From an uncultured Acidobacteriota bacterium (GTDB lineage Bacteria > Acidobacteriota > Vicinamibacteria > Vicinamibacterales > UBA2999), in the NCBI GenBank assembly GCA_902826065.1, contig CADEDM010000001.1, forward strand, positions 23,340 to 87,339: a stretch of DNA of 64,000 nt, in the 5' to 3' direction. The notes under the pieces were generated by a model. It searched no databases. It saw only the letters and a list, made by a program, of their open reading frames with translations, and had not been told where the DNA came from. Numbering within the stretch: position 1 is the stretch's first letter; every line of letters starts with the position of its first letter. Shown in pieces: positions 1-64,000 of this stretch. The position numbers and the translations under genes are program-made.

Positions 1-992
1 GCCGCGGATCGGGCCGGGAAGACCCTCGCCGGCGTGTCCCGCACGACCTCACGCAGGCCGACGCAATCGCTGGCGATGAGTGGCGTGCCGGTGATCAGCA
101 CTTCCATGGGCAACAGCGGGCAGGCCTCCCAGCGCGACGGGATCGTGACGACGTCGAGGCCGCGCAGCGTGGGACCGACGTCGGACACGAACGGCATGAA
201 GCGGATGACCGACGAGAGTCCGCGCCGCTCGACGTTGGCGCGTTCCTCGCGGATGAATCCATCCTCTGGACTGAAGCACAGCACGACGAACCGACGCGGC
301 AGGTCGGGGTCGGCGCGCAGCTTCTCCACGGCCCCGACGAGCTCTACGAATCCCTTCTGGTTCATGAAGCGGCCGAGGAACCCAATCACGAAGGTGTCCG
401 GCGGGAGATCGAACTCGCGCGCCAAGTCGCGTCGTACCGGGCTGACGAACTGCCGCGAGAGGATGCCGTTCAGTACTACCGCGATCGAGGACGCGCGGCG
501 CAGCCGGAGCAGAGGGAAGAACTCGCGCAGGTTCACGGCGGCGTCGTGACTGACGCAGTGAATCGTTGAAGGCACGAATAGGCCGAGCGCGATGATGGCG
601 CGCCTGACGAGGCCGCGCAGGCCGACGAACTGCCCGGCGACGAACACGTCGTGCAGCGTGACCAGGGCCGGTGTGCCCATGAGGCGCGCGATCCAGGCGC
701 TGATCATGCTCGAGCCGAGCCCGTGTGCATGCAGCAGGACCACGTTCTCGGAGCGCAGCAGGGCAGCGGTGGCGCGCATCAGCGCCAGCGACGATGCCCC
801 CGACTCGAGTCCCACGACCCGCACGTTGGGCTGCGCCAGATCCTCTTTCAGCGCCTGCAGTTCGACCGAGCCGGCCGTCAGTACGACGAACTTGACCGAC
901 GGGACGTCGATCGACCGGTGGAAGTAGCGAAGGAAGGTGCGGATGCCACCGACCGGATGGCGCACCACGACCAGGACCGTCCTGTCTGTCAT
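1..992 (-). CDS. Glycosyltransferase family 4 (GT-B, group 1); 3' end runs off the left edge
   Basis: Absent from the ORF track because there is no stop inside the window. My own minus-strand translation from the ATG at 992 gives MTDRTVLVVVRHPVGGIRTF...FLGRFMNQKGF...IPSRWEACPLLPMEVLITGTPLIASDCVGLREVV, a typical GT4 C-terminal nucleotide-sugar region. The + ORFs 34-549, 592-927 and 651-1208 are Arg/Ser-rich wrong-frame artefacts. Confidence 0.8.
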   Translation of the reverse strand, partial: MTDRTVLVVVRHPVGGIRTFLRYFHRSIDVPSVKFVVLTAGSVELQALKEDLAQPNVRVVGLESGASSLALMRATAALLRSENVVLLHAHGLGSSMISAWIARLMGTPALVTLHDVFVAGQFVGLRGLVRRAIIALGLFVPSTIHCVSHDAAVNLREFFPLLRLRRASSIAVVLNGILSRQFVSPVRRDLAREFDLPPDTFVIGFLGRFMNQKGFVELVGAVEKLRADPDLPRRFVVLCFSPEDGFIREERANVERRGLSSVIRFMPFVSDVGPTLRGLDVVTIPSRWEACPLLPMEVLITGTPLIASDCVGLREVVRDTPARVFPARSA

Positions 993-1077
993 CTGTCTCC
1001 TGCGGGGTGTTCCAGCGCCAGCCCGCCGCAGTCTTGCTCGTGTCGGGCGGCGCGCGCCCACCGAAGGGCCGTCGCCG

Positions 1078-2628
1078 TCACTCGCTTGACGCGCCGCGTG
1101 GCACGACCAGCCAGACCCGCGCGCCCGGCGCTTCGAACGCGGAGCGGGTGTCGCCGATCGCACGAGCGTAGGCCTCGAGCACGGGACCGTCCTCTCGGGA
1201 ATGGCTGAGCAGCACCCAGATTCGCCTATGCCCCGACAGGCGCAGCAGCTGCCGCCGGTAGGTCTCGAGGTCGTCGTTGTCCGGCGCTTCCCCGCGTACT
1301 ACGGCGCCGGCCGGGAACGCCTGCTCGCGCGTGTAGTAATCGAAAGCTGGCAGTGAATAGGGAAAAACGTAGATCACGTCGCCGCTCTCGAAATGCGCGC
1401 GCAGGAACCCGAGTACGGGGGCCACCTGCTCGCGGTGCAGCGGACTGCGCGCGAGCTGGTAGGCCTCGAGCATCGGCCCGCCCAAGAGCACCGCCGTGAT
1501 GACGGCCGCGGCGACGCGGTACTCCCGGGCCGTCGCCCGCAGCACGATCCACGCACCATACGCGACGCCCAGCGCCATCAGCGGCACCATGTACAGCAGG
1601 AACCGGCCCACGAACGGATAAGCCCCCAGTGCCGATGCCGCCAGTGCCAGCAGCCAGGGCACCGCGATGGTCCACGCCAGGGGCCACCGTTCCTTCGCCA
1701 GCACCACCAGTCCGATGAGGAAGAACGCGGCGGCGAGCCCGCCGGCGTGGATGTCGCTGCCGCCCATGCCGCCCGGCATCGCGAACGCGCCGAAGAAGTG
1801 GTCGAAGAGCCAGGTGATGTCGCCGGGCGAGCGCGGTGGGAACGGCATGAAGTCGGGACTCCAGCCGACCTGCATCACGTCGCTGTCGCGCACCTGCTTC
1901 GCGAACGTGAAGTAGTTGACGACGAAGCTGCCCAGCCACGCCGCCGACATGGCGGCCGCGACCAGGAACCGCGGCACGTTGCGGCGCACCAGTGCGTCGA
2001 GGGCCAGCGCGGACCCGAGCCCGCCGAGCACGAAGGCCACGGGGAAAGAGCACCAGACCGCGCCGGCGCCGAGGACCGTCAGCAGAGCCCAGCGCCACCA
2101 CTCGTTCCGGCCCTCCAGCAGGGCCATCGCCGCCGCCAGCAGGCCGATGGTGATCGCGGCGTCGACCCCGTACGGCTTGAACTCGGCCGAGTAGACCACC
2201 ACGATCGACGAACAGGCATACAGCGCCACCGCGACGATGGCCGCCCACGACGGCAGCAGCCGCCATGCCACCCGCGCGAACAAGGGAAGGCTGAGCACCG
2301 ACGCCAGGAAGGGCAGGAATCGCAGGCCGATCTCGGTCGTGCCGAGCACGGTCGTGGCGGCCTTGGTCGCCAGCAGGAACCCCACCGGCGCCGCCTGGTC
2401 CCAGTCGAGCGGCTGCAGCAGCTCGGCGAAGCCGCGGCGGACGATGTTCAGCGCCAGCATTGCCTCGTCCACCCACAGGTTCCGGCCGCCCAGGTAGACC
2501 ACGACTCGGAAGGCGACGCCCAGGGCCACGAACCCCACGAGGCCCGCCACCCAGGCGGAGGTCCTAGGCGCCGCGCGCGAAGATTCTGATGGCAGCGGCT
2601 CGGTGTCGCTGGGCATGATGGAAGGCAT
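1078..2628 (-). CDS. Polytopic GT-C type glycosyltransferase (ArnT/PMT-like, GT39/GT83-like)
   Basis: 516 aa with about 10 or more hydrophobic helices. The first-loop motif GRNLWVDEAML is the DE motif of GT-C enzymes. It has a soluble C-terminal domain. The alternative frames 1226-2476(-) and 1393-2589(+) are Arg/Gly-rich artefacts. Confidence 0.7.
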   Translation of the reverse strand: MPSIMPSDTEPLPSESSRAAPRTSAWVAGLVGFVALGVAFRVVVYLGGRNLWVDEAMLALNIVRRGFAELLQPLDWDQAAPVGFLLATKAATTVLGTTEIGLRFLPFLASVLSLPLFARVAWRLLPSWAAIVAVALYACSSIVVVYSAEFKPYGVDAAITIGLLAAAMALLEGRNEWWRWALLTVLGAGAVWCSFPVAFVLGGLGSALALDALVRRNVPRFLVAAAMSAAWLGSFVVNYFTFAKQVRDSDVMQVGWSPDFMPFPPRSPGDITWLFDHFFGAFAMPGGMGGSDIHAGGLAAAFFLIGLVVLAKERWPLAWTIAVPWLLALAASALGAYPFVGRFLLYMVPLMALGVAYGAWIVLRATAREYRVAAAVITAVLLGGPMLEAYQLARSPLHREQVAPVLGFLRAHFESGDVIYVFPYSLPAFDYYTREQAFPAGAVVRGEAPDNDDLETYRRQLLRLSGHRRIWVLLSHSREDGPVLEAYARAIGDTRSAFEAPGARVWLVVPRGASSE

Positions 2629-2809
2629 ACGTTAGCGTGGAATCGGCACCGAACGCGACCGGCGGTTCCGACTTGTCGATAGCAAGCGGCATGCCGCGGA
2701 TACCTGCCAGCGCGCTAACTCCCAACCACCGGGCGACCGATATTGACTCCGGGGGCGTGGCCTGCCGTTACGGCCGGCCCGCCCAATCTGCACAAGAAAG
2801 CACGTTGTC

Positions 2810-4345
2810 GTGACCGAGCCCTCCGAGAGCAGCTTCACCAGTCGCATCCTCCGAAGCTCAGCGGCGAGACTCGCCGCCTCCGTCGCGACGCTCGGCGTCT
2901 CGTTCCTGATGATGCCGTTCGTCCTGCGAACGCTCGGAGACCACGACTACGGGCTCTGGGTGATCGTGGCTAGTTTCGAGGGCTACTACTATTTCCTCGA
3001 CCTGGGATTGAACATGGCGGCCAGCCGCTACGTCTCGGCGCGCCTGGGCACCCGTGACGAGCAGGGCGTGAACGAGGCCGTCAGCACCGCGTTCTACATT
3101 TTCCTCGGCCTCGGCGCCGCGGTCGCCGTCTGCACCGTCGCCGCGTCGATCCTCGCCTCCAGGTTCGTGTCGCCCGAAGACGCGGGCGTCGTGCGCGTGC
3201 TCCTCATGGTGGCCGGATTCACGGTCGCGCTGGGATTTCCGGTGCATGCCTACGCTGGCATCGTCTACGGGCACATGCGCCACGACCTGATCGAGATCAG
3301 CACCATCGTCAGGCAGCTGGTCTCCGGACTGCTCATCTACATCGCCTTGTCCCGGGGCTACGGCCTGATCGGCTACGCGGTGATCGTGTCCGCCTCCAAC
3401 CTGATCGGCACGGCATATTTCTACACCACCGCGATGCGACTCTGGCCCACCCTCAGAGTACGCCGCGCCAGCTTCAACCGAAAGCTCGCCGCGGAGCTGC
3501 TGGCGTACAGCACCTGGACCACGCTGTCGCATTTTGCCGACATGATCCGTCTGCGCGTCGACGCGCTGGTCATCGGCGCGACCCTCGGCGCGTCGTCCGT
3601 CGCCCGCTACAACGTCGGCTACCGTCTGGCGGAGATCAGTTGCGGCCTGGTGTATCGCGCGACGAACTTCATGATGCCCCTGTTCACGCGCTACTTCGCC
3701 AGCGGCGCTACCGACCTCGTGGTGCGGCGACTGCTGTTGTTGACGCGCGCCAACAGCTATCTGGCGTTGACGAGCTGCTTCGTCGTGATCCTGATCGGCA
3801 GGCGCTTCATCGAGATCTGGGTCGGCCCGGAGTACCTGGATGCCTATGCCGTCATGGTGGTGCTGCTGGCGGGCCAGCTCGTGGAAGCCGTGGCGACGCC
3901 ACTCGGCAACGTCGTCTTCGCGACCGCGAACCTGCGCTACTACGCGATCCTCAACCTGATCGAGGCGGCCGCGAACGCCGCCCTGAGCCTGATCCTCGTG
4001 CAGCGCATGGGCATCCTCGGTGTCGCCGTCGGCACGAGCGTGCCGATGATCATCAGCCGCATGATCATCCTGCCGTACTACGTGACCCGCATGCTGAACG
4101 TCCCGCTCACCACCTACTACGCCGCCACCGCGCCCTCCGCGGTCGTAACCGGCGTGGCGCTGGCCATGGCGACTGCGGCCGGCACGATCGTCCTCGGTAC
4201 CGCCGGCTACCTGGAGCTGGCAGCCATCGCCGTGGCTGCCGGCCTGATGAACACGATTGCGCACTATCTGCTGACGATGTCGCGCGACGAGCGCGCCTGG
4301 GTCAATGCGCTGGCGCGCCAGCGCCTCGGCGCGATGGCGAACTGA
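2810..4345 (+). CDS. Wzx-like oligosaccharide flippase (MOP/polysaccharide biosynthesis protein family)
   Basis: 511 aa with a GTG start and about 12-14 TM helices. The N-terminus (SAARLAASVATLGVSFLMMPFVLRTLGDHDYGLWV) is typical of the Polysacc_synt/Wzx family. It sits next to GT2 genes. Confidence 0.8.
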   Translation: MTEPSESSFTSRILRSSAARLAASVATLGVSFLMMPFVLRTLGDHDYGLWVIVASFEGYYYFLDLGLNMAASRYVSARLGTRDEQGVNEAVSTAFYIFLGLGAAVAVCTVAASILASRFVSPEDAGVVRVLLMVAGFTVALGFPVHAYAGIVYGHMRHDLIEISTIVRQLVSGLLIYIALSRGYGLIGYAVIVSASNLIGTAYFYTTAMRLWPTLRVRRASFNRKLAAELLAYSTWTTLSHFADMIRLRVDALVIGATLGASSVARYNVGYRLAEISCGLVYRATNFMMPLFTRYFASGATDLVVRRLLLLTRANSYLALTSCFVVILIGRRFIEIWVGPEYLDAYAVMVVLLAGQLVEAVATPLGNVVFATANLRYYAILNLIEAAANAALSLILVQRMGILGVAVGTSVPMIISRMIILPYYVTRMLNVPLTTYYAATAPSAVVTGVALAMATAAGTIVLGTAGYLELAAIAVAAGLMNTIAHYLLTMSRDERAWVNALARQRLGAMAN

Positions 4346-4349
4346 GCCC

Positions 4350-5354
4350 ATGCAGGCACCCACGACGGAGGTCACGCCAGCGCCAATCACGCCGGCTCAC
4401 CTGGCCGGCATGGTGTCGGTCGTCATCCCGGCGTTCAACGCCGCGGCGTGGATCCGCGAGACCCTCGACAGCATCCTGGCGCAGACTTATGGCCCGATCG
4501 AGATCGTCGTCGTTGACGACGGCTCGACCGACGAAACCGCGACCGTCATCGGCGAGTATGCGCCGCGCGTGCGCCTGGTCGGCCAACCCAACAGCGGCGG
4601 TTGCTCTTCGCCACGCAATCATGGCCTGCGCGCCGCCACCGGGGCGTTCGTCACGTTCTTCGATGCCGACGACGTGATGGTCCCCGACAAGATCGAACGC
4701 CAGGTGGCGTTCCTGCAGGCGCATCCGGACGTCGCCCTCGTGACGTCCGACTATCAGCCGTTCGACGAGCACGGGCCGCACGCGCGGACGCATTTCGCGG
4801 GCTGCCCGCGCCTGCAGGCCGCCTTGGGGTCGCCACGATTCGACGGCACGCTCGCGCCCGAACAGGCGACCGGCATCCTCGCCCACGAGAACTACTCGAT
4901 CGCCGGCTCGCCGCTGTACCGCCGCGCGCTCTTCGACGCGATCGAGGCCTTCGATGAAGGCCTGCTGGCGAGCGAGGACTTCGACCTGGCGTATCGCGCC
5001 GCCCGCCAAGGCCCGACCGGCGTGCTGACCCACGTCGGATTCCTGCGCCGCCTCCACGCCGACAACATGTCGCGGCAAACCACGAAGATCCTGCGCTACA
5101 AGCTCAAGAGTCGTGCGAAGCTGCTGGCCGGCGAAACGCGCCAGCCGCAACGCAAGCTGTTGACGCAAGCCGTGGCGACGTATCATCTCGACCTGGCGGA
5201 GCAGCTCGGCCGCGATCGCGGCCCCTGGCGCGACGTGGTGTCGCATGTGACCGCCGCTGTGCGTCTGGGCGGAATGGGTCCCGTCCGGGCCTTGAAGGCA
5301 CTGGTCCGCCCGGTCGCGAACGCTCTCGGCGTCGCACGGAGTCCGAGGTCATGA
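4350..5354 (+). CDS. Glycosyltransferase family 2
   Basis: VSVVIPAFNAAAWIRETLDSILAQTYGPIEIVVVDDGSTDET...FFDADD (GT-A DxD). I prefer the ATG at 4350, just after the Wzx stop at 4345, over the track start at 4305, which would overlap wzx. Confidence 0.85.
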   Translation: MQAPTTEVTPAPITPAHLAGMVSVVIPAFNAAAWIRETLDSILAQTYGPIEIVVVDDGSTDETATVIGEYAPRVRLVGQPNSGGCSSPRNHGLRAATGAFVTFFDADDVMVPDKIERQVAFLQAHPDVALVTSDYQPFDEHGPHARTHFAGCPRLQAALGSPRFDGTLAPEQATGILAHENYSIAGSPLYRRALFDAIEAFDEGLLASEDFDLAYRAARQGPTGVLTHVGFLRRLHADNMSRQTTKILRYKLKSRAKLLAGETRQPQRKLLTQAVATYHLDLAEQLGRDRGPWRDVVSHVTAAVRLGGMGPVRALKALVRPVANALGVARSPRS

Positions 5355-6295
5355 GCGGCGCGCCACTGGTATCGGTCGTCATCCCGACGCACAACTCGGC
5401 GAAGTACGTCCTGAAGACGGCGGAGAACATCCTCACGCAGCCGCTCGACGATCTCGAGCTGATCGTCGTCGATGACGGCTCCTCCGACAACACGCCCGAC
5501 GTCGTCGAGGAGCTGGTGAAGCGCGACCCGCGCGTGCACCTGGTGCGGCAGAAGCAGCAGGGCCTGGGCGGCGCGCGCAACTCCGGCATCGCGGTGGCGA
5601 AGGGGCGCTACTTCACGACGGTGGACGCCGACGACCTGTGGGCAGCCTCGAAGCTCGAACGTCAGGTCGCGGCGCTCGAGAGCAGCCCACCGCGGACGAT
5701 CTCGCTCACCGGGGTGAAGCGGTTCTCGGACGGACTCAACGGTGCGGAGCTCTGGTCATTCGGGACGCGCCCGCCGATGCTCGTGCCCGGTCCGGCCAAG
5801 ATGGCGCGCATCATCTCGCTGAGCCGCACCGAGATGGTCGTGTTCAACACCGCGGTGTTCCGCATCGAGGACATCGTCGAGCTGGGCGGCTGGAGCCGCG
5901 AGATGTGGACTGCGCACGACTGGGAGCTGTGGCTGCGCGCGGGGCGGAGCTTCGAGTTCACGACCATCGATGAGCCGCTGATGTTCTACCGCAAGCACCA
6001 CTCGAGCATGACGCGGCTCAGCGACCTCGACGAAGTGCTGGGTGCGCACGAAGCCCTGATCGAGCGGGAGATGTCGTTGGGTACGGTGTCGATGGAGGCG
6101 GCGCGCGCGGCGCTCGTGGAGCGCCGGCTCGATCGCGTGATGGACCTGCGCTACAGCGGGCAGCTCCTCGACGCGATGCAGCGGCTCCTGCGCCTGCTTT
6201 GGCATCGCGACACCTGGTCGAACCGGCGGTTCGGCTCAGAGGCCGTCGACATCATGCGTGCATGGACCGCCAAGGTCACGGGTCAGGCCGACTGA
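5351..6295 (+). CDS. Glycosyltransferase family 2
   Basis: VSVVIPTHNSAKYV...LIVVDDGSSDNT...GLGGARNSGIAVAKGRYFTTVDADDLW. ATGA start/stop overlap with the upstream GT2 at 5351-5354. Confidence 0.85.
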   Translation: MSGAPLVSVVIPTHNSAKYVLKTAENILTQPLDDLELIVVDDGSSDNTPDVVEELVKRDPRVHLVRQKQQGLGGARNSGIAVAKGRYFTTVDADDLWAASKLERQVAALESSPPRTISLTGVKRFSDGLNGAELWSFGTRPPMLVPGPAKMARIISLSRTEMVVFNTAVFRIEDIVELGGWSREMWTAHDWELWLRAGRSFEFTTIDEPLMFYRKHHSSMTRLSDLDEVLGAHEALIEREMSLGTVSMEAARAALVERRLDRVMDLRYSGQLLDAMQRLLRLLWHRDTWSNRRFGSEAVDIMRAWTAKVTGQAD

Positions 6296-7264
6296 ACCCA
6301 GGTAGAGCCGCTGCGGTCGCGGCGCCTGCCTGATGAACACCGCCAGCCTGCGCATCCGATCCCGTCGCAGGGGCGGCCCGCCAGGCGTCGTGAACGACGC
6401 AAGGGGAACGGCGACCGTGTGCATGCCCGGCGCCAGCTGCCACACCTGCTCCGGCCCCTGCCGGCCGAGGCGCGCCAGTCGCTCGTCCTGCAGCCGCAAC
6501 ACCAGCGGCACGCTGACCGCGTCGGCCGGCACGCCGACACATAGCGTGAGGTAGTCATACCCGGACCAGTCCGACACGACCTCCTGCACCTCGTAGCCGG
6601 CGAAGACGTCTGGATAGAACGTGACCGGGGTTGTGTCCACGCACCACCCTTCCGCCTGGGCGCGGGCCGCGCACGACGCCGGTTCGATCGCGCTTGTCAG
6701 CACGAACTGGCGGGCCCAGCCCAGGCGATCGAAGGTGAGCACCGTGGGGAACAGCCGGTCGCGTTCGCGGTACAGCCCGGCCGTGTTCGAGAGCGGCACG
6801 GCGCCGAGCGCCACGACGCCGACGGCCACCAGCGCCCAGGTGGCCGCGAGTCGTCGCCGGGTCACTCGAGCGGTAGCCACGAGCGCGCCGAGATACAGCC
6901 CGGCGCCGGCGAGGTCGCGCAGGACGTCGCCCACCGACGCGTGGCGCGCCGGGTCGGGAATCTGCCCCAGCTCCGACAGCACCGCGCATCCGGCGATGAC
7001 GGCGATCGTGACGCCGAGCGCCGCAGGCCCCGAGAGCCGAGGCGCCCAGCGCGCCACCATGTCGAGCACGAGCGCCGTCGCAACAGCGAAGAGGGCGACG
7101 TGCCCGACGTCGAAAACGGCGTCCCACCACACCGTGTGGTCGGGCGGGCGTCCGAACACGAGCCACGCGGCCAAGGCCACGACGCCGAGGAGCTGCGCAC
7201 ATGGGAACGTCGGCGCTGCGCCTGCCTCGGCCGCCTGTGTCGGTCCCTGCGCTCGATCGGTCAC
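6236..7264 (-). CDS. VanZ-like membrane protein with a C-terminal extracytoplasmic domain
   Basis: VanZ-type signature DVGHVALFAV...LSELGQIPDPARHASVGDVLRDLAGAGLYLGAL, then a ~170-aa soluble domain. The start is moved to the GTG at 7264, which forms a GTGA overlap with the upstream stop at 7261-7263. The track's N-terminal extension to 7453 is Arg/Pro-rich and overlaps the upstream gene. Confidence 0.55.
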   Translation of the reverse strand: MTDRAQGPTQAAEAGAAPTFPCAQLLGVVALAAWLVFGRPPDHTVWWDAVFDVGHVALFAVATALVLDMVARWAPRLSGPAALGVTIAVIAGCAVLSELGQIPDPARHASVGDVLRDLAGAGLYLGALVATARVTRRRLAATWALVAVGVVALGAVPLSNTAGLYRERDRLFPTVLTFDRLGWARQFVLTSAIEPASCAARAQAEGWCVDTTPVTFYPDVFAGYEVQEVVSDWSGYDYLTLCVGVPADAVSVPLVLRLQDERLARLGRQGPEQVWQLAPGMHTVAVPLASFTTPGGPPLRRDRMRRLAVFIRQAPRPQRLYLGSVGLTRDLGGPCTHDVDGL

Positions 7265-8124
7265 GCCGACGCGCTCGCGAGCGGCGCCGTCGTGCCGTTC
7301 CGCCGCGCGGTGCGCACCGCCCAGTCGACGGTCCGCTCGACGAACTCGCGCTGGGCGGCCTTGGTCACGAGCGTGTGGTCGAGTGCCGGCAGGTAGGCGT
7401 AGTCGACGTCGTCCAGGAACCGCGCACCGCGGAACGCGTGGTGCAGCTGCCACGAATAGCTGTGCCGCTCGAGCACGCTGCCCGAGTACATGATGTTCAC
7501 CGCGACACCGCGATCGACGAGCTGATCCAGCGCTGCGCGAAACTCGTCGCGCGAGGGCGCCGGGTGGACGAGCACCGTCGAGAGGCTCGCGGCGTCGCCT
7601 GCGTCGCCGTCCATGATCGCCTGTGTCACGCGGCGCGGCAGCGTCGCCACGCGCAGGCGTAGCAGCCGGCGGAAGCGGCAGATCGGCCGCGTGAGCGGGG
7701 TCGGGAACGCGAATCCGTCGAACATCAGGATGCCACGAACGCGCGCGTCCTCGAGCGCGAGTGCGTAGGCGTGTTCGGCGGCCGAGCAGATGCCGACCAC
7801 CACGAAGCGGTCCACGCCGCTGACCTCGTGCAAGCGCGACATGCCGGCCTGCAGGTCGGCGAGCGCCTGCGCGCGTGGCTCAAGCGTCGACTGCGCCGGC
7901 GCGCTGTCGCCGATGCCCGACAGATCCATGCGCAGCGTCGCAATGCCCTGCCGCGACAGCGCGCGGGCCGTCTGCACGTTGATGCGGTGCGGTCCGATCC
8001 GATGCACGACGCCGGCGTTGAAGAGCACGCAGCCCACCGGCTGCTGCGCGCCATGCGCCGGCGTCAGCACGCCGGCGAGGCGTCGCGACGGGCCGAAGCG
8101 CACGCCGAGTTCCCCGGGCTTCAT
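7261..8124 (-). CDS. Alpha/beta hydrolase, 'exosortase-system hydrolase 1'-like (copy A)
   Basis: MKPGELGVRFGPSRRLAGVLTP...CVLFNAGVVHRIGPHRINVQTARALSRQGIATLRMDLSGIGDS...FVVVGICSAAEHAY. Clear paralogue of 21841-22689. ATGA overlap at 8121-8124. The family name is recalled from TIGR03100 and not verified. Confidence 0.75.
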   Translation of the reverse strand: MKPGELGVRFGPSRRLAGVLTPAHGAQQPVGCVLFNAGVVHRIGPHRINVQTARALSRQGIATLRMDLSGIGDSAPAQSTLEPRAQALADLQAGMSRLHEVSGVDRFVVVGICSAAEHAYALALEDARVRGILMFDGFAFPTPLTRPICRFRRLLRLRVATLPRRVTQAIMDGDAGDAASLSTVLVHPAPSRDEFRAALDQLVDRGVAVNIMYSGSVLERHSYSWQLHHAFRGARFLDDVDYAYLPALDHTLVTKAAQREFVERTVDWAVRTARRNGTTAPLASASA

Positions 8125-8984
8125 GTCGCGCACAGCGAGAGGAGGGTCTTCAGTGCCGCGGTTGGCACCAGCGCGGCGCCGCGCAGCTCCTCGGCCGTCC
8201 ATTCGAAGTCGTTGGCCAGGGGCGTCACCTGGCGGACGCGCCCACCGAGGCGCGCGGCCCAGGCGCGCACCGGGGCATTCTCCGGATCGGCGACGACGTC
8301 GATGTCGCACGGCAGGTCCCGGCCCACGCCGTCCGGTTCGATGGCGTGGATCGCCTCGCGCAACGGCACCGGCACCGCGAACCCGACCGCTTCGGCGGTG
8401 AACGCGTCGGGACGCCTCGTCAGCGCCCGCCGCCACGACGGGTCCCACAAGCTGTACGAGGCCTCGAGCGTCTCGACGTGACGCTCACGCAGAGAGGCGA
8501 GATAGGCGCGTCCGTCGATGACTGGCTCCCACACCACCAGGCGCGCCGGGGGCGCGGCCACCCGCGCCGCGGCGCTCATCGCGATCGTCGCGCCGAGGCC
8601 GGCGCCGGCCCACAAGACCGGAACCACCGGACCGCGTTCCTGCAGTACGGCCTGCGCGGCATCCACGTCGGCCATCCAGCCCCCGTAGTCGCCGTCGGCG
8701 TCGCTGCCCTCCGAGTCGCCGGTGCCGAAATAGTCAAAGCGAAGCACCAACGCGCCTTGACGCGACAGGCGTTCCGCGAGGACGCGGAAGAAGCGATGCA
8801 GGCGCACCGCCTCCTGGCCGAACGGCGGACACAGCAACACGCGCTCGCGGGCGTCGCCACCTGAGGCCGGCTCGTGCAGCATGCCGAATAACCGCCGGTC
8901 GACCGGCCCGAAGTGCAGCGGCACGCCGACCGACCGCATCAACGCGCGGGCGTCGGGGGAGTCGATCACGGCGGTTGCCGTCAC
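8121..8984 (-). CDS. Alpha/beta hydrolase fold protein, 'exosortase-system hydrolase 2'-like (copy A)
   Basis: ...LHFGPVDRRLFGMLHEP...VLLCPPFGQEAVRLHRFFRVLAERLSRQGALVLRFDYFGTGDSEG...VVWEPVIDGRAYL. Paralogue of 21048-21833. GTG start in a GTGA overlap at 8981-8984. The family name is recalled from TIGR03101. Confidence 0.75.
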   Translation of the reverse strand: MTATAVIDSPDARALMRSVGVPLHFGPVDRRLFGMLHEPASGGDARERVLLCPPFGQEAVRLHRFFRVLAERLSRQGALVLRFDYFGTGDSEGSDADGDYGGWMADVDAAQAVLQERGPVVPVLWAGAGLGATIAMSAAARVAAPPARLVVWEPVIDGRAYLASLRERHVETLEASYSLWDPSWRRALTRRPDAFTAEAVGFAVPVPLREAIHAIEPDGVGRDLPCDIDVVADPENAPVRAWAARLGGRVRQVTPLANDFEWTAEELRGAALVPTAALKTLLSLCAT

Positions 8985-10360
8985 CGGACGCCGCCGAACC
9001 CGAGCAGGGTCGTCGACGTGAGCCCGTACGCCACGCCATCGGGCCGGACGGCGAGGGCGACGACGTCGCCGAACGGCGTCCGCCGCAGCCCCTCGATGGC
9101 AACGGCGTCGTTTCCGCCGCCCAGCCGCACGAGCCGCAACCAGCCGTCCTCCGAGGCTACGAGCACGACGTCGTCGGTCGCGACACCGGTGGAGGGAACC
9201 GCCACCGCCGCTCGCACCTGCCCCGGAAGGATCACGGTGGGCGTCGCACCGGCGCCACCCACGGGCGTCCGGCGCAGGACCGTCGTAAGGGCGTCCGACC
9301 GATCGAGGACCCACATGCCGTTCGCGGTGGTGACGACGGCTCGCGGCGCCTGAAGCCCCCAGGCCAGGACGACCGAGGTCTGCGCTCGCGGGGTCGTCCC
9401 GTCGGCGTTGAGCCCGAGCAGCTTGCCGGCGAGGTCGCCGAGGTCCCCGGCTCGCGCCGGCGCCATGGCATCGTCGACCGCCACGAGCAGTCGGCCGTCA
9501 TAATTTTGGCGCACGACCGCAGCGGGCTTGACGGCCCGGGTCGGGACGTCGCTGGCGACGATCAGCCTCTCGCCGAGCGCGCCGTCGAGCAGCCGGAAGC
9601 GCGCCAGATCCACTCCAGCGGCCGTGGAATACAGCACGAAGACGTGGCCGCTGCGTTCGAAGTCGCCCGCCACGGCCATCGATAGCAGGCCCCGCCCATC
9701 GCCGCGCACCATCTCCGGTGCCGGCACCGCCAGCGCCTGGGATCGGGCCGTTGGCAGGTCCACGAGGTGCACGATGCCGGCGCGGACGGCCACTAGCGCG
9801 GTGTGGCCGTCGGGCAGGAGAGCGAGGTCGACGGCATCGTCGAGGTCGCGCATCACGGTGGTCACGTCGCCACCCGAACCGTCGGGCGGCGGGTCGTCGG
9901 TTGGCGGAGGCGGTGGCGAGCCCAACCCGCCTTCGGGCTTGTCGCCGACGACCACGGTGAACGTGTCGGATTCGGCTCGTTGCTCGTGGAATTCGTCGGC
10001 CAGCGACGCGACCACGGCGATCGCGCGCAGGCCGGGTTCGAGCGTCGGCAGCACCGCCTCACAGGGGACGCTGTCCTCGTTCCGCTCGCCGCACACGACC
10101 TCGGTCAGCCGCTGCGGCTCGCCGTCGACCAGCAACCAGAATCCGAGCTGTCCGACCTCGACGTCGACCTCGCGCTGGGGCTGATCCCACGCCAGGCGGC
10201 TGCCCGGGCGGACCACGACGATGGTCGGGTCGGGGGTGTCGGGTTCGCCGTCAGCGGATGAGGGGGACAGTCCGCGACCGTCGCTCTGAACCGTCAGGGC
10301 CACCAAACCGATAACGAGAACAGCCAAGTAGGTGCGGCAGGTGTGCCTGAGGAGGCGCAT
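8981..10360 (-). CDS. Secreted protein: Ig/FN3-like domain, Pro-rich linker, then a beta-propeller resembling soluble glucose/sorbosone dehydrogenase (SGDH) folds
   Basis: Start chosen at the ATG at 10360 (MRLLRHTCRTYLAVLVIGLVALTV, signal/anchor). Linker GSPPPPPTDDPPPDGSGGD. Propeller-like stretches LLPDGHTALVAVRAGIVHLVD, GLLSMAVAGDFERSGHVFVLYS and GKLLGLNADGTTP. The function call is weak. Confidence 0.55.
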   Translation of the reverse strand: MRLLRHTCRTYLAVLVIGLVALTVQSDGRGLSPSSADGEPDTPDPTIVVVRPGSRLAWDQPQREVDVEVGQLGFWLLVDGEPQRLTEVVCGERNEDSVPCEAVLPTLEPGLRAIAVVASLADEFHEQRAESDTFTVVVGDKPEGGLGSPPPPPTDDPPPDGSGGDVTTVMRDLDDAVDLALLPDGHTALVAVRAGIVHLVDLPTARSQALAVPAPEMVRGDGRGLLSMAVAGDFERSGHVFVLYSTAAGVDLARFRLLDGALGERLIVASDVPTRAVKPAAVVRQNYDGRLLVAVDDAMAPARAGDLGDLAGKLLGLNADGTTPRAQTSVVLAWGLQAPRAVVTTANGMWVLDRSDALTTVLRRTPVGGAGATPTVILPGQVRAAVAVPSTGVATDDVVLVASEDGWLRLVRLGGGNDAVAIEGLRRTPFGDVVALAVRPDGVAYGLTSTTLLGFGGVR

Positions 10361-10587
10361 GACGTCACGTTCGGGAAGGCTTCCACACGATAGTCGAGAG
10401 GTTCGTGGTTCACAAGGCAGCGGATCGATGGTCGAGCGCGACCGACGAGCTGTATGCAAATTTGTTACCGTCTCGCGACTCCGGCGCTGACTTCCGGGCC
10501 GATTGCGACTAAAATCATTCCGGCGACGCTCGCGCTCTTCGACCCGGCGCGCACGCGGCGTCAACAGCGCCGCCCCGGAGTTCGCCC

Positions 10588-12180
10588 ATGCTTCCTGGCA
10601 AGAATCTCACCCCAACCGACGTCGCGGCCATCCTGAAGCGGAGGATCTGGCTCCTCGTCCTGCCTCCGCTCGTCATGGGCTTCGCCGCCCTGGTCTATTC
10701 GTCGGGCATCCGGAACGTCTACCAGGCCGACATGCTGATAGCCGTCGATCCCCAGCGCGTGCCGGGATCGATTGCCTCGACCATCGTCACCCTCGACGCC
10801 GAACAGCGGATGAACGCGATTTCGGTGCAGGTCCTGAGTCGCACCAACCTCGAACGCACCATCACCACGCTCGGGCTTTACGAGAAGGAACGCGAGACGG
10901 TGCCGATGGAAGACGTCGTCACGCGGATGCGCGACAACATCGCCGTCGAAGTCGAGAAGTCGAGCCGTGAGGGTCCCACCGCCTTTCACGTGAAGTTCAC
11001 GCATCCCGACCCCGATATTGCCACCAAGGTCACGCAGCAGCTCGGCGACCTCTTCGTGGAGCAGAACACCGAGGAACGGCGGTCACTGGCCGGCGCGGCC
11101 AACGACTTCCTCGACGAGCAGCTGGTCGAAGCCCGCAAGCGGCTCGAGGTCCAGGAGCGGAAGGTCGAAGAGTTCCGTCAGCGCTACGGCAAGGCGCTGC
11201 CGACGCAGATGCAGTCGAACCTGCAGGCGCTGCAGAGCCTGCAGATGCAGGTGCAGTCCACGGTCGAGAGCATCGCCCGCGACCGAGATCGCCGGGACGT
11301 CCTCGAGCGGCTCTATCGCGACTCGGCCTCGGAGCCCCAGAGCCTGCCGTCGACGCAGTCCTCGGGGCCGGGCGGCCCGGCCGCCGGCTCGGCGCAGCAG
11401 CAGCTGCAGACCGCGAAGGACCAGCTCGCCACCCTCGAACTGCGCTATACACCCGATCATCCGGACGTCAATCGTCTCAAGCGGCTCATCGCCGACCTGG
11501 CCCCGAAGGCGGCGGCGGAACAGGAAGCTGCGAAGCTCGCCACCGCGAAGAACTCTGCCGATCTGAGCACCGTGGTCGACCCGCGCGTGCGCCAGTCCCT
11601 GCGCCAGATGCAGCTCGAGATCGAGAGCCTCGACAAGCAGATCCGCTTCAAGGAGGCGACCGAGGCGCGGCTGCGCGGCGACATCACCGACTACCAGTCA
11701 CGCCTCGACGCCGTGCCCGGCCTCGAGTCGGAATGGGTGGCGCTGACCCGCGATTACGAGACGCAGCAACAGGAATACAAAGAGCTCCTGAGCAAGAGCG
11801 GCGCGGCCCGAGTGTCTAAGGCCCTCGAGGACCAGCGGATTGGCGAGACCTTCCGCATCGTCGACCCGGCGCGCGTACCGGTGAACCCGCTGCCGTCGAC
11901 ACGCGGCCGCATCAACGTCGCCGGGCTCATGATCGGTCTCCTGCTGGGCCTGCTGGTCGCCGCCGGCCTCGAGTTGCGCGATCGCTCGTTCCGCTCGCAG
12001 GAGGAGGTGGTGGAGATCCTGAGCCTGCCCGTCCTCGCCAGCGTGCCCCTGCTCGAATCCGTGACCGACCGCCAGCGCCGGCACCGTCGCACCAGCTGGG
12101 CGACCGGGGCCATGGTCGTCGCGTTCCTCGCCATGACGTACGTGACGTGGACGCTGAAGCTGTGGAACAGCCTGACGTAG
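10588..12180 (+). CDS. Polysaccharide chain-length determinant (Wzz/GumC-like; PEP-CTERM-locus subfamily type)
   Basis: 530 aa. N-terminal TM helix (RRIWLLVLPPLVMGFAALVY), a long coiled-coil periplasmic region and a C-terminal TM helix (GLMIGLLLGLLVAAGLE). It is followed by its cognate ATPase. Confidence 0.85.
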   Translation: MLPGKNLTPTDVAAILKRRIWLLVLPPLVMGFAALVYSSGIRNVYQADMLIAVDPQRVPGSIASTIVTLDAEQRMNAISVQVLSRTNLERTITTLGLYEKERETVPMEDVVTRMRDNIAVEVEKSSREGPTAFHVKFTHPDPDIATKVTQQLGDLFVEQNTEERRSLAGAANDFLDEQLVEARKRLEVQERKVEEFRQRYGKALPTQMQSNLQALQSLQMQVQSTVESIARDRDRRDVLERLYRDSASEPQSLPSTQSSGPGGPAAGSAQQQLQTAKDQLATLELRYTPDHPDVNRLKRLIADLAPKAAAEQEAAKLATAKNSADLSTVVDPRVRQSLRQMQLEIESLDKQIRFKEATEARLRGDITDYQSRLDAVPGLESEWVALTRDYETQQQEYKELLSKSGAARVSKALEDQRIGETFRIVDPARVPVNPLPSTRGRINVAGLMIGLLLGLLVAAGLELRDRSFRSQEEVVEILSLPVLASVPLLESVTDRQRRHRRTSWATGAMVVAFLAMTYVTWTLKLWNSLT

Positions 12181-12190
12181 GAGCCGACGC

Positions 12191-13096
12191 TTGAGCAGAA
12201 TCGATCAAGCCCTGGAGCGACACCTGCGCGGCGGCCGCGCGCCGCTCGCGCCGCCAGTGCAGAAGGAGTTCACGTCCGCGTGGTCGCCCGACGAAGTCGG
12301 CGTCGCCGCGGCGAACCAGCCCGCCGCCGCCGCCGACGCCGTCGCGGTCGCCCCGGAGCCGGCGCGCCCGCGCGCCAGCAACTTCGAGACGATGGGCCGG
12401 CGCGAGCCCAACGGCAACGCCATGGTCACGCTGTCATCGGCCTGGCGGGAACGCCTTGCCGACGGCCGCAACGCTGATCCGACCCTGCTCGAACAGTTCC
12501 GACAGCTGGCCGGCACGCTATTCCACCTGCAGCGCGCCAACAATCTCCGCAGCGTCATGGTGACTAGTGCGACCCCCGGCGACGGCAAGACGCTCGTCTC
12601 CGTCAACCTGGCGCTGGTGCTCGCCGAGTCGTACCGGGCGCGCGTGCTGCTGGTCGACGCCGACCTGCGCAAGCCGTCGATTCCGGCGGTGCTGCCGATA
12701 GCCGATGGGGTCGGCCTGAGCGATGCGCTGCGCGCGGAGAACGACGCGCCGCTGGCGCTGATTCAGCTGACGCCGACCCTCACGCTGCTGCCTGCCGGCC
12801 AGCCCATTCCCAACTCGCTCGAGGCCCTGACGTCGCCACGCATGCGCTCGATCATGAGCGAGGCCGTCGAGCGTTTCGACTGGGTGGTCCTGGACGCCGG
12901 CCCGATCGGCCCCACCACCGACCCCCGCGTGCTCACGACCCTGGTCGACGGCGCCGTCTTCGTCGTGCGCGCGGGCGTTACCCAGTTCGATGACGTGCAG
13001 AAGGGCATCGAGGCGCTGGGCCGCGATCACCTGCTGGGCATCGTGCTCAACGGGGTGGATGGCGCGAGCGCCACGCCCTACTACGGAACGCGATAG
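12191..13096 (+). CDS. BY-kinase-like P-loop ATPase (exopolysaccharide/PEP-CTERM-locus tyrosine autokinase type)
   Basis: TTG start. N-terminus SRIDQALER. Walker A VMVTSATPGDGKTLVSVNLA, A' LLVDADLRKP, Walker B DWVVLDAGP. The C-terminus contains YY. Confidence 0.8.
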   Translation: MSRIDQALERHLRGGRAPLAPPVQKEFTSAWSPDEVGVAAANQPAAAADAVAVAPEPARPRASNFETMGRREPNGNAMVTLSSAWRERLADGRNADPTLLEQFRQLAGTLFHLQRANNLRSVMVTSATPGDGKTLVSVNLALVLAESYRARVLLVDADLRKPSIPAVLPIADGVGLSDALRAENDAPLALIQLTPTLTLLPAGQPIPNSLEALTSPRMRSIMSEAVERFDWVVLDAGPIGPTTDPRVLTTLVDGAVFVVRAGVTQFDDVQKGIEALGRDHLLGIVLNGVDGASATPYYGTR

Positions 13097-13116
13097 CCCG
13101 CGGGGCTGGAACTCGC

Positions 13117-14490
13117 ATGAATCGCGTCGTCAGTGCTCGTCGGGCCATTCTTGTCGCCGTCGAGCACGCCCTCATCGTCGCCGCGCAGCTGGGCGCCGCC
13201 GCGCTGGCCGGCGTTGGCGAAGCGCCGCTGCAGACCATGGTTCCCCGTGCCGTGCTGGTGGCGGCGGTGCTGCAGGTCAGCCTGCACTACTTCGACCTGT
13301 ACGAGGTCCGCACGCTCACCGACCGTCGCAACGCGTTCGCCGGCGTGCTGAGCGCGCTGGGCGTGACGTCGGCGCTGCTCGCCATCGTCTACTGGTGGAT
13401 GCCGAGCCTGATCATCGGCCGCGCCGTCTTCGTCCTTGCGTCGGTGCCGATCATCGCCGCCGTCGTCGGCTGGCGGCTCGCCTTCCAGTGGCTCTCTACC
13501 AGGGGCGGCCCCACCGAGCGCCTGCTGATCGTCGGCACGAATCCGGCCGCGGTGAACCTGGCCCGCGAGCTGCTCGATCGCCGCAGCGAGCTCGGCATCG
13601 ACCCGATCGGCTTCGTCGACAGCGATCCGTCGACGGTGGGCCGGCAGCTGCTCGGCACCGGCGTCCTGGGCGTGGTCAGCGATATTCCGTCGATCGTCCG
13701 CTCGCGCCAGGTCGATCGCGTCGTCGTCAGCCTGGCCGACGCCCGCGGCAAGCTGAACATGGACGAACTGGTGTTCATGAAGCTGAACCAGGGCGTGCGG
13801 TTCGATCACCTGGCGTCGGTGTACGAGGAGTACACCGGGAAGATCGCCGTCGAGAACCTTCGACCGAGCTGGGTGATCTTCTCCGAGGGCTTCCGGAAGA
13901 CGCAGCTGCTGACGCTCTCGAAGCGCGCGTCCGACGTGCTGCTCTCGTCGGTGGCGCTGGCCCTGGCCGCGCCGATCATGGCCGTGGTGGCCATGGCCGT
14001 GCGCTACACGTCGCCAGGCCCGGTACTCTACCGTCAGTCGCGCGTCGGCAAGGACGGGCAGCTCTTCACCATCATGAAGTTCCGGTCGATGCGCGAGGAC
14101 GCCGAGGCCGCGACCGGCGCCGTGTGGGCAACGCTTCGCGACCCGCGCGTGACGCCGCTCGGACGCCTGCTCCGCCGCAGCCGTCTCGACGAGCTGCCGC
14201 AGCTGTTGAATGTGTTGCGCGGCGAGATGAGTTTCGTCGGTCCGCGTCCCGAGCGCCCGGAGTTCGTCGATGGGCTGACGCAGCAGATCAAGTTCTACGG
14301 CCAGCGCCACGTCGTGCGCCCCGGCCTGACGGGTTGGGCCCAGGTGCGGCATCGCTACGGCGCCTCGGTGGAAGACGCGCAGGAGAAGCTGCAGTACGAC
14401 CTGTTCTACATCAAGCACCTGTCGCTGTGGTTCGACGCGTTCATCCTCGCCGAGACGGTCAAAACCGTCCTCATGCGCCGCGGGTCGTAG
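13117..14490 (+). CDS. Priming undecaprenyl-phosphate sugar phosphotransferase (Bac_transf; TIGR03013/EpsB-like)
   Basis: 457 aa. Four N-terminal TM helices and a central Rossmann-like domain. C-terminal catalytic domain: SKRASDVLLSSVALALAAPIM...MKFRSMREDAE...LDELPQLLNVLRGEMSFVGPRPERPEF. Confidence 0.9.
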   Translation: MNRVVSARRAILVAVEHALIVAAQLGAAALAGVGEAPLQTMVPRAVLVAAVLQVSLHYFDLYEVRTLTDRRNAFAGVLSALGVTSALLAIVYWWMPSLIIGRAVFVLASVPIIAAVVGWRLAFQWLSTRGGPTERLLIVGTNPAAVNLARELLDRRSELGIDPIGFVDSDPSTVGRQLLGTGVLGVVSDIPSIVRSRQVDRVVVSLADARGKLNMDELVFMKLNQGVRFDHLASVYEEYTGKIAVENLRPSWVIFSEGFRKTQLLTLSKRASDVLLSSVALALAAPIMAVVAMAVRYTSPGPVLYRQSRVGKDGQLFTIMKFRSMREDAEAATGAVWATLRDPRVTPLGRLLRRSRLDELPQLLNVLRGEMSFVGPRPERPEFVDGLTQQIKFYGQRHVVRPGLTGWAQVRHRYGASVEDAQEKLQYDLFYIKHLSLWFDAFILAETVKTVLMRRGS

Positions 14491-14492
14491 TC

Positions 14493-15362
14493 ATGGCGAT
14501 CCTGAACGCTCTCACCGTCGACGTGGAGGACTACTTCCACGTCTCGGCCTTCGCCGCCGACGTCAAGCGCCACCATTGGGAGGCGCTCGAGAGCCGCGTC
14601 TGCGCGAACACCGATCGGTTGCTCGACATCTTCAGTGAGGCCGGCGTCACTGGCACGTTCTTCGTGCTGGGATGGGTGGCGGAACGCTTTCCCGCGCTGG
14701 TGCGGCGCATCCAGGCCGGCGGCCACGAGATCGCGTCGCACAGCTACGCCCACGAGCTGGTCTACGACTTGACCCCGGAGCAGTTTCGCGACGACCTGCG
14801 GCGGGCCGCACGCGTGCTCGAAGACGCCGCCGGAGTCGCCGTACGCGGCTATCGCGCGCCCAGCTACTCGATCACGGAGCCGTCGCTCTGGGCGTTCGAC
14901 GTGCTGGTGAGCGAGGGCTACACCTTCGACTCGAGCGTCTATCCGATTCGCCACGATCGCTACGGCATTCCCGACTTCGAACGGCTGCCGCACCGCCTCG
15001 AGCGGCACGGCGGCGAACTCTGGGAGTTGCCGGGGTCGACGGTGCGCCGTCTCGGGATGAACCTGCCGATCGGCGGCGGCGGGTACTTCCGCCAGTTTCC
15101 GTATGCGTGGACGCGCGCCGGGATCCGCGCGCTCAACGACGGCGAACAGCAGCCCGCCGTCTTCTACCTGCACCCCTGGGAGATCGACCCTGACCAGCCA
15201 CGCATGCACGGCAGCGCGTTGTCGCGGTTCCGGCACTATCGAAACCTCGACAAGACCGAAGCCCGTCTCCGGCGCCTGCTCGCGGATTTCGCCTTCGCCC
15301 CGATCGCCGACGTGCTGCGGACGCGGCAGGGCGCGGCGGCGCGGCGCGAGGCCGTGAACTGA
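14493..15362 (+). CDS. Polysaccharide deacetylase (CE4 + DUF3473; XrtA-locus subfamily type)
   Basis: MAILNALTVDVEDYFHVSAF...TFFVLGWVAERFPALVRRIQAGGHEIASHSYAHE...YRAPSYSI...FYLHPWEIDPDQP. This is only the last 289 codons of the 790-aa track ORF 12990-15362. The upstream part of that ORF is out of frame with the sugar transferase and Arg-rich. Confidence 0.9.
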   Translation: MAILNALTVDVEDYFHVSAFAADVKRHHWEALESRVCANTDRLLDIFSEAGVTGTFFVLGWVAERFPALVRRIQAGGHEIASHSYAHELVYDLTPEQFRDDLRRAARVLEDAAGVAVRGYRAPSYSITEPSLWAFDVLVSEGYTFDSSVYPIRHDRYGIPDFERLPHRLERHGGELWELPGSTVRRLGMNLPIGGGGYFRQFPYAWTRAGIRALNDGEQQPAVFYLHPWEIDPDQPRMHGSALSRFRHYRNLDKTEARLRRLLADFAFAPIADVLRTRQGAAARREAVN

Positions 15363-15372
15363 GGCCGGTCGC

Positions 15373-18300
15373 ATGTCACGCCACGTCGCATCCACAGATA
15401 TCGCCATCATCGGCATGGCGTGCCGCGTCCCTGGCGCGCCCAGCTACGGCGCTATGTGGCGCCTGCTGGCCGAGGGCCGCGAAGGCCGGACGACCCTCGA
15501 CGACGAGGCGCTGCGCCAGGCCGGTGAGCCCGAGGCGCTGTTCGCGGATCCGGCCTACGTCAAGGCCGGCATGTTCCTCGACGGCGTCCGCCTGTTCGAC
15601 CCCGGGTTCTTCGGCTTCAGTCCGCTCGACGCCCGCGTGCTCGACCCGCAGCACCGCCAGTTCCTCGAGTGCGCCTGGGAGGCCTTCGAGGATGCCGGCG
15701 TCGACCCGGGCCGCCAGCCGGGCACGATCGGCGTGTTCGCCGGTTCAGGACAGCACCTGTACTACGCGCAGCACCTGCTGACCAACGAGACGCTGGTCGA
15801 TCAGGTGGGCCGCTTCCTGCTGCGCCACACCGGCAACGACAAGGATTTCCTCGCCACCCGCGTCTCTTACTGCTTCGACCTGCGCGGGCCCAGCATCAAC
15901 CTGCAGACCGCATGCTCGACGTCGCTCGTCGCCGTGCACACGGCGATGCAGAGCCTGCTCAACGGCGAGTGCGACGTGGCGCTCGCCGGAGCGGTGACCA
16001 TCGAGCTGCCGGATCGCGTCGGCTACCTGTACCGGCCGAGTGAGATCCTCTCGCCCGACGGCCACTGCCGGCCGTTCGATGCCAGCGCCGGTGGCACGCT
16101 CTTCGGCAGCGGCGTCGCGATCGTCGTGCTGAAGAAGGCGGCGCAGGCGGTCGCGGACGGCGATCACATCCACGCGCTGATCAAGGGGTCGGCCGTCAAC
16201 AACGACGGGTCCGGCAAGGTGAGCTACCTCGCGCCGAGCGTGGACGGCCAGGCGGACGCCATCGCCGAGGCACTGGCGATGGCGGAGGTCGAGCCCGACA
16301 GCGTGAGCTACGTCGAGGCACACGGCACCGGCACCCAGCTCGGCGACCCCATCGAGGTGGCTGCGCTGTCGCAGGCTTACGGCCGCGATTCGGCCACTGC
16401 CGCGCCGTGCGGCCTCGGCTCGATCAAGTCGAACATCGGCCATCTCGACACGGCGGCTGGCACGGCCGGCCTCATCAAGCTGGCGCTTGCGCTGCAGCAC
16501 CGCACGCTGCCGCCGACGCTGCACTACACGGCGCTGAACCCGGCGATCGATCCCGCCCAGACCTCGTTCCGCGTGGTCGACCACCTGCGGCCATGGACCG
16601 GACCGTCGCCCCTGCGCGCCGGACTCAGTTCGCTTGGCGTCGGCGGCACCAACGCGCATCTCGTCGTCGAAGAGGCGCCGCCCACCGCGCCGGACGGCAC
16701 GGCGCGCGACCGGCAGCTCCTGGTGCTGTCGGCGCGCTCGAGGCCCTCGCTCGAACGTGCTCGCCAGGCCTTGGCCGCGCGCCTCGACGGTGTCGAGGCC
16801 TCGGCCCCGCGCCTGGCCGACATTGCCTACACGCTGGCCACCGGCCGGCGCGCGTTCAAGCACCGCGCGAGCCTGGTCGCTGCGGCGCCGCTCGAAGCCG
16901 CCGATCTGCTGTCGGCGCGCGAATCGGACCAGGTGGTCGTCGGCGAGACGGCAGAACAGGGACGCCGTGTGGCGTTCACGTTCGCCGGTGGCGGCGCGCA
17001 GCATCCCGGCATGGGCAAGGAGCTCTACGCCCACGAGCCGGCGTTCCGCGCCGCTCTCGACCGATGTCTGTCCGCACTCACGCGCCACACCGACTTCGAT
17101 CTCAAGCCGCTGCTCTTCCCGGCGACAGCGGAGGCCCGGCAGCACGCCGCGGCCGCGCTCGAACGTCCGAGCCGGGCGCTTCCGGCGCTGTTCTCGATGC
17201 AGTACGCCCAGGCGACCTTGTGGCGCGCGTGGGGCATCGAGCCCCACGCGTTCATCGGCCACAGCATGGGCGAGAACACGGCGGCCTGTCTCGCCGGCGT
17301 GATGGAGCTCGACGATGCGCTCGGCCTCGTGGCCTTGCGCGGCCGCCTCTTCGAACGTGTGGCGCCCGGAGCGATGCTGAGCGTGGAACTCGACGAAGCG
17401 GCCCTGGGGCCTTGGCTGGCGCCCGGGCTCGACGTCGCGGCCGTGAACGCGCCGGGCCTCACCGTCATCTCCGGTCCCGCGGCCGACGTCCGTCGTCTCC
17501 AGGAGCGGCTCGAAGCCGCGAACATCGGCTGCCAGCGCATCCGCATCGAAGTGGCCGCACACTCATCGATGCTCGAGCCGATTCTCGCCGACTTCCGCGC
17601 CTACCTGCGCTCCTTGCCGCTGTCGGCTCCCGCGACGCCCTTCATCTCCAACGTCACCGGCCGCTGGATTGAGCCGGGCGAAGCGACAGATCCCGAGTAC
17701 TGGGTGCGCCACCTCCGGCAGACCGTGCGTTTCGCCGACGGCGTCGGCCAGCTACTGCGCGACGGGCCGCCGGTGCTGCTGGAAGTAGGCCCGGGCCGTA
17801 CCCTCACGAGCCTGGCGTCACTGCATTCCGACAAGACCGCGCACCACGTGGTCCTGACGTCGATGCCGCGGGCTGACGAAGAGGCCAACGACCTGTCGCA
17901 CATGATGGGCGCGCTCGGCCGCCTGTGGGTCAATGGCGTCGATCCCGACTGGACGCGCTTCTACGAGGGCCAGCAGCGGAAGAAGCAGCCGCTGCCGACC
18001 TACTCGTTCGACCATGCCGAGTACTGGATCGACCGTAGCACCGCATCCACCGGCCGCGCGGGCGACGCGCGAGGCCAGGCCGGCGTCTACGAGCCGGTGT
18101 GGCGTCCGGCCGCGCCGCGCCCGTCGTTCGAAGCTCCTGGCGCCTGCGTCCTCGTCCTCGACGACGACCGCGACCGGCTGCGGAGCTTCGAGACGGCCCT
18201 CGTCCGCGCTGGCGCCGCGGTGCGTCTGGTCCTGGCGTCCGACCGGTGCCTCGTTGAGGGCACCGGCCCGTGCGAACTGCGCACCGGTGTGCCCGACGAC

Positions 18301-21051
18301 TATCTGCGCGTGCTCGACGCGTGCCGCGCGGCGGGCTCCACCCCCAGTCACGTGATTCACGCGCTGGGATTGGGTGCAGCGACCGGCATCGACGCCGGCC
18401 ATCACGTCGACGCGGTGCGGCGCTGCTTCGACAGCCAGTTCTTCCTGGCCCAGGCGATCGCGTCGGGCGATGCCACGCCCGTGCACTGGCTCGCGCTCTC
18501 CCACCGCGCCTGGCAGGTCGGCGGCGAGGCGCCGTGGTCGCCCTATGGCGCGCTGGCCGTGGGCATCACGAACACCTTGCCACGCGAGTTCCCCTCGTGG
18601 CTCGCCCGTGTCGTCGACGTCGAGAACCCGCGGCTCGCGGCCGAGTCGATCGACAAGATCCTGGCCGAGATGCCACAGGTGGCGGATGCCACGGTCGACG
18701 AGCCAGTGGTGGCGCACCGCGGACGGCAGCGATTCGTGCGCGACTGGCTGCGGCAGGATGCGCCCGCAGCGCTACCAAGCGTGTTGCTGCGGCCCCATGG
18801 CGTCTATCTCGTCACCGGCGGCACCGGCGGACTCGGTCTGGTGGCCGCCGGCGTGCTGGCGCAGGCAGCGCCCGCTACGCTGGTGCTGGTGTCGCGTCGC
18901 CCGTGGCCGCACCGCCAGCACTGGGACGAGCTGATTCGGCGCGGCGCGCCCGAGGCCGAGTCGCTCAACGCGCTGCTCGCGCTCGAACAGAAGGGTGCCC
19001 GTGTCGTCCTCGAAACTGCGGACATCGCCGACGCGACGTCGGTCGAGGCCGTCGTCTCCCGGACGCGACAGACCTGCGGCGCGCTGCACGGGGTCATCCA
19101 TGCCGCCGGCATCGTCGACGACGCGCCCCTGATCGCGAAGGACCTGGCGCACGCGCATCTGGTGCTGGCCCCCAAGGTCGCCGGCACGACCGCCCTCGCC
19201 AGGGCCCTGGCCTCCGCGTCGCTGGACTTCTTCGTCCTGTACTCTTCCTCGAGCGCATTCGCCGGGCTGCCGGGCCAGGCCGACTACGCCGCCGCCAACG
19301 CCTTCCTCGACGGTTTCGCCGCCTGGGCGCGCGAGCAGGGCCTGCCCTGCGTCGCCGTCGACTGGCCGGCGTGGCGTGGCACTGGACTCGCCGCCGCCAT
19401 CAGCCGTGGTGCCGCCGTGCGCCCGGCACCCGGGCGTCCCACCGACCACCCGATGCTCGGCCGATGCACGGTCGACGAGGCCGGACGTCGTGCCTTCCTG
19501 ACGCAGGTCAGCGCCGAGGACTCGTGGATGATTCGCGAGCATCGTCTCAAGGACGGCCCGGCGCTCATGCCGGGGTTCGGCTTCCTCGAGATGGCTCGGG
19601 CCGCATGGTTCGAAGGCCGTCCGGCGGGACCGTTCGAGCTGGCCGATACCTCGGTCGACTATCCGTTCATCGTCCAGGACCAGGCCCCGCGCTGGCTCGG
19701 CGTCGAGCTCTCGCCGGCATCGAACGCGTTCGTCGTGGTCAGCGAGGACGGCGACGGTCGCACGGAGCACGTCCGTGGCACTGTGCGGGACGCCTCGCCG
19801 CTCGCCGCGCGCCTCGATGTCGCTGCAATCCGGCAGCGCTGCGCGCGTGGCGTACAGCGTTTCGACGACGCCGACCACCACCCGTTCCTCCAGTTCGGCC
19901 CGCGCTGGGCGTCGCTGAAGACGGTGGCCTATGGCACGCACGAAGCGCTGATCGATCTGGATCTGGCGCCGGAGTTTCGCGCCGATCTCGACGCCTACGT
20001 GCTCCATCCGGCGCTGCTCGACATGGCCGCCGCCGGGGCCCAGGTGATCATCGAAGGCCATACGCCCACCGACGAAGTGTTCGTGCCGGTGGGCCTCGGC
20101 CGCCTGCGCGCCACCGCCGGATTCCCGTCGCGGTGTCTCAGCCACGTCACGTACAAGCCCGGCCCGGCTGGCGAGTCGCGAGAGGTAGCGCACTTCGACG
20201 TGCGCGTCGCCGACGCCGACGGTACCGTCTTCCTCGAGATCGACCACTTCGCCATGCGCCGCCTGCCCGGCACAGACGCGCTGCGGCGGCTGCCGGCGGC
20301 GGGGTCGCGCGCGATCGCCCCGACGCTCGAGCGCGCGCTCGAACTCGGCATCGACCCGGGGGAAGGGGCACGTGTGCTCGCGACGGTGCTGGCCGGCGTC
20401 ACGAGCGCGCAAGTCGCAGTGGCGCCGGTGGAGCCGCGCGTGCTCGTCCGCGAACTGCGGCAGGCGGCGGCCCCGCCGGCGCCAGCACGAGAGGTCATCG
20501 CGTTCGATCCCGACGACGATCCGGCGATTGCGCCGGCCGAGACCGTGCTCACCGCGTGCCCTGCTGTCGCGGCGGCGGTCGTCCGCTCGTTCCATGGCGA
20601 TGGCGCGACCCGGCGTCTCGTGGCCTTCTTCGTGCCCGACCACGACCACTTCGTGACGCAGGGCGAGGTGCGGCGCTACGCGCGCGAACATCTCCCCGCC
20701 GGCCAGGTCCTGACGCAACTCATCGAGCTCGACGAGCTGCCGCGCAACGGCACCGGCGTCGACCGCCGCGCGCTGCACGACCCGTCGGCGCCGGTGACCC
20801 GCATCGTCCCGCCCCGCACCACCGTCGAGAAAGCCGTCGCCCGGGTGTGGCAGGACGCGCTCGGAGTGGATGCCGTGGGCCTCACCGACAACTTCTTCGA
20901 CCTCGGGGGCCACTCGCTCCTGTCGGCGAGGATCATCGTGCAGCTCGATCGCAAGTTCGGGGTGCGCCTCAACCAGGCGACGATGGCGCTGGGCACGCTC
21001 GAGCAGATCGCGCGCGACATCGAGCGGCGCACCGAGGACAGCCCGAAGTGA
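15373..21051 (+). CDS. Type I polyketide synthase, KS-AT-KR-DH-(vestigial A-domain C-terminal subdomain)-PCP; no TE
   Basis: 1892 aa. See the domain features below. All catalytic motifs of KS, AT, KR and DH can be read directly from the translation. Confidence 0.95.
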   Translation: MSRHVASTDIAIIGMACRVPGAPSYGAMWRLLAEGREGRTTLDDEALRQAGEPEALFADPAYVKAGMFLDGVRLFDPGFFGFSPLDARVLDPQHRQFLECAWEAFEDAGVDPGRQPGTIGVFAGSGQHLYYAQHLLTNETLVDQVGRFLLRHTGNDKDFLATRVSYCFDLRGPSINLQTACSTSLVAVHTAMQSLLNGECDVALAGAVTIELPDRVGYLYRPSEILSPDGHCRPFDASAGGTLFGSGVAIVVLKKAAQAVADGDHIHALIKGSAVNNDGSGKVSYLAPSVDGQADAIAEALAMAEVEPDSVSYVEAHGTGTQLGDPIEVAALSQAYGRDSATAAPCGLGSIKSNIGHLDTAAGTAGLIKLALALQHRTLPPTLHYTALNPAIDPAQTSFRVVDHLRPWTGPSPLRAGLSSLGVGGTNAHLVVEEAPPTAPDGTARDRQLLVLSARSRPSLERARQALAARLDGVEASAPRLADIAYTLATGRRAFKHRASLVAAAPLEAADLLSARESDQVVVGETAEQGRRVAFTFAGGGAQHPGMGKELYAHEPAFRAALDRCLSALTRHTDFDLKPLLFPATAEARQHAAAALERPSRALPALFSMQYAQATLWRAWGIEPHAFIGHSMGENTAACLAGVMELDDALGLVALRGRLFERVAPGAMLSVELDEAALGPWLAPGLDVAAVNAPGLTVISGPAADVRRLQERLEAANIGCQRIRIEVAAHSSMLEPILADFRAYLRSLPLSAPATPFISNVTGRWIEPGEATDPEYWVRHLRQTVRFADGVGQLLRDGPPVLLEVGPGRTLTSLASLHSDKTAHHVVLTSMPRADEEANDLSHMMGALGRLWVNGVDPDWTRFYEGQQRKKQPLPTYSFDHAEYWIDRSTASTGRAGDARGQAGVYEPVWRPAAPRPSFEAPGACVLVLDDDRDRLRSFETALVRAGAAVRLVLASDRCLVEGTGPCELRTGVPDDYLRVLDACRAAGSTPSHVIHALGLGAATGIDAGHHVDAVRRCFDSQFFLAQAIASGDATPVHWLALSHRAWQVGGEAPWSPYGALAVGITNTLPREFPSWLARVVDVENPRLAAESIDKILAEMPQVADATVDEPVVAHRGRQRFVRDWLRQDAPAALPSVLLRPHGVYLVTGGTGGLGLVAAGVLAQAAPATLVLVSRRPWPHRQHWDELIRRGAPEAESLNALLALEQKGARVVLETADIADATSVEAVVSRTRQTCGALHGVIHAAGIVDDAPLIAKDLAHAHLVLAPKVAGTTALARALASASLDFFVLYSSSSAFAGLPGQADYAAANAFLDGFAAWAREQGLPCVAVDWPAWRGTGLAAAISRGAAVRPAPGRPTDHPMLGRCTVDEAGRRAFLTQVSAEDSWMIREHRLKDGPALMPGFGFLEMARAAWFEGRPAGPFELADTSVDYPFIVQDQAPRWLGVELSPASNAFVVVSEDGDGRTEHVRGTVRDASPLAARLDVAAIRQRCARGVQRFDDADHHPFLQFGPRWASLKTVAYGTHEALIDLDLAPEFRADLDAYVLHPALLDMAAAGAQVIIEGHTPTDEVFVPVGLGRLRATAGFPSRCLSHVTYKPGPAGESREVAHFDVRVADADGTVFLEIDHFAMRRLPGTDALRRLPAAGSRAIAPTLERALELGIDPGEGARVLATVLAGVTSAQVAVAPVEPRVLVRELRQAAAPPAPAREVIAFDPDDDPAIAPAETVLTACPAVAAAVVRSFHGDGATRRLVAFFVPDHDHFVTQGEVRRYAREHLPAGQVLTQLIELDELPRNGTGVDRRALHDPSAPVTRIVPPRTTVEKAVARVWQDALGVDAVGLTDNFFDLGGHSLLSARIIVQLDRKFGVRLNQATMALGTLEQIARDIERRTEDSPK
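15397..16675 (+). other. PKS ketosynthase domain
   Basis: DIAIIGMACRVPGA; active-site Cys in QTACSTSLVA (codon 15913-15915); EAHGTGTQLGDPIE; KSNIGHLDTAAG; ends GGTNAHLVVEE. Confidence 0.9.
16969..17818 (+). other. PKS acyltransferase domain
   Basis: VAFTFAGGGAQHPGMG; nucleophile elbow FIGHSMGE (Ser codon 17263-17265). The specificity motif reads VAAHS, neither a clear HAFH nor YASH, so the substrate is not called. Confidence 0.85.
18796..19380 (+). other. PKS ketoreductase catalytic subdomain (structural subdomain lies upstream from about 18130)
   Basis: HGVYLVTGGTGGLGLV Rossmann motif; SSSSAFAGLPGQADYAAANAFLD (catalytic Tyr). Confidence 0.85.
19447..20290 (+). other. PKS dehydratase (double hot-dog) domain located AFTER the KR
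   Basis: HPMLGRC...IREHRLKDGPALMPGFGFLEMA (catalytic His), LQFGPRWASL, LHPALLDMAAAGAQ (catalytic Asp motif). Confidence 0.8.
20491..20780 (+). other. Vestigial adenylation-domain C-terminal subdomain (A8-A10 region only)
   Basis: RRLVAFFVPDHDHFVTQGEVRRYAREHLPAGQVLTQLIELDELPRNGTGVDRRAL. The A10 Lys is replaced (NGTGVDRR versus NGKLDRR in the neighbouring NRPS). No A1-A7 core lies upstream of it. Confidence 0.65.
20812..21030 (+). other. NRPS-type carrier (PCP/thiolation) domain of the PKS
   Basis: VARVWQDALGVDAVGLTDNFFDLGGHSLLSARI; phosphopantetheinyl Ser codon 20914-20916. Confidence 0.85.
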
Positions 21052-21833
21052 ACCCCCTCTTCTTCGGACCCGCGGACTCGCCGCTCTACGGCGTGCACCA
21101 GCCGCCCCAGATCGCGGGCAACGGTGGCGGCGTCGTGCTGTGCTATCCGTTCGGCCAGGAGTACATGCGGGCCCACCGCGCCTGCCGGCAGCTCTCGCTG
21201 CTGCTGGCCCGGCGCGGCTTCCACGTGCTCCGCTTCGACTACCGCGGCACCGGCGACTCGAGTGGCGACATCGACGACGCCGGCGTCGAGCGCTGGGTCG
21301 ACGATGCGGGCGCGGCTATCGACGAGCTGCGCGAACTGAGCGGCCTGTCACAGGTCTCGGTGATCGGGCTCCGGCTCGGCGCGTGGTTCGCGGCCCGGGC
21401 CACCGAGCGGCGCACCGACGTCGACCGGCTCGTCGTCTGGGATCCGATCGTCGACGGCGCCGCCTACCTCGAGGAGATTCGCGGGGAAGTCGCCGCCGAG
21501 GTGCCGACCAGCTACAGCCCGCCGTCGGGCAGCCGGGTGTTCGCCGACGGCACGATCCACTACAACGGGTTCGAGATCCCCGCACGCCTGGCCGGTGAGC
21601 TGTCACGCCTGCGGCTGGACGCGACCGTGCCCGCGTCGGCGCGGCGCGTGCTGCAACTCGTCTCGCACGAGGTCCCGGCGTTCCTGCGGTTGCGCGATGC
21701 TTGGCGCGCGCATCCCGCCTACCGGTATCAGTTCACGCCGGCTCCGCACGACTGGAACTTCGTCGACGAGTTCGGCGGGATTCTGCTGCCGCAGCCGGCG
21801 ATTCAGGCGATCGTCGAGTGGATGAGCGAGTGA
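21048..21833 (+). CDS. Alpha/beta hydrolase fold protein, 'exosortase-system hydrolase 2'-like (copy B)
   Basis: GTG start in a GTGA overlap with the PKS stop (21048-21051). VNPLFFGPADSPLYGVHQPP...VVLCYPFGQEYMRAHRACRQLSLLLARRGFHVLRFDYRGTGDSSG...VVWDPIVDGAAYL. It appears in the track only as the tail of the artefactual 1187-aa ORF 18270-21833. Confidence 0.8.
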   Translation: MNPLFFGPADSPLYGVHQPPQIAGNGGGVVLCYPFGQEYMRAHRACRQLSLLLARRGFHVLRFDYRGTGDSSGDIDDAGVERWVDDAGAAIDELRELSGLSQVSVIGLRLGAWFAARATERRTDVDRLVVWDPIVDGAAYLEEIRGEVAAEVPTSYSPPSGSRVFADGTIHYNGFEIPARLAGELSRLRLDATVPASARRVLQLVSHEVPAFLRLRDAWRAHPAYRYQFTPAPHDWNFVDEFGGILLPQPAIQAIVEWMSE

Positions 21834-21840
21834 GCGAGCG

Positions 21841-22689
21841 ATGAGAGAACGCGTGCTTCGCATCGGGCGGCCGACGCCCCTGGCCAGCGTCGCCACCGAG
21901 CCCGACGCCTTCGACGCGTCGAAGCCGGCCGTGCTGATCCTGAACTCGGGAGTGCTGCACCACATCGGGTCGTGCCGGATGTCGGTACGGCTGGCGCGCC
22001 GGCTGGCGGAACGCGGCCTGCTCGCCGTGCGCTTCGACTTCTCGGGCCTCGGCGACAGCGAGCCGCGCCTGGCGACGCCGAGCTTCGAAGAAGTGTCGGT
22101 GACCGAGTCCACGGAGGTGATGGACCTGCTGCAGCGCACACGCGGCGTGCAGTCGTTCATCCTCTACGGCCTCTGCTCCGGCGCCGACGGCTCGTACAAC
22201 ACCGCGCTGCGCGATCCACGCGTCGTGGGGATCAGCCAGTTCGACCCGTACTGCTACGTGACCCCCCGTTACTACCTGCGGTACTACCTGCAGGCGGCGC
22301 GTGATCCGCGCCGGTGGCGCAGCGTGGCGACGCGCGCACTGAAGACCCTGTTCGGCCGAGAGACCGCGCCGCAGACGACGGTCGAGTCGGAGTTCGTGGA
22401 GTTGCCCAGCTACGTCCGCGTCTTCCCATCGCGGGAGTCGATTGCCGCCGGCCTGGCGGCGCTCGTGCAGCGCGGCGTGCACGTGCAGGCGAACTTCCCG
22501 CGCGGACCGCTGTACAACCACCGGTCGCAGTTCGTCGACAGCTTTCGCGACGTCGACTTCCGCGGCCTGGTCGAGGTCAACTACTACGGTGACGCGAATC
22601 ACATCGTGACGCAGCCCGTCCTGCAGGGCCGCATCATCGACGGCGTCGCCGACTGGGCCGCGCGCGTGGCCATGGGCGGTGCGCGATGA
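21841..22689 (+). CDS. Alpha/beta hydrolase, 'exosortase-system hydrolase 1'-like (copy B)
   Basis: PAVLILNSGVLHHIGSCRMSVRLARRLAERGLLAVRFDFSGLGDSEP...FILYGLCSGADGSY (Cys codon 22174-22176 at the nucleophile elbow). Confidence 0.8.
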   Translation: MRERVLRIGRPTPLASVATEPDAFDASKPAVLILNSGVLHHIGSCRMSVRLARRLAERGLLAVRFDFSGLGDSEPRLATPSFEEVSVTESTEVMDLLQRTRGVQSFILYGLCSGADGSYNTALRDPRVVGISQFDPYCYVTPRYYLRYYLQAARDPRRWRSVATRALKTLFGRETAPQTTVESEFVELPSYVRVFPSRESIAAGLAALVQRGVHVQANFPRGPLYNHRSQFVDSFRDVDFRGLVEVNYYGDANHIVTQPVLQGRIIDGVADWAARVAMGGAR

Positions 22690-25600
22690 CGTCCGAGACA
22701 CCGCCGATGTCCTCTGCGCTCACGGTCCTGGTCGTTGGCGATCAATCGCTGACGATCGAATGCAGCGAGATCCTGCGCGCTGCCGGGCACACCATCACCG
22801 CGGTCGTGACCGGTGACGCCCGCGTCCGCCGCTGGTCCGAGGAGCGCGGCGTGGCGGCCCTGCCCGACGCGCAGACCGCCCTCGACAGCCCATCCGCCGC
22901 GGCGTTCGACTACCTGCTGTCGATCGCCAACCTGAAGCTGCTGCCGCCGGCGCTGGTCAGCCGTGCGCGGTTCGGCGCCGTCAACTTCCACGACGGCCCG
23001 CTGCCGCGCTACGCCGGTCTCAACGCGCCGGCGTGGGCGCTCATGGCCGGTGAGCAGCAGCACGGCATCACCTGGCACGTGATGACCGACGAGGTCGATG
23101 CCGGCGACGTGCTGCTCGAGCGCGCCGTGGCCGTCGACGACGATGACACCTCGTTCACGCTGAATGCGCGCTGCTACGAGGTCGGCATCCAGTCGTTCGC
23201 GGAGCTCGTGCCCCGCCTGGCCTCACGGTCGGCCGCCGGCGCGCCGCAGGACCTGTCGCTGCGCACGTATTTCGCCCGGGCGGAGCGGCCGCGCGGCCTG
23301 GCCACCCTCGACTGGCGGCAGCCCGCCGCGCATCTCGACCGGGTCGTGCGTGCGCTCGACTTCGGGCCGTATCGCAATCCACTGGCCGTGCCCAAGGTGT
23401 GGGTCGGCTCGCGGCTCCTGGTGGCACGCCGGAGCCAGGTACTCGAAACGGGCGACGCGGCTACGCCAGGGACGATCAAAGAAGTTGGCGAACGGCGTCT
23501 CGTCGTGGCCTGCGCGCAGGGCGCCCTGGCGTTGAGCGACCTCACCGACATGAGCGGCGCCGCCGTGGACGTCCGCGCGGTGGCCGCGGCGGAAGGGCTG
23601 CGTGTGGGCAGTCGCCTGCCGGTGTCCGACGACGCACGCCTCGACGCGGTCGACCGCCTCGCCGCTCAGATTGCGCCGCACGACGGCCGGTTCCGGGCGC
23701 TCATGCGGCGCTTCACGCCCACCGAGGCGCCGGCGGCCGGCGCCGAATCGACCGTGCGCACCTGGCACGAGTGGGACGGCCGCACCGCCAGACCGGACAC
23801 GTTGCTCGCCGCGATCGTCCTGGTGCTGGCGCGCATCACTCAGTCGCCGGCGCTGGCGTTCGGCTTCGTACCGTCGTCGCGCGCAGTGCTGGACGGACAC
23901 CTGCGCGCCTACGTGCACGACGTCGTGCCCGTCGAGATCGCGTGCGCCGATGCAGACGCGGTGGCGGAGCTCGCCGCGCGCGTGGCGGCGGCCGCCGCCC
24001 ACGCCGAGACCGCGGTGGGCATGTCGCGCGACCTGTTGCTTCGTGAAGGCGCGGCCGCGGCGCTCGAGTCGCCCGACCGCGCGCCGATCCGCGTCGTGCG
24101 CGCCACGGGGCTCCTCCCCGATACGGCGCGTGCCGCCGCCGGCGCGGCCGTGATGACGTTCCAGGTGACCGACGACGGGCGCATGGGCTTGCTGGTGGAT
24201 GCGGGGCTGGTGTCCCCAGACATCGCCCGCGAGATTCTCGCGTCGATCGGCCAGGTCGTACCGGTGGTCGAGGACGGCCTCGGACGCGTCGCCGACGTCG
24301 ACCTGCTCACGCGCGATCAGCGCGAGCGCCTGATGGAGTGGGCGAGGGGTGACGCGCCCGACGGCGTCGCGCCGCTTCCCGACGTCTGCGTCCACGAGCT
24401 GTTCGAGGCCCAGGTCGCCCGCTCGCCCGGCCATGTGGCCTGCGTCTGCCGCGGCCAGGAGCTGACCTACGCGGATCTGAACCAGGCGGCCAACCGCCTC
24501 GCCCGCCACCTGCGCACCTCGGGCGTCGGCACCGGTGACCGCGTCGGCGTCATGGTCGACCGGTCGCTGGAGATGGTGGTCGTGCTCTACGCGGTGCACA
24601 AGGCCGGCGCGGCCTACGTGCCGCTCGACCCGAAGTACCCGTCGGAGCGTCTCGGGTTGGTGCTCGCCGGCGCCGACGTCCGTTGTCTCGTCGTGCGTGT
24701 GGCCACTTCCGGCGTCGACGCCGCCATCCCGCAGGTCGTCCTCGAGGACGTGTGGCCGCGGCTCGCCGAACTGGCGCCAGACAACCTTGGCGCCCTGGCC
24801 ACGCCCGACGATCTCGCCTACGTCATTTACACCTCCGGCTCGTCGGGCACTCCGAAGGGCGTGATGGTCGAGCACCGCAACGTGGTGAACTTCTTCGCTG
24901 GAATGGACCGGCGGATCGACCGCACGCCAGGCACGTGGCTCGCCGTGACCAGCATCTCGTTCGACATCTCGGTGCTCGAGCTGTTCTGGACGCTGGCCAG
25001 GGGCTTCACCGTCGTCCTGCATGCCGATGGGCCCGCGAGCGCCTCGCTCGTCGTGCCGCAGGCGGCGCGCGCCAAGGGCATCGAGTTCGGGCTGTTCTAC
25101 TGGAACGTCGCCTCACCCGACAGCGACCACGCGCAGGAGAAATACCGGCTGCTGCTCGAGAGCGCGAAATACGCCGACGCGAACGGCTTCACCGCCGTGT
25201 GGACGCCGGAGCGCCACTTCGCGTCATTCGGCGGTCTCTACCCGAATCCGGCTGTCACGTCAGCGGCGCTCGCCATGGTCACGAGCCGCGTGGCCCTGCG
25301 CGCCGGCAGTTGCGTCGTGCCGCTGCATCACCCGATCCGGATCGCCGAGGAATGGGCGGTCGTCGACAACCTCTCGGGCGGCCGCGTCGGCATGTCGGTG
25401 GCGTCGGGCTGGGCCACGCCAGATTTCGCGATTCGCCCCGAGGCCTTCGAAGGGTCGAAGCGCCTGCTGTTCGAGAACACGGCGATCGTGAAGCGGCTCT
25501 GGCGCGGCGAGACCGTGGAGTTCCCGGGACCGAAGGGGCCGGTGCAGGTGCGCACCCTGCCGCGGCCGCTCCAGAAAGAGCTCCCCGTCTGGGTGACGAC

Positions 25601-27356
25601 CGCGGGCAACGTCGAGACCTTCGTGTCGGCAGGCCGCATGGGCGCCAACCTGCTGACCCACCTGCTCGGCCAGACCGTCGAGGAAGTGGCGGAGAAGGTC
25701 GCCGCCTACCGCGCGGCTTGGCGCGACGCCGGGCACGCGGGGCGTGGCATCGTGACGCTGATGCTCCACACGTTCGTGGGCCCCGACCCTGACGAGGTCG
25801 AGCGCATCGTGCGCGGACCGATGAAGGAGTATCTGCGCAGCGCCGCCAACCTGGTCAAGGCCGCCGCCTGGCAGTTCCCGACGTTCAAGCGCCTGTCGGA
25901 CGAACAGGGCAAGACCCTCGACGATTTCTTCAACACGATCGCCGAGGACGACATGGATGCCCTGCTGGAGTTCGCATTCCAGCGCTACTTCCGCACGAGC
26001 GGTCTGTTCGGCACCGTCGAGGAGTGCCAGGCGATGGTGGGGCGCGTCGACGGGGCCGACATCGACGAGATCGCGTGCCTGATCGACTACGGCATCGACA
26101 CCGACGTCGTGCTCGAGCATCTGCCGTACCTGAACGCTCTGCGCGAGTCGGTGCAGGCGCGTGGCGACGATCGCCGCCACTCCCTCGCCGGCCTGCTCGG
26201 CAGCGGCGTCATCACACACTTCCAGTGCACGCCGTCGATGGCGCGGATGGTGCTCGCAGAGCCGGCCGCGACCGTGGCTCTTGGCGAGCTCCGCGAGGTC
26301 CTAGTCGGAGGGGAAGCGTTGCCCCCCGACGTCGCCGACGCCCTCGCGACGGCGGCGCCGGGGCGCGTGACCAACGTCTATGGCCCGACCGAGACGACCG
26401 TCTGGTCGGCGGCCAGCCGCGTCAGTCCTGGCGGCGGCGCGGTGCCGATCGGCACGCCGTTGCTGAACCAGCAGCTCTACGTGCTCGATAGCGTGGGCCG
26501 GCCGCTGCCGCCTGGCGTACCTGGCGAGCTCGTCATCGGCGGCATGGGAGTCACGCGCGGCTACTGGAACCTCGACGCCAGCACGCGTGAGCGTTTCGTG
26601 GCGGACACTCTGTCGCCACGTCCCGCAGCGCGGATGTATCGCACCGGCGATCGTGGGCGCGTGCGGCCGGATGGGCAGTTCGAGTGTCTCGGGCGGCTCG
26701 ACCAGCAGGTCAAGATCCGCGGCTACCGCGTCGAGCCCGGCGAGATCGAGGCGCGGCTGTGCGAACATGCCGGCATCGCCGAAGCGGCCGTGATGCTGCG
26801 CGAGGATCGTCCGGGCGACCAGCGTCTGGTCGCCTACGTGCGCCCGGCCCCGAGCCAGCGACCGGCACCTGACGACGTTCGCCGCCATGCCGCCGAGCGC
26901 CTGCCCGAGTACATGGTGCCGTCGATGGTCGTCGTGCTCGACCAGATGCCGCGGACACCGAACGGCAAGCTCGACCGTCGCGCGTTGCCCGCACCGGACT
27001 CGGTGACGGCGCCCGCGGCGCCCGCGGCGTCCGCGAGCGCTGCGACGCTGTCGACGGGCGTCTCGGAGCCGCTCGTGACCGAAGTCTGGGAACACGCGCT
27101 CGGTGTGCCGGTGCGTGGCCGCCAGGACAACTTCTTCGATCTCGGCGGGCACTCGCTGCTCGTCGTCCAGGTTCTGGCTGAGCTCCGCAAGCGAGTCAAG
27201 AAGCCGCTTGCGCTGACCGATCTCTTCAAGTACACCACGGTGGAGAGTTTGGCCGCGTTCATCGACGGTCAGCAGGTGTCGACGCGAACTCAGGCCGGAG
27301 CCCGGGCGAGTCGACGGCGCGACGCGCTCGCGCGGAGGGAACGCGCGTTCGAATGA
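22686..27356 (+). CDS. NRPS-like initiation protein: N-formyltransferase, C-domain-like remnant, adenylation domain interrupted by a luciferase-like monooxygenase, then PCP; no TE
   Basis: 1556 aa. ATGA overlap with the upstream hydrolase (22686-22689). See the domain features below. Confidence 0.95.
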   Translation: MTSETPPMSSALTVLVVGDQSLTIECSEILRAAGHTITAVVTGDARVRRWSEERGVAALPDAQTALDSPSAAAFDYLLSIANLKLLPPALVSRARFGAVNFHDGPLPRYAGLNAPAWALMAGEQQHGITWHVMTDEVDAGDVLLERAVAVDDDDTSFTLNARCYEVGIQSFAELVPRLASRSAAGAPQDLSLRTYFARAERPRGLATLDWRQPAAHLDRVVRALDFGPYRNPLAVPKVWVGSRLLVARRSQVLETGDAATPGTIKEVGERRLVVACAQGALALSDLTDMSGAAVDVRAVAAAEGLRVGSRLPVSDDARLDAVDRLAAQIAPHDGRFRALMRRFTPTEAPAAGAESTVRTWHEWDGRTARPDTLLAAIVLVLARITQSPALAFGFVPSSRAVLDGHLRAYVHDVVPVEIACADADAVAELAARVAAAAAHAETAVGMSRDLLLREGAAAALESPDRAPIRVVRATGLLPDTARAAAGAAVMTFQVTDDGRMGLLVDAGLVSPDIAREILASIGQVVPVVEDGLGRVADVDLLTRDQRERLMEWARGDAPDGVAPLPDVCVHELFEAQVARSPGHVACVCRGQELTYADLNQAANRLARHLRTSGVGTGDRVGVMVDRSLEMVVVLYAVHKAGAAYVPLDPKYPSERLGLVLAGADVRCLVVRVATSGVDAAIPQVVLEDVWPRLAELAPDNLGALATPDDLAYVIYTSGSSGTPKGVMVEHRNVVNFFAGMDRRIDRTPGTWLAVTSISFDISVLELFWTLARGFTVVLHADGPASASLVVPQAARAKGIEFGLFYWNVASPDSDHAQEKYRLLLESAKYADANGFTAVWTPERHFASFGGLYPNPAVTSAALAMVTSRVALRAGSCVVPLHHPIRIAEEWAVVDNLSGGRVGMSVASGWATPDFAIRPEAFEGSKRLLFENTAIVKRLWRGETVEFPGPKGPVQVRTLPRPLQKELPVWVTTAGNVETFVSAGRMGANLLTHLLGQTVEEVAEKVAAYRAAWRDAGHAGRGIVTLMLHTFVGPDPDEVERIVRGPMKEYLRSAANLVKAAAWQFPTFKRLSDEQGKTLDDFFNTIAEDDMDALLEFAFQRYFRTSGLFGTVEECQAMVGRVDGADIDEIACLIDYGIDTDVVLEHLPYLNALRESVQARGDDRRHSLAGLLGSGVITHFQCTPSMARMVLAEPAATVALGELREVLVGGEALPPDVADALATAAPGRVTNVYGPTETTVWSAASRVSPGGGAVPIGTPLLNQQLYVLDSVGRPLPPGVPGELVIGGMGVTRGYWNLDASTRERFVADTLSPRPAARMYRTGDRGRVRPDGQFECLGRLDQQVKIRGYRVEPGEIEARLCEHAGIAEAAVMLREDRPGDQRLVAYVRPAPSQRPAPDDVRRHAAERLPEYMVPSMVVVLDQMPRTPNGKLDRRALPAPDSVTAPAAPAASASAATLSTGVSEPLVTEVWEHALGVPVRGRQDNFFDLGGHSLLVVQVLAELRKRVKKPLALTDLFKYTTVESLAAFIDGQQVSTRTQAGARASRRRDALARRERAFE
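22719..23560 (+). other. Formyltransferase domain (Fmt/ArnA/LgrA-F-like; N- and C-subdomains)
   Basis: LTVLVVGDQSL...; catalytic Asn/His in AVNFHDGPLPRYAGLNA; Asp in HVMTDEVDAGDVLL; followed by a Formyl_trans_C-like beta-barrel (PKVWVGSRLLV...). Confidence 0.8.
24384..25035 (+). other. Adenylation domain, N-terminal portion (A1-A4)
   Basis: LTYADLNQAANRLARHL (A1), AVHKAGAAYVPLDP (A2), LAYVIYTSGSSGTPKGV (A3), SISFDISVLELF (A4; Asp235-equivalent present). Confidence 0.9.
25077..26160 (+). other. Luciferase-like monooxygenase (LLM/MOx) domain inserted between A4 and A5
   Basis: GIEFGLFYWN...YADANGFTAVWTPERHF...VVPLHHPIRIAEEWAVVDNLSGGRVGMSVASGW...VWVTTAGN.... Resembles the 'natural product biosynthesis LLM domain' (recalled as TIGR04020/MupA type). 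Confidence 0.8.
26217..26995 (+). other. Adenylation domain, C-terminal portion (A5-A10)
   Basis: NVYGPTETTVW (A5), GELVIGGMGVTRGYW (A6), YRTGDRGR (A7), KIRGYRVEPGEIE (A8), LPEYMVPS (A9), PRTPNGKLDRRAL (A10, Lys intact). Confidence 0.9.
27061..27270 (+). other. PCP/thiolation domain of the NRPS-like protein
   Basis: VTEVWEHALGVPVRGRQDNFFDLGGHSLLVVQV; Ser codon 27153-27155. Confidence 0.85.
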
Positions 27357-27384
27357 GGCGATCCGCTCCGCGAGGTCCGAGGCC

Positions 27385-28281
27385 GTGATGTCTCCCCCCC
27401 TGACCGTGTCCGTGGTCGTGCCGTGCTACAACTACGGCGCGTACCTGCCGGCGTGCCTCGATTCGGTGCTGGCGCAGACGCGGCCGGCGTTCGAGATCGT
27501 GGTCGTCGACGACGGCTCAACGGACGACACGGCAGCGGTGGTCGCGCCGTACCTGGGCGACGGCCGGGTGCACTTCCATCAGCAGGCGAACAGCGGCCAG
27601 GCGACCGCCAAGAACCTCGGCATCCGGCATTCGCGCGGCGACATCGTGGCGTTCCTCGACGCCGACGATCTATGGATGCCCGAGAAGCTCGCGCGACAGG
27701 TGCCGCTGTTCGATGATCCGGCGGTGGGCGTGACGTTCACCGGCCAGCGATCGATCGACGCCGAGGGGCGTCCGCTCGCGACGTTCGGGCGTCGCGGTTA
27801 CCTGACGTTCAGGCGCGGGCGGATCACGCCGTGGCTCGGCTTCGAGAACATCGTGCCCTTCTCGTCGTCGGCGGTGCGGCGGGCGCTGCTCGTGGAGAAC
27901 CGCGGCTTCGACACGACGCTGGGAATGGGGATCGACTGGGACCTGTGGCTGCGGCTGTCGCTGGTCACGGACTTCGACTTCGTGCCCGATCCGCTGTTCG
28001 CCTATCGCGTGCACGGCCACCAGATGTCGCGCAACCTCAGTGGCCGCATCGACGCGTCGGAGCACATCTTCCGCACGTTCGTATCGCGGCACCCCGGCGC
28101 CTTCTCAACGCAGGAACTGCAGGCCGTGGAGTTCTACAACGCGTGCTCGCGCGGCCGTGCGTTGCGCGGCGTCGACCGCTCGCGCTCCGACGCTTATTTC
28201 CGGATGGCGCTTCGGATGAAGCCGTGGTCGCCCAGACCGTACCTGGGACTGCTGAAGAACGCCGTGGCGGGCCGGCGCTAG
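27385..28281 (+). CDS. Glycosyltransferase family 2 (last gene of the + operon)
   Basis: LTVSVVVPCYNYGAYLPACLDSVLAQTRPAFEIVVVDDGSTDDT...QATAKNLGIRHSRGDIVAFLDADDLW. The start is the GTG at 27385 or the ATG at 27388. Confidence 0.85.
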   Translation: MMSPPLTVSVVVPCYNYGAYLPACLDSVLAQTRPAFEIVVVDDGSTDDTAAVVAPYLGDGRVHFHQQANSGQATAKNLGIRHSRGDIVAFLDADDLWMPEKLARQVPLFDDPAVGVTFTGQRSIDAEGRPLATFGRRGYLTFRRGRITPWLGFENIVPFSSSAVRRALLVENRGFDTTLGMGIDWDLWLRLSLVTDFDFVPDPLFAYRVHGHQMSRNLSGRIDASEHIFRTFVSRHPGAFSTQELQAVEFYNACSRGRALRGVDRSRSDAYFRMALRMKPWSPRPYLGLLKNAVAGRR

Positions 28282-28298
28282 GCCGGCCCCACCAGTCC

Positions 28299-29381
28299 TT
28301 ACTCGCCGGGAAGGACGCGCAGGTTGCGCGGCGTCGCCGGTGTCGTCGTCGAGGCTGCTCCCAGCGCGTAGCCGGGGCTCACGTTGCCCTGGTCGTCGAT
28401 CACGAAGAGGTAGAGACCGTTGGTCGACGTGAACGTGCCAGGGTTGTAGACGATGGACACGCTGTTGTTCGACCAGCTCTGGATGTTCTGGATCTCGCGG
28501 TGACGGGCGCCGTTGTACGAGCTGCTGTCGCCAATCTCCACGCGAGCGCGCGAGGTGTCGACGTAGACGTCGTCCCAGTAGGTGTAGGCATCGCCGTAGG
28601 TGGAGGGGCAGCTGCCGTCGGCCTCGTGGCTGAAGTAGTTGCCGAGCCACAGCGTGTCCCACAGCCCCTGGCCGCTCTCACGCGTGCGGAACGACCCGCG
28701 CATGTCCACGACCTTCTCGCCGTCGATCCACATCTCGCTCGTGCCGTCATCGACACCGGCGCTCGACGCCTTGAAGTAGGCCTGGATGTGCGACCACTTG
28801 CGGCTGAACGTCTGCGCCGTCTGGCCGAGCCACGTGTGGAAGTTGCCGTTGACGCCGTCCTGCGACAAGTGGCTCGATCCGATGCCCGCACAATAGAGGT
28901 TGTAGTACAGGTTCGGCGACAGGTCGATGTTGGCGTGCAGCCGGAAGATCTTGTGGTTGCGCGAGAACGGCGCCGCTGCGTCGAGGTAGTACCACGCGTC
29001 AAGGTAGATCTGCGACAGCGGCGTGCCGGAGACGCCGAAGCTCGAGCCGTAGGCACCGCCGTCGAATCGCGCGCGAACGCTCATCTGCGAATTCGATCGG
29101 CGGACCGTCGATGAATAGCGCGGCTTGTTCCCGCCACTCGTCGACCACCCGTTGCCGATGTCGACGTTGTTGGCGCCGGTCTCGAACGAGTCGAATTTGA
29201 GCGGCGCGGCCACCGGCTTGGTCCCGAAGCCGTTGCCGGAAATGTTCAGGATTTCACCGCGGTTGGGCGAGCCGCTGAGGCCCGAAACCGCCAATCCGGG
29301 AGCCGCCTGAGGTTGAGCCAGGGACAGGAGCGCGAGAGCAGCTCCGAGCGTGCAAACAAAGCGAAGGTTCCGTGCCAGCAT
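28299..29381 (-). CDS. Secreted jelly-roll (ConA/LamG-like) protein flanked by IPT/TIG-like beta-sandwich segments; possible glycan-binding or glycan-cleaving protein
   Basis: Signal peptide MLARNLRFVCTLGAALALLSLAQPQAAPG. GEILNISGNGFG is IPT-like. The core (KIFRLHANIDL...SEMWIDGEKVVDMRG...WDDVYVD) resembles lectin/lyase jelly-rolls. Codon usage is visibly less GC-biased than in the neighbouring genes. The function is a guess. Confidence 0.55.
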   Translation of the reverse strand: MLARNLRFVCTLGAALALLSLAQPQAAPGLAVSGLSGSPNRGEILNISGNGFGTKPVAAPLKFDSFETGANNVDIGNGWSTSGGNKPRYSSTVRRSNSQMSVRARFDGGAYGSSFGVSGTPLSQIYLDAWYYLDAAAPFSRNHKIFRLHANIDLSPNLYYNLYCAGIGSSHLSQDGVNGNFHTWLGQTAQTFSRKWSHIQAYFKASSAGVDDGTSEMWIDGEKVVDMRGSFRTRESGQGLWDTLWLGNYFSHEADGSCPSTYGDAYTYWDDVYVDTSRARVEIGDSSSYNGARHREIQNIQSWSNNSVSIVYNPGTFTSTNGLYLFVIDDQGNVSPGYALGAASTTTPATPRNLRVLPGE

Positions 29382-29403
29382 TCAAAACTCTCCGCGCTTC
29401 CGT

Positions 29404-29420
29404 AAGCAACTTTTGAGCCG
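29404..29420 (-). promoter_or_regulatory. Candidate sigma-54 (-24/-12) promoter for 28299-29381
   Basis: The minus strand reads cGGCtcAAAAGTTGCTt. GG-N10-GC spacing is exact and the -12 element TTGCT is perfect. The -24 element is GGCTC instead of GGCAC. It lies ~25 nt upstream of the ATG with GGAGAG between. The match is by eye only. Confidence 0.35.
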
Positions 29421-29606
29421 AATCGGGTAGGCCGCGACTTGACTGGAAACTCCAAGCGTAAGTCGCTGATTCCATGATACTTAGACCAGACGTCCAGCGA
29501 CCGATGGTGCCCCGGGGCGAGGATCGGCCGTGCTGGGTCGCGGTGGAGCTGTGAACAAACTTCGTCGCCGCGTTTCGATTCTGATCGCGCGTGACGAACC
29601 GGTGCT

Positions 29607-30986
29607 TCAGCGTCTGCGGCGCGCTCCCCACACCTGCCAGGACGTCGACAGGCCGAAGCGAACGGAATCGCGACGATAGCGCCCCGGGACACCGGCGGCG
29701 ACGATGCCGGAACCCACCAGCTTGTGCTCGTAGATTGCATAGCTGCCGAACAGCGATAGCGCCCGGAACACGTTCACCTCGATTCGCCCCGAGGCCGTGG
29801 TGGTCTCGAAGGAATTTGATTGAAGCAGCTTGGGGCTGCCGTCGGCCCGCGATGCGCTCAGCAGGACCTGGCATCGCCGGAGCGGGTTGCCCGAGAGGCC
29901 GAGGTCGGTCGCAGTCGACAGGAACGGATCGGTCGTGATGCCCGGAAGGACCACGACTGTGCGGCCGATGCCGGCATTCGCCGACCATGATCGGCCCAGG
30001 TCGATGTGACCCGTGACGCGGCCCGACGGCTCGGTGAACTCGCTCACGCCGTCGAACCCGCTGGTGTCGCCGCGGGTGATGCCGCCGCCCACTTCGATGC
30101 CCACGTTCCGGCGCGCCGACAGCGCGCGCTCGTAGCGCAGCACGAGACGCCCGGTGTGTGTCCTGACCACCTGATCGAGAGTCGTGGACACATCCTGTGT
30201 CGTGTCGTTGAAGTCGTAGGTCACGTTCGTCGTGAGGCGTCGCGACGTCCGCCAGGCGTGATTGAGCGAGAACCCGTACGCCTGTGATTCAAGCCCGCTT
30301 CCCGTTTGCGGCTTCTGCCGGAACAGCGATCCGTTGGCGCTGGTCGAGTGCCGCAATGACCACTGATAGGTCATCGACGCTGTGGGGCCGCCCGAGATCA
30401 TGCGCTGCGACGTCAACCCCTGCATCGGGCCGGGCGACAGGGCGGCGCCGTCGGCGGAGACGGCCATCGGATTGAAGAATACCGTGGGCTGCGACAGGAC
30501 GTTGCCGCCCACGGAGGCGTTGAGGCGGCGGCCGAGGCTGGTGCCGGCCTGGAGGTTTGCGGCCAGTGTGGTCAGGTTGTCGTCGATCGCGCTCGACTGG
30601 CTCGTGAACGCCAACGCCGAGGCTTCAACCGACTTCCGGCCCTTCGTCGCCGCGAAATTGGCGCCGGCGTTGACCGATGTGATGGTGCCGCTGTCGAGCG
30701 GGCCGAACGGGCCTATCGGATCTCCACCGGGCGCGGCGTCCGGCACGGAGTTGTCGTCGCGGCCGCGTGCGACGTCGAAACTGAGCGACAGTGACTTCGT
30801 CCCCCGGCCGCTCCCCGTCTGCGGCTGCTGGCGCGCCGGCGGGCGGGGCGTCGGTGCAGGAGGAGTGGTCTGGGGCGGCGTGGTCTGTGGAGGCGTCGCC
30901 TGAGCAGGCGTGGTCGTTTGCGCGGAACCGCGCACGCTGCCAGCGACGCAAGCCAGTACCGCCGAACACAGCAGGAATCGGCGCAC
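29607..30986 (-). CDS. Predicted outer-membrane beta-barrel protein of the EPS export operon
   Basis: Signal peptide MRRFLLCSAVLACVAGSVRGSAQ, then a Pro/Thr-rich tract (TTPPQTTPPQTTPP). After that come ~400 aa of alternating-polarity short strands rich in G/S/T/N, and an aromatic-rich C-terminus (FGLSTSWQVW). Its position between the Wza-like gene and the locus end matches XrtA-locus OM proteins. Confidence 0.6.
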   Translation of the reverse strand: MRRFLLCSAVLACVAGSVRGSAQTTTPAQATPPQTTPPQTTPPAPTPRPPARQQPQTGSGRGTKSLSLSFDVARGRDDNSVPDAAPGGDPIGPFGPLDSGTITSVNAGANFAATKGRKSVEASALAFTSQSSAIDDNLTTLAANLQAGTSLGRRLNASVGGNVLSQPTVFFNPMAVSADGAALSPGPMQGLTSQRMISGGPTASMTYQWSLRHSTSANGSLFRQKPQTGSGLESQAYGFSLNHAWRTSRRLTTNVTYDFNDTTQDVSTTLDQVVRTHTGRLVLRYERALSARRNVGIEVGGGITRGDTSGFDGVSEFTEPSGRVTGHIDLGRSWSANAGIGRTVVVLPGITTDPFLSTATDLGLSGNPLRRCQVLLSASRADGSPKLLQSNSFETTTASGRIEVNVFRALSLFGSYAIYEHKLVGSGIVAAGVPGRYRRDSVRFGLSTSWQVWGARRRR

Positions 30987-30997
30987 GGGTGAGGTCC

Positions 30998-31609
30998 TCA
31001 GGGAACGACGATGGTGTCGCCCGGACGCAGCACGATGTTCTGTTCGAGCTTCTTGCCGCGGCGGACGTCGTTGTAGTTGAAGCGCAGCGTCGACGTGCGA
31101 TCGCCCTCGATGCGAAGAATCGTGATGTTCTTCGCGTCCGCGAACTCGCTCAGCCCGCCGGCGAGTGCCAGCGCCTGCAACACGGTGAGCGGGCCGACCA
31201 GCGGCTGCGCTCCCGGCGCCAGCACTGCGCCGGTGACAAACACCCGGCGGCTGTTGATCGATCGCACCACGACCGCGACGTTCGGATCGGTGATGTATTT
31301 CGTGGCGGCCTTCTGCAACATCTGCTGCAGTTCCTCGGGCCGCTTGCCGGCGGCGTCCATCGGTCCGATCACCGGCAGCGAGATCTTGCCGTCGGGCCGC
31401 ACGGTCACGTCGCCGCTCAGTTCCGGCTCCCTCCAGAACACCACGCCCAGGACGTCCTGCGGGCCGATTACGTAGTCGTCGGGCACCGCGGCCGCCGGTT
31501 GCGCGGCCGCCGGCGGCGTCTTGGGTGGCGGGGCAGGCGGCGGCGCCTGCGGCTTCGCTTGCGGCGCCAGGAGAAGGGACACGAATCCAGCGAGGAGTAT
31601 GGACGTCAT
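30998..31609 (-). CDS. Polysaccharide export protein (Wza/Poly_export + SLBB; short PEP-CTERM-locus type)
   Basis: DYVIGPQDVLGVVFWREPELSGDVTVRPDGKISLPVIGPMDAAGKRPEELQ...INSRRVFVTGAV..PG...GPLTVLQALALAGGL...RPGDTIVVP. Confidence 0.85.
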   Translation of the reverse strand: MTSILLAGFVSLLLAPQAKPQAPPPAPPPKTPPAAAQPAAAVPDDYVIGPQDVLGVVFWREPELSGDVTVRPDGKISLPVIGPMDAAGKRPEELQQMLQKAATKYITDPNVAVVVRSINSRRVFVTGAVLAPGAQPLVGPLTVLQALALAGGLSEFADAKNITILRIEGDRTSTLRFNYNDVRRGKKLEQNIVLRPGDTIVVP

Positions 31610-31616
31610 GGGAGCT

Positions 31617-32663
31617 TCAGGTGAAGAAGGTAAATCGTCGCTTCCGGGCCGTGGGCACCTCGGTCGTACTCGGCCGCGGTTCGTCGCTCGACGGCGCGTT
31701 GCCGGCGGGCGCGGCGCGCCGCAGCTTCAGATCGAAATCGGCACAGACGTCGGCGACGATCGCTGCAGTCACCGGCTTGACCTGGGCGGCGAAGCCGCCG
31801 ATGAGCGAGTTGTCGCACACGACGTTGATCGTGCGCGGGATGCCGGTCGAGGCTTCGAAGATGGTCGCCACTGCGTGCGGCTCGAAGATCTCCGCCGGCA
31901 CGCCGCCCGCGATGCGCAGGCGTCCTGCGATGTACGACGCGGTCTCGGAGAGCGAGAGCGGACCGAGCTCGCAGCGCAGGGACACGCGCTGCTTGAGCTG
32001 ACGCAGCGACGGGTCGTTCAGGCGATCGGCGAGTTCCGGTTGTCCCGAGAGCACCACGCTCAGCAGTTTCGTCGTCGGCGTCTCGATGTTCCCGAGCAGG
32101 CGGATTTCCTCGAGCAGCTCGTGGGGGAGGCTCTGTGCCTCGTCGACGATCAGCCCGGTGATGCCGCCGGCGCGATGCCGGGTCTCGACGTCGTTCTGGA
32201 GCTCAGCGAGGAAGCGGGTCTTCGAGCGCGCCGCCTCGGCCGAGAGGTTGAATGCACTCGCCAGGAACTCGTAGAACTCGACGCGATTCAGCGTGGGATT
32301 GGCCAGCAGCACATACCGGCTGGGCGTGTCGGTCAGGCTGGCGAGCGCCGTGCGCACCAGGGTGGTCTTGCCGGTGCCGGCTTCTCCCAGGATCAGGGTG
32401 AAGCCCTTCGACGAGACCAGCGCGTACTTGAGATTGCTCAGCGCCTCGCGTTGCCGGCCGGTCAGGAAGACGTATCGCGGGTTGGGCGTGAGGTCAAACG
32501 GCGCTGCTGAGAGTCCGTAGTACGCGCCGTAGAGGGGCTGGCGCAGCGGGCCGCCGTCCTGAGCCACCGGCGGTTCGATCTCCGTCCGGCGCACCTCGCG
32601 CGGCGTGTCGGCGTCGTGCGCGCGCGACGCGGCCACAGGCGCCCGCACCGACTTTGACTCCAC
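31617..32663 (-). CDS. ExeA-like AAA ATPase (XrtA/PEP-CTERM system-associated ATPase type)
   Basis: YGAYYGLSAAPFDLTPNPRYVFLTGRQREALSNLKYAL; Walker A ILGEAGTGKTTL; Walker B GLIVDEAQSL; SVVLSGQPEL. Confidence 0.85.
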   Translation of the reverse strand: MESKSVRAPVAASRAHDADTPREVRRTEIEPPVAQDGGPLRQPLYGAYYGLSAAPFDLTPNPRYVFLTGRQREALSNLKYALVSSKGFTLILGEAGTGKTTLVRTALASLTDTPSRYVLLANPTLNRVEFYEFLASAFNLSAEAARSKTRFLAELQNDVETRHRAGGITGLIVDEAQSLPHELLEEIRLLGNIETPTTKLLSVVLSGQPELADRLNDPSLRQLKQRVSLRCELGPLSLSETASYIAGRLRIAGGVPAEIFEPHAVATIFEASTGIPRTINVVCDNSLIGGFAAQVKPVTAAIVADVCADFDLKLRRAAPAGNAPSSDEPRPSTTEVPTARKRRFTFFT

Positions 32664-32842
32664 AGTCTCTTATCGCATACACGGTTGTCGAAGACAAGCG
32701 TGGGCGCGATCGGGAATGCGCGCTCAACCGGTTGATCCGATTGCACTTCTTGGCACCGACCGGATGCGAGAAGAGGACCGGCAGAGGTGCCTCAGGGCAC
32801 TGCCAGCCCACGACCCCGCAGTCGGACGCGGGTGCCCGCAGC

Positions 32843-33670
32843 TCAGCGAATGGTCAGTTCGTTGGAGGGGTCGGAGAGACCTGCGGCGCCGACCGCGCGC
32901 ACTCGCACGTAGTAGGTGCCCGGCGGCACATCGATCGTGAACGAGGTCACGTTGCCGACGTTGAACGCGCCGATGTTCGAGATGCCAGCCGCCGTGCCGG
33001 CCTCGATCACGTACGAGGCCGCGCCTCCGCCGGATGGCGCCGCCCACGTGAAGCGGGCGCGACGGCCGGTCCAGGTGACGCGCAGCGAGGTCGGTCGTCC
33101 CACCGGCGCCGGCCCGGCGACCTGGAACATCACTTCGTTCGACGATGGCCCGATGCCGACGACGTTGGCCGCGTAGACCCGGGCGTAATAAGTGCCCGGC
33201 GGGAGCGCGCCGCCCGCAGACGTCGCCAAGCCGATCGGCAGGCCGTTGAGCAGGTTGGCCGCGCCCGGCGCGGTGCCAGCCGAGATCAGGTAGCCCACAG
33301 GGACGCCGCCGGAGTTCGGCGGGGCCCAGGCGAGCGCGACGTTCGCGCCGGAAACCGACGCCGAGAGGCTCTCGGGACGGCCCGGTGGCGTAGCAAGGTC
33401 GATCTCCAGTTCGATCGACCCCGGCCCGAGCAGCCGACTCGCCGAGTAGCCGTTGACCGCGACGTAGTAGCGGCCGCCGACGGGCAGCGGCAGCGCCACT
33501 TGGGTGACGCCGCCGACGTCGAATGCGGCCAGGGGCGCTCCAGGTGTCAGGCCCACCGTGACGTAGTAGCCCACGGTGACGCCGTCGTTGCTGGGATCCC
33601 ACGCCACGGTCAGCGCCTGAGCGGCGGCCGGCCACAGCGTGCCGACCAGCGCTATCGTCAACGCGATCAT
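32843..33670 (-). CDS. Secreted protein of three FN3-like modules
   Basis: Start moved to the ATG at 33670 (MIALTIALVGTLWPAAAQA signal peptide); the track start at 33760 is a TTG. The modules end in ...PPGTYYARVYAANVVGIGPSSNEV and ...PPGTYYVRVRAVGAAGLSDPSNELTIR. There is no PEP-CTERM tail. Confidence 0.75.
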   Translation of the reverse strand: MIALTIALVGTLWPAAAQALTVAWDPSNDGVTVGYYVTVGLTPGAPLAAFDVGGVTQVALPLPVGGRYYVAVNGYSASRLLGPGSIELEIDLATPPGRPESLSASVSGANVALAWAPPNSGGVPVGYLISAGTAPGAANLLNGLPIGLATSAGGALPPGTYYARVYAANVVGIGPSSNEVMFQVAGPAPVGRPTSLRVTWTGRRARFTWAAPSGGGAASYVIEAGTAAGISNIGAFNVGNVTSFTIDVPPGTYYVRVRAVGAAGLSDPSNELTIR

Positions 33671-33755
33671 CCCGGAGCGAAGGTTGGAAACCCGGGGAAG
33701 GGCGCGAGACGGCAGCGTAGTCGAGGTTAGGAAGAACACGTCGGGGCCGCGCCGA

Positions 33756-33773
33756 TACAAAAGTCGAGCCAGA
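33756..33773 (-). promoter_or_regulatory. Weak sigma-54-like element upstream of 32843-33670
   Basis: The minus strand reads TCTGGCTCGACTTTTGTA (TGGCTC-N5-TTGTA). The spacing is correct, but the -12 GC is GT. Confidence 0.2.
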
Positions 33774-33914
33774 ACCTGAACTGTCGGCGATTTCTCACAC
33801 TCTCACGTATTTCCACATGTCGGCCGGCCCGACTGTGTCTGGATATTGAACACGACGGACCAAGCCTGAGTGTAAGAACGTAAGTCGCCGCACAAAGCTG
33901 TCGGCGAGGACCGT

Positions 33915-36038
33915 CTACTGCAGAACCGCTTCGTTCGATGGGGCGCTGATGCCAGACGCGTTCTTGGCGCGCACTCGCACGTAGAAGGGCCCAGGGGGCG
34001 CAGGGGCGGAGAACTGGGTGACGTTGCCAACCTCGAAGGCGCCGATGTTCATGACGCCTGGCGCGGTGCCCACCTCGATGACGTAACTCGTCGCCGCGGG
34101 ACCCGCCGGCGCATCCCAGCGCAGCACGGCGTTGCCGCCCGCGCGGCTCACCTGGAATCCGGTCGGGGCGCGGAGACCGCCGCCAGCGACGCTCAGCATC
34201 AGGTCCGCTGTCGGCTCCGAGTCGCCGTAGTCGTTGGCCGCGCGGACCCGCACGAAGTAGGTGCCCGGCGGAATCGGGACGCTGAACGAGGTCACGTTGC
34301 CCAGGTTCACCGTGCCGATGTCCGAGAGGCCCGCGCCGGTGCCCGCCTCGAGGAGGAACGTCGTGGGCACGTCTTCCACGCCGCCGTCAGCCGCCCCTGG
34401 GCTCCACGACAGCACCGCCGTCGAGCCTACCCAGCGCACCTTGAAGCCCTGCGGCGTCGTGAGGCTCCGGCCGACCGTGAACGTCGCCAGGTTGGAGTAG
34501 CCGCTGACCCCGATGGCGTTTTCGGCGCGGATCCGGGTCCAGTAGCGGCCACGCGGCAGGTCGGCGGCGATGCTGAGCACGTTGCCCACCGGGTAGCCGC
34601 TGACCAGCGTCTGCGTCGAGCCGTTGTAGCCGACGTCGATCAGGTAGCGCGTGGGCGCGGCACCTGAGGGCGCGCGCCACGAGAAGGTGACGCGGGCCCC
34701 GGAAACCGACGCCATCATGCCCGAGGGCGCTCCGGGCGCAGTCGGCGCCGGGGTCGACGCCGGGCTCACGGTGGCCGTCTTCGTCACCGACACGCCCGCG
34801 GAGTTCGTCGCGACGATCGTGAAGGTCGTCGTCGAGTTGACCGTGTCGGTGACCGAGCCGTTCACCGACGACATCGGCTCGCCATCGAGCGTCACGCGCA
34901 CGGCATTGGTGGTCTGCCATGACACCAGCGCGCGGTTGGAACTCTGCATCACCGCCGTGACCGTGGCCGTCGGCGCAGCCGCCGGCGCCGTCACCGTGAC
35001 GGTCGCGCTCTTCGTGACCGACGCGCCGGCCGCGTTGGTAGCCACGAGCGTGAACGTCGTCGTCGCCGAGATCGCGACGGTAGCCGAGCCGCTCGCGGCC
35101 ACCGTGGCGCCGTTGATCTTCACGCTGGTGGCGTTGGTCGTCGACCATGTCACCACGGCGTTGTTGCCGCTGCGCGTCGCGGTGAGCGTTGCCGTGGGCG
35201 CCGGCGGCGCATTGATGGTGACGGTGGCGCTCTTCGTGACCGACGCGCCGGCCGCGTTGGTAGCCACGAGCGTGAACGTCGTCGTCGCCGAGATCGCGAC
35301 GGTAGCCGAGCCGCTCGCGGCCACCGTGGCGCCGTTGATCTTCACGCTGGTGGCGTTGGCCGTCGACCACGTCACTACGGCGTTGCTGCCGCTACGCGAG
35401 GCCGAAATCGTGGCCGTCGGCGCCGGTGGCGCGCTGATGGAGACCGTGGCGCTCTTCGTCGTCGTGAGGCCGCTGGCGCCGGTCGCGACCAGGGTGAAGG
35501 TGGTCGTGGCCGAAATAGCGACCGTCGCACTGCCGCTGGTCGCCACGGCCGCGCCGTTGATGACGACGCTCGTCGCGCTGCTGGTCGACCACGTCACGAT
35601 CGCGTTGCTGCCACTCAACGTGGCGGTGATGCTGGCCGTGGGCGCGGAGTCGCCGGGCAGCGTGATCGTCGCTTCGTTCGACGCCGCTCCCAGTTGCGCC
35701 GAGGCGTTGTAGGCGCGTACCGTGAAGTAGTACGTGGCACCGCGGTTCAGCGAGAGCTGATCGCTCGTTTGATTGCCGGCGTCGTGACTCCACTGATACG
35801 ACCCGGACGACGTGCCGTAGTAGACGATGTAGCCCGTCGTCATGCCGTCGCTATTGGCGTCCCACGCCGCAGTGACCGTCGACGTCTGGGCGTGTGCCGC
35901 CGGCGCGAAGCCGAGCACCAGCGCCAGCGCCGTGAACGTCCCCACCAGCCACTGACCAAGAGTGCGCACGGCGCTGCCGCCGCGACCGAACGAACGAGCG
36001 AACACGGAAATCCCCACGAGCGTCACCACTGCCTCCAT
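33915..36038 (-). CDS. Large secreted repeat protein: FN3, four 72-77-aa Ig-like repeats, then three FN3-like modules
   Basis: 707 aa. The signal peptide ends ...ALVLGFAPAAHAQ. An alternative GTG start at 35969 would give a cleaner signal peptide. The C-terminal modules are paralogous to 32843-33670. The protein ends ...SAPSNEAVLQ, with no PEP-CTERM tail. Confidence 0.8.
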   Translation of the reverse strand: MEAVVTLVGISVFARSFGRGGSAVRTLGQWLVGTFTALALVLGFAPAAHAQTSTVTAAWDANSDGMTTGYIVYYGTSSGSYQWSHDAGNQTSDQLSLNRGATYYFTVRAYNASAQLGAASNEATITLPGDSAPTASITATLSGSNAIVTWSTSSATSVVINGAAVATSGSATVAISATTTFTLVATGASGLTTTKSATVSISAPPAPTATISASRSGSNAVVTWSTANATSVKINGATVAASGSATVAISATTTFTLVATNAAGASVTKSATVTINAPPAPTATLTATRSGNNAVVTWSTTNATSVKINGATVAASGSATVAISATTTFTLVATNAAGASVTKSATVTVTAPAAAPTATVTAVMQSSNRALVSWQTTNAVRVTLDGEPMSSVNGSVTDTVNSTTTFTIVATNSAGVSVTKTATVSPASTPAPTAPGAPSGMMASVSGARVTFSWRAPSGAAPTRYLIDVGYNGSTQTLVSGYPVGNVLSIAADLPRGRYWTRIRAENAIGVSGYSNLATFTVGRSLTTPQGFKVRWVGSTAVLSWSPGAADGGVEDVPTTFLLEAGTGAGLSDIGTVNLGNVTSFSVPIPPGTYFVRVRAANDYGDSEPTADLMLSVAGGGLRAPTGFQVSRAGGNAVLRWDAPAGPAATSYVIEVGTAPGVMNIGAFEVGNVTQFSAPAPPGPFYVRVRAKNASGISAPSNEAVLQ
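34758..35648 (-). repeat. Four in-frame tandem repeats (period 222 nt / 74 aa for the central pair) inside 33915-36038
   Basis: R2 (35432-35211) and R3 (35210-34989) share long identical DNA runs. For example, gcgctcttcgtgaccgacgcgccggccgcgttggtagccacgagcgtgaacgtcgtcgtcgccgagatcgcgacggtagccgagccgctcgcggccaccgtggcgccgttgatcttcacgctggtggcgttgg occurs at ~35005 and ~35227. R1 and R4 are diverged. Confidence 0.9.
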
Positions 36039-36195
36039 CCGCGGAGGCGTTTATCCGAGAGCGTTGGTTCGAAGCCCTGGGGGTGGTGGGCAGCGCGGGT
36101 GGGGAGGAAACCCGCGACGCCGCGAACCAAGATTCGAGCCAGCCTCGTGGCCCGGGCTCGGTTCGTGCGCTTCGACATCATCGGGAAGGCCCTAT

Positions 36196-36213
36196 ATCGA
36201 GAACCGTGCCACT
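36196..36213 (-). promoter_or_regulatory. Weak sigma-54-like element upstream of 33915-36038
   Basis: The minus strand reads AGTGGCACGGTTCTCGATA. The -24 element TGGCACG is perfect and the spacing is correct, but the -12 element is poor (TCGAT instead of TTGCW). Confidence 0.2.
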
Positions 36214-36682
36214 CACGTGGCGCGATCACGTCGATGCGGCTAACTCGCTGCGATGCCTCGCACTTAAAGCGATGCGCGACGATCGCGTACGACCCCGGTC
36301 GCCGACCCCGGCGCGCGCTGGCATTTCACTTCTGGTACGGGGGACCGAAATTCGTGTCCATCGCGCGAATCACAGCGAAATGCAGTGGTCGTGATGAACT
36401 TTTGACCGGGCTCGAGACGCCGATCGATACACGCGCAGTGCCAGAACGTGCTGCACGCGCCGGCCTGCGGCCGCTGTTCCGAGCGCGCCCATCAGACAAA
36501 CACTGAGTCGTGTCCGAGCGGTGTTTCAGCCACTGCGCCAAAATCGTGTGTTGCCGGATCGGCAACGGCGCGAGGCACGCAGGTGTGCACGATCTGACGC
36601 GCGTCCCGGGTGTTCCGTCGTCGCGGTGCGTGACCGGGCGATGCGGATCGCAGTCGCGTGCAGAGCGGTGTAAGGTATCGCG

Positions 36683-38215
36683 ATGTCGCTGAGCCGCCGC
36701 GCGTTTGCCACCTCGCTCGTCGCCACCACCGTCGTCGGTCGGCCACGCCTGCGCGCCGTCTCACGCCAGGGCGCGGCACGGCCAGCCACGCCCACCGACC
36801 TCGCCTGGCTGTCGCTCACGGAGGCTGCGGACCTGGTGAAGGCACGGAAGGTGTCGTCGGCTGAACTCGTCGCCGCGTGCCTCGATCGCATCCGGATCTA
36901 CAACCCCAAGGTGAACGCGTTCATCACCGTCACCGGCGAGGCGGCACTGGCCCGTGCCAAGGCGCTCGACGCCATGCCGGCCAGCGCCCCGCGCGGCCCG
37001 TTGCACGGCGTCCCGATCGCGCTGAAGGACAACATCGACACCGCCGGCGTGAGAACCACGGCGGCGAGCAGCGTCTACGACGACCGCGTGCCGGCCGAGG
37101 ACGCCGAGGTCGTGCGCCGGCTCACCGCGGCCGGCGCCGTGGTAGTGGGGAAGCTCAACCTCCACGAGTTCGCCAACGGCGGCACGTCGGCCACCAGCTA
37201 CTTCGGCCCGGTGCGCAATCCGTGGGCGCTGGATCGCAATCCCGGCGGGTCGTCCGGCGGATCCGCGGCCGCGGTGTCGGCCGCGCTCTGCTACGGCGCC
37301 CTCGGCACCGATACCGGAGGGTCGATTCGCACGCCGGCGTCGTTCTGCAGTGTCGTCGGCCTGAAGCCGACCTACGGGCTGGTGTCGATTCGCGGCATCA
37401 TCCCGCTGGTCGTCTCGCTCGATCATTGCGGCCCGCTCACGCGCACCGTGTCGGATGCCGCGCTGATGCTGCAGGCGATGGCCGGCTACGACCGTCTCGA
37501 CATCGCCAGCGTCGAGCACGCGCCGGAGAACTACGTCGGCGCCCTGGCACAACCGGTGAAAGGCCTGCGCGTGGGCATCGCCCGCGTGCCGTTCGTCGAT
37601 CACCTCGACGACGACGTCGCCAGCACGTTCGAGGCGGCGCTCCGGACCCTCGCCTCGCTCACCGCGAGCCAGCGCGACGTGGTGCTGCCGTCGACGAATG
37701 ACATCAGCCTCGGCGGCGAGATGTACGCCTACCACGAGGCGCTCTTCGCGAAGATGTCCGGCCGCTACCAGATCCCGACGCGGCGCAACCTGCAGAACGG
37801 CGCCAACGCCAAGGCCGCCGACTACGTGCGCGGCCGCTGGGCCCTCGAGCTGATGCGCCGCACCATCGACGACGCCTTCAAGGACGTCGACGTCGTGGTG
37901 CTGCCGACCCGCCGGCACACGCCGCGCACCGTCGACGCCGCGCTGCAGCGCGAGGAGACCGATGTGCCGCGCAATCCCGAGCTCGAGAACACCGGGCAGT
38001 TCAACGTCTATGGCGTGCCGGCGATCTCGGTGCCGTGCGGCTTCACGTCAACCGGGATGCCCGTGGGTCTGATGATCGCCGGCCCGCGCTTCAGTGAGGG
38101 CCGGGTGCTGGCGCTGGCGAAGGCGTTCGAGCAGGCCACGGAGTGGCACACCAAACGGCCGCCGATCACCCCCGACACAGCGGTGCCGCCGCTCGCGAAG
38201 ACCAACGGCGACTGA
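36683..38215 (+). CDS. Amidase (amidase-signature family), probable Tat-exported
   Basis: MSLSRRAFATSLVATTVVG (S-R-R-x-F Tat-like motif); KDNIDTAG; GGSSGGSAAAVSA; GTDTGGSIRTPA. Confidence 0.9.
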   Translation: MSLSRRAFATSLVATTVVGRPRLRAVSRQGAARPATPTDLAWLSLTEAADLVKARKVSSAELVAACLDRIRIYNPKVNAFITVTGEAALARAKALDAMPASAPRGPLHGVPIALKDNIDTAGVRTTAASSVYDDRVPAEDAEVVRRLTAAGAVVVGKLNLHEFANGGTSATSYFGPVRNPWALDRNPGGSSGGSAAAVSAALCYGALGTDTGGSIRTPASFCSVVGLKPTYGLVSIRGIIPLVVSLDHCGPLTRTVSDAALMLQAMAGYDRLDIASVEHAPENYVGALAQPVKGLRVGIARVPFVDHLDDDVASTFEAALRTLASLTASQRDVVLPSTNDISLGGEMYAYHEALFAKMSGRYQIPTRRNLQNGANAKAADYVRGRWALELMRRTIDDAFKDVDVVVLPTRRHTPRTVDAALQREETDVPRNPELENTGQFNVYGVPAISVPCGFTSTGMPVGLMIAGPRFSEGRVLALAKAFEQATEWHTKRPPITPDTAVPPLAKTNGD

Positions 38216-38252
38216 GAGCTGTGACGCTCGCCGGCCGGCCGCTGGCGCCTGG

Positions 38253-38834
38253 CTAGCGCGCCATCCGCCGGCGCATCACGAACGCGCCGAGGGCCGCGCC
38301 GACGACGAGGGCGATGGCGCCGACGACATAGAGGTTGCGCGTGGCGGCGTTCAGCAGCGGGTTGTCGAGCGCGTTCCACGACACGTGGTAGCTGGTGAGC
38401 AGCCAGCGGCCGTCCTGCTTCACCATCGTCGCCGTCCAGCGGTTCTCGAACTCGAACGAGGCGCCCAGCACGTTGAACTGGCCCACCGAGCGGCCGAACG
38501 ACACGCCGCTCGTGCCGCCGTTGTAGAGGAGGGTGAGGTCGTCGGGCGTGGGCGGCACCTTGTAGCCACCGAACGACTGCCGGCCCATGCGCTCGAAGAA
38601 GGTCCGCACGCCCTCGCGGCCGCGGTTCACCTCGCCGTTCTGCCAGGTCACGACGACGTCCGGGTGCAGGGCCGGGAGCACCTTCTCGATGTCCTGCGCG
38701 GTGATGGCGGCGAGCAGCTCCTGCCGCAACGCGCGCAGTTCCGCGTGGGCCGGATCTTCGGCCTGAGCGAAGGCGGGCACGGTCAGGGACAGTGTCAGAA
38801 TGCACGCGAATGCGGCCGCACGTGACAGGCTCAT
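38253..38834 (-). CDS. SnoaL/NTF2-like (DUF4440-like) secreted protein with a C-terminal TM anchor
   Basis: Start moved to the ATG at 38834 (MSLSRAAAFACILTLSLTVPAFAQ). The core (HPDVVVTWQNGEVNRGREGVRTFF...RWTATMVKQDGRWLLTSYHVS) is NTF2-like. The C-terminus LYVVGAIALVVGAALGAFVMRRR is a TM helix. Confidence 0.55.
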   Translation of the reverse strand: MSLSRAAAFACILTLSLTVPAFAQAEDPAHAELRALRQELLAAITAQDIEKVLPALHPDVVVTWQNGEVNRGREGVRTFFERMGRQSFGGYKVPPTPDDLTLLYNGGTSGVSFGRSVGQFNVLGASFEFENRWTATMVKQDGRWLLTSYHVSWNALDNPLLNAATRNLYVVGAIALVVGAALGAFVMRRRMAR

Positions 38835-38889
38835 GGGGTCTCCGATGATGGCGCGCGACGCGGCGACGCGCCTCGCAGCGGAGTAAGCA

Positions 38890-40014
38890 TTGCCGACCTC
38901 GGGCATCCAACTCAAGCATCGCTGGAGCGTCGGGCACAATTACCTCGCCGGCATCACCCTCGGCGACTGGTGGCGGCTGCTCGCGGCGAACCGCTTCGAC
39001 GTCGACGCGCCGTACTGGCATCGCGCGGCAGTGGTCACGGCCCTGAGCCTCGTGAACTCGGTCCACCGGTGGCGCGAGCGTCGCTGGGATGCCGACATCG
39101 CCGCGACGGCCCTGGCCGGCCCGCCGCTGTTCGTGCTGGGCCACTGGCGCAGCGGCACGACGCACCTGCACAACCTGTTCGCACAGGACGTCGACCAGTT
39201 CGCGTACGCCAACACCTATCAGGTCATCAACCCGCACACGTTCCTCGCCACTGAGGACCTCAACTCGCGACTGTTCGCGGGCCTCGTTCCGAAGACGCGG
39301 CCCATGGACAACATGGCGCTGAGCTTCCGGACCCCGCAGGAGGACGAGTTCGCGCCCTGCCTGATGACCGGCCTGTCACCGTACATGGGCGTGACCTTCC
39401 CCCGGCACGACGCCGCCTATGAACGCTTCCTGACCTTCCACGACGCCTCGCCCGAAGAAGTGGCGGCATGGAAAGCGGCGTTCCTGTGGTTCGTGAAGAA
39501 GCTGACGTTGAAGCATGGCCGTGCCATCGTGCTGAAGTCGCCCACGCACACTGCCCGCGTGCGCCTGCTGCTCGAGCTGTTTCCCGATGCGCGGTTCGTC
39601 CACGTGCACCGCCATCCGTACGAGGTCTTCCAGTCGTTCCGCCACTACTACGACACGGCCATGTGGTACACCTACCTGCAGCGGCCGGATCTCGAGGTCA
39701 TCGACGCGCGCATCCTCGCGCGCTACACCGAGATGCACGACGCTCTCTTCGCCGACCGCGCGCTCGTGCCCGAGGGCCGCTTCCACGAGCTGCGCTACGA
39801 GGACCTCGAGCGCGACCCGCTCGGCCAGATGCGCGAGACGTATGCGCGCCTCGGCCTCGCCGGCTTCGACCGGGCCGCCCCGCGGCTCACGGCGTACCTG
39901 GCGACCTTGCGCGACTACGAGAAGAACGCGTTCGCCCCGTTGGCGCCCGACGACCGGGCGCGCGTCGCCCAAGAGTGGCGACGCAGCTTCGAGGTCTGGG
40001 GCTACCGTGCCTGA
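38890..40014 (+). CDS. Sulfotransferase family protein
   Basis: PAPS 5'-phosphosulfate-binding loop LFVLGHWRSGTTHLHNL; 3'-PB-like IVLKSPTHTARVRLLLELFPDARFVHVHRHP. TTG start as in the track; the exact start is uncertain. Confidence 0.8.
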   Translation: MPTSGIQLKHRWSVGHNYLAGITLGDWWRLLAANRFDVDAPYWHRAAVVTALSLVNSVHRWRERRWDADIAATALAGPPLFVLGHWRSGTTHLHNLFAQDVDQFAYANTYQVINPHTFLATEDLNSRLFAGLVPKTRPMDNMALSFRTPQEDEFAPCLMTGLSPYMGVTFPRHDAAYERFLTFHDASPEEVAAWKAAFLWFVKKLTLKHGRAIVLKSPTHTARVRLLLELFPDARFVHVHRHPYEVFQSFRHYYDTAMWYTYLQRPDLEVIDARILARYTEMHDALFADRALVPEGRFHELRYEDLERDPLGQMRETYARLGLAGFDRAAPRLTAYLATLRDYEKNAFAPLAPDDRARVAQEWRRSFEVWGYRA

Positions 40015-41326
40015 TCGCGCGCCTGGCCCGCCAGGGGATCGGTGGTTCGGCCACTTGCGGGCGTTCCGCCACGACGTCCTCGGGTTGCTGACAGGCGCCG
40101 CGCGCGACCACGGCGACATCGTCCGTTTCCGCGTCGGCCCGCTCGTCACGCATCTGGTGAACCACCCGGAGCACGTGAGCCACGTCCTGCAGGCGCGGGC
40201 GCGCGTCTACGACAAGCAGACGCGCAGCACCGCCGCGATCGCGGCAATCTGTGCCGAGAGCCTGCTCACCGCCACCGGTCCCGCGTGGGAATCGCGTCGG
40301 CGGCTGATCCAGCCGTCGTTCCATCGCGCCCGCCTCGCTCATCTGGCCGGCACGATGACCGACTGCATCGACGCGCGGCTGGCCCGCTGGCGTCCGGGCA
40401 CCGTGCTCGACGTGGCCTCCGAGATGATGGGCGTGACGTTCGCCATCGTCGGGCGCACGGTGCTGGGAGCGGACGTCAGCGGCGACGCGCCGGCGGTCGA
40501 GTCCGAGGTCGGCCGTCTGCTGGCGCATGTCTTCGAGCGCTGGGGGCAGCCGCTGCCGGTGCCGCGCTGGCTGCCCACCCCGTCGAACCGGCGGTTCGCC
40601 CGCGACCTCGCCGCCGTCGACCGGGTGGTTGCGCGGATCATCGCGGAGCACCGCGCCGACGCCTCCCGCGACTCCCTGCTGTCGATGCTGATGGCCGCGC
40701 GCGACGCCGAGACCGGCGCCGCGTTCACCGACGCCGAGCTGCGCCACGAGACGCTCACCATGCTGCTGGCCGGCCACGAGACGACGGCGTCGGCCGTGGC
40801 GTGGACATTCGCCTTGCTGGCGCAGCATCCGGATGCAGAAGCGCGCGTCAGCGCCGAGGTGCGGTCGGTGCTCGGTGGACGGCGGCCCGCACTCGACGAC
40901 CTGGTGAAGCTCACCGCGACGACGTCAGCGATCCAGGAGGCGATGCGGCTCTACCCGCCGATCTGGGCGATCGAGCGGCGGGCCGTGCACGACGACGAGA
41001 TCGGCGGCTTCGCGATTCCGGCGGGCTCGAGCGTGATCGTCAGCCCGTTCGTGCTGCACCGCCATCCGGCGTTCTGGCGCGAGGCCGACCGCTTCGATCC
41101 AGCGCGATTCGACGGCGTGAAGGCGCCGCCGGCCTACCTGCCGTTCGGCGCCGGGCCGCGCTACTGCATCGGACACGAGTTCGCGATGCTCGAGGCGCGC
41201 CTGATCGTGGCGAGGGTGCTGCAGCGGTTCCGCCTGGAACTGGCGCCAGGGCACGTCGTGGCGCCGCTGCCCAGCCTGACGCTGCGCCTGCGCCACGGCC
41301 TGCGGATGGCGCCGCACGCCCACTAG
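40007..41326 (+). CDS. Cytochrome P450
   Basis: GTG at 40007, 8 nt before the sulfotransferase stop. AGHETTA (I-helix), EAMRLYPP (ExxR), FGAGPRYCIGHEFA (heme Cys loop). The first 140 codons of track ORF 39587-41326 are out of frame inside the sulfotransferase. Confidence 0.9.
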   Translation: MPDRAPGPPGDRWFGHLRAFRHDVLGLLTGAARDHGDIVRFRVGPLVTHLVNHPEHVSHVLQARARVYDKQTRSTAAIAAICAESLLTATGPAWESRRRLIQPSFHRARLAHLAGTMTDCIDARLARWRPGTVLDVASEMMGVTFAIVGRTVLGADVSGDAPAVESEVGRLLAHVFERWGQPLPVPRWLPTPSNRRFARDLAAVDRVVARIIAEHRADASRDSLLSMLMAARDAETGAAFTDAELRHETLTMLLAGHETTASAVAWTFALLAQHPDAEARVSAEVRSVLGGRRPALDDLVKLTATTSAIQEAMRLYPPIWAIERRAVHDDEIGGFAIPAGSSVIVSPFVLHRHPAFWREADRFDPARFDGVKAPPAYLPFGAGPRYCIGHEFAMLEARLIVARVLQRFRLELAPGHVVAPLPSLTLRLRHGLRMAPHAH

Positions 41327-41336
41327 CCCGTGCGCG

Positions 41337-42698
41337 TCACCACGCGAGCAGCGGGGCGACGACGAGCGACGCCGCCAACGCCCAGCGCGCCTGCCGATCC
41401 CATTGCGGCTCGAGGTGCAGATCCGCGGCGACGCGGGCCCGGCCGCGATTGATGGCCACGCCGGCCATCGTCGCGCCCGCGAGGGACGCGACACAGGCGA
41501 TGGGGACGAGCGCCCACGGGCGGACCAGCATCACCACCGGCAGCATCACCAGCGCGCCGCCCAGCACCAGCGGCAGCAGCGGCCGGCCCACGGCCGGCGC
41601 GCCCGGGCGGCTGGCGTGCACCACGCCGATCATCGCCATCTGCGCGACGAACGTCGCCACGTAGGGCACGAAGGTGTCGCGTTCGGCGATCTGACCGAGG
41701 AACAGCCACGCCAGCGCCGGCAGCGTCACGCCGGCGACCGCGTGGATGTCGTGTTCGCGATCGGCACCCTCGCTCGAGCGTGGGAACAGCCATGTGTAGA
41801 CAGCGAACAGGGCCACCGGCGGCACGAGCCACCACCAGCCGCGCAAGGCCCACACCAGATACCCGACCAGCGCTGCGCCAGCCAGCGCCGCATCACTCAG
41901 CGTCGTGCGCGATCGCGCCAGCGCCACGACCGCGACGCAGCTCACCGCGACCGCCAGGCGGCAGGTCAGCGCTGCGACGTCGAGATCGAGACTCTCGCGC
42001 AGGACGAGGAACGCGCCCACCGGCACCAGGACGTTGTCGAGGCCGTGCCATGCCACCGCCTCCAGCAGCGTGACCAGCAGCGCCATCGTGGTCGCGATGA
42101 GCACCGCGGCGGCCAGCGGCTGACGATGTGACAGCACCAGCGGCGCGAGCACGCTGAGGAAGGCGACGACGAAGAGCGCGCTGGATCCCTCCAGCGTCTT
42201 GCCGCCGCGGCGATCGTCGAAGAACGTCCGGCCGTACTGCTTGCCGACGAGCGCGGCCATGGCGTCGCCGAGCGTGAGCACGAGCGCCGGCACGAGGAAC
42301 AGCAGGCGATCGCCGGCGGCCAGCAGCCACAGGACGGCGACGCTCAAGGCAAAGTAGAAGTCGCCGCCCGACGCGCGGCCGACGTCGTGCATCGCGGCGC
42401 CGAGTTCCGTCCGGCGGGCGAAGAGGCGCAGGCCGACCAGGCCCGCAGTCATGCCGCCCGAGAGCGCCAGCACCGGCCAGGCGCGGTCGAACGTCCATGG
42501 CAGGATGCACGCCAGCAGGCCCATGCCGATGTGCACGGCCTTCCGCGTGTGCTCCGGGTCGGGCTTCGCTGCCAGCCGCCACGCCCACACGCCGGCGACC
42601 AGCACGCCCGTGAGCGCGGCCACCACCGCCACGCCGGTCCAGGGGCCGAACGGCACCGGCGCCGACAGCCAGGCCGGCGCTGTCGCTGCCGGCCTCAC
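41337..42698 (-). CDS. Polytopic membrane protein with a dolichol/phytol-kinase-like (CTP_transf_1 superfamily) N-terminal half
   Basis: GTG start in a GTGA overlap (42695-42698). The motif LGDAMAALVGKQYGR is typical of polyprenol kinases/CdsA relatives. About 12 TM helices. The extra C-terminal polytopic half has no family I recognise. Confidence 0.55.
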   Translation of the reverse strand: MRPAATAPAWLSAPVPFGPWTGVAVVAALTGVLVAGVWAWRLAAKPDPEHTRKAVHIGMGLLACILPWTFDRAWPVLALSGGMTAGLVGLRLFARRTELGAAMHDVGRASGGDFYFALSVAVLWLLAAGDRLLFLVPALVLTLGDAMAALVGKQYGRTFFDDRRGGKTLEGSSALFVVAFLSVLAPLVLSHRQPLAAAVLIATTMALLVTLLEAVAWHGLDNVLVPVGAFLVLRESLDLDVAALTCRLAVAVSCVAVVALARSRTTLSDAALAGAALVGYLVWALRGWWWLVPPVALFAVYTWLFPRSSEGADREHDIHAVAGVTLPALAWLFLGQIAERDTFVPYVATFVAQMAMIGVVHASRPGAPAVGRPLLPLVLGGALVMLPVVMLVRPWALVPIACVASLAGATMAGVAINRGRARVAADLHLEPQWDRQARWALAASLVVAPLLAW

Positions 42699-43816
42699 CG
42701 TCGCTCCTCGACGACGAACGCGCTGTAGAAGAACGCCTTGTCGGCGGCGTGCAGCCGCGCGGCCAGGTCCGTGAGCGGATGGAGGCGGTCGGCCATGTCG
42801 TCGGGGCGGCGGCGCGGCGCCAGCATGTTCCAGTAGGCCAGACGTCCGCCCGGCGCGAGCACGCGACTGAGGTGTTCGAGGCTGCGACGGGTCTCGTCGA
42901 GCGACATGTACTCGAAGATGTCGCTCAGGTTGGCGCCGTGCACCGTGCCGGCCTCGAGCGTGTCGAGCGCGCCGTGCAGATCGGCACGTCGCCACTCCAC
43001 GCGATCGACGTGGTCACGAATCGTCTCGAAGTGATCAGGGCGCAGCGCCAGCGGCAGTGCGGCGCCGTGGCGGCCGGTGAGGATCCAGTGCATGTAGGGA
43101 TTGGCGGCCGGGTCCAGCGCCGTCATCGCGTGACGCGCGCGCACGAGGATCCGGTCGGCCACCGACCCTTCGACGTGCGCGAAGAACTCGGGGTCGCGCC
43201 CCAGCCGCCCCATCACCGCGCGCGAAAAGAACACGCGGAACATGAGCCGCCACGCTGCCGTGTCCCAGGAGCGCGCGTAGAACGCCTCGCGCGACTCCGG
43301 TGGCCCGCCGGCCAACAGGCGCTCGACGGTCCTGCGCCCGTGCACGAGCGGCAGGACCCAGCGGCGGAACGTCGCGAAGTAGCGCTCGAACTTGCCGGCG
43401 CTGCCGATGCCGGCGTCGATGTCGGCACCGTGGCCGTCCCAGAACGTCCGCGCGTCGGCTGAGAGCTGGTTGCGGCAACGGGCGTAGAGCGCGCGCCGGT
43501 CGGCCGACGGCCGCGAGCCCACGAGCTGCAGCAGTTCCTCGTGGGTGAGCGCGCGATACGCGGCCAACCGCAGCTCGAGACACGCCAGCTGCGCCGGCGA
43601 CAGGTCCACGGCGACGACTCGTGCCGGGCGTCCGGTGAGCAGGGCCAGAGTGTTGTCGCCCGCAGATGCGATCGACACCAGCGTCTGACCCGGCTGCGGC
43701 GCCAGGGCCTCGACCAGGACATCGGCGTCCTCCCAGCACTGCGCGTAGCGAATGCCCGTGAAGTCGGCGCGGTCGGCCACTGGCGGCCGGGCCGTGCCTG
43801 CGACCTGCGAACTCAC
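42695..43816 (-). CDS. DUF3419 / BtaA-like protein (SAM-dependent 3-amino-3-carboxypropyl transferase family)
   Basis: GTG start in a GTGA overlap (43813-43816). IRYAQCWEDADVLVEALAPQPGQTLVSIASAGDNTLALL matches my recollection of the DUF3419 N-terminus and SAM-binding fold. C-terminus ...GGRLAYWNMLAPR. Confidence 0.65.
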   Translation of the reverse strand: MSSQVAGTARPPVADRADFTGIRYAQCWEDADVLVEALAPQPGQTLVSIASAGDNTLALLTGRPARVVAVDLSPAQLACLELRLAAYRALTHEELLQLVGSRPSADRRALYARCRNQLSADARTFWDGHGADIDAGIGSAGKFERYFATFRRWVLPLVHGRRTVERLLAGGPPESREAFYARSWDTAAWRLMFRVFFSRAVMGRLGRDPEFFAHVEGSVADRILVRARHAMTALDPAANPYMHWILTGRHGAALPLALRPDHFETIRDHVDRVEWRRADLHGALDTLEAGTVHGANLSDIFEYMSLDETRRSLEHLSRVLAPGGRLAYWNMLAPRRRPDDMADRLHPLTDLAARLHAADKAFFYSAFVVEERR

Positions 43817-46359
43817 GCCGCGCCGCCCGCGTCGAGCCGGCGCACGACGCCCGTCGAGCCATCGACGCGCAGAGAGTCGCCATCCTGCACCCACGCCATC
43901 AGCCCAGGCACCGACACGACGGCGGGCAGTCCGAGCTCGCGCGACACGATGGCGGTGTGCGACAGCACGCTGCCGCGCTCGACCACGACCGCAGACGCGG
44001 CGGGGAACAGCAGGATCCAGCCAGGATCGGTGCGCTCGGCGACGAGGATGTCGCCGGGCGTCAACGTGGCCTGCCGGGGATCACGAATGACGCGGGCGCG
44101 CCCCTCCACTATGCCCGGGCAACAGCCGATGCCCTGGCGCGTGTCGCCCGTCGTGTCGACGGGCGCGGCTGTCGCGGCCTGGAAGGTGTTGCCGATCCAC
44201 ACCGCGCCCCTGGTCTCGAACCGATCGGCCGGGGCGGGCGTCGCGCGATACGTGTCGTACTCGCGACGTCGTACCGCGGCGAGGTCAGCCAGGTTGCCGG
44301 TCGTGACCGTGCCCTCGACCACGCCCAGGACTTCGTCGACCTGCAGGTAGAACACGTCGTCGGCGGCCGCGAGCCGGCCCTCGGCGGCAAGGCGCCTCCC
44401 CGCCTCGACGACGATGCGGCGGACACGGCCGAAGACGCGCGTCCGCTCGAAGCGCAGGTTCTCGCGATGGCGGACGCGGGCGCGAGCCTGGCGCACCACC
44501 CAGCCAGCGATCACGCGGCGCAGCGGACGCCATCGCACGGCGGCGGTGAGGCGCTGTTCGGCCGCCACGCGCGACGCGCTTCCGCCCTGCATGCCGGCTG
44601 GCGGCGTGTTCGCCGGGTCGGGCTGTCCCAGGCCTCGTGCACGTTCGCGGTGCGCGAGGCCGCCGATGGCGCGGAACAACACCAGCGGATCGTCGGCAAG
44701 CGTCGGCGTCTCGAGCTTCAACTCGTCGAGGCAGCGATCGCTGAACTTCTCCAGGAACGCATGGTATTCCCGGGTGAACTCGTCGCCGCCGGTCGCGAGC
44801 GCCCGCCGGATCTCGTCGACCGTGCCGTGCTGCAGCACGGCGACGAGCGCCTCGTGCCCGGCGGCCAACCGGGCCAGCCGCTGCACACGCAGCGCCGGTT
44901 CGGCGCTGACGATGCCGCCCTCGGCGGCAATCAGGTCGTTCTGCAGCGTGCCGTCGGTGTCGCCGGCCCAGCGCGTGCAGATGGTGCGCAGCACGCCGTA
45001 GAAGATCATCGCGAAGAAGTCGTTGACGAGGGGCGCGTCCCAACGCGTCAGGAGCTGTCGCTCGAGCGCGCGGTAGTGGGCGACCAGCTCGTCGAGGCGC
45101 TGCGACGTCAGGTCGGTCCGCGTGCCGAGCGCGGCGTCGAGCCGGACGTAGAAGCGCTCGATCTGGCGCGGCAGGCGGACCAGGGCGGCGACGAGACCCG
45201 CGAGCGACCGCGCGAAGCGCAGGCCATCGAGCCAGCGTTCGCCACGCGTGGGCGGCGCCTCGCCGGCCAGCACCTCGTCGGGCATCGGCTCGCGGACGCC
45301 CATCATCTGCTCCATGAACCGGCGGTTCACGGAGAAGCCCGGGAGCATGGCGAGCACGCGATACCAGGAGATCAGGTTGTAGTACACGCGGCCGCGCACC
45401 GATCCGAGCATGTTGTCGAACGTGCTGCGACGGTCGTCGACGAGCGTACGCGGCACGGCGAGCAGCACGCAGAACTGGCGGTAGACCTCGGCGTAGACGC
45501 CGCGGGCGAACGAGAACGTCAGCGGCGTGGTGATGCCGCCGTAGCTCTCGGCGATGTTGCTGTTGTCCCAGATGCGGCGCGCGCCATCGGGATCGGGCAG
45601 CGCCGCGAGCGTCGTGATCGGCCGCGCCTGCAGCAGGTGCAGCCGTCCGCGTTCGATCGCCCACTCGATGTCCTGCGGACGCCCGGCGAACGTCGCGACC
45701 CGCTGGGCCAGGTCGGCGACGGCCGCTACCTGCGCGTCGGTCAGCGCTCGCGAGGTGCCGCCCTGACGAAGCGCCCGCACCTGCACGGCGCCGTCGCGGT
45801 CCACGGTGTAGCTGTCGGCATCCGCCTCGCCCGAGACGAGCGCGTCGCCCAGGCCCGGCACCGCGGCCACGACGGCCAGTGCGCGGCGGCCGCTCACCGG
45901 GTCTGACGAGAACGCCACGCCCGCCGCGTCGGGCGCGAGCATCCGCTGCACGATGACCGCCGGCGCCGGCGCCTCACCCCAGAAGCCGCGTTCGCGGCGG
46001 TAGGCCGCCACGCGCGGCGCCTCGACCGACCGCCACACGTCGGCGATGCGCGCCAGCACGTCGGCGGGCGCGACGTCGAGGTAGGTCTCGAACTGGCCGG
46101 CGAAGGAATGCCCGGCGCCGTCCTCTTCGGCAGCCGACGAACGGACGGCGACCCGGCTGCCCTCGGGCGTCAACCGTGCGAGCGCGGCGTCGACGTCCTT
46201 CGCGATGGCCGCGGTCCCTGCGGCAGCCGCGCCTGACGTCACGACGAACCACGCCGGCACATCGAAGCCGGCGGCCGCGAGTCGAGCCAGGGCCGCGGCC
46301 TTGCCGCCCACCTCCGACACCGCTGCGGCATCGCCTGGCCAGCGCAGGGCGTCGCTCAC
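43813..46359 (-). CDS. PEP-utilising enzyme: PPDK_N ATP-grasp + central domain + swivelling phospho-His domain (PEP synthase / rifampin-phosphotransferase-like)
   Basis: GTG start in a GTGA overlap (46356-46359). EVGGKAAALARLAAAGFDVPAWFVV...VAVRSSAAEEDGAGHSFAGQFETYL...PQDIEWAIERGRLHLLQARPIT. C-terminus TDPGWILLFPAASAVVVERGSVLSHTAIVSRELGLPAVV (catalytic His). 848 aa. Confidence 0.85.
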   Translation of the reverse strand: MSDALRWPGDAAAVSEVGGKAAALARLAAAGFDVPAWFVVTSGAAAAGTAAIAKDVDAALARLTPEGSRVAVRSSAAEEDGAGHSFAGQFETYLDVAPADVLARIADVWRSVEAPRVAAYRRERGFWGEAPAPAVIVQRMLAPDAAGVAFSSDPVSGRRALAVVAAVPGLGDALVSGEADADSYTVDRDGAVQVRALRQGGTSRALTDAQVAAVADLAQRVATFAGRPQDIEWAIERGRLHLLQARPITTLAALPDPDGARRIWDNSNIAESYGGITTPLTFSFARGVYAEVYRQFCVLLAVPRTLVDDRRSTFDNMLGSVRGRVYYNLISWYRVLAMLPGFSVNRRFMEQMMGVREPMPDEVLAGEAPPTRGERWLDGLRFARSLAGLVAALVRLPRQIERFYVRLDAALGTRTDLTSQRLDELVAHYRALERQLLTRWDAPLVNDFFAMIFYGVLRTICTRWAGDTDGTLQNDLIAAEGGIVSAEPALRVQRLARLAAGHEALVAVLQHGTVDEIRRALATGGDEFTREYHAFLEKFSDRCLDELKLETPTLADDPLVLFRAIGGLAHRERARGLGQPDPANTPPAGMQGGSASRVAAEQRLTAAVRWRPLRRVIAGWVVRQARARVRHRENLRFERTRVFGRVRRIVVEAGRRLAAEGRLAAADDVFYLQVDEVLGVVEGTVTTGNLADLAAVRRREYDTYRATPAPADRFETRGAVWIGNTFQAATAAPVDTTGDTRQGIGCCPGIVEGRARVIRDPRQATLTPGDILVAERTDPGWILLFPAASAVVVERGSVLSHTAIVSRELGLPAVVSVPGLMAWVQDGDSLRVDGSTGVVRRLDAGGAA

Positions 46360-47267
46360 CCGCGCCTCCACCAGGCCAGCGCCAGCGGCAGGATGCCGAC
46401 CGAGAGATACATCACCAGCGTCCAGACGCCGGCCATCACCTCGAACGTCTTCCCCGCGCCGGCCATGGGCCGGGCCACGAACCGCCGGCCCACGACGATG
46501 GCCACGGCGATAGTGACGGCGCCAAGCGCGGCCACCGTCGCGCCCACGCCGACGAGGCGTCCGGCCAGCGCGGCGCTGCCGGCGGCCAGGACCAGCGCGA
46601 CGACCCAGCTCGCGATCGCGCGCGGACGCCCCCAGGCCGCGGAGTAGGTCTCGACGCCGTGCTCCTCGTCCTCGGGCGCGCGCAGCTTGCGTCCCACCTC
46701 GACGACGACGCCGTTGAAGAAGCTCGCCGCCAGGAACCAGCCCAGGCCCTGCGGCGGCGTCGCTCCGGCCGGCACCCAGTCGCACGCGGTGGCGTAGAGG
46801 TCGATGAGCGGCACGACCAGCATGTGGGTCCACAGGTAGGTGAACGGCCGCGCCTTGAGCCAGTCGGCGACGAAGAACTCCTGCGAGAGCAGCGCCATGT
46901 AGGCCCACACCAGGGCCAGCACGACGAGCAGCCGCGCATCGAGCCACCAGGCCAGCGCGACCTGCACGGCCATCGCGGCCACGCCGAGACGCGCGAGTTC
47001 ACCGAGTGTGACGAGTCCACGCGGCACCGGGCGATAGGGCCGGAACTGCCGATCCTCGTCCGCGTCCTTGAACTCGTCGCTCACACGGAGCTGGAAGAAG
47101 AAGAGCAGTGCGCTCACGAACGCCACCACGGCGCCGCGCATCGACGGCCACGAGCCTCGCAGCAGCGCCGACAGCGCCACCGCCGAGGCGCTGAACGCGA
47201 GGATCAGCGGGCCGTGGCCGGCCAGCGGGAAGCGCTCGCGTTGGTAGGTCCACCAGCGCGTGGACAT
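46356..47267 (-). CDS. UbiA-family prenyltransferase
   Basis: 303 aa with about 8 TM helices. First Asp-rich motif RVSDEFKDADEDR. The second half contains the YxxxxxGRKLRAPEDE region. Confidence 0.8.
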   Translation of the reverse strand: MSTRWWTYQRERFPLAGHGPLILAFSASAVALSALLRGSWPSMRGAVVAFVSALLFFFQLRVSDEFKDADEDRQFRPYRPVPRGLVTLGELARLGVAAMAVQVALAWWLDARLLVVLALVWAYMALLSQEFFVADWLKARPFTYLWTHMLVVPLIDLYATACDWVPAGATPPQGLGWFLAASFFNGVVVEVGRKLRAPEDEEHGVETYSAAWGRPRAIASWVVALVLAAGSAALAGRLVGVGATVAALGAVTIAVAIVVGRRFVARPMAGAGKTFEVMAGVWTLVMYLSVGILPLALAWWRRG

Positions 47268-47269
47268 CG

Positions 47270-48559
47270 TCAGCGTGTCGTCGGCATCGGCGCGGTGCCG
47301 CGGGCCAGCGCCTCGTGCGCCTGCGCGAAGTGGCCGGCGATGAGGGCTGCGGTGATCGACAGCTCACCGGCGAGGGCCATCGCGCCCGCCACCTCCGCCA
47401 GCGCGTTTGCGTGTCCCGGGCCTGCCAGGCCCAGCCAGTCGAGGCACGCGCGCTGACTGGGTAGCGCGGTGCCGCCGCCCACGGTGCCGACGATGACATT
47501 GGGCAGCGTGACCGAGGCGTAGAGGTCGTCGCCGCGCACTTCGAATCGCGTCGTGCCGATGGCCGACTCGGCCACGCACGCCGCGTCCTGCCCGCAGGCG
47601 ATGTAGAGCGCGGCGAGGCAGTTGGCGAAGTGGCCCTGCACCCCGATGGTGCCGCTGAGCACGCCGCCCATGGCGCCCATCTGCCAGTAGCGCGCGAAGC
47701 CCTCCGGCGTCGTGTGCAGGCGCGCGGCCACGAGTGCGCCAGGAATCAGCGCCTCGGCCGTGACCTTGCGTCCGCGCACGTGCAGGAACGACTGGTGGCT
47801 GGCTTTCTTGTCGCCCGACATGTTGGCTTCGAGGAAGAAGTAGCGTGGCGACACCGGCGCGTGCGCGATCACGTGGCGGCAGACGGCGTCGGTGGCGAGC
47901 GTCACCATGTTCTGACCGGCGGCGTCGCCAGTAGTGAACTCGAGCACCATGTAGACCGAGCTGCCTTCGATGGTGCACTGCACGTCGGTCAGCTTGCCGT
48001 GACGGGTCGTCGACTCCGCGACCGCCCGCAGCGTGTCGACGTTCGACATCACCCAGCCCACGAAATGTCCGGCCTCGGCGATGGTGTGGAACGCGAACCC
48101 CGGCGCGCGCGACACGCCCGTGTTCAACACGGCCGCGGCACAACCGCCGGCTTCGGTGAGCGTGAGGGCGCCGCGGCTGTACGACGCCACCAGCGCGGCT
48201 TCCGTCGTCGCCAGCGGCACGTAGTAGTCGCCCCGGGCATGCACGCCGTTGACGCGCAGCGGCCCGGCCACGCCCACCGGCACCTTCACCGTGCCGACGA
48301 AGTGCTCGATGTGGTGGCGATAGCGCGAGGGGTCGTCGCTGGCGGCGCCGTCGAGCAGCGCCGCCCGGGCCGGTGCGGCGTCGCCGGGGAACAGGGCCCA
48401 GCGGGCGTCGATGGCCTCGGCATCGAGGGCGTCCCGGCCAGGCACCCGCTTCACCTCGCCGCCCGGCCGTGGGGCCAGGCGGGCCTTGAGCGCGTCGGGC
48501 GAGGCCTCGGTCAGCAGGGTCTTGAGCCAGTGGAGTGAGCGTCCCAGGTCGTAGGCCAC
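47270..48559 (-). CDS. Class I HMG-CoA reductase (soluble catalytic domain only)
   Basis: Start set at the GTG at 48559, 50 nt after the upstream stop. ATTEAALVASYSRG (Glu), DAAGQNM (Asp), GDKKASHQSF..VRGRKV (Lys), GTVGGGT, ALAGELSITAALIAGHFAQAH (His). All four catalytic residues are present. Confidence 0.85.
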   Translation of the reverse strand: MAYDLGRSLHWLKTLLTEASPDALKARLAPRPGGEVKRVPGRDALDAEAIDARWALFPGDAAPARAALLDGAASDDPSRYRHHIEHFVGTVKVPVGVAGPLRVNGVHARGDYYVPLATTEAALVASYSRGALTLTEAGGCAAAVLNTGVSRAPGFAFHTIAEAGHFVGWVMSNVDTLRAVAESTTRHGKLTDVQCTIEGSSVYMVLEFTTGDAAGQNMVTLATDAVCRHVIAHAPVSPRYFFLEANMSGDKKASHQSFLHVRGRKVTAEALIPGALVAARLHTTPEGFARYWQMGAMGGVLSGTIGVQGHFANCLAALYIACGQDAACVAESAIGTTRFEVRGDDLYASVTLPNVIVGTVGGGTALPSQRACLDWLGLAGPGHANALAEVAGAMALAGELSITAALIAGHFAQAHEALARGTAPMPTTR

Positions 48560-48609
48560 GCCGTGATCGTAACAGTCGCGTTGGCCGGCCGACGGCCGCC
48601 GCCGTGCGA

Positions 48610-50214
48610 TCAGGGGTGAGAAACGATGAATCGGCGCGTCGGCGCCGATGCCACGAGGCCGGGAAGGGCCGTGTAGTCGACCTTGGCGTTGTGACGGCGA
48701 TCCACCGGGATGGCCGGATACTCGCGCAGCTCGTGCAGGCGCGCCCACGCCAGCGTGGCCGCGACCGCCGCCAGATCCGGAGCGGCTCCGGGCGACGGTT
48801 GTACCAGCAGCAGACGCCGCCCGTCGTGCTGCGTGCATGCGGCCCGGGCGACCCCCGGCACATGCACGGCCGCGCATTCCACGGCGAAGGGATGGAGCAC
48901 GCCGGCGCCGTCGTCGATCACGGCGTTGCAGCGGCCGAGCAGCCACAGGCGGCCATCGAGGTCGAGCCGGCCGGCATCGCCGGTCCGATGCCAGACCGCG
49001 CTGTCGACCCGGAACTTGGTCTCCTCGTCGCCGCGTCCGCCCAGATAGCCGCGCAGGACGTGACCGCCGTGGACGACGATCTCGCCAGGTGTCCCGGCAC
49101 CGGCGCACCGCGCGGCGAAGGCCGCGCCAGACAAGGCGCCGATCGAGTCCGGGCGCCACGGGCCGGCCAGAATCCGCACCGCGATCTCGGGCACCGGCGT
49201 GCCGGTGACCAGCCCGCCGCCGGCCCGCATCCGCTCGCGATCCGCCGCCGAGATCGCCCGCCGCTCGATTTCGGCGATCGGCTCGGCCTCGGTCGAGCCG
49301 TAGACCGAGACGACCTCGGCGCCCGGGGCCGCCGCCGCGAGCCGATCGAGGAACGGCGGGAAGACCGGCGCGCCGCCGACGTGGATGGTGCGGAACGGCA
49401 GATGCGTCCGGGTCCGCTCGCTCTCGTCGACGAGGCGCCCGAGCAGCCCCGGCGAAGCGGCGGTCCGCATGACGTGATGCCGGCGAGCCTGCTCGACGAC
49501 GGGCGCCGGGGCGATCTGGCCGGGCGCGCGCAGGTCGGCGTCGGGAATCACGCTGGTGACCCCGGAGGCGAGGTTGGCGAGCACGAACACCGGCAGGGTC
49601 GAGAGATCGACGTCGCCCGGGCGCAGCTGCAGGCTGCGTTCGAGCACGTCGTGCTGGGCCAGCAGGAAGCCGTGGCTGCGCACGGCCACTTTCGGCACGC
49701 CGGTGCTGCCGCTGGTGAACGTCACGAGCGCCGGCGTGTCCGTGGTCACCGGCGCGAGCGTCTCGAGCGGCGTGACACGAGCGGCGCGTTGCCAGGAGGT
49801 CGCGCCCGGCAGCCAGCCATCGAGGCTCACCGCCCAGCGCGCGCGCCGGAACCCCGGGTGCAGCAGCCGCAGCAGGTGCGCCCTGCGGCTGCCGATGAAG
49901 CCGGCGATCGGCAGCGGCCCAAGCGCCGCGGCGACGTGCCCGCGGCTGGCCGAGGGCTCGGGCACGACGGCCGTCAGTCCCAGCCGGAACACCGCGATGA
50001 GCGCCGCGTACAACTCCAGCGACATCGGGTGCAGCACCACCGCCGCATCGCCGGCCCGTGCACCCAGCGACTGCAGCAGGGCCGCGCCGCGGGCCGACGC
50101 ACGGTCCAGTTCGGCGAACGTCGTGACGCGTGGCACGCCGCGCACGGTGTCGATGATGGCCGGCGCCTCCCCCTGACGGACGGCGCGATCGGCCAGGCGG
50201 GCCGCGATGTTCAC
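48610..50214 (-). CDS. AMP-dependent synthetase/ligase (acyl-CoA synthetase-like)
   Basis: ALVTFTSGSTGVPKVAV (P-loop), VYGSTEAEP, WHRTGDAG, PVDRRHNAKVDY (A10 Lys). Confidence 0.9.
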   Translation of the reverse strand: MNIAARLADRAVRQGEAPAIIDTVRGVPRVTTFAELDRASARGAALLQSLGARAGDAAVVLHPMSLELYAALIAVFRLGLTAVVPEPSASRGHVAAALGPLPIAGFIGSRRAHLLRLLHPGFRRARWAVSLDGWLPGATSWQRAARVTPLETLAPVTTDTPALVTFTSGSTGVPKVAVRSHGFLLAQHDVLERSLQLRPGDVDLSTLPVFVLANLASGVTSVIPDADLRAPGQIAPAPVVEQARRHHVMRTAASPGLLGRLVDESERTRTHLPFRTIHVGGAPVFPPFLDRLAAAAPGAEVVSVYGSTEAEPIAEIERRAISAADRERMRAGGGLVTGTPVPEIAVRILAGPWRPDSIGALSGAAFAARCAGAGTPGEIVVHGGHVLRGYLGGRGDEETKFRVDSAVWHRTGDAGRLDLDGRLWLLGRCNAVIDDGAGVLHPFAVECAAVHVPGVARAACTQHDGRRLLLVQPSPGAAPDLAAVAATLAWARLHELREYPAIPVDRRHNAKVDYTALPGLVASAPTRRFIVSHP

Positions 50215-50242
50215 GTGAAGTTCATTCTCGTCAATCCCCCGG

Positions 50243-50261
50243 TCTGAGCGAAACTCTCAGA
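50243..50261. promoter_or_regulatory. Perfect 6-bp inverted repeat TCTGAG-N7-CTCAGA in the 53-bp divergent intergenic region
   Basis: Read directly: ggTCTGAGcgaaactCTCAGAgcacacATG. It ends 6 nt before the carbamoyltransferase ATG at 50268. It could be an operator or a 5'-UTR hairpin. Confidence 0.3.
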
Positions 50262-50267
50262 GCACAC

Positions 50268-51755
50268 ATGATCGCGACACTGGGAACGGGCAACACGAAC
50301 GCGTCGGCCGCACTCGTCAGCGGTCCTGACGACCTCCGGGTCTGCGGCCAGGATCGGGCGACGCGCGTGAGGCGGGCCGGCGGCGGCAGCAGCGGCCTGC
50401 CCGACGACGCGCTGGATCTGCTGCTCGAGCGCGCCGGGCAGTCACGTGCCGCCATCAGCCGGTACGTCGTGGCCGAGGGCGACGGGACGCCGCTGGATGC
50501 GTCGCTCGAACGCGTCACCGACCATTTCGCCCACGCCTGCACCGCCTACCTGACGTCGCCCTCGACCAGTGCCGTCATCGTGGTGTGCGATCACGACGCG
50601 CCGGAGGTCAGTGTCTGGACCGGCGATGGCACCGCCGTGCGACCCGTGGAATGGCAGTGGCGCGGCACGGGCTTCGCGCGTGCCTACTCGCGCTGCGCCG
50701 CGGCCCTCGGGTTCACGGTGGCCGCCGCCGCCCAGGCCGAAGCGCTGGCGCGGCTGGCGCCCGACGCACGCGACGACGCCATCGAGCGCCTGCTGTGGCT
50801 GGAGGCCGATGGCCTGGTGATCGACCCGCAGCTCGAGGCGATCGTCGCGGATCGGGCCGGCGCGGGACGAGACATCGGCGCCTGGTCGGCGTGCGCGGCG
50901 GCGTTGCAGGCGCGCATGGGCGACGTGCTGCTCGACTTCCTGCGCCAGGTGCGCGCCGCCGTCGGACGCTCCGACCTCTGCCTCGGGGGCAGCCTGTTCC
51001 GGAATTCGTCGTTCAACACCCGGGTCCGCCAGTCGATGACGTTCTCCAGCGTCTTCGTGCCCGTCGATCCCGGCAACGCGGGACGGCCGGTTGGCGTGGC
51101 GCTGCAGGTCATCGGGGAGAGTCCGCGCCTGCGGTCACCGTTCCTCGGTCCGTCGTACTCACGCGAAGAGACCAAGCAGACCCTCGACAACTGCAAGCTC
51201 CACTACAGCCTCGAGTCGAGTGACGACGCGATCATGATCGCGGTGGATGCACTCCGGGACGGACGCCTGGTCGGCTGGTTCGACGGCGGCATGGAATGGG
51301 GCCCGCGTGCGCTCGGCGCCCGCTGCATCCTGGCCAATCCGCAGGCGCCGTACGTGCTCGACAACCTGAACCACTTCCTCAAGCGACGCGCCGCCTGGCG
51401 CGGCTATTCCCTCAGCGGTCTCGAAGAGACCGTCGCCGCCCACTTCGCGGGCCCGTCGTCATCGCCGTACATGGACAACGACTACCGGCCGCGCGAACCC
51501 GAGCGGCTGCGGGAGGTGCTGCCGTCACCGGCCGCCGCGGTCCGCGTCCAGACGGTCGGCCGCGACGCCGATCTGCCGCAGTTCCGGACGCTCCTCGAGG
51601 CGTTTGCCACCGTGTCCGGCCAGCCCTTCGTCGTCAACACGTCCTTCAACGGCTGGCACGAGCCCATCGTCTGCAGCCCGCGCGACGCCGTGCGCGTGTT
51701 CTACGGCACCGGCCTCGACGTGCTCGTGATCAACCAGTTCGTGCTGCGCAAGTGA
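50268..51755 (+). CDS. Carbamoyltransferase (NodU/CmcH family), short form with a degenerate N-terminal motif
   Basis: C-terminal half: GRLVGWFDGGMEWGPRALGARCILANP...PFVVNTSFNGWHEPIVCSPRDA. The N-terminus reads MIATLGTGNTNASAALV where the family usually has ..G....HDS.AAL. Confidence 0.75.
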   Translation: MIATLGTGNTNASAALVSGPDDLRVCGQDRATRVRRAGGGSSGLPDDALDLLLERAGQSRAAISRYVVAEGDGTPLDASLERVTDHFAHACTAYLTSPSTSAVIVVCDHDAPEVSVWTGDGTAVRPVEWQWRGTGFARAYSRCAAALGFTVAAAAQAEALARLAPDARDDAIERLLWLEADGLVIDPQLEAIVADRAGAGRDIGAWSACAAALQARMGDVLLDFLRQVRAAVGRSDLCLGGSLFRNSSFNTRVRQSMTFSSVFVPVDPGNAGRPVGVALQVIGESPRLRSPFLGPSYSREETKQTLDNCKLHYSLESSDDAIMIAVDALRDGRLVGWFDGGMEWGPRALGARCILANPQAPYVLDNLNHFLKRRAAWRGYSLSGLEETVAAHFAGPSSSPYMDNDYRPREPERLREVLPSPAAAVRVQTVGRDADLPQFRTLLEAFATVSGQPFVVNTSFNGWHEPIVCSPRDAVRVFYGTGLDVLVINQFVLRK

Positions 51756-51799
51756 CGCCGGGCGCGGATCGCGGTCGCCGCGGCGCCACCGTCATGGGG

Positions 51800-52795
51800 T
51801 CAGGGCAGCTGGCGTGAGAACACGGCGTAGCGACGGAACGTCGTGCCGTAGTGGCGGCTGATCTTCTGCGACAGGTTGGTGTCGAGCATCAGCGCGTGGA
51901 TCACCTGGCTCAGGCCGACGGCCTCGGCCGCGCGCTGGCCGCGCTCCACCAGCAGTCCGCCCAGGCCGACGCCGCCGTGCGCCGGATGCACCGCCAGCGT
52001 CTTCAGGATCGCCGTCACGGCGCGCCCGGTGCGGCGCATCTCCAGCAGGTCCGGCATCACGAACACGTAGCCCACCACCACGCCGCCGTTCTCGGCCAGC
52101 AACACCAGGCGAGGGTCGACGTGCGGCAGGACGGCGCCGTACTGCGCGTGGAAGTCGTCGCGCGCGATGGGCGTGTAGAGGAAGTTCTCGGCGAAGGCCG
52201 CGATCGAGACGTCGTAGAGCGCGTCGAGTTCGGCCTCGACGCGGCTCACGTCGATCGGGCGGACGCGGTAGCCGGCCGCGGCCAGCCGCTGGGCGCGCGC
52301 ATCCATCTCCGTCGACGGCGGAGGGATGGCCTCGACGAGGGCCGAGGTGTAGCTGGCGAGTGTCGCGAAGCCGGCCGTGCGGAAGTGGTCCGGCCAGTCG
52401 TCGGGCGTGTCGGGCTCGAGGAAGAACGGCGGCCGCGGGCCGCGCTCGACCACGAGCCGGTAGTCGTGCCACGTGCTGCCGTCGATCGGGCCGACGGCGG
52501 TCGACATGCCGTGCGCCGCCAGCTCATCGCACGCGTGCCGCAGTAAAGCCGCACCGGCCTCGACATCGGCGGCGGCATAGTGCCCGACCAGCCCGGCCGT
52601 CTGCCCTGGAAGTGCCGGCCCGTGCCGCCACCAGATCGACGCCCGCGCCACCGCCACGGCGTCGCGCACCACCAGCCAGTGATCGTCGGCCGCATCGCGC
52701 CGCCAGCGCCGATCGTCGAGCGGGCGCGAGGCGAGCGCAGGATGCACGGCGATGCCTTCGGGTGCACGGCCGTGGTTCGCACGGACTAGCTGCAT
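51800..52795 (-). CDS. GNAT-family N-acyltransferase (two-lobed)
   Basis: C-terminal lobe AILKTLAVHPAHGGVGLGGLLVERGQRAAEAVGL is the acetyl-CoA motif A (Q/RxxGxG/A-like). Confidence 0.6.
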   Translation of the reverse strand: MQLVRANHGRAPEGIAVHPALASRPLDDRRWRRDAADDHWLVVRDAVAVARASIWWRHGPALPGQTAGLVGHYAAADVEAGAALLRHACDELAAHGMSTAVGPIDGSTWHDYRLVVERGPRPPFFLEPDTPDDWPDHFRTAGFATLASYTSALVEAIPPPSTEMDARAQRLAAAGYRVRPIDVSRVEAELDALYDVSIAAFAENFLYTPIARDDFHAQYGAVLPHVDPRLVLLAENGGVVVGYVFVMPDLLEMRRTGRAVTAILKTLAVHPAHGGVGLGGLLVERGQRAAEAVGLSQVIHALMLDTNLSQKISRHYGTTFRRYAVFSRQLP

Positions 52796-52882
52796 GATGC
52801 GCTAGTGTCCCGGGTCGGGGGAGGCGGAGACAAGCCCCGCGCCGCCGACGCGCGATTGCCCGTCACGCGCCGCCGTGGTCTG

Positions 52883-54418
52883 ATGGTGCGGATGCGGCGG
52901 TGTCCGACGGCCCGACTGACGACTGCCGCGCTCGCGGCCGTGCTGGCCGCCGGCGCGGCGGCCTGCGCCTCGCCTGAAGCACTGGGCGCCATCGATCGCC
53001 TGCACGAGTGCCGCATCGACGAAGGGCCCGCCAACGCCTACTGCGGCACGCTCTCGGTCTTCGAGAACCGCGCCACCAAGCAGGGACGCCAGATCGCGTT
53101 GAAGATCGTCGTCGCGCCGGCGCTGCGGCGCACGGCCGCGCGCGATCCGCTGTTCATCCTCGAGGGCGGGCCCGGCGCCGGCGCCGCCACGCTGGCGTCG
53201 GCGCGCCTGCCGATGTTCCGCCGCTTCCGCACGGACCGCGACCTGGTCTTCGTCGATCAGCGCGGCACCGGCGAGTCGAACCGCCTGGGCTGCGATCCGT
53301 CGCCCGAGGAACTCGACGACGTTCGCACCGACGACGATCGCATCACGGCCCGCCTGAAGGCGTGCCTGGCGGCGCTCGACGCTGATCCCCGGCTCTACAC
53401 GACGCCGATCGCGATGGACGATCTCGACGACGTCCGCGCCTTCCTCGGCTACGACCGGATCAACCTGTGGGGCGGGTCGTATGGCACCCGGGCGGCGCTG
53501 GTTTACCTGCGCCAGCACGACGCGCACGTGCGCAGCATCGTCCTCGACGGCGTGGCCCCGCAGGACATGCAGTTGCCGCTGCACACGACCCGCGATGCCC
53601 AACGCGCGCTCGACCGGATGTTCGCCGACTGCGCCGCCGAGTCCGCCTGCGCCGCCGCGTTCCCGACGTTGAAGGCCGACACCGAGGCGCTGTTCTCGCG
53701 GCTCGAACGCGATCGGCCCACCGTGCGCGGCGTCCATCCGCGAACGGGGGCGCCGCTCGAGCTGCCGCTCACCCGACGTGACGTGGCGCTGGTGATCTTC
53801 CGTGCGCTCTACATCCCGGAGGCCGTGTCGCTGCTGCCGCGCGTCCTCACCGAGGCGTCGGCCGGCGAGTACCAGGGGCTCCTGGCGCTGGCCTTCTCGT
53901 CGCCGCCCGAGGGCGACAAGCGCGACATCGCCATGGGCATGCACCTGTCGGTCGTGTGTGCCGAGGATTTTCCGCGCATCACGCCCGCGGCCCGGGCGCG
54001 TGTGGGCGGCACCGGCTTCCTGGGCGCCGCGATGTTCGACGCGCAGTACGGCGGCTGCGCCTTCTGGCCCCGCGGCGACGTGCCCGAAAGCTACTACGCG
54101 CCGGTGGTCTCCGATCGGCCGGTGCTGATCCTCTCGGGCGCCGACGACCCGGTGACGCCGCCGGTATGGGGTGAGCACGTCAAGCCGACGCTCAGCCGCT
54201 CGCGGCACATCGTCGTGCCGGGCGCCGGCCACATCACGCTGACCCGCGGCTGCGTGCCGCAGCTCGTCGGCCGCTTCCTCGACGCGGCGAGCGTCGACGG
54301 CCTCGACCCGGCGTGCACCACCACGCTGACGCGCCCGCCGTTCTTCGTCACGCCCACGGGCCCGGCCGCGGGTCCGCCGCGGGCCACCAGCGGCGCCGGC
54401 GCCGAGGCGAAGCGATGA
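52883..54418 (+). CDS. Lipoprotein alpha/beta hydrolase (tripeptidyl-aminopeptidase/TAP-like)
   Basis: The start at the ATG at 52883 gives MVRMRRCPTARLTTAALAAVLAAGAAAC (lipobox). LFILEGGPGAG, VFVDQRGTGES, NLWGGSYGTRAAL (nucleophile Ser), VVPGAGH. Confidence 0.75.
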   Translation: MVRMRRCPTARLTTAALAAVLAAGAAACASPEALGAIDRLHECRIDEGPANAYCGTLSVFENRATKQGRQIALKIVVAPALRRTAARDPLFILEGGPGAGAATLASARLPMFRRFRTDRDLVFVDQRGTGESNRLGCDPSPEELDDVRTDDDRITARLKACLAALDADPRLYTTPIAMDDLDDVRAFLGYDRINLWGGSYGTRAALVYLRQHDAHVRSIVLDGVAPQDMQLPLHTTRDAQRALDRMFADCAAESACAAAFPTLKADTEALFSRLERDRPTVRGVHPRTGAPLELPLTRRDVALVIFRALYIPEAVSLLPRVLTEASAGEYQGLLALAFSSPPEGDKRDIAMGMHLSVVCAEDFPRITPAARARVGGTGFLGAAMFDAQYGGCAFWPRGDVPESYYAPVVSDRPVLILSGADDPVTPPVWGEHVKPTLSRSRHIVVPGAGHITLTRGCVPQLVGRFLDAASVDGLDPACTTTLTRPPFFVTPTGPAAGPPRATSGAGAEAKR

Positions 54419-55149
54419 TCGCCATCGACGGCCTGCACAAGCGCTTCGGCGACGTCCACGCCGTCCGCGGGGTCACCTTCACGGCGGTGGACGGCACGGT
54501 GACCGGGCTGCTCGGCCCGAACGGCGCCGGCAAGACCACGACGCTGCGGATGCTCTCCGGGCTGATGCGTCCCGACGCCGGCTCGATCCGCGTCGACGAC
54601 GCCGACGTGGTCGCCGACCCGGTCGGGGCCCAGCGGGTGATGGGCCAGCTTCCCGATTCGCGTGGTCTCTATCCGCGGCTGACGGCCCGCGAACACGTCG
54701 AGTACTTCGCCCAGTTGCACGGTCTCGATCGCGCCGCCACCAGGGCCCGCGTGTCGGCGCTGCTGGCGCGCCTGGGGCTCGAGCCGCTGGCCGACCGTCG
54801 CGTCGCCGGCTTCTCGCAGGGCGAGCGCACGAAGGTGGCGCTGGCCCGCGCTCTGGTGCACGCGCCCAGGAACGTCATCCTCGACGAGCCCACCAACGGC
54901 CTCGACGTCATGAGCACGCGGGCCGTGCGCGAGGTCATTCGCGGCCTGCGCGAGGAGGGCTGCTGCGTGGTGTTCTCGAGTCACATCATGCAGGAGGTGT
55001 CGGCGCTCTGCGACCGCATCGTGGTGATCGCCGCCGGCACCGTCGTGGCTGAGGGCACGGCCGACGAACTCCGGGCGAAGTCGGGCCGCGACAACCTCGA
55101 AGACGCCTTCGTGTCGCTGGTCGGACTCGACGTGGAGATGCCGGCGTGA
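54415..55149 (+). CDS. ABC transporter ATP-binding protein (NatA-like)
   Basis: ATGA overlap at 54415-54418. GLLGPNGAGKTTT (Walker A), FSQGERTKVALARAL (signature), VILDEPTNGLD (Walker B). Confidence 0.9.
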   Translation: MIAIDGLHKRFGDVHAVRGVTFTAVDGTVTGLLGPNGAGKTTTLRMLSGLMRPDAGSIRVDDADVVADPVGAQRVMGQLPDSRGLYPRLTAREHVEYFAQLHGLDRAATRARVSALLARLGLEPLADRRVAGFSQGERTKVALARALVHAPRNVILDEPTNGLDVMSTRAVREVIRGLREEGCCVVFSSHIMQEVSALCDRIVVIAAGTVVAEGTADELRAKSGRDNLEDAFVSLVGLDVEMPA

Positions 55150-56324
55150 GCGCGTTCCGTCTGCTCGGCGCGGTGACGCGCAAGGAGCTTCTCGACGGGC
55201 TGCGTGATCGTCGATCGCTCGTGACGCTCGTGTTCTCCACGGTGCTGACGCCGGTGCTGCTGGGCGTGTTGCTGTCGACCACGGCCGGCAGCCAGCGCGG
55301 CGCCGAGGACCTCGCGTTGCCGGTGGTGGGCGCCGAACACGCGCCGGCATTCGTGCACTGGCTGGGCCAGCAGACCGGCGTGCGCGTGGTGCCCGGCCCC
55401 GCGGACGCCGAGAAGGCCGTGCTCGATCGCGTCGAGGACGTGGTGCTCATCATCGAGCCCGACTTCATGGAGCGCATGAGCCGCGCCCAGACCGCGGAAG
55501 TGAAGCTGGTCGCCGAAAGCTCGCGCGACCGCGCCCGGCCGAAGATCTCGCGGGTGCGGGCGCTGGTCGGCGGCTACGCCGGTCAGCTGGCCAGCCTGCG
55601 GCTCATCGCCCGCGGCGTCGCGCCGGGCATCGCCTCGCCGATCCGCATCGAGGACGTCGAGGTGTCGAGCAGCCAGGCGCGGCTCGCGGCGCTGCTGTCG
55701 TTCCTGCCGCTGCTGCTCGTGATCGCCGGCCTCGTCGGCGGGATGCAGATCGCCATCGACTCCACCGCCGGCGAACGCGAGCGCGGCTCGCTCGAGCCGC
55801 TGCTGCTGAACCCGGTGCCGCGCTGGGTGATCGCCGGGGGGAAGTGGCTGGCGGCGTCGGCGCTCGGCTGCGCCTCGGTGCTGTTCTCGCTGGTCATCAC
55901 CGTCAGCGTGCTCAGGCGCATCCCGTGGCACGACATGGGCATCCGCTTCCGGGTCACCGACGGCGAGCTCTTCAGCCTGCTGCTGCTCCTGCTGCCGCTG
56001 GCGATGCTGCTGGCGGCGGTGGTGCTGTTCGCGTCGACCTTCGCGCGCAGCTTCAAGGAAGCACAGGGCTACATGGGCATGCTGATGCTGGTGCCGATGC
56101 TGCCCGGCATGCTGGCCACGATGTATCCCCTGTCGCGACGGCCGTGGCTGGCGCCGGTGCCGATCCTCGGGCAATACGCGCTCGCGTCCGACGTGCTGGG
56201 CGGACAGCCGCCCGGGGCCGCCGGCTACCTCATCTCCGGCGTCGCCGCATTGATCTGCGCGGTTGCCCTGGTGGCCCTCACTGCCCGCGCGATGACGCGC
56301 GAGCACATCGTCTTCGGGCGATAG
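55146..56324 (+). CDS. ABC-2 type permease (NatB-like)
   Basis: GTGA overlap at 55146-55149. N-terminus KELLDGLRDRRSLV, a large periplasmic loop, then 5 C-terminal TM helices. Confidence 0.8.
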   Translation: MSAFRLLGAVTRKELLDGLRDRRSLVTLVFSTVLTPVLLGVLLSTTAGSQRGAEDLALPVVGAEHAPAFVHWLGQQTGVRVVPGPADAEKAVLDRVEDVVLIIEPDFMERMSRAQTAEVKLVAESSRDRARPKISRVRALVGGYAGQLASLRLIARGVAPGIASPIRIEDVEVSSSQARLAALLSFLPLLLVIAGLVGGMQIAIDSTAGERERGSLEPLLLNPVPRWVIAGGKWLAASALGCASVLFSLVITVSVLRRIPWHDMGIRFRVTDGELFSLLLLLLPLAMLLAAVVLFASTFARSFKEAQGYMGMLMLVPMLPGMLATMYPLSRRPWLAPVPILGQYALASDVLGGQPPGAAGYLISGVAALICAVALVALTARAMTREHIVFGR

Positions 56325-56327
56325 CCG

Positions 56328-56738
56328 ATGTCGCGGAAGACGCTGGTCGTCGTGGGTCTGCTCGTCGTCTCGACCACCATGGTCTACGGCACGTGGCTGG
56401 CGGCCGACGACATGCGCGCCAAGCCGCTGGTCGCGCGGGTGACGATGCAGGACGGGTTCGTGCGGCTCGTGAACACGGGTGACTACGCGTGGCAGAACCT
56501 GCGCCTGACCATCAACGGCGAGTTCGCCTGCGACCCGCGCGCCCGGCCGGCCTCCGACGCGATGCCCCCTGGCTCCACGACGGCGGTGAACGTCGCCGCA
56601 TGCCTGAATGCGGCCGGCCAACGGCTCGACTGGCCGCGAGTGCGCGCCCGTGACGTCGCCGTCACGGTGTCGCGGGTGCCGCGCTTCCCGCTGATGAACC
56701 GCGCCCGCACGGCCAGCGGCACCTTCGCGCTCGAGTAG
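56328..56738 (+). CDS. Small membrane-anchored hypothetical protein
   Basis: N-terminal TM helix (TLVVVGLLVVSTTMVYGTWL). Sits 4 nt after the permease. No recognisable family. Confidence 0.45.
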   Translation: MSRKTLVVVGLLVVSTTMVYGTWLAADDMRAKPLVARVTMQDGFVRLVNTGDYAWQNLRLTINGEFACDPRARPASDAMPPGSTTAVNVAACLNAAGQRLDWPRVRARDVAVTVSRVPRFPLMNRARTASGTFALE

Positions 56739-56770
56739 CGGCGGCCTGCGGTCCGCGGCTGTACACACGA

Positions 56771-56798
56771 AAGGGCCGGCGGTTGCCCGCCGGCCCTT
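56771..56798. terminator. Bidirectional intrinsic-terminator-like hairpin between convergent genes
   Basis: AAGGGCCGGCGG-ttgc-CCGCCGGCCCTT: a perfect 12-bp GC-rich stem with a 4-nt loop. The U-tract is poor on the + side and tcgtgtgt on the - side. Confidence 0.6.
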
Positions 56799-56820
56799 CG
56801 CAATCAACCCGTGCCCGCGC

Positions 56821-58002
56821 TTAGCGCTGGCCCGCCGCCGTCGACGTGACCGGCGCGCGCTTCGGGAAGATCTCCTTGAACGCCACGAGGAACTTCTGCA
56901 TGTCCTCGTCGCGGCCGATCGACACGCGCAGGTGGTTCAGCATCGGCGGGAACGGACGGCCGACGAGGATGTTCTTCTCGCGGAACGCCTGAATCGTCGG
57001 CTGCACCGTCTTGTCGTGCAGGCTGACCATGAAGAAGTTGGTCTGCGACGGGATCACCGGGTAGCCCCACGCCTCGAGTTCCTTCGAGGTGCTGGTGCGC
57101 AGCGCGATGACCTTGCGGCGCACTTCGGCCTGACCCGCGGTGTCCTTCAGCGACGCCGCGGCGCCGAACTTGGCGGCCACGTTCACGCTGTTGATCGAGT
57201 AGGCGCGCATGCGCTGGACGATCTCGGCCGGCGCGATGGCGTAGCCGATGCGCATCGCCGCCAGGGCCGCGATCTTCGAGAACGTGCGGGCCACGATGAC
57301 CGGACGGCCCTCGAGCACGTAGGGCACCGCGGTGCCGTAGGCCGGGTCATCCACGAAGTGGTGGTAGGCCTCGTCGATCAGGATGGGCATGTCCTTCGGG
57401 AGCCCTTCGACGACCTGCCGGACTTCCTTGGCCGAGACGACGACGCCCGTCGGGTTGTTGGGGTTGCAGAGATAGAAGAAGCCGATGTCGCGCGCGTTGC
57501 GGTTCGCGGTGGCGATCATGGCCGGGATGTCCTGACGGAAGTCCTTCAGGAGCGGCAGCTTGATCGCGTCGGACTTGATCGTGGTGGCGTGCTGGTAGAC
57601 CGAACCGTAGGACGGGTCGGCGCCGAGCACGACCTTGCCGTTCTGCAGGTAGGTGGTGCCGACGACGTCCAGCACTTCGCCCGAGCCGGCCGTGAGCAGG
57701 ACGTTCTCGCGCTTCACGCCGTGGTGCTCGGCGATCGCCTGCATGATGTTGCCGTCAGGGTTGCCGTAGCGGTTGGCGTACTTGAACCCGTGGGTCATCG
57801 CGTCCATCACGGACTGCGGCGGGCCCCAGTTGTTCTCGTTGCTGGCCAGCTTGATGTAGTTGTCGTACTGCTCTTCGCCGCCGGTGAACTGCTCCGTGCG
57901 GACCTGCCCGAACGAGACGGTCGGCTTCAGGCCGAGCGTGCCCACGGCAGCCGCCACTCCTCCGAAGAATCGACGACGAGAAAACGGGTGCCTGGCGTCC
58001 AT
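56821..58002 (-). CDS. Class I/II PLP aminotransferase (histidinol-phosphate aminotransferase family) with a twin-arginine signal
   Basis: Start at the ATG at 58002: MDARHPFSRRRFFGGVAAAVGTLGL (Tat motif). LASNENNWGPP, YLCNPNNPTG, RTFSKIAALAAMRIGY (PLP Lys). Confidence 0.85.
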   Translation of the reverse strand: MDARHPFSRRRFFGGVAAAVGTLGLKPTVSFGQVRTEQFTGGEEQYDNYIKLASNENNWGPPQSVMDAMTHGFKYANRYGNPDGNIMQAIAEHHGVKRENVLLTAGSGEVLDVVGTTYLQNGKVVLGADPSYGSVYQHATTIKSDAIKLPLLKDFRQDIPAMIATANRNARDIGFFYLCNPNNPTGVVVSAKEVRQVVEGLPKDMPILIDEAYHHFVDDPAYGTAVPYVLEGRPVIVARTFSKIAALAAMRIGYAIAPAEIVQRMRAYSINSVNVAAKFGAAASLKDTAGQAEVRRKVIALRTSTSKELEAWGYPVIPSQTNFFMVSLHDKTVQPTIQAFREKNILVGRPFPPMLNHLRVSIGRDEDMQKFLVAFKEIFPKRAPVTSTAAGQR

Positions 58003-58223
58003 TGATGAAGTCCTCCGCGGCAAATCGGCCGAATCCAGAGAAGTTAACCGATCCCGGGGGCTGGCGCATCGGTTATTTTGCGGCCATGCCCGGGGCGCAT
58101 CTGTCGGGCGTGACAGGGGATACGCCGAATTCCCTGGCGCCGTTGCACACCACGGCGAGGCCCGTAGACGGGCGGCACGATAGAATCCCGGCCGGCCCCG
58201 TGGCGCGGGGCCCCGGAGGCAGC

Positions 58224-59021
58224 ATGAAGCGTCGCGAGTTCCTCTCGTCGTCGGTGGCCGGAGCGGTAGGGGCGGGGCTGGTGGCCGCTCCAAAGGCAGA
58301 GCTGGATGCCGCAGCCGGGCAGGCCCCGGCCTCCGCCCGCAAGATCCTGATCGCCGGCGGCGGGTTCGGCACCGCCTTCATCCGCTACCTGGCGCAACTC
58401 ACCGGCAAGCCGCGGCCCAGGCTGCTCTACCTGCCCACCGCCAATGGCGACTCGGCCCAGGGCATCATCAGCTGGTATCGCGCCTGCGCCCCCCTGAACG
58501 TCGAGGCCGGCCATCAGATCAGCTTCATCGCCAGCACCCAGCAGTCGCGCGGCTGGGACGAGGTGCTGCTGGCCGTCGACGGCATCGTCTGCTCGGGTGG
58601 CAACACCCTGAACCAGCAGGTTATCTGGAAGGCGCACGGCATCGACGCCATCCTCCGCCAGGCGTGGGACCGCGGCATCGTGCTGGGCGGGGCCTCGGCC
58701 GGCTCACTGTGCTGGTTCGAGGAAGGCACCACCGACTCGCGGCCCAAGGAGCTGTCCACGGTGCAGTGCCTCGGCTTGCTGAAGGGCAGCCATTGCCCGC
58801 ACTACGACGCGGAGCCGGGCCGCCGTCCGCTGTACCACAAGCTGATCGGCTCGGGGCAGATGAAGCCCGGCTACGCGTGCGACAACGACGCCGGCATCTA
58901 CTTCGAGGACAACACCGTCAAGCGCGTGGTGGCGACGCGGGCCGATGCCGACGTCTTCCACGTGAGCGTCGTCGACGGCAAGGTGGTGGAGAAGCAGCTG
59001 CCGGCCGACCGCATCGAGTGA
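58224..59021 (+). CDS. Peptidase S51 family (dipeptidase E/cyanophycinase-like) with a Tat-like signal
   Basis: MKRREFLSSSVAGAVGAGLVAAP; ...IVCSGGNTLNQ...VLGGASAGSLCWFE (nucleophile Ser), GSHCPHYD (His). Confidence 0.7.
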   Translation: MKRREFLSSSVAGAVGAGLVAAPKAELDAAAGQAPASARKILIAGGGFGTAFIRYLAQLTGKPRPRLLYLPTANGDSAQGIISWYRACAPLNVEAGHQISFIASTQQSRGWDEVLLAVDGIVCSGGNTLNQQVIWKAHGIDAILRQAWDRGIVLGGASAGSLCWFEEGTTDSRPKELSTVQCLGLLKGSHCPHYDAEPGRRPLYHKLIGSGQMKPGYACDNDAGIYFEDNTVKRVVATRADADVFHVSVVDGKVVEKQLPADRIE

Positions 59022-59053
59022 CCGTTCAGCGGCTGGGATAGACTGCAGGACAG

Positions 59054-59680
59054 GTGTCGAGCCCAGGTCCGCCGCTCAGAGCGCAGTCGCTCGCGAACGA
59101 CCCCGAGGCCGCCGCAGATCGCCAGGCCGTCGATCGCATGGCGGGCGGCGACCAGTCGGCGCTGGCCGCGCTCTACGACCGTCACGCCACCCCCGTCTAT
59201 TCCCTGGCGCTGCGCATCGTGCGCCGCCCGGAAGATGCCGAGGACGTGACCCAGCAGGTGTTCACGCAGGCCTGGCAGTCGTCGGCACGCTACGACGCGT
59301 CGCGCGGTGTGGTGGCGGCCTGGCTGCTGATGATCGCCCGCAGCCGCGCCCTCGATTTCCTGCGCCGTCGCAACCCGGCGCGCGCCGGCACCTCCGACGA
59401 CGACGTGCTCAGCGCAATCCCCGACACCGACCCGAGCGTAGAGTACGTAGTGGCGACGCGCGAGCAGGTGGACCGGGTGCGGGCCGCGATCGAGGCGTTG
59501 CCGGAGGATCAACGGGTCGCCGTGGAACTGGCCTACTACGACGGGCTGACGCAGACCGAGATCGCGGCACGGATCAGCACGCCGCTGGGCACGGTGAAGA
59601 CACGGGTGCGTACGGCGCTACAGACGTTGCGCGCGGCCGTCGCCGGCCAGGCGCTGCAACCGGGGACCAGCCATGAGTGA
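59054..59680 (+). CDS. ECF RNA polymerase sigma factor (SigK-like by context)
   Basis: Region 2: ALYDRHATPVYSLALRIVRRPEDAEDVTQQVFTQAW. Region 4: LPEDQRVAVELAYYDGLTQTEIAARISTPLGTVKTRVRTAL. Confidence 0.85.
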   Translation: MSSPGPPLRAQSLANDPEAAADRQAVDRMAGGDQSALAALYDRHATPVYSLALRIVRRPEDAEDVTQQVFTQAWQSSARYDASRGVVAAWLLMIARSRALDFLRRRNPARAGTSDDDVLSAIPDTDPSVEYVVATREQVDRVRAAIEALPEDQRVAVELAYYDGLTQTEIAARISTPLGTVKTRVRTALQTLRAAVAGQALQPGTSHE

Positions 59681-60431
59681 GCACCGCGACGATCCGCAGG
59701 TGCTCGACGCCCTCGGGCGCGCGGTGCCGCAGGTGGCGCCGCCGGCGAGCCTGCGCGCGCGCGTCCTCGACGCCGCCACGCGCGAGCCGATTCTCCCGCG
59801 CGACGCCGACGCCGCTCCGCCCGCGTCCGCGGCGCCATCGCGCACGGTGCCGTTCCCTGATCGTTCACAGGCGACGCTGCCGGTGCGTCAGCCCGCGAGC
59901 CGCTGGCCGTGGCTGGTCGCGGCCGCCGCCGCGCTGATTGCCGTGGTCACGTCGCTCGGCTGGATGTCGGCGCGCGGCGAGATCGGCCGGCTGCAGGCCA
60001 CGATTGCCGGCCTGCAGGCCAATGCCGCGGCGCTGCTGAACGTGCGCGCGGAGTTCGATCGCGAGCGCACCGAGCGTGAGCGGGCCGTCGCGATTCTCAA
60101 CGCCAGCGACGTCCACTCGGCGCCGCTCGCCGGCGTGGCGCCGGCCACGGCCGCACGTGGCCGCGTCTACGTGAGCGCCTCACGCGGCGTGTTCTTCGCC
60201 GCCGAAGGCCTGCCGCCGCTGCCCGCGGGTCGCACCTACCAGCTGTGGACGATCGTCGCCGGTCAGCCGGTGAGTCACGGCGTGTTCGGTCTCGAGGCCG
60301 ACGGCCGCGCCCAAGTGCTCGGCCAGGCGCCGCCCGGGCCGGTCGATGCCATCGCCGTCACCATCGAGCCCGCCGGCGGCGTGCCCGCGCCCACCGGCGA
60401 CAAGGTGCTGCTCGGCGTGCCGGCCAACTAG
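59673..60431 (+). CDS. Anti-sigma-K factor RskA-like (single TM helix; C-terminal RskA domain)
   Basis: 8-nt overlap with the sigma gene. TM helix WPWLVAAAAALIAVVTSLGW. C-terminus TYQLWTIVAGQPVSHGVFG...AIAVTIEPAGGVPAPTGDKVLLG, the RskA domain as I recall it. No obvious N-terminal zinc-finger (HxxxCxxC). Confidence 0.75.
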   Translation: MSEHRDDPQVLDALGRAVPQVAPPASLRARVLDAATREPILPRDADAAPPASAAPSRTVPFPDRSQATLPVRQPASRWPWLVAAAAALIAVVTSLGWMSARGEIGRLQATIAGLQANAAALLNVRAEFDRERTERERAVAILNASDVHSAPLAGVAPATAARGRVYVSASRGVFFAAEGLPPLPAGRTYQLWTIVAGQPVSHGVFGLEADGRAQVLGQAPPGPVDAIAVTIEPAGGVPAPTGDKVLLGVPAN

Positions 60432-60534
60432 GGACTCGTCACTAGCTCGGCCGCGGCGCCGGCGCCGCACATCCGTCCACCCGCCCTCTGCGTAGTCCCG
60501 ATGAGCGCTCGCCACGAGCGCGCAGGAGGACAGC

Positions 60535-61095
60535 ATGTTGCGATTCATGACCCGCGCCGCGATGGCGTGTGTACTCTCGGCGGCCGCCATCTCGACGGCC
60601 GTCGCCCAGGACAAGACCGTGATGGTCGGCGGTGCCGCGATGTACCCGTCGAAGGACATCATCGACAACGCCGTCAATTCGAAGGATCACACCACTCTCG
60701 TGGCCGCGGTGAAGGCCGCCGGCCTCGTCGACACGCTGAAGGGGCCAGGCCCGTTCACCGTCTTCGCTCCGACCAACGCGGCGTTTGCCAAGCTGCCCGC
60801 CGGCACGGTGGAGACGCTGCTCAAGCCCGAGAACAAGGCCACGCTCACGAAGATCCTCACCTATCACGTGGTCGCCGGGAAGCACGACGCCAAGTCGCTC
60901 ATGGAGATGGCGAAGATGCACGGCGGCATGCACACGCTGAAGACCGTGAGCGGCGGCACGCTCACCGTATCGATGCAGGGCATGGCGCTGGCGCTGAAGG
61001 ACGAGAAGGGCGGCATGTCGACGATCACGATCGCCGACGTGTTCCAGTCGAACGGCGTGATCCACGTGATCGACGCCGTGGCGATGCCGAAGTAG
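60535..61095 (+). CDS. Secreted fasciclin (FAS1) domain protein (MPT70/MPT83-like)
   Basis: Signal peptide ...AAAISTAVAQ. DIIDNAVNSKDHTTLVAAVKAAGLVDTLKGPGPFTVFAPTNAAFAKLP...LTYHVV...NGVIHVIDAVAMP. Confidence 0.9.
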   Translation: MLRFMTRAAMACVLSAAAISTAVAQDKTVMVGGAAMYPSKDIIDNAVNSKDHTTLVAAVKAAGLVDTLKGPGPFTVFAPTNAAFAKLPAGTVETLLKPENKATLTKILTYHVVAGKHDAKSLMEMAKMHGGMHTLKTVSGGTLTVSMQGMALALKDEKGGMSTITIADVFQSNGVIHVIDAVAMPK

Positions 61096-61099
61096 GTCT

Positions 61100-61939
61100 G
61101 TGATGCGATCAGACATCACGCGCGGACTCGCGACGGGGGCGCTCGCCCTCGCCCTGGCGGCGCCGGCCGCCGCCCAGACCACCTGGACCGGTCCCTACGT
61201 CGGCGTGCACATCGGCGCCGGCCTGCAGCGTGACGATGCCGACGAGACGGTGACGTTCGACACCGACCTCGACGGCACGTTCACCGACACCGTGCGCACG
61301 GCCGCCGGCGCCAACGCCTTCTCACCCGGCTTCTGCGGCGGCATCGCGATGGGCGCCGTGCCGTCCGCGGGTTGCACCGAGGACGAGAACGGCATCGACA
61401 TCGGCGGCCGCGTGGGCTACGACTGGTCGAGCGGCATGCTGGTCGTCGGCGCGCTCGTCGACGTCTCGGGCACCGACGTCACCGACGGCGCCTCGGCGTT
61501 CAGCACGACGCCGGCGTTCTACGCCTTCTCGCGCCAGTTGAAGGCGATGGGCGGCCTGCGTGGCCGGGTCGGCGCGGGTACCTCGCGCGCGCTCGTCTAC
61601 GGCACCGGCGGCCTCGCCTGGGGCCGCATCGAGCACGTGTTCACGAGCAGCAACGCCGTCAACACGTTCGTGCCGGGGAAGGATGCGGTGCGGACCGAGA
61701 ACGCCTGGGGCTACCAGGCGGGCGGCGGACTCGAGGTGCGGCTGGCGTCGCAGTGGACGCTCGGCGGCGAGTACCTCTACTCGCGCTTCGACGACGAGGA
61801 GGACGGCACCGTGCGCTCGCAGGGCCCGGCGCCGGCCACCAATCCGTTCGTCCTGGTGAACGCTGCCGGCACCGACCTGCGTCGCAGCGGCCGGTTCGAC
61901 GTCCACTCGGTGCGGCTCGCCCTCAACTACCGCTTCTAA
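61100..61939 (+). CDS. Outer-membrane beta-barrel protein (Omp25/Omp31/OmpA_membrane-like porin family)
   Basis: Signal ...ALALAAPAAAQ. TWTGPYVGVHIGAG... ends ...VHSVRLALNYRF (C-terminal Phe). Confidence 0.8.
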   Translation: MMRSDITRGLATGALALALAAPAAAQTTWTGPYVGVHIGAGLQRDDADETVTFDTDLDGTFTDTVRTAAGANAFSPGFCGGIAMGAVPSAGCTEDENGIDIGGRVGYDWSSGMLVVGALVDVSGTDVTDGASAFSTTPAFYAFSRQLKAMGGLRGRVGAGTSRALVYGTGGLAWGRIEHVFTSSNAVNTFVPGKDAVRTENAWGYQAGGGLEVRLASQWTLGGEYLYSRFDDEEDGTVRSQGPAPATNPFVLVNAAGTDLRRSGRFDVHSVRLALNYRF

Positions 61940-61950
61940 CCGTTCCTGCC

Positions 61951-61972
61951 GTCCCGGCCCCCCCGCCGGGAC
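61951..61972. terminator. GC-rich hairpin between convergent genes
   Basis: GTCCCGGC-cccccc-GCCGGGAC (8-bp stem) in the 45-bp gap between 61939 (+) and 61985 (-). No clear U-tract. Confidence 0.45.
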
Positions 61973-61984
61973 GCAGTGTTCGAC

Positions 61985-63262
61985 TCAGAGCGTGGCGTCC
62001 TTGGTCTCGCGGCTCACGGCCAGTCCTGCCAGCGACAACAACGCGGCCCCCGCCAGGTAGTAGCCGACGGCCGCGAGCCCATAGCGCTCCGCCAGCCACT
62101 GCGCCGCATACGGCGCGAGCGACGCACCCACGATGCCCGCGAAGTTGTAGGTCAGCGAACTGCCCGTGTAGCGCACTTCGGCGGGAAAGAGTTCCGCGAG
62201 CACCGTGCCGATCGGCCCGTAGGTGAGGCCGACGAACAGGAACCCGATCGCCATCGCCGCGAGTACGCCTATCGTGCCGGCCTCGAACAGCGGCGCCATC
62301 GCCAGCGCGTAGAGCGCCATGCCGACGTTGGCCCACATCAGCATCTTGCGCCGTCCGCCTTCGGCCATCTTCGCCGACCACGGAACCCCGATGGCGAAGA
62401 ACAGCACCCCGAACAACTGGATGAAGAGGAACTGCTCGCGCGTGTAGCCGAGCTGCGTCGTGCCCCACGACAGCGAGAACACCGTGGTCAGGTAGAAGTC
62501 GACGAACACCGACGTCGCGATCACCGTGCCGACGACCAGCGCGACCACATGGCGCGTGAAGACCGTGAACGCCGGCACCTGCACGCGCTGGTGCAGGTCG
62601 AGCACTTTCTGGAACGCCGGCGTCTCGCTCAGCGTGAGCCGCACGTAGAGCCCGACGCCCACGAGCACCGCGCTCGAGAGGAACGGCACGCGCCAGCCCC
62701 ACGCGAAGAATTGCTCGTCGGTGAGCAGACGCGAGATCAGCAGGAAGATCCCGCCCGAGCAGAAGAAGCCAATCGGCGCGCCGAGCTGCGGGAACATCCC
62801 GTACCACGCGCGCTTGCCCGGCGGTGCGTTCTCGGTCGCGAGCAGGATCGCCCCGCCCCACTCGCCGCCGAGCCCCAGCCCCTGGCCGAAGCGACAGAGC
62901 GCGAGCAGCACCGGCGCCGCGAGGCCGATCGACTCGTAGGTGGGCACGAGGCCGATGGCCACGGTGGAGAGGCCCATCGTCAGGAGCGCGGCGACGAGCG
63001 TGGTCTTGCGGCCCACGCGATCGCCGAAGTGGCCGAAGAGGGCCGAGCCCACCGGACGGGCCAGGAACGCGATCGCGAACGTCGCGAGGGACGCGAGCCG
63101 GGCCGTTGACGGATCCGACGCCGGGAAGAACAGCCGCGGGAACACGAGCACGGCTGCCGTGGCGTAGATGTAGAAGTCGAAGAACTCGATGGCCGTGCCC
63201 ATCAGGCTCGCCACCAGGATCTGTCGCGGCGAGTTCACGGGCCGGGCCGGCGGGACGTGCAT
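61985..63262 (-). CDS. MFS transporter, metabolite:H+ symporter (MHS) family
   Basis: GTAIEFFDFYIYATAAVLVFPRLFF, GHFGDRVGRK and 12 TM helices are typical of ProP/KgtP/ShiA relatives. Confidence 0.9.
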   Translation of the reverse strand: MHVPPARPVNSPRQILVASLMGTAIEFFDFYIYATAAVLVFPRLFFPASDPSTARLASLATFAIAFLARPVGSALFGHFGDRVGRKTTLVAALLTMGLSTVAIGLVPTYESIGLAAPVLLALCRFGQGLGLGGEWGGAILLATENAPPGKRAWYGMFPQLGAPIGFFCSGGIFLLISRLLTDEQFFAWGWRVPFLSSAVLVGVGLYVRLTLSETPAFQKVLDLHQRVQVPAFTVFTRHVVALVVGTVIATSVFVDFYLTTVFSLSWGTTQLGYTREQFLFIQLFGVLFFAIGVPWSAKMAEGGRRKMLMWANVGMALYALAMAPLFEAGTIGVLAAMAIGFLFVGLTYGPIGTVLAELFPAEVRYTGSSLTYNFAGIVGASLAPYAAQWLAERYGLAAVGYYLAGAALLSLAGLAVSRETKDATL

Positions 63263-63290
63263 CGACCCGCCACTATACTGGAGCGGATCG

Positions 63291-64000
63291 ATGACGCACG
63301 AGCCTTCCTCGCTGGCAGCGGCGCACGAGGGCCGCGCCGCGGCGGCCTGGGACCTGGTGCGGGCGCTGTCCGATCACGCCGCCACGCTGACCGCCGCCGC
63401 TCCTCAGGCGTTCGCGTTGAACGACGCCGGCGCCCTGATCCCCGTGGCGCCCGGCGACGCGACCGCCGTGGCCGAATGGCAGCAGGGTGGCGGATGGCGG
63501 TTGACGGCAGGCGTCGATCCCGCGCTGGCGTCGCTCGTCGATCTGTACCTGCCGATCTGCAGTGCCACGCCGACGCGCCCGATCACGCTGGGGCACCTCG
63601 GGCAGAGCCTCGACGGCTTCATCGCCACGCACTCCGGTGATTCGCAGTTCGTCACCGGCGAAGAGAACCTGCGCCACATGCACCGCCTGCGGGCGTTGTG
63701 CGACGCGGTGATCGTCGGCGCCGGCACGGTGGCGGCCGATGATCCGCGCCTCACCACGCGCCACGTGCCCGGGCCGAATCCGCTGCGCGTGGTCATCGAT
63801 CCGATGGCGCGGCTGGCCGGCGACTACCACGTGTTCCAGGACGGCGAGGCGCCGACACTCTACGTCTACGTGCGGCGCTACGTGACGGGTCACGCGCCGG
63901 CACCCGGCCGGGCCGAGGTGCTCGCCGTCGGCGACGGCCCGAATGGCGTCGATCTCGCGGCTCTCGTCACGCACCTGCGCGACCGCGGCTGCGCGCGCAT
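63291..64000 (+). CDS. RibD C-terminal domain (dihydrofolate-reductase-like) reductase with an N-terminal extension; 3' end beyond the window
   Basis: Not in the track because there is no stop in the window. My translation from the ATG at 63291: MTHEPSSLAAAHEG...ITLGHLGQSLDGFIATHSGDSQFVTGEENLRHMHRLRALCDAVIVGAGTVAADDPRLTTRHVPGPNPLRVVIDP. Confidence 0.75.
   Translation, partial: MTHEPSSLAAAHEGRAAAAWDLVRALSDHAATLTAAAPQAFALNDAGALIPVAPGDATAVAEWQQGGGWRLTAGVDPALASLVDLYLPICSATPTRPITLGHLGQSLDGFIATHSGDSQFVTGEENLRHMHRLRALCDAVIVGAGTVAADDPRLTTRHVPGPNPLRVVIDPMARLAGDYHVFQDGEAPTLYVYVRRYVTGHAPAPGRAEVLAVGDGPNGVDLAALVTHLRDRGCAR

What the first reader, a model, noticed from the sequence alone, without database searches (positions are those of the whole stretch)
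15373..27356. PKS and formyl-NRPS megasynthases, split by an exosortase-type hydrolase pair, embedded inside an EPS assembly operon
SEEN: in the + operon 10588-28281 the EPS genes come first: chain-length determinant, BY-kinase-like ATPase, priming sugar transferase and DUF3473 deacetylase. They are followed by five more genes with almost no intergenic space. The junctions are 15362/15373, a GTGA overlap at 21048-21051, 21833/21841, an ATGA overlap at 22686-22689, and 27356/27385. Those five genes are a 1892-aa PKS, a hydrolase-2-like protein, a hydrolase-1-like protein, a 1556-aa formyltransferase-A(LLM)-PCP protein and a GT2. Each megasynthase ends in a GGHSL carrier domain. Neither has a TE, R or terminal C release domain.

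KNOWN (from memory of Haft et al. 2006 and TIGR03098-03101 names): in XrtA/PEP-CTERM loci the hydrolase-1/hydrolase-2 pair usually travels with a small module of an AMP-forming acyl-CoA ligase, a carrier protein and a PLP decarboxylase of unknown role.

INFERENCE: here that small module appears to be replaced by full megasynthases. The two alpha/beta-fold proteins would then be the off-loading or transfer enzymes. They would move a polyketide-derived acyl unit and an N-formyl/alpha-oxidised aminoacyl unit from the carriers onto the nascent polysaccharide or its lipid primer. I know of no described EPS system with this composition.
Basis: partly seen in the sequence, partly recalled or inferred. 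Interest (0 to 1): 0.9.

Follow-up and report, generated by a model that had tools for sequence, protein, structure and literature searches.

The report
Glycine NRPS-PKS cassette inside polysaccharide operon
A conserved, uncharacterised four-gene unit sits in the middle of a polysaccharide-export operon: a glycine-loading enzyme, a one-module polyketide synthase and an unusual pair of hydrolase-like proteins that stand where a release domain would be. Its relatives lie next to sugar-polymer genes in many bacterial phyla, which suggests an undescribed way of attaching a small built-to-order acyl group to a polysaccharide.

Summary
All five genes, their junctions (GTGA and ATGA overlaps) and their domains are as described.

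The interpretation needs revising in four ways.

1. The two alpha/beta proteins hit TIGR03101 and TIGR03100 best but score well below the cut-offs. They belong to a large sister clade. In it, "hydrolase 1" always has a Cys nucleophile (GxCSG plus His), and "hydrolase 2" always has Arg at the nucleophile position (GLRLG). The two are found fused to each other and fused to the terminal PCP of NRPSs. They therefore act as one two-part off-loading unit with a single catalytic centre, not as two independent transferases.

2. The NRPS A domain carries a glycine code (DILQLGVVWK). Its monooxygenase is inserted between motifs A4 and A5, as in MtaG/MelG.

3. The unit FT-A(Gly,MOx)-PCP + KS-AT-KR-DH-PCP + hyd2 + hyd1 is a conserved cassette found in many phyla. 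Its most common gene order is NRPS, PKS, hyd2, hyd1, which suggests one short hybrid assembly line.

4. The link to polysaccharide loci recurs but is not obligatory. It was seen for 4 of 7 orthologues sampled without regard to context, in a Variovorax EPS cluster, and as a hyd1-flippase fusion.

The product and the acceptor remain inferred. No XrtA is present in the window.

The parts
15373..21051 (+). Single-module type I PKS. Order: KS (Cys in QTACSTS, His in EAHGTGT and SNIGHL), AT (GHSMGE), structural KR subdomain, KR (GGTGGLG, VDD, Tyr/Asn), DH (HPMLG, HPALLD), an A-domain C-terminal subdomain remnant with no A core (residues 1723-1795), then PCP (FFDLGGHSLL, Ser1848). It has no TE, R or ER domain.
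21048..21833 (+). Hydrolase-2-like alpha/beta-fold protein. Arg109 occupies the nucleophile elbow (GLRLG). It is predicted to be the non-nucleophilic partner or docking subunit of the off-loading pair.
   Evidence: TIGR03101 at 97 bits, below the 203 cut-off. Arg is invariant in 82 homologues. AF2 model pLDDT 92, with residue 109 between strand 103-108 and helix 109-120. Fused to a terminal PCP in L067, L075 and L077, and fused to hyd1 in L074 and L092-L094.
21841..22689 (+). Hydrolase-1-like alpha/beta-fold protein with a Cys nucleophile (G110-L-C112-S-G114) and conserved His254. It is predicted to be the catalytic off-loading enzyme or acyltransferase.
   Evidence: TIGR03100 at 66 bits, below the 168 cut-off. 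Cys is 100% and His 97% conserved in 76 homologues. AF2 model pLDDT 86, with Cys112 at the strand-helix elbow. The family holds 7434 clusters at 50% identity.
22686..27356 (+). NRPS loading-type module. Order: formyltransferase (N100-x-H102 ... D138); a roughly 270-aa degenerate remnant of a condensation-domain C-lobe; an A domain with glycine code DILQLGVVWK; an FMN luciferase-like monooxygenase inserted between A4 (FDIS) and A5 (NVYGPTE); then PCP (FFDLGGHSLL).
   Evidence: meaning of the glycine code and of the monooxygenase position from PMC12283262, PMC5466765 and PMC10204066
10588..15362 (+). Upstream EPS genes of the same operon: chain-length determinant (10588-12180), BY-kinase-like ATPase (12191-13096), priming sugar transferase (13117-14490) and polysaccharide deacetylase (14493-15362).
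27385..28281 (+). Family 2 glycosyltransferase, the last gene of the + strand operon.
7261..8939 (-). Second paralogous pair: hyd2' at 8121-8939 (elbow GAGLG) and hyd1' at 7261-8124 (elbow GICSA). They overlap by ATGA. A GSDH-like gene (8981-10564) precedes them and a membrane protein (about 6236-7264) follows. Their closest relatives are the Variovorax EPS-cluster pair (42% and 40% identity).
30998..32663 (-). Polysaccharide export protein (TIGR03027-like, 30998-31609) and EpsA-type ATPase (TIGR03015-like, 31617-32663). They mark the far side of the EPS locus.
1..6295 (.). Near side of the EPS locus: GT4 (3-1298, -), PMT_2-like membrane glycosyltransferase (1078-2628, -), MOP flippase (2810-4345, +) and two GT2 genes (4305-5354 and 5351-6295, +).

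Best explanation
The 12-kb block is one conserved cassette that works as a short hybrid NRPS-PKS assembly line without a thioesterase.

Step 1. The NRPS module adenylates glycine and loads it on its PCP. This is inferred from the specificity code; the code itself was read here.

Step 2. The fused formyltransferase N-formylates the glycine, and the monooxygenase embedded in the A domain hydroxylates its alpha-carbon. The result is either N-formyl-alpha-hydroxyglycyl-S-PCP or, after the carbinolamide collapses as in MtaG/MelG, glyoxylyl-S-PCP. This is inferred by analogy.

Step 3. The KS takes up this starter. One malonyl unit is added, reduced by KR and dehydrated by DH. This gives a C4 enoyl thioester on the terminal Asub-PCP. 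The catalytic motifs were shown here; the serial hand-over and the number of rounds are inferred.

Step 4. The hyd2/hyd1 complex stands in for a thioesterase. Hyd2 (Arg at the elbow, no nucleophile) docks on the Asub-PCP end. Hyd1 takes the acyl group on Cys112, with His254, as a thioester and passes it to an acceptor. The residues and the fusions were shown here; the chemistry is inferred.

Step 5. In this locus the acceptor is most likely the lipid-linked EPS repeat unit or the polymer itself. This is inferred from operon embedding, recurrent synteny and a hyd1-flippase fusion.
For: All catalytic motifs are intact in KS, AT, KR, DH, FT, A and both PCPs.

The Gly code is DILQLGVVWK, and DILQxG..WK is conserved in all 18 aligned orthologues. 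DILQLGMIWK is the published signature of MOX-bearing Gly domains (PMC12283262). The monooxygenase sits between A4 and A5, as in myxothiazol and melithiazol (PMC10204066).

The same four genes occur together in 20 of 80 genome loci, spanning Acidobacteriota, Gammaproteobacteria, Gemmatimonadota, Myxococcota and Nitrospinota. The colinear order NRPS-PKS-hyd2-hyd1 is seen in 12 of them.

In almost all 80 loci hyd2 lies directly downstream of an Asub-PCP, most often belonging to a Gly-code A domain.

Fusions found: PCP-hyd2 (L067, L075, L077) and hyd2-hyd1 (L074, L092-L094), with GLRLG and GxCxG retained.

The Cys, His and Arg residues are invariant or nearly so.

The polysaccharide link rests on several results:
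- Translational coupling inside the operon.
- The same arrangement in the Vicinamibacterales MAG L012.
- GT and sugar-nucleotide neighbours in L007.
- The Variovorax paradoxus cluster NRPS-PPTase-hyd2-hyd1-Wza-Wzc-sugar transferase.
- 14 of 83 loci with two or more classes of EPS marker within 10 kb.
- 4 of 7 FT-A(MOx)-PCP orthologues chosen only for contig length lie directly beside export, flippase or GT genes.
- A hyd1::Polysacc_synt_3 fusion in an NRPS-hyd2-hyd1/flippase-Wzx-deacetylase-GT4 contig.
Against: - No product, intermediate or acceptor has been observed.
- In the window the gene order is PKS-hyd2-hyd1-NRPS, which is not colinear.
- In L099 and L101 the FT-A(MOx)-PCP gene sits in EPS loci without a PKS or a hydrolase pair. 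The glycine-derived unit can therefore be used without polyketide extension, and the PKS may not take it as starter.
- Most hyd-pair loci (69 of 83) show fewer than two EPS markers within 10 kb, and L010, L102 and L105 show none. However, the megasynthases fill much of those flanks.
- No control set of random loci was available, so the enrichment is judged only against a rough expectation of a few percent (my own estimate).
- Structure comparison of hyd1 gave only generic lipase and feruloyl-esterase folds.
- A KS-AT-KR-DH module could also act iteratively.
Confidence: 0.5

Rival explanations
1. Parallel model. The PKS and the NRPS each build a separate unit, and each of the two alpha/beta proteins transfers one of them onto the polysaccharide or its lipid primer.
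For: - There are two carrier-terminated synthases and two hydrolase-like genes, with the pair lying between the two synthases in the window.
- FT-A(MOx)-PCP occurs alone in EPS loci (L099, L101), so the glycine unit can be used on its own.
- The window and Oceanicoccus L009 each hold two hydrolase pairs, which could serve two carriers.
Against: - Hyd2 has Arg, and hyd2' has Gly, in place of the nucleophile, so there is only one catalytic centre per pair.
- Hyd2 and hyd1 occur as a single polypeptide.
- The commonest gene order is NRPS-PKS-hyd2-hyd1.
- Relatives carry A-PCP fused directly to KS-AT (L054, L063, L085 and others).
Confidence: 0.15
2. Hitch-hiking secondary-metabolite cluster. The cassette makes a small free (diffusible) glycine-malonate metabolite, released by hydrolysis, and its position inside EPS loci has no mechanistic meaning.
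For: - Many cassette or hyd-pair loci show no polysaccharide genes in the visible flanks.
- The cassette moves as a unit between phyla and changes its gene order.
- A PPTase is a frequent neighbour, as in ordinary biosynthetic clusters.
Against: - In the window the genes overlap or are spaced by 7-28 nt, between a deacetylase and a GT2, with no internal terminator-like site.
- Polysaccharide genes are the commonest neighbour class and recur in at least six phyla.
- A hyd1 domain is fused to a flippase-like membrane protein.
- The nearest named families are themselves defined by association with EPS systems.
Confidence: 0.25
3. Iterative PKS making a lipid or polyene. The KS-AT-KR-DH module, which has KR before DH as in enediyne and PUFA synthases, runs several rounds and builds a polyenoyl chain that anchors or caps the polysaccharide. 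The NRPS supplies the head group.
For: The domain order KS-AT-KR-DH without ER resembles iterative polyene-forming synthases (my own knowledge). The KS region also hits PfaA and Pks13-type models below their thresholds.
Against: Nothing here separates one round from several. Related loci place a C-A(Gly)-PCP module right after the same PKS (L102, L103, L105), as in modular, non-iterative lines. No chain-length factor or hot-dog thioesterase lies nearby.
Confidence: 0.1

Closest known systems
Exosortase-A-associated hydrolase 1 / hydrolase 2 pair (TIGR03100 / TIGR03101), which travels with the TIGR03098 AMP-forming ligase
   Same: They are the best, and nearly the only, named hits for both proteins of both pairs. 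The genes are adjacent in the order hyd2 then hyd1, next to an adenylating enzyme and a carrier, inside an XrtA-type EPS gene set.
   Different: - Scores are 52-115 bits against cut-offs of 168 and 203 for every homologue tested.
- No XrtA is in the window.
- I could not check whether the canonical families also carry Cys and Arg at the elbow.
MtaG / MelG glycine modules with a monooxygenase embedded in the A domain (myxothiazol, melithiazol)
   Same: A glycine-code A domain with the luciferase-like monooxygenase inserted between A4 and A5 (PMC10204066; PMC12283262; PMC11342130).
   Different: MtaG and MelG are terminal C-A(MOx)-PCP-TE modules that release an amide plus glyoxylate. Here the module has an N-terminal formyltransferase, only a degenerate C-lobe, no TE, and looks like a starter module.
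Formylation-domain loading modules (LgrA F-A-PCP; formyl-glycine starters of oxazolomycin and conglobatin-type PKS lines)
   Same: An F-A-PCP architecture with a conserved N-x-H...D formyltransferase motif, glycine specificity, and a KS as the next enzyme.
   Different: This comparison rests on my own knowledge and was not tested here. Those lines have no embedded monooxygenase, they use a cyclodehydratase to form an oxazole, and they end in a TE. None is linked to polysaccharide genes.
Dlt D-alanylation of teichoic acids (DltA adenylation enzyme, DltC carrier, transfer to a cell-envelope polymer)
   Same: The functional logic is the same: an amino acid is activated, carried on phosphopantetheine and handed to a glycopolymer. 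The A domain hits DltA models below threshold.
   Different: The transfer machinery is unrelated (MBOAT DltB and DltD), there is no PKS, and the polymer and amino acid differ. This is an analogy only.
Amino acid:[carrier protein] ligase clusters of Alphaproteobacteria and Betaproteobacteria (aaRS-like enzymes that load Gly or Ala on a carrier)
   Same: On Azospirillum and Mycetohabitans replicons a fused hyd2-hyd1 protein (GLRLG + GxCxG) lies in the cluster ACP / acyl-CoA dehydrogenase / aa:CP ligase / DUF1839 / GH2. The theme is again an aminoacyl-S-carrier, an oxidising enzyme and the hydrolase pair.
   Different: The loading enzyme and the oxidase are different and there is no PKS. The glycine preference of those ligases is from my own memory of Mocibob et al. 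2010 and was not checked here.

Membership tests
TIGR03101 hydrolase 2, exosortase A system-associated | Whole-protein score at or above the curated cut-off (202.75 bits) | tested here: not met
   97.3 bits for 21048-21833 and 82.8 bits for the second pair. Five homologues from other loci score 86-115 bits.
TIGR03100 hydrolase 1, exosortase A system-associated | Whole-protein score at or above the curated cut-off (168.45 bits) | tested here: not met
   65.9 bits for 21841-22689 and 66.5 bits for the second pair. Homologues score 52-106 bits.
TIGR03100/03101 pair | The two unrelated alpha/beta proteins are encoded side by side | tested here: met
   They are adjacent in the window, twice, and in 70 or more of 80 related loci. 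They are fused in L074 and L092-L094.
XrtA / PEP-CTERM EPS system | Exosortase XrtA and PEP-CTERM substrates are present | tested here: not met
   No XrtA hit in any ORF tested across the whole window. The two fn3 proteins lack a PEP-CTERM tail. The rest of the genome is not available.
XrtA / PEP-CTERM EPS system | System-specific EPS genes score above their cut-offs | tested here: inconclusive
   TIGR03013 (436 > 393) and TIGR03006 (392 > 276) pass. TIGR03007 (267 < 279), TIGR03018 (148 < 231), TIGR03027 (146 < 180) and TIGR03015 (222 < 324) do not.
Type I modular PKS module | KS Cys-His-His, AT GHSxG, KR Rossmann fold plus Tyr, DH His and Asp motifs, carrier Ser | tested here: met
NRPS formylation-type loading module (F-A-PCP) | Formyltransferase N-x-H...D catalytic motif, A-domain core motifs A3-A10, PCP GGHSL | tested here: met
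   Formyl transfer itself is not testable with these tools.
MtaG/MelG-type A(MOx) glycine module | Monooxygenase inserted between A4 and A5 of a glycine-specific A domain | tested here: met
   FDIS at residue 759, LLM at 800-1153, NVYGPTE at 1230, code DILQLGVVWK
MtaG/MelG-type A(MOx) glycine module | A terminal module with an upstream condensation domain and a downstream thioesterase | tested here: not met
   Only a marginal C-lobe remnant (E = 0.056) and no TE
Serine thioesterase (type I or II TE) of NRPS/PKS | GxSxG serine nucleophile with Asp and His | tested here: not met
   Hyd1 has GLCSG (Cys 100% conserved). Hyd2 has GLRLG (Arg 100% conserved).

The most novel reading that the evidence does not exclude
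A widespread, undescribed pathway in which a carrier-protein-bound, glycine-derived unit is handed to a lipid-linked sugar or a growing exopolysaccharide. The unit may be formylated, oxidised and optionally extended by a polyketide module. The transfer is carried out by a two-part alpha/beta-fold transferase with one Cys active subunit and one Arg-bearing non-catalytic subunit. This would be the first assembly-line-to-polysaccharide acylation system, and it would assign a function to the long-unexplained exosortase-associated hydrolase 1/2 superfamily.
Probability: 0.35. Interest if true: 0.85.

Novelty: new variant of a known kind. Interest (0 to 1): 0.72.

Why it matters
The hydrolase 1 / hydrolase 2 pair has been a named but unexplained companion of exosortase EPS systems for about twenty years. 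This work adds four points.

- The pair belongs to a very large superfamily: 7434 clusters at 50% identity for hyd1 alone.
- Its conserved chemistry is a Cys nucleophile plus an Arg-substituted partner.
- It is physically and genetically tied to the terminal carrier domain of NRPS/PKS lines that usually end in glycine.
- These lines repeatedly sit in polysaccharide loci, once even fused to a flippase-like protein.

Together these turn an open annotation puzzle into a testable hypothesis, and cultured strains are available for the test: Variovorax paradoxus VAI-C, Sandaracinus amylolyticus, Oceanicoccus sp. KOV_DT_Chl, Marinobacter lipolyticus and Labilithrix luteola.

If the acceptor is a polysaccharide, this would be a new class of EPS decoration. 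It would also be a new route for off-loading from assembly lines, of interest for biofilm biology and for engineering.

Tried and rejected
- Structural homology of hyd1. The AF2 model (pLDDT 86), run through Foldseek against the PDB, gave only generic lipase, feruloyl-esterase and monoglyceride-lipase folds with TM about 0.55-0.6. It gave no functional lead, so I ran no further search on hyd2.
- Sequence searches of the PDB with hyd1 and with the hyd2 profile returned generic esterases only.
- I looked for canonical, PGAP-named "exosortase A system-associated" hydrolases among plasmid records, to compare their elbow residues. None was found. The Cupriavidus and Methylobacterium records carried no annotation.
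- Cluster look-up to name the source organism returned no names. The nearest genome is a Vicinamibacterales MAG at 67% identity for hyd2, so an acidobacterial origin is only inferred.
- Four literature searches found no paper on this cassette or on the hydrolase pair.
- I looked for a hidden release domain in the unassigned stretches of both megasynthases. I found only a KR structural subdomain, an Asub remnant and a weak C-lobe remnant.
- I considered that the formyltransferase domain might be a sugar N-formyltransferase acting on the EPS. I rejected this as the primary reading because the domain is fused to the A domain in all orthologues, including those outside EPS loci.
- I considered the corallorazine-type clusters of Corallococcus as the identity of the myxobacterial relatives. 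I rejected this because those lines end in a reductase domain and have no hydrolase pair.
Full report
**Observation**

The five ORFs and their junctions are exactly as reported.
- The PKS (15373-21051) ends in TGA inside the GTG start of the next gene, giving GTGA at 21048-21051.
- That gene ends at 21833, 7 nt before the ATG of the next gene (21841).
- The stop codon of the 21841-22689 gene overlaps the ATG of the NRPS gene (ATGA at 22686-22689).
- A GT2 gene follows after 28 nt.
- Upstream on the same strand lie a chain-length determinant, a BY-kinase-like ATPase, a TIGR03013 priming transferase and a TIGR03006 deacetylase. The deacetylase starts at 14493, 2 nt after the priming transferase stop codon, which ends at 14490.
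- The only promoter-like site in 9500-29400 lies just before the first gene. No + strand terminator-like site interrupts 10588-28281. This is weak evidence, because the counts are no better than in shuffled sequence.
- The wider window is a polysaccharide locus. It holds GT4, a PMT_2-like transferase, a MOP flippase, two GT2 genes, a TIGR03027-like exporter, a TIGR03015-like ATPase and a probable outer-membrane protein.
- No XrtA or PEP-CTERM protein was found in any ORF tested.

**Anatomy of the megasynthases**

The PKS is a complete single module.
- KS has Cys (QTACSTS) and both His residues.
- AT has GHSMGE.
- A KR structural subdomain is followed by KR with a VDD (B-type-like) motif.
- DH has HPMLG and HPALLD.
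- An A-domain C-terminal subdomain without an A core follows, then a PCP (FFDLGGHSLL).

The NRPS has the following parts.
- A formyltransferase whose N-x-H...D motif is conserved in all seven orthologues with complete N-termini.
- A poorly conserved stretch of about 270 aa that matches only the C-lobe of a condensation domain (E = 0.056).
- An A domain interrupted between A4 (FDIS) and A5 (NVYGPTE) by a TIGR04020 luciferase-like monooxygenase.
- A PCP.

I read the ten specificity positions by aligning the motifs. The code is DILQLGVVWK, and 18 aligned orthologues give DILQ[LMC]G[MV][IV]WK. DILQLGMIWK is reported as the shared signature of Gly-activating domains that carry a MOX domain (PMC12283262). 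DILQLGVI is read as glycine in nocamycin NcmB (PMC5466765). The A4-A5 insertion site is the one described for myxothiazol and melithiazol. There the domain hydroxylates the glycine alpha-carbon, the carbinolamide collapses, and a glyoxylyl thioester is left (PMC10204066; PMC11342130).

**The two alpha/beta proteins**

Both have the exosortase-A hydrolase models as their top hits but are far below the cut-offs: TIGR03101 at 97 bits against 203, and TIGR03100 at 66 bits against 168. The same holds for ten homologues from five other genomes. They are therefore relatives, not members.

Alignments of 76 hyd1 and 82 hyd2 homologues show two things.
- Hyd1 always has Cys at the nucleophile elbow (G-x-C-S-G) and a conserved His254.
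- Hyd2 always has Arg there (G-L-R-L-G).

The AF2 models are confident (pLDDT 86 and 92) and place these residues at the strand-helix elbow. Fold comparison gave only generic esterase folds.

Natural fusions are informative.
- Hyd2 is fused to the C-terminal PCP of NRPSs in an Anaerolineae genome and two Acidimicrobiia genomes.
- Hyd2 and hyd1 are one polypeptide in a Nitrospirota MAG and on Azospirillum, Mycetohabitans and Caballeronia replicons. Both elbow motifs are retained.

The pair is thus one functional unit with one nucleophile, and it sits where a thioesterase would sit.

**Distribution**

- The hyd2 family matched at least 597 loci among species-representative genomes.
- Hyd1 has 7434 clusters at 50% identity with E <= 1e-3.
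- The FT-A(MOx)-PCP protein has at least 1451 homologues at E <= 1e-50, and the top 120 share the same six-domain architecture at about 1550 aa.
- In nearly all of the 80 retrieved loci, hyd2 lies directly downstream of an Asub-PCP. The A domain of that terminal module most often has the Gly code.
- Twenty loci contain FT-A(MOx)-PCP with hyd2 (18 with the KS-AT-KR-DH-PCP PKS, and 18 with hyd1 detected), in Acidobacteriota, several gammaproteobacterial orders, Gemmatimonadota, Myxococcota and Nitrospinota.
- Twelve of those are ordered NRPS-PKS-hyd2-hyd1. Five, plus the window, are ordered PKS-hyd2-hyd1-NRPS.
- The nearest relative, a Vicinamibacterales MAG (L012; 60-73% identity over the EPS genes, KS, LLM and hyd2), has the same Wzz-kinase-transferase-deacetylase-PKS-hyd2-hyd1-NRPS arrangement.

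**Link to polysaccharides**

- Within +/-10 kb of hyd2, 14 of 83 non-redundant loci have two or more classes of polysaccharide marker, and 23 have at least one.
- Glycosyltransferases are the commonest neighbour family of the cassette.
- This count is blind on the side filled by the megasynthases. I therefore looked up seven FT-A(MOx)-PCP orthologues, chosen only for long contigs.
- Four of the seven lie directly beside polysaccharide genes:
  - Sandaracinus amylolyticus: Poly_export, GTs and rml genes.
  - Luteitalea: GT4, GT2 and CMP-sugar genes around the full cassette.
  - A 4.4-Mb genome with PrsK/R/T-like regulators, Poly_export, Wzz and a ParA-like kinase.
  - A Planctomycetota MAG with Wzx and GT2.
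- The other three show no clear polysaccharide context (one has a single GT at the locus edge).
- In Variovorax paradoxus VAI-C, two NRPS genes, a PPTase and the hydrolase pair are followed directly by Wza, Wzc, a sugar transferase and further EPS genes. This pair is the closest relative of the window's second pair.
- One hyd1 domain is fused to a Polysacc_synt_3 (MOP flippase-like) protein. Its contig reads C-A-PCP, hyd2, hyd1-flippase, Wzx, deacetylase, sulfotransferase, GT4.
- I had no random-locus control. Against my own rough expectation of a few percent, the association looks real but facultative.

**Mechanism**

*Shown here:*
- intact catalytic motifs;
- the Gly code;
- the position of the monooxygenase;
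- the Cys, His and Arg residues;
- the fusions;
- the synteny.

*Inferred:*
- Glycine is loaded, N-formylated and alpha-hydroxylated, possibly collapsing to glyoxylyl-S-PCP.
- It then primes the KS and is extended once with malonate.
- It is reduced and dehydrated to a C4 enoyl thioester.
- It is taken onto Cys112 of hyd1, with hyd2 as docking partner on the Asub-PCP end.
- Finally it is passed to an acceptor, which in this operon is most plausibly the lipid-linked repeat unit or the polymer.

Three points weaken the serial reading. The window's gene order is not colinear. FT-A(MOx)-PCP occurs alone in two EPS loci. Iterative use of the PKS cannot be excluded.

**Comparison with what is known**

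The parts are familiar: F-A-PCP loading modules, MtaG-type A(MOx) glycine modules, a modular PKS and Wzx/Wzy-type EPS genes. The following are not described in any paper I could find.
- The Cys/Arg two-protein unit that replaces the thioesterase.
- Its near-constant coupling to terminal glycine modules.
- Its recurrence inside polysaccharide loci.

A related theme appears on Azospirillum and Mycetohabitans replicons. There a fused hyd2-hyd1 protein follows ACP, an acyl-CoA dehydrogenase, an amino acid:[carrier protein] ligase, DUF1839 and a GH2 protein.

**Verdict**

I rate this a new variant of known kinds, with high interest. It offers a concrete, testable function for a very large uncharacterised superfamily.

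Noticed in passing
window 6236-10564 (- strand): A probable four-gene minus-strand operon, divergent from the EPS operon. It comprises a secreted GSDH-like (glucose/sorbosone dehydrogenase fold) protein, hyd2' (GAGLG), hyd1' (GICSA; ATGA overlap) and a membrane protein with about 5 TM segments and no family hit. A GSDH gene also lies near the cassette in the Lysobacteraceae locus L105 (15635-17011).
   Followed up: partly
window 41337-52795: A second biosynthetic-looking region. It holds a PEP-synthase/PigC-RedH-like protein (43813-46947, -), a UbiA-type prenyltransferase (46356-47267, -), a fatty-acyl-AMP/OleC-like ligase (48610-50214, -) and a NodU-like carbamoyltransferase (50268-51755, +). 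Several neighbouring ORFs have no family hit.
   Followed up: no
window 32843-36038: Two secreted fn3-domain proteins (305 and 707 aa, - strand) have nearly identical C-terminal ~50 residues and no PEP-CTERM tail. The + strand ORF 34651-35712 overlaps the larger one. It has higher third-position GC (0.92) and about 10 hydrophobic segments but no family hit, so the true coding strand there is ambiguous.
   Followed up: partly
window 20539-20757 (PKS residues 1723-1795): An A-domain C-terminal subdomain (AMP-binding_C) survives without any A core, just before the PKS carrier. Related PKSs (L102, L103, L105) are instead followed by a full C-A-PCP module. The window's PKS therefore looks like a deletion derivative that kept only the Asub-PCP end on which hyd2 docks.
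   Followed up: partly
L092 (Azospirillum brasilense p2, 6083-13755) and L093 (Mycetohabitans rhizoxinica megaplasmid, 5793-13791): A conserved cluster: ACP, acyl-CoA dehydrogenase family protein, amino acid--[acyl-carrier-protein] ligase, DUF1839, GH2-family protein and a 605-617-aa fused hyd2-hyd1 protein. It is a third way of feeding an aminoacyl-S-carrier to this hydrolase superfamily.
   Followed up: partly
P0332 (JGI metagenome 3300056388 contig, gene 3706-6846): A hyd1-like domain is fused to a Polysacc_synt_3 (MOP flippase-like) membrane domain. It lies downstream of a C-A-PCP NRPS and hyd2, and next to Wzx, deacetylase, sulfotransferase, GT4 and heparinase-like genes. No DNA was available to rule out a gene-calling merge.
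   Followed up: partly
L099 (Sandaracinus amylolyticus) 10001-16963; L101 10001-15325: FT-A(MOx)-PCP occurs in EPS loci without a PKS or a hydrolase pair. It is followed by proteins with no family hit (686 aa and 214 aa), which may be alternative off-loading partners.
   Followed up: no
L051, L060, L061, L082, L087, L090 (about 300-11700 in each): A second recurrent architecture in Alphaproteobacteria and Betaproteobacteria and in Gemmatimonadota: A(Gly)-PCP, KS-AT-KR-carrier, (C)-A(Gly or DIVQIGGIYK)-PCP, hyd2, hyd1. It predicts a Gly-(3-hydroxybutyryl-type)-Gly product.
   Followed up: no

Follow-up and report, generated by a model that had tools for sequence, protein, structure and literature searches.

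The gene at 15373..21051 (+ strand) of the window, i.e. the whole 64,000-nucleotide stretch of DNA analysed here, encodes a type I polyketide synthase (PKS) of 1892 amino acids, which is a single module of the ordinary modular cis-AT type whose back end is rearranged. Based on the open reading frame, Pfam, and the orthologues, its order is KS-AT-psiKR-KR-DH-linker-A_sub relic-PCP, in which psiKR is the structural subdomain of the KR and A_sub is the C-terminal subdomain of an adenylation (A) domain. Within a four-gene, translationally coupled NRPS-PKS cassette (PKS, hyd2, hyd1, and FT-A(LLM)-PCP), the PKS forms the extension module, and the cassette lies in an XrtA/PEP-CTERM-type exopolysaccharide locus. 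The explanation as a whole, towards which we lean with some reserve, is that a modular PKS is served by a glycine loader and off-loaded in trans by hyd2/hyd1, with A_sub-PCP as the putative recognition unit.

Domain organisation of the polyketide synthase

The catalytic residues of the KS, AT, KR, and DH are conserved, together with the serine of the carrier, and 23 full-length orthologues show 47-61% identity. The KS domain (residues 9-385, 15397..16527, +; Pfam) has invariant Cys181, His317, and His357, and the solved structures that match it best are those of modular or hybrid KS-AT. It is followed by the KS-AT linker (residues 389-515, +; Pfam) and by the AT domain (residues 535-857, 16975..17943, +; Pfam), which has GHSMG with Ser631, as well as Arg656. 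The AT has VAAH at the 'YASH' motif and G-C-Q at the 'RXR' position, motifs whose significance is taken from PMC4207774, and its best solved match is ZmaA-AT (255 bits).

KS-AT-KR is collinear with module 1 of DEBS (residues 5-1341 of the query against 30-1324 of EryAI, E 2e-177), and by this collinearity the interval between AT and KR is the psiKR (about residues 901-1142, 18073..18798, +). The KR-associated PF21394 is weak there (15.5 bits), and scores 66.7 bits at the equivalent position in a homologue. No DH was detected between AT and KR in the Pfam scan, as had been read from the sequence in the original prediction. The catalytic KR (residues 1143-1335, 18799..19377, +; Pfam) has GGxGGxG, Lys1268, Ser1292, Tyr1305, and Asn1309, and an LDD-like VDD motif (Asp1250).

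The non-canonical order KS-AT-KR-DH, which was also proposed earlier, agrees with the Pfam boundaries, in which the DH occupies residues 1359-1633 (19447..20271, +) behind the KR. The DH is complete, being composed of PKS_DH_N (1359-1450) and PS-DH (1481-1633) with invariant His1390 and Asp1550. Its motifs are slightly deviant: H-x4-G-x4-P is found versus the usual H-x3-G-x4-P, with Ala at D+4 and Gln at D+7, all of which are invariant across the family. It is of the modular double-hotdog type, with the PksJ, GphF, and Cur DHs as solved matches. The KR precedes the DH in all relatives, including one that has an ER in the canonical place (KS-AT-ER-KR-DH).

After the DH come a conserved helical linker (residues 1645-1704, 'RALELGI...', 20305..20484, +), which is also present in the PCP-TE class of relatives, the A_sub relic, and the carrier (residues 1821-1881, 20833..21015, +; Pfam PP-binding). 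This C-terminal carrier is the single PP-binding domain of the PKS, and it is an NRPS-type PCP as predicted, not a PKS-type ACP. It has FFDLGGHSLL with the NRPS signature GGHSL, its phosphopantetheine serine, Ser1848 (20914-20916), is invariant, and its best matches are PCPs inside A-PCP didomains. Compared with DEBS module 1 (KS-AT-KR-ACP) and hybrid NRPS-to-PKS modules, psiKR-KR is collinear with EryAI and has the same catalytic residues; however, the DH is appended after the KR here, instead of lying between AT and psiKR, and a dead A_sub stands before the carrier, which is a PCP.

The relic adenylation subdomain and its putative release partners

The relic A_sub covers about residues 1707-1807 (20491..20793, +), as delimited with Pfam, phmmer, AlphaFold/Foldseek, and HMM comparisons. 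AMP-binding_C (PF13193) was found above its cut-off at residues 1723-1795 (28.8 bits, cut-off 24.5, E 2.5e-6), which falls in the part of the gene where it had been anticipated (20491-20780). The Pfam scan of the PKS gave no match to PF00501, the A core with motifs A1-A7, and the distance from DH to PCP fits just the linker and about 100 amino acids. The A10 lysine is missing in the PKS (NGTG-VDRRAL) and in 30/30 of the A_sub-bearing relatives, with Arg there in two. Both the absent core and the replaced lysine had been recognised at the outset. The accompanying claim that motifs A8-A10 are preserved stands in part: AMP-binding_C is detectable, but the relic begins past the A8 hinge, and A8 itself is therefore largely gone.

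The tail of the PKS (about residues 1722-1885) resembles the contiguous A_sub-PCP didomains of solved NRPSs, i.e. LgrA (E 4e-27 with phmmer), PvdL, and TycA. The AlphaFold model has a pLDDT of 84, with values >90 over A_sub and PCP. The structural comparison with an A_sub-PCP didomain that had been suggested as a check gave the anticipated result, as Foldseek with this model matched such didomains (DhbF, E 7e-12). A_sub alone superposes on CoA ligases and PheA with an rmsd of 1.5-2.1 A. A search with a DH-linker-A_sub profile returned three proteins, one of which is a stand-alone KR-DH-carrier protein. Literature searches on truncated or vestigial adenylation domains found nothing specific.

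The predicted NRPS origin of the tail is supported by homologues that retain a full A domain, which came from an exhaustive search of representatives. P0150 (locus L050; KS-AT-KR-DH-PCP-C-A-PCP) and P0148 (locus L049) have a functional terminal A-PCP, which is then followed by hyd2/hyd1. These uncharacterised hybrids share with the present cassette the PKS front end and the pair of hyd2 with GLRLG and hyd1 with GLC[SR]G, and nothing is more closely related to the relic A_sub-PCP than their terminal A-PCP (36-46% identity over about 170 amino acids). They differ in that a complete, Lys-bearing terminal A and a C domain are kept, the FT-A(LLM)-PCP loader is absent, and the context is not a polysaccharide locus. 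The tails of class 1 (A_sub + hyd2/hyd1) score 128 bits against the terminal A-PCP of P0150 and 113 bits against that of P0148.

Two other sources of the tail were considered, of which the first was rejected and the second found no support. Copying of the A_sub from the neighbouring loader disagrees with the scores, since loader tails reach 77 bits versus the 128 bits of P0150, and the mean is 42 bits against loader tails versus 39 bits against other A domains. For the XrtA-associated acyl-CoA ligase TIGR03098, NRPS models were matched and TIGR03098 was not among the hits. In the favoured reading, the relic A_sub-PCP would be the remnant of a terminal C-A-PCP module after the loss of PCP-C-A(core), and it would have been kept because the unit is recognised by hyd2/hyd1.

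The genes hyd2 (21048..21833, +) and hyd1 (21841..22689, +) encode alpha/beta-fold proteins related to XrtA-associated hydrolase 2 and hydrolase 1, respectively. The GTG start of hyd2 overlaps the PKS stop; the PKS/hyd2 and hyd1/loader junctions are 4-nt overlaps, and a 7-nt gap separates hyd2 from hyd1. The nucleophile elbow of hyd2 is GLRLG in 29 cassette copies, in which Arg (Arg109) is found at the nucleophile position on alignment to the GLSMG of solved hydrolases. In total, hyd2 has about 2900 homologues. In hyd1, GLCSGAD and His254 are invariant, the former indicating what would be a Cys nucleophile. TIGR03100 and TIGR03101 are the best or only NCBIfam matches of hyd1 and hyd2, and both scores are below the cut-offs (65.9 versus 168.45 for hyd1 and 97.3 versus 202.75 for hyd2).

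The cassette recurs in L001, 29 further loci, and L051-L053, and it is found in polysaccharide loci of Acidobacteriota, Gemmatimonadota, Gamma-, Beta-, and Alphaproteobacteria, Myxococcota, and Verrucomicrobiota. The nearest relative is from a Vicinamibacterales MAG (59-74% identity per domain). Among cultured bacteria, the cassette is carried by Caldimonas manganoxidans ATCC BAA-369, three Sphingomonas species, and Oceanicoccus sp. KOV_DT_Chl. In many loci the loader is immediately upstream of the PKS, and in the TE class this holds without exception.

An A_sub HMM matched all of the PKSs that are followed by hyd2/hyd1 (30/30) and none of those ending in PCP-TE (0/17); where a TE is fused in cis, A_sub is absent. 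The mean pairwise identity of A_sub is 0.39, which equals that of the DH, compared with 0.29-0.37 for psiKR and linkers. In a neighbour-joining (NJ) tree constructed with a custom distance routine and 200 bootstraps, L016 and L020, which have both A_sub and hyd, fall within the core TE clade in 199/200 bootstraps, so that A_sub and hyd either switched together as a pair of traits on more than one occasion or were moved as one block. Apart from this nesting, bootstrap support of the backbone is low.

It is also possible, although we consider it rather unlikely, that the A_sub is a neutral leftover which spaces DH and PCP, and that it co-occurs with hyd2/hyd1 through the descent of one recombination block (A_sub-PCP + hyd2 + hyd1), without any interaction. 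In its favour, no catalytic elements are left in the relic, the class 2 (PCP-TE) enzymes work without A_sub, and the backbone support of the tree is low. In addition, P0148 has an internal relic ahead of the PCP which feeds its C domain; therefore, a relic can persist at a place where hyd docking would not be expected. However, neutrality fits less well with an A_sub that is kept in 30/30 cassettes of several phyla, is conserved as well as the DH and better than psiKR and linkers, and is confidently modelled by AlphaFold with the fold of an intact A_sub. The association of A_sub with hyd also holds for L016/L020 despite their nesting in the TE clade, and the closest relatives are full A-PCP termini served by hyd2/hyd1. 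The original prediction saw the relic as a docking surface for the carrier; docking is plausible, but the evidence favours trans-acting release proteins as the partners and not the carrier itself.

Putative glycine loader, proposed chain assembly, and affinities of the PKS core

The loader (22686..27356, +; Pfam and NCBIfam) has 1556 amino acids and the order FT(ArnA/Fmt-like)-spacer-A(Gly code, split by LLM)-PCP. Its FT lies at 22686-23585 (+), the luciferase-like monooxygenase (LLM) at 25083-26144 (+), and the PCP, located by a domain scan, at 27075-27263 (+). In the protein, AMP-binding covers residues 573-784 and the LLM residues 800-1153, which are followed by the remaining A domain. The LLM matches TIGR04020 with 480 bits (cut-off 244). 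A glycine code, DILQMGMIWK or a close variant, occurs in 33 loci, and among solved A domains the Gly module of LgrA matches the loader best. In the FT, the Asn-His-Asp triad is intact, and the domain most resembles ArnA/Fmt, with 81 bits to ArnA versus 34 bits to the F domain of LgrA. The spacer between FT and A has 270 amino acids, with a faint signal of a condensation-domain C-lobe (E 0.057), and the loader has no TE.

Glycine loaders of the F-A-PCP type are known in oxazole polyketides. As in the formylating initiation modules of the LgrA F-A-PCP type, an N-terminal FT with an intact triad is fused to A-PCP; unlike those, the present loader has a full two-subdomain ArnA/Fmt-like FT, the long spacer, and an A domain split by the LLM. 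In the last respect it resembles the split A domains of the MtaG/MelG type, in which a luciferase-like monooxygenase is inserted behind A4 of a glycine-specific A; the MOX-split A group has been described as alpha-hydroxylating glycine (PMC11411415). However, MtaG/MelG (C-A-MOX-A-T-TE) are terminal, whereas a loading module with an FT and without a TE is found here, and no amide-forming chain cleavage is implied. Literature searches on FT with LLM and adenylation found nothing specific.

A route for the cassette can be proposed as follows. Glycine would be activated by the loader, N-formylated on the loader PCP, and perhaps hydroxylated by the inserted monooxygenase. The KS would take this starter and condense it with a malonyl-type unit placed by the AT on the C-terminal PCP, and the KR, presumably B-type, together with the DH would then form an alpha,beta-unsaturated gamma-(formyl)amino acyl thioester. 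The enoyl product that had been predicted is plausible. The chain would be removed by the hyd2/hyd1 pair, in which hyd1 may accept it on Cys112 while hyd2, which has no nucleophile, may serve as an adaptor, and it would then probably be handed to a sugar or polysaccharide acceptor.

The extender of the AT may be other than malonyl-CoA, and the loader could supply the extender rather than the starter. In such a scheme, to which we give a small chance, FT-A(LLM)-PCP supplies an unusual carrier-linked extender, a ZmaA-like AT moves it to the PKS carrier, and the KS is primed otherwise. It would explain the VAAH motif of the AT (GAAH in ZmaA), the lack of the basic residue which PMC4207774 ties to CoA-linked substrates, and the oxidase built into the A domain. 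It would also require that a malonyl-type (decarboxylating) extender is made by carboxylation, as the A domain has a glycine code, and FkbH- or ZmaG-like genes are absent from the cassette. Moreover, a starter role agrees with the colinear loader-PKS-TE arrangement of class 2, and the invariant Arg656 of the AT implies a substrate with a free carboxylate. That the relic A_sub combines in trans with an A core of the loader or of some other ligase, leading to direct aminoacylation of the PKS carrier, is very improbable: A_sub-PCP has the geometry of a thiolation-competent didomain, but the A8 hinge and A10 Lys are missing, the loader owns a complete A_sub and PCP, and a free-standing A core is absent from the cassette.

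The order KR-then-DH is otherwise reported for PKSE and PfaA (PMC9967187). ClbB is given as 'KS-AT-KR-DH-ER-T' in PMC5490422, which may be a notation of catalytic order. PKSE (KS-AT-ACP-KR-DH-PPTase) and PfaA have the DH directly after the KR as in the present PKS; unlike in these, no ACP between AT and KR, no tandem ACPs, and no C-terminal PPTase / ACPS domain were found by Pfam, the C-terminus being A_sub-PCP, and KS, AT, and DH are modular by sequence. The NCBIfam model for modular type I PKS scores 1028 bits, whereas the PfaA model TIGR02813 scores 358 bits (cut-off 1010). Outside the family, the best database matches are to bimodular KS-AT-KR-ACP PKSs (40-45% identity), and no PfaA/PKSE chains are among the top 60 solved-structure matches of the PKS. 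The ORFs scanned across the window included no pfaB/C/D partners (CLF, FabA-type DHs, and ER), and no Pfa or enediyne accessory genes were among the scanned neighbours. The KS matches ordinary modular PKSs, an outcome that the original prediction had itself named as speaking against a tie to PfaA/PKSE. Its central idea of an iterative PfaA/PKSE-like core fused onto an NRPS tail, with a polyene product, has the shared KR-DH order in its favour, but is already largely refuted by these comparisons, together with the collinearity with DEBS module 1, the modular PS-DH type of the DH, and the canonical place of the ER in one relative, and it retains hardly any probability.

The exopolysaccharide locus and significance of the cassette

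The markers of the locus in the window are a TIGR03006 deacetylase (391.7 versus a cut-off of 276.2) and a TIGR03013 sugar transferase (436.5 versus 393.35). Homologues of ChnLen (chain-length determinant), TyrKin (tyrosine kinase), export, and ATPase proteins are present with scores just under the cut-offs. An ORF of 790 amino acids at 12990-15362 was rejected as a gene, since the region is really occupied by the sugar transferase (13117-14490, in another frame) and the deacetylase.

The XrtA accessory set (ligase TIGR03098, ACP, hydrolase 1 TIGR03100, and hydrolase 2 TIGR03101) is alike in that a pair of distantly related alpha/beta proteins stands beside an adenylate-forming C-terminus and a carrier in an XrtA-type EPS locus. 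In contrast to that set, the hyd scores here are below the curated cut-offs, no exosortase model was matched among the scanned ORFs, which are part of the 64 kb window (the gene may sit outside it), and a whole NRPS-PKS line takes the place of the ligase, with just the A_sub left before the carrier. Literature searches on exosortase with PKS and on those TIGRFAM accessions found nothing specific. A 2011 paper by Craig, Cherry, and Brady reportedly connects N-acyl amino acid synthases with PEP-CTERM systems.

Beyond the trans off-loading of a glycine-loaded modular PKS, a wider and distinctly more tentative proposal is that A_sub-PCP, hyd2 (a Ser-to-Arg pseudo-hydrolase), and hyd1 (a Cys alpha/beta protein) might be an unrecognised general NRPS/PKS off-loading module, homologous to the unexplained XrtA/PEP-CTERM set of hydrolase 1/hydrolase 2, ligase, and ACP. 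In this module, the carrier would be recognised via the adjacent A-subdomain, and the acyl group would be moved to an exopolysaccharide (or a PEP-CTERM protein) and not to water.

Overall, the order KR-then-DH extends beyond PKSE and PfaA to a sizeable, uncharacterised clade of modular-type PKSs with KS-AT-(ER)-KR-DH-carrier, which matters for the automated annotation of domains and modules and for structural models of reducing modules. The relic A_sub is a natural case of a catalysis-free enzyme subdomain that is conserved across phyla, and its retention has a concrete possible reason, in that it is co-inherited with a trans release pair and a cis TE is found where the pair is absent. The cassette also ties NRPS/PKS chemistry to XrtA/PEP-CTERM-type exopolysaccharide loci and provides an entry point to the unexplained 'hydrolase 1/2' genes. 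If the general off-loading module is true, the dead A_sub of the PKS would be a dedicated docking domain, and the cassette would serve to attach an unsaturated acyl group derived from glycine to extracellular polysaccharide.

Domain order and type of the PKS core

The stretch 15373-21051 (+) is a single open reading frame of 1892 aa whose codon-position GC is like that of a real gene. In Pfam, the KS is found at residues 9-385, KS-AT linker families at 389-515, the AT at 535-857 (16975-17943, +), the KR at 1143-1335, the DH (19447-20271, +) as PKS_DH_N at 1359-1450 and PS-DH at 1481-1633, AMP-binding_C at 1723-1795 (28.8 bits against a gathering cut-off of 24.5), and PP-binding at 1821-1881; neither an AMP-binding core nor a DH between AT and KR is detected in the protein by Pfam. 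The 240 residues from the post-AT linker to the catalytic KR match PF21394 only weakly, and this family scores 66.7 bits at the corresponding place in the Caldimonas homologue. Residues 5-1341 align without rearrangement to residues 30-1324 of EryAI (E 2e-177), i.e. to DEBS module 1, which is a KS-AT-KR-ACP module. Therefore, the order KS-AT-KR-DH of the original prediction is right, and the AT-KR interval is, as was also proposed, the KR structural subdomain (psiKR); the AMP-binding_C expected in the tail is present as well.

The KR-DH pair is treated as PKSE-specific in the literature (PMC9967187), which makes this order an unusual one among modular-type enzymes. The proposal of an iterative PfaA/PKSE-like core did not hold. 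NCBIfam assigns the protein 1028 bits with the modular type I PKS model, 658 with mycobacterial Pks2, and 358 with PfaA (cut-off 1010), and the nearest proteins outside its own family, among 5.8 billion, are bimodular KS-AT-KR-ACP PKSs of 3000 aa with 40-45% identity over KS-AT-KR. PfaA and PKSE chains are absent from the 60 best solved matches, and the PKS has no carrier in the AT-KR interval and no PPTase domain. An exhaustive profile search placed a DH at about residues 1360-1740 in many representatives, proteins of 1900-2200 aa; the KR-then-DH order is a property of a whole uncharacterised clade. One metagenomic relative (P0186) reads KS-AT-ER-psiKR-KR-DH-PCP-TE with the ER in its canonical place; a C-A(LLM)-methyltransferase NRPS lies before it and a PPTase after it. 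Therefore, the DH comes after the KR even in a module that is fully reducing and whose A(LLM) loader is of another kind. The observation is genuine and of greater interest than an annotation error, but the enzyme is unlike PUFA- or enediyne-type systems and represents a variation on hybrid NRPS-PKS logic.

Across 23 aligned full-length orthologues (47-61% identity), strict conservation is seen for KS Cys181, His317, and His357; AT GHS631 and Arg656; the KR NADPH motif, Lys1268, Ser1292, Tyr1305, and Asn1309; DH His1390 and Asp1550; and carrier Ser1848 within FFDLGGHSLL. The LDD-like Asp1250, also invariant, predicts a B-type KR, compatible with dehydration. The best solved relatives of the DH are modular DHs (PksJ, 3e-17; GphF DH1; CurF/H/K). 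Two deviations from the usual DH motifs are family-wide: an extra residue between His and Gly (EHRxKDGPALxPG; H-x4-G-x4-P), and Ala at Asp+4, usually Gln or His, with an invariant Gln at +7. These may alter the chemistry, e.g. towards isomerisation. The AT specificity motif is VAAH, of an xAAH form shared with the AT of ZmaA, and G-C-Q occupies the position of the basic residue of CoA-dependent ATs, a residue associated with CoA-linked extenders (PMC4207774). The extender unit may be unusual, as judged from these motifs.

The relic adenylation subdomain and the loader

The dead A-subdomain and the NRPS-type carrier of the original prediction were both confirmed. The tail, residues about 1722-1885, aligns with unbroken A_sub-PCP didomains of NRPSs of solved structure (LgrA, 4e-27; PvdL, TycA, McyA, and EntF), and the NCBIfam models that it hits are those of NRPSs and not of exosortase-set acyl-CoA ligases. 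An AlphaFold2 model of residues 1648-1892, built from 20 orthologues, has a pLDDT of 84 overall and above 90 across A_sub and PCP. With this model, Foldseek retrieves A-PCP didomains (DhbF, 7e-12; LgrA, AB3403, EntF, and SrfA-C), and the modelled A_sub, taken alone, fits benzoate-CoA ligase, 4CL, and PheA with an rmsd of 1.5-2.1 A across 80-90 residues. The relic starts directly past the A8 hinge, its A9 is degenerate (LPAGQVL), and the A10 lysine is missing (NGTG-VDRRAL versus TPNGKLDRRAL in the next-but-two gene). Among loci with this tail, A_sub has a mean pairwise identity of 0.39, equal to that of the DH, with psiKR and the linkers at 0.29-0.37.

That next-but-two gene encodes the 1556-aa loader, FT-A(LLM)-PCP. 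Its FT has two subdomains, nearest to ArnA and Fmt (81 bits) versus 34 bits for the LgrA F domain, and an intact Asn-His-Asp triad. The FT-A spacer of 270 aa (23586-24395, +; loader residues 300-570) gives a faint Condensation C-lobe signal (E 0.057), likewise faint in a loader orthologue, and is possibly a second relic NRPS fragment of the cassette. The insert that splits the A domain after A4 is a luciferase-like monooxygenase, family MupA/Atu3671 (TIGR04020, 480 bits); a PCP forms the C-terminal part. Without this insert, the A domain is closest among solved ones to the LgrA glycine module (319 bits; the valine module gives about 155 bits in each half), with DhbF A1 second. By motif anchoring, the specificity code is DILQLGVVWK in the window; most of 33 orthologues have DILQMGMIWK. 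By the established Stachelhaus rules, this is the glycine code. MtaG/MelG also have a glycine A domain split by a monooxygenase, for which alpha-hydroxylation of glycine has been proposed (PMC11411415).

Genomic setting and distribution of the cassette

The genes upstream of the PKS encode an XrtA-type chain-length determinant (267 bits), a tyrosine autokinase, an XrtA/PEP-CTERM sugar transferase (TIGR03013, 13117-14490, +; 436.5 bits, cut-off 393), and an XrtA polysaccharide deacetylase (TIGR03006, about 14490-15362, +; 391.7 bits, cut-off 276). A 790-aa open reading frame at 12990-15362 (+) was rejected as a single gene, since codon-position GC and family matches resolve it into the sugar transferase, in another frame, and then the deacetylase. 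Downstream, the other strand encodes an ATPase and an export protein of PEP-CTERM type; the region is flanked by glycosyltransferases and a flippase, and no exosortase gene was found among the window ORFs scanned. Directly after the PKS come two alpha/beta proteins: hyd2 (21048-21833, +; 261 aa), whose best match is exosortase A-system hydrolase 2 (97 bits, below cut-off), and hyd1 (21841-22689, +), best matched by hydrolase 1 (66 bits). The GTG start of hyd2 overlaps the PKS stop codon, hyd1 starts 7 bases past hyd2, and the loader start overlaps the hyd1 stop. Further downstream are a sulfotransferase (38890-40014, +), a PEP-synthase/PPDK-like protein (43813-46947, -), a prenyltransferase (46356-47267, -), a fatty-acid CoA ligase family protein (48610-50214, -; NF006754, 322 bits, also resembling olefin beta-lactone synthetase), and a NodU-like protein, probably a carbamoyltransferase (50268-51755, +); these may serve polysaccharide decoration or a separate lipid pathway.

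GTDB species representatives were scanned with a DH-linker-A_sub profile, cassette parts were mapped, and the A_sub HMM was scored. The 47 loci found belong to Acidobacteriota, Gemmatimonadota, Gammaproteobacteria, Burkholderiales, Sphingomonas, Myxococcota, and Verrucomicrobiota, and the loader gene is adjacent in almost all. In class 1 (29 loci and the window), the tail is DH-linker-A_sub-PCP, and hyd2 and hyd1 come next in every locus whose contig extends beyond it. Class 2 (17 loci, among them Caldimonas manganoxidans ATCC BAA-369 and three species of Sphingomonas) ends in DH-linker-PCP-TE with a PPTase nearby, and the loader lies directly upstream of the PKS, giving a colinear loader, extension module, and TE. 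A_sub occurs with hyd2/hyd1 in 30 of 30 class 1 cases and in 0 of 17 of class 2, which lacks all three. Three more hyd2 homologues (45-53% identity) each lie within the same type of cassette, one from the cultured Oceanicoccus sp. KOV_DT_Chl. In that genome, the orthologous PKS (locus L052, 4188-9997) is called as two overlapping ORFs, KS and AT-KR-DH-PCP; the enzyme may be split in nature, or the break may stem from a frameshift or a sequencing error. It is followed by a further hyd pair and by genes for an Acyl_transf_3 protein and an A-PCP-KS-AT protein. No description of the cassette was found in the searchable literature, a search that most subscription journals lie beyond.

Origin of the tail and the proposed hyd2/hyd1 release pair

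When KS-AT-KR trees were built by neighbour joining with bimodular PKSs as root, the TE class was never monophyletic; in 199 of 200 bootstraps, two A_sub/hyd loci (L016 and L020) nested within the core TE clade, the rest of the backbone being weak. Therefore, the C-terminal release module was swapped more than once or moved as a block, with A_sub always accompanied by hyd2/hyd1; by these trees, the association is not simply one of two clades. A homologue retaining the full A domain was found in P0150 (KS-AT-KR-DH-PCP-C-A-PCP), whose terminal A domain is complete and lysine-bearing. A second relative, P0148, reads KS-AT-KR-DH-relic-PCP-C-A-PCP, and its internal relic is unexplained by the proposed scheme. 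Both are followed by hyd2 (GLRLG or GLRAG) and hyd1 (GLCSG or GLCRG). With the terminal A-PCP of P0150, class 1 relic A_sub-PCPs share 36-46% identity over about 170 aa and reach a mean score of 128 bits; the score is 113 bits with the P0148 terminal A-PCP and only 77 bits with the loader tail. A special kinship of relic and loader was not seen in a separate earlier test either. The simplest history would be that PCP-C-A(core) was lost from a terminal C-A-PCP module, leaving a hyd2/hyd1-compatible A_sub-PCP fused to the DH.

In hyd2, Arg stands at the nucleophile position, GLRLG being invariant in 29 cassette copies (L001-L048) and aligned with GLSMG of solved alpha/beta hydrolases; hyd2 is probably a non-catalytic adaptor. 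In hyd1, GLCSGAD and His254 are invariant, which suggests a Cys nucleophile and thioester-exchange or acyl-transfer chemistry. A second, divergent hyd1/hyd2 pair (7306-8103, -, and 8139-8921, -; 32-34% identity to the first) repeats this pattern with GICSA in hyd1 and GAGLG in hyd2, and no ligase or carrier was detected adjoining it. Together, these residues suggest a Cys acyl-enzyme with a non-catalytic partner, and the chemistry of the pair would suit acyl transfer better than simple hydrolysis. The proposed scheme is that formyl-glycine would be passed as starter to the KS, and at least one malonyl-type extension with ketoreduction and dehydration would give an unsaturated gamma-(formyl)amino acyl thioester. 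Cys112 of hyd1 would then capture the chain, with hyd2 docked as adaptor on A_sub, and the acyl group would pass to a sugar or polysaccharide acceptor.

Three things make the system of interest: a clade of modular PKSs whose DH comes after the KR, a dead but conserved A-subdomain whose survival has an explanation open to testing, and a link to hydrolases 1 and 2 of XrtA-type polysaccharide loci, a pair so far unexplained.

Follow-up and report, generated by a model that had tools for sequence, protein, structure and literature searches.

The proteins closest in sequence and fold to those described here are Hydrolase_4-type esterases and lipases (TTL lipase 7q4h, PET46 8b4u, MHETase-like 9pjb and feruloyl esterases), which act alone as hydrolases. 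Other α/β-fold enzymes work without a serine nucleophile, among them methylketone synthase and the cofactor-free dioxygenases, and both PhaC and dienelactone hydrolase use a GxCxG elbow in which the Cys nucleophile of a Cys-His-Asp triad forms a thioester acyl-enzyme. Thiol nucleophiles favour transthioesterification over hydrolysis. A Cys nucleophile is also compatible with hydrolysis, the reaction performed by the Cys triad of dienelactone hydrolase. Paired α/β hydrolases are represented by the exosortase A system-associated families TIGR03100 (hydr1_PEP) and TIGR03101 (hydr2_PEP), which are defined bioinformatically and are uncharacterized; the canonical XrtA system comprises a stand-alone acyl-CoA ligase, an ACP and a PLP decarboxylase. 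CmaE and SyrC, reportedly of α/β fold with an active-site Cys, offer a functional precedent. Both are stand-alone enzymes, which carry aminoacyl groups from one carrier domain to another (PMC8748450).

Here we describe two hydrolase pairs, copies A and B, each encoded by adjacent genes, in a single window (the whole 64-kb stretch of DNA that was analysed). The two neighbouring α/β-hydrolase genes constitute a widespread, uncharacterized pair, which in copy B lies between a polyketide-type and a nonribosomal-peptide-type protein:

15373..21051, plus strand: type I PKS with KS-AT-KR-DH, an orphan AMP-binding_C fragment and a PCP (about 20833-21015)
21048..21833, plus strand: hydrolase 2, copy B; 261 aa, α/β-hydrolase fold, no nucleophile
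21372..21374, plus strand: Arg109 codon CGG, elbow position of hydrolase 2 copy B; G-L-R-L-G, in VIGLRLGAWFA
21441..21443, plus strand: Asp132 codon of hydrolase 2 copy B, in W-D-P just after strand β6; invariant
21747..21749, plus strand: His234 codon of hydrolase 2 copy B, at the canonical catalytic-His loop position; not conserved
21841..22689, plus strand: hydrolase 1, copy B; 282 aa, α/β-hydrolase with a candidate Cys nucleophile
22174..22176, plus strand: Cys112 codon TGC, nucleophile elbow of hydrolase 1 copy B; G-L-C-S-G, in ILYGLCSGADG
22243..22245, plus strand: Asp135 codon of hydrolase 1 copy B, candidate triad acid after strand β6
22600..22602, plus strand: His254 codon of hydrolase 1 copy B, candidate triad base in the loop after strand β8; invariant
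22686..27356, plus strand: NRPS-like protein with a formyltransferase, an adenylation domain split by an inserted luciferase-like monooxygenase (TIGR04020) and a PCP (about 27075-27263)

A first-pass annotation had placed the elbows by eye, reading Cys in both copies of hydrolase 1 and neither Ser nor Cys in either copy of hydrolase 2. The codons and residues that it named are present at their coordinates in both copies, and its elbow assignment is correct. Confident AlphaFold2 models of copy B put Cys112 of hydrolase 1 (pLDDT 89) at the turn from strand 106-111 to helix 113-124, and Arg109 of hydrolase 2 (pLDDT 93) at the turn from strand 103-108 to helix 110-119. When PDB sequences are searched with profiles, both residues fall on the catalytic Ser of GLSMG in 9pjb and 8b4u, and in a profile–profile alignment of the two families Cys112 pairs with Arg109. 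Both proteins exceed the 27-bit threshold of Pfam Hydrolase_4 (PF12146), hydrolase 2 copy B at 38.0 bits and hydrolase 1 copy B at 29.2, and Foldseek matches both copy B proteins to esterases and lipases with E-values of 1e-11 to 1e-14. Neither has the GxSxG Ser of a catalytic serine hydrolase, its place being taken by Cys in hydrolase 1 and by Arg or Gly in hydrolase 2.

Conservation of the elbow Cys and Arg is far beyond chance. Each of the 120 closest homologues of hydrolase 1 has the Cys, as do 79/79 genome loci in which hydrolase 1 was matched and 147/147 divergent representatives taken from clusters at 50% identity. Asp135 is kept in 119/120 homologues and 79/79 loci, and Cys112, Asp135 and His254 together approach 100% in the 120 close homologues, the 79 loci and the 147 representatives. 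Since the family-wide Cys is accompanied by a conserved Asp and His, hydrolase 1 likely has a Cys-His-Asp triad, the geometry of which is read solely from secondary-structure positions, with the candidate acid after strand β6 where β7 is more usual.

Hydrolase 2 presents a different picture. Arg109 is found in 120/120 closest homologues and 81/81 genome loci, and Asp132, Glu38, Arg41 and His43 likewise show 100% conservation. The canonical His position does vary: of the 81 loci, 44 have His there and 34 have Gly. With Arg in place of the nucleophile and either His or Gly at that position, no triad remains, in keeping with the original description of a nucleophile-free partner. That description is nevertheless too weak, because an invariant Arg at the elbow implies a selected role and not simple decay, the Gly of copy A being the exception.

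Hydrolase 1 scores best against TIGR03100 and hydrolase 2 against TIGR03101, in each case far below the cut-off (TIGR03100, 65.9 bits for copy B and 68.0 for copy A against 168.45; TIGR03101, 97.3 and 84 bits against 202.75). None of 142 hydrolase 1 relatives reaches the TIGR03100 cut-off or E<=1e-40, and none of 120 relatives of copy A hydrolase 2 reaches that of TIGR03101 (best E-value, 6.6e-34). In silico, replacing the Cys of hydrolase 1 lowers its TIGR03100 score from 65.9 bits to 59.8 (Ser), 60.0 (Ala) or 58.3 (Asp), and changing Arg109 of hydrolase 2 to Cys raises that protein's TIGR03100 score from 49.4 to 56.5. The TIGR03101 score is highest with Arg at the elbow (97.3 bits), followed by Lys (95.4), Ser (94.1), Ala (94.0), Cys (93.4) and Gly (93.3), a modest preference of about 3 bits. 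These scores show that the curated models themselves expect Cys (TIGR03100) and Arg (TIGR03101) at the elbow columns; nor is the hydrolase pair confined to this window. Beyond these two families, Pfam and NCBIfam return just generic α/β-hydrolase families or weak, sub-cut-off matches to unrelated named ones; the dienelactone hydrolase family PF01738 is hit by copy A hydrolase 1 only, at 14.3 bits (E 0.031) against a threshold of 21.

Copy A, on the opposite strand, preserves the arrangement and departs from it at the hydrolase 2 elbow:

8121..8984, minus strand: hydrolase 2, copy A; 287 aa, elbow G-A-G-L-G, with W-E-P replacing W-D-P
8598-8600, minus strand: Gly129 codon GGC, elbow of hydrolase 2 copy A, in LWAGAGLGATIA
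7261..8124, minus strand: hydrolase 1, copy A; 287 aa, elbow G-I-C-S-A, in VVVGICSAAEH
7786-7788, minus strand: Cys113 codon TGC, elbow of hydrolase 1 copy A

The GTG start of hydrolase 2 overlaps the stop of an upstream GSDH-like open reading frame, and the ATG of hydrolase 1 overlaps the hydrolase 2 stop (ATGA). BLASTP of one hydrolase 2 against the other sets Gly129 opposite Arg109. Within the copy A hydrolase 2 family, 109 of 120 members have Arg and 11 have Gly, the window's own copy among the latter; it belongs to a minority clade with Gly in place of Arg. No carrier-protein gene directly adjoins the copy A pair in the window. Copy A-type pairs in Variovorax and on a metagenome contig also lie beside PKS/NRPS proteins, with a PPTase gene called in the Variovorax locus only.

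The four copy B genes (PKS, hydrolase 2, hydrolase 1 and NRPS-like) are translationally coupled. The GTG start of hydrolase 2 overlaps the PKS stop (GTGA), hydrolase 1 starts 7 nt past the end of hydrolase 2, and its stop codon overlaps the start of the next gene (ATGA). Hydrolase 1 comes directly after hydrolase 2 in 79/80 genome loci across six named groups. Mycetohabitans, Azospirillum and Cupriavidus encode the two as one fused protein, in which the Arg-elbow hydrolase 2 domain precedes the Cys-elbow hydrolase 1 domain; the fused form is found as well in cassettes with an ACP and an amino acid:carrier-protein ligase, and one relative (P0503) joins a hydrolase 1 domain to A-PCP-KS-AT. The window holds XrtA-system EPS genes, including a deacetylase above the TIGR03006 cut-off, and no exosortase gene was detected in it. 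Read by eye, the hydrolase N-termini have no obvious signal peptide, which fits a cytoplasmic site.

The first-pass annotation further proposed that hydrolase 1 takes units from the flanking PCP domains, a proposal for which the support is circumstantial: the coupling of the four genes, the end of a carrier domain <=600 nt ahead of hydrolase 2 in 66 loci out of 78 (the other 12 lack one directly upstream), the A-PCP-KS-AT fusion, and a domain search that found no C, TE or R domain in the flanking PKS or NRPS-like protein. Since its neighbours in polysaccharide loci are assembly lines built on carrier proteins, the pair most likely serves to move or release the acyl groups bound to those carriers.

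We propose, with confidence poised about midway between acceptance and doubt, that the pair forms a two-part unit acting on carrier-bound thioesters, in which hydrolase 1 is a Cys-His-Asp transacylase and hydrolase 2 its obligate non-catalytic partner. Hydrolase 1 would be the catalytic subunit, its Cys112-His254-Asp135 triad accepting the acyl or aminoacyl unit of a phosphopantetheine thioester to give an S-acyl-cysteine intermediate, and would then hand that unit on. The acceptor could be the thiol of a second carrier, an amine or a hydroxyl on the partner intermediate, or else a sugar or a lipid in the polysaccharide pathway. It would thereby supply the chain-transfer or release step absent from the flanking PKS and A-PCP proteins. 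Hydrolase 2 would be a paralogue stripped of its nucleophile and its conserved His, and may serve in docking or substrate binding, with its invariant elbow Arg probably binding an anionic group. What we observe is the fold, the positions of the residues and their conservation, the linkage of the genes and the fusions; what we infer is that hydrolase 1 transfers, as against hydrolysing or polymerizing, that it does so covalently, that the two proteins form a physical heterodimer, and which molecules act as donor and acceptor.

Hydrolase 1 might instead be a hydrolytic Cys thioesterase, for release or type II editing with the product freed as an acid, and hydrolase 2 a dispensable degenerate duplicate. 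The missing TE domain in the flanking synthases, the esterases and lipases among the nearest solved structures and the capacity of a Cys triad to hydrolyse all fit this account, which we nonetheless consider unlikely: a decaying hydrolase 2 would not keep an invariant Arg together with Asp132, Glu38, Arg41 and His43, stay strictly adjacent to its partner across six named groups, or occur fused to it, and the general chemistry of thiols favours transfer over hydrolysis. The same invariant residues could mean that hydrolase 2 is itself a non-canonical enzyme, for instance with Arg109 and Asp132 acting on a carboxylate as a decarboxylase, lyase or cyclase, so that the two proteins catalyse successive steps; α/β-fold enzymes without a Ser nucleophile do exist. 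We regard it as quite improbable, given that the minority clade including copy A exchanges Arg for Gly and W-D-P for W-E-P while remaining paired with hydrolase 1, and that the E-x-x-H-R motif, being present in ordinary esterases of the subfamily, is likely structural.

It is highly unlikely that hydrolase 1 is a small PHA-synthase-like enzyme in which the Cys polymerizes or O-esterifies 3-hydroxyacyl units from the PKS, for example onto exopolysaccharide. The PhaC-like lipase box (GxCxG) accompanied by Asp and His, a KR domain that would yield β-hydroxyacyl thioesters and the polysaccharide locus speak for it, but the PKS carries a DH domain too, and no PhaC family is among the Pfam or NCBIfam matches of either protein, hydrolase 1 at 282 aa also lying outside the PhaC range of ~355-590 aa. 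The pair further occurs with an amino acid:carrier-protein ligase, with FAAL-PKS-aminotransferase and with C-A-PCP, and such different carrier-loading enzymes indicate that the common feature of the substrate is the thioester and not a hydroxyacyl unit. An esterase or deacylase acting on polysaccharide or PEP-CTERM proteins, unrelated to carrier proteins, would suit the EPS loci and the quality-control role for polysaccharide speculated for the TIGR03100 homologue Bcam1334 (PMC3584217), but is hard to credit given the lack of an obvious signal peptide, the tight coupling to carrier-domain genes, the A-PCP-KS-AT fusion and the fused form beside an ACP and ligase.

Returning to the two-part transacylase, a wider reading, which we offer tentatively and consider less likely than not, is that the hydrolase 2/hydrolase 1 unit, separate or fused, is a previously unrecognized general machine for off-loading carrier-protein thioesters in pathways that build polysaccharides and the cell envelope, where it would attach the carrier-borne acyl or aminoacyl group to a glycan or a lipid. 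If so, a single kind of unit, in which an Arg-elbow pseudo-hydrolase accompanies a Cys-triad transacylase, would be common to PKS/NRPS-like lines, to the canonical XrtA system of ligase and ACP, and to the aaRS-like amino acid:carrier-protein ligases, for which the fate of the aminoacyl-carrier products is reported to be unknown (PMC9437257).

Set against the described systems, the window pair resembles TIGR03100/TIGR03101 as an adjacent pair of distinct α/β hydrolases in a locus with XrtA-system EPS genes, with models that prefer Cys and Arg at the elbow columns; it differs in its scores (66 bits where TIGR03100 asks for 168, and 97 where TIGR03101 asks for 203) and in its partners, a type I PKS and an FT-A(LLM)-PCP protein, with no exosortase gene detected in the window. 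Hydrolase_4-type esterases and lipases share the FDxxGxGDS and ExxHR motifs but use a GxSxG serine nucleophile, without a second protein. Hydrolase 1 has the GxCxG elbow of PhaC and dienelactone hydrolase; unlike these, its candidate acid follows strand β6, the dienelactone hydrolase Pfam match of copy A is sub-threshold, and the window proteins are much smaller than PhaC and match none of its families. CmaE and SyrC, likened here by description with no sequence relationship detected, find a parallel in a pair that sits between two carrier-ending proteins lacking C or TE domains. They work alone, whereas hydrolase 1 is accompanied by a nucleophile-less paralogue, and they belong to toxin biosynthesis, whereas the window pair is found in polysaccharide loci.

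The window (70% G+C) contains two pairs of α/β-hydrolase genes, copy B on the plus strand and copy A on the minus strand, both ordered hydrolase 2 then hydrolase 1. The copy B pair belongs to a run of four genes on one strand, each either overlapping the next or ending only a few nucleotides before it, and start and stop codons overlap in the copy A pair too.

The two hydrolase pairs and the copy B neighbours (window positions)
15373-21051, plus strand, type I polyketide synthase (PKS): KS-AT-KR-DH, an orphan AMP-binding_C fragment and a PCP
21048-21833, plus strand, hydrolase 2B; GTG start, sharing a GTGA with the PKS stop codon
21841-22689, plus strand, hydrolase 1B; starts 7 nt past the hydrolase 2B stop
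22686-27356, plus strand, NRPS-like gene, in ATGA overlap with hydrolase 1B: an N-terminal formyltransferase, an A domain with a luciferase-like monooxygenase (TIGR04020) inserted in it, and a PCP
8984-8121, minus strand, hydrolase 2A
8124-7261, minus strand, hydrolase 1A

The stop of a 527-residue minus-strand ORF (8981-10564), which has a weak glucose/sorbosone dehydrogenase (GSDH) β-propeller match, overlaps the GTG of hydrolase 2A, so the copy A pair comes after a non-carrier protein.

Reading by eye, the first-pass annotation had placed a cysteine at the nucleophile elbow of both hydrolase 1 proteins, the strand–turn–helix site that normally holds the catalytic serine of this fold, and no nucleophile at that of either hydrolase 2. 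A codon check finds all four residues where it had put them: Cys112 of hydrolase 1B (TGC, 22174-22176), Cys113 of hydrolase 1A (TGC, 7786-7788), Arg109 of hydrolase 2B (CGG, 21372-21374) and Gly129 of hydrolase 2A (GGC, 8598-8600). AlphaFold2 models of hydrolases 1B and 2B, built from 120-sequence alignments (pLDDT of 89 and 93, respectively), show Cys112 as the residue linking strand 106-111 to helix 113-124 and Arg109 as that linking strand 103-108 to helix 110-119. In a profile search of PDB sequences, G-L-C-S-G and G-L-R-L-G both align with the G-L-S-M-G of the Hydrolase_4-type esterases 9pjb and 8b4u. Foldseek against the PDB returns the same esterase/lipase group (E-values of 1e-11 to 1e-14), a set of generic serine-enzyme matches in which no elbow carries Cys or Arg, and profile–profile comparison of the two families assigns Cys112 and Arg109 to one column (95% probability). 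With these four independent lines in agreement, the by-eye elbow assignment holds.

The cysteine proves to be family-wide. The 120 database homologues nearest to hydrolase 1B (44-76% identity) all have G-L-C-S-G, as do all 79 genome loci having a hydrolase 1 match, which come from Acidobacteriota, Gammaproteobacteria (cultured Marinobacter included), Gemmatimonadota, Verrucomicrobiaceae, Myxococcota and Thermoanaerobaculia; among aligned 50%-identity cluster representatives retrieved with the copy A hydrolase 1, the cysteine is present in 147 of 147, within G-x-C-S-G. Because Asp135, just past β6, and His254, in the loop past β8, are conserved as strongly as Cys112, hydrolase 1 has, judged by position, a probable Cys-His-Asp triad. 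At E ≤ 0.001, hydrolase 1 has matches in approximately 5,500 representatives of 50%-identity clusters.

Cys45 was also considered as the nucleophile and was rejected, as it is not conserved across the wider family. It lies in the loop past strand β3 of hydrolase 1B (residues 35-48, about 21943-21984; N-S-G-V-L-H-H-I-G-S-C-R), in which Asn35, His40, Gly43 and Cys45 are invariant in the copy B clade and model confidence is lower (pLDDT of 73-77); this loop is a possible mobile lid or oxyanion loop. In one outside relative (P0453), a low-molecular-weight phosphotyrosine phosphatase domain is joined to a hydrolase 1-like domain; such phosphatases normally act alongside the Wzc-type tyrosine kinases of exopolysaccharide (EPS) loci.

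As for hydrolase 2, all 120 hydrolase 2B homologues and all 81 genome loci have Arg109 and Asp132 (of a W-D-P motif). The canonical histidine position, by contrast, varies across these 81 loci (44 with His, 34 with Gly), which excludes a catalytic triad. The copy A-type hydrolase 2 proteins form a separate family with G-x-R-L-G in 109 and G-x-G-L-G in 11 of 120 members; hydrolase 2A falls in the latter group and has W-E-P instead of W-D-P. The earlier description of hydrolase 2 as nucleophile-less is therefore right in that Ser, Cys and a triad are missing, but the usual state is an invariant arginine and not an empty elbow. A decayed pseudogene is rejected: hydrolase 2 has an uninterrupted reading frame with gene-like GC3 and high sequence conservation.

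The best NCBIfam matches are TIGR03101 for hydrolase 2 and TIGR03100 for hydrolase 1, models named for the exosortase A system, with scores far below the cut-offs (97 versus 203 bits and 66 versus 168 bits, respectively). None of 262 relatives scanned (from the top 120 hydrolase 2A hits and the top 150 hydrolase 1A representatives) reaches the curated cut-offs, and no feature bearing the name ‘exosortase A system-associated’ came up in a tblastn search of PLSDB plasmids. The window's proteins fall in clades outside curated-model coverage, and such clades now carry only the labels ‘alpha/beta hydrolase’ or ‘pimeloyl-ACP methyl ester carboxylesterase’. The elbow residues of the models were read indirectly, from the score shifts of in-silico point mutants and not from canonical members: changing Cys112 to Ser or Ala costs about 6 bits against TIGR03100, changing Arg109 of hydrolase 2 to Cys adds 7 bits against the same model, and changing Arg109 to Lys, Ser, Ala, Cys or Gly costs 2-4 bits against TIGR03101. 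From these shifts we infer that the canonical families also expect Cys and Arg, and that such elbows would belong to the whole superfamily of pairs.

The surrounding region is an XrtA/PEP-CTERM-type EPS locus (window 1-33000) with genes for a chain-length determinant, a tyrosine kinase, a priming sugar transferase, an export protein, an ATPase, several glycosyltransferases and a deacetylase above the TIGR03006 cut-off; none of the ORFs scanned in the window was recognised as an exosortase gene. Three ORFs of the locus have no family match (6236-7453, 28299-29381 and 29607-30986). A domain scan detected no condensation, thioesterase or reductase domain in the PKS or the NRPS-like protein, so chain joining or release must come in trans. 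The four-gene cassette recurs in many of 80 loci, and a Steroidobacteraceae MAG has it together with a PPTase. Of 78 loci, 66 have a carrier domain whose end lies no more than 600 nt upstream of hydrolase 2. Copy A-type pairs (Variovorax and a metagenome contig) adjoin FAAL-ACP-KS-AT-ACP-aminotransferase and C-A-PCP-C-PCP proteins, and the Variovorax locus also has PPTase and Wza/Wzc genes.

Within the PKS, the KR precedes the DH, and the orphan AMP-binding_C fragment (the C-terminal subdomain of an A domain, residues 1723-1795) stands just before the PCP without an AMP-binding core. The luciferase-like monooxygenase insert of the NRPS-like protein is of the MupA/Atu3671 type (TIGR04020, 480 bits), and this unusual architecture, FT-A(LLM)-PCP, is kept beside the hydrolase pair in many genomes. 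Elsewhere, window 43813-51755 holds a possible second biosynthetic group, in which the first two ORFs overlap and perhaps only one is real.

The possible second biosynthetic group
43813-46947, minus strand, PEP-synthase/PigC/RedH-like protein
46356-47267, minus strand, prenyltransferase-like ORF
48610-50214, minus strand, fatty-acid CoA ligase/OleC-like protein
50268-51755, NodU-like carbamoyltransferase

A tblastn search of plasmids and chromids (PLSDB) revealed natural fusions of the pair, as single proteins of about 600 residues, in three organisms.

Natural hydrolase 2–hydrolase 1 fusions (positions within each outside locus)
L084, 8941-10791, Mycetohabitans rhizoxinica megaplasmid NZ_CP062172.1
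L085, 8926-10737, Azospirillum brasilense p2
L086, ORF 9431-11728, Cupriavidus metallidurans CH34 NC_007974.2, a locus read with local HMMs

The N-terminal half matches the hydrolase 2 profile with the elbow G-L-R-x-G and the C-terminal half matches the hydrolase 1 profile with G-x-C-x-G, a domain order that is the gene order of the separate pair. Neighbours of the Mycetohabitans fusion include an ACP, an acyl-CoA dehydrogenase-like gene and an aaRS-like amino acid-[ACP] ligase; the Azospirillum locus has an annotated amino acid-[ACP] ligase and an ACAD-like match, and DUF1839 and a GH2-like gene are present at all three. A further hydrolase 1 relative (P0503) is fused to A-PCP-KS-AT. The fusions argue for the two proteins working as a single physical unit whose substrates would be carrier-bound thioesters.

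We propose that hydrolase 1 would be a Cys-dependent transacylase that takes a carrier-bound acyl or aminoacyl group as a thioester and then passes it on, and that hydrolase 2 would be its obligate non-catalytic paralogue, in which the arginine may have a binding role. Plain hydrolytic release by hydrolase 1, with which a Cys nucleophile is also compatible, is ranked lower than this transfer, as is a PhaC-like esterification or polymerisation. Catalysis by hydrolase 2 in its own right also ranks lower, and so does action of the pair on the polysaccharide itself, for all that it sits in EPS loci. A Cys transacylase with a non-catalytic partner is the most economical reading; the first-pass observation stands, and its interpretation of hydrolase 1 as a Cys acyltransferase is, like this reading, plausible but unproven.

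The pair is already known as a bioinformatic entity (TIGR03100/03101), named yet uncharacterised in exosortase-type polysaccharide loci, apparently for many years. The hydrolases are unmentioned in Haft 2006, and the searchable literature yielded no comment on their active sites, the sole match being a table entry for Bcam1334. Nor did it yield a description of the constant Cys/Arg division of labour, of natural hydrolase 2–hydrolase 1 fusions, or of a systematic link to carrier-protein lines beyond the canonical XrtA system, aa:CP ligase clusters included. A conserved Cys-His-Asp enzyme with an Arg paralogue, occasionally fused to it and tracking carrier genes, provides a concrete hypothesis for these function-unknown hydrolases: thioester transacylation by a catalytic/pseudo-enzyme pair, a testable mechanism. 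In thioesterase-less PKS/NRPS-like lines inside EPS loci, the pair is a candidate to supply the release step that is missing, and it may also account for the fate of aa:CP ligase products, the downstream chemistry of which is said to be unknown (PMC9437257).

Cys-nucleophile acyltransferases of the α/β fold are already known. PhaC and dienelactone hydrolase carry Cys triads on the α/β-hydrolase fold and are chemical precedents for the hydrolase 1 triad. The functional precedents for hydrolase 1 as a transacylase are CmaE, SyrC and LgnA, which shuttle aminoacyl groups between carrier domains (PMC8748450).
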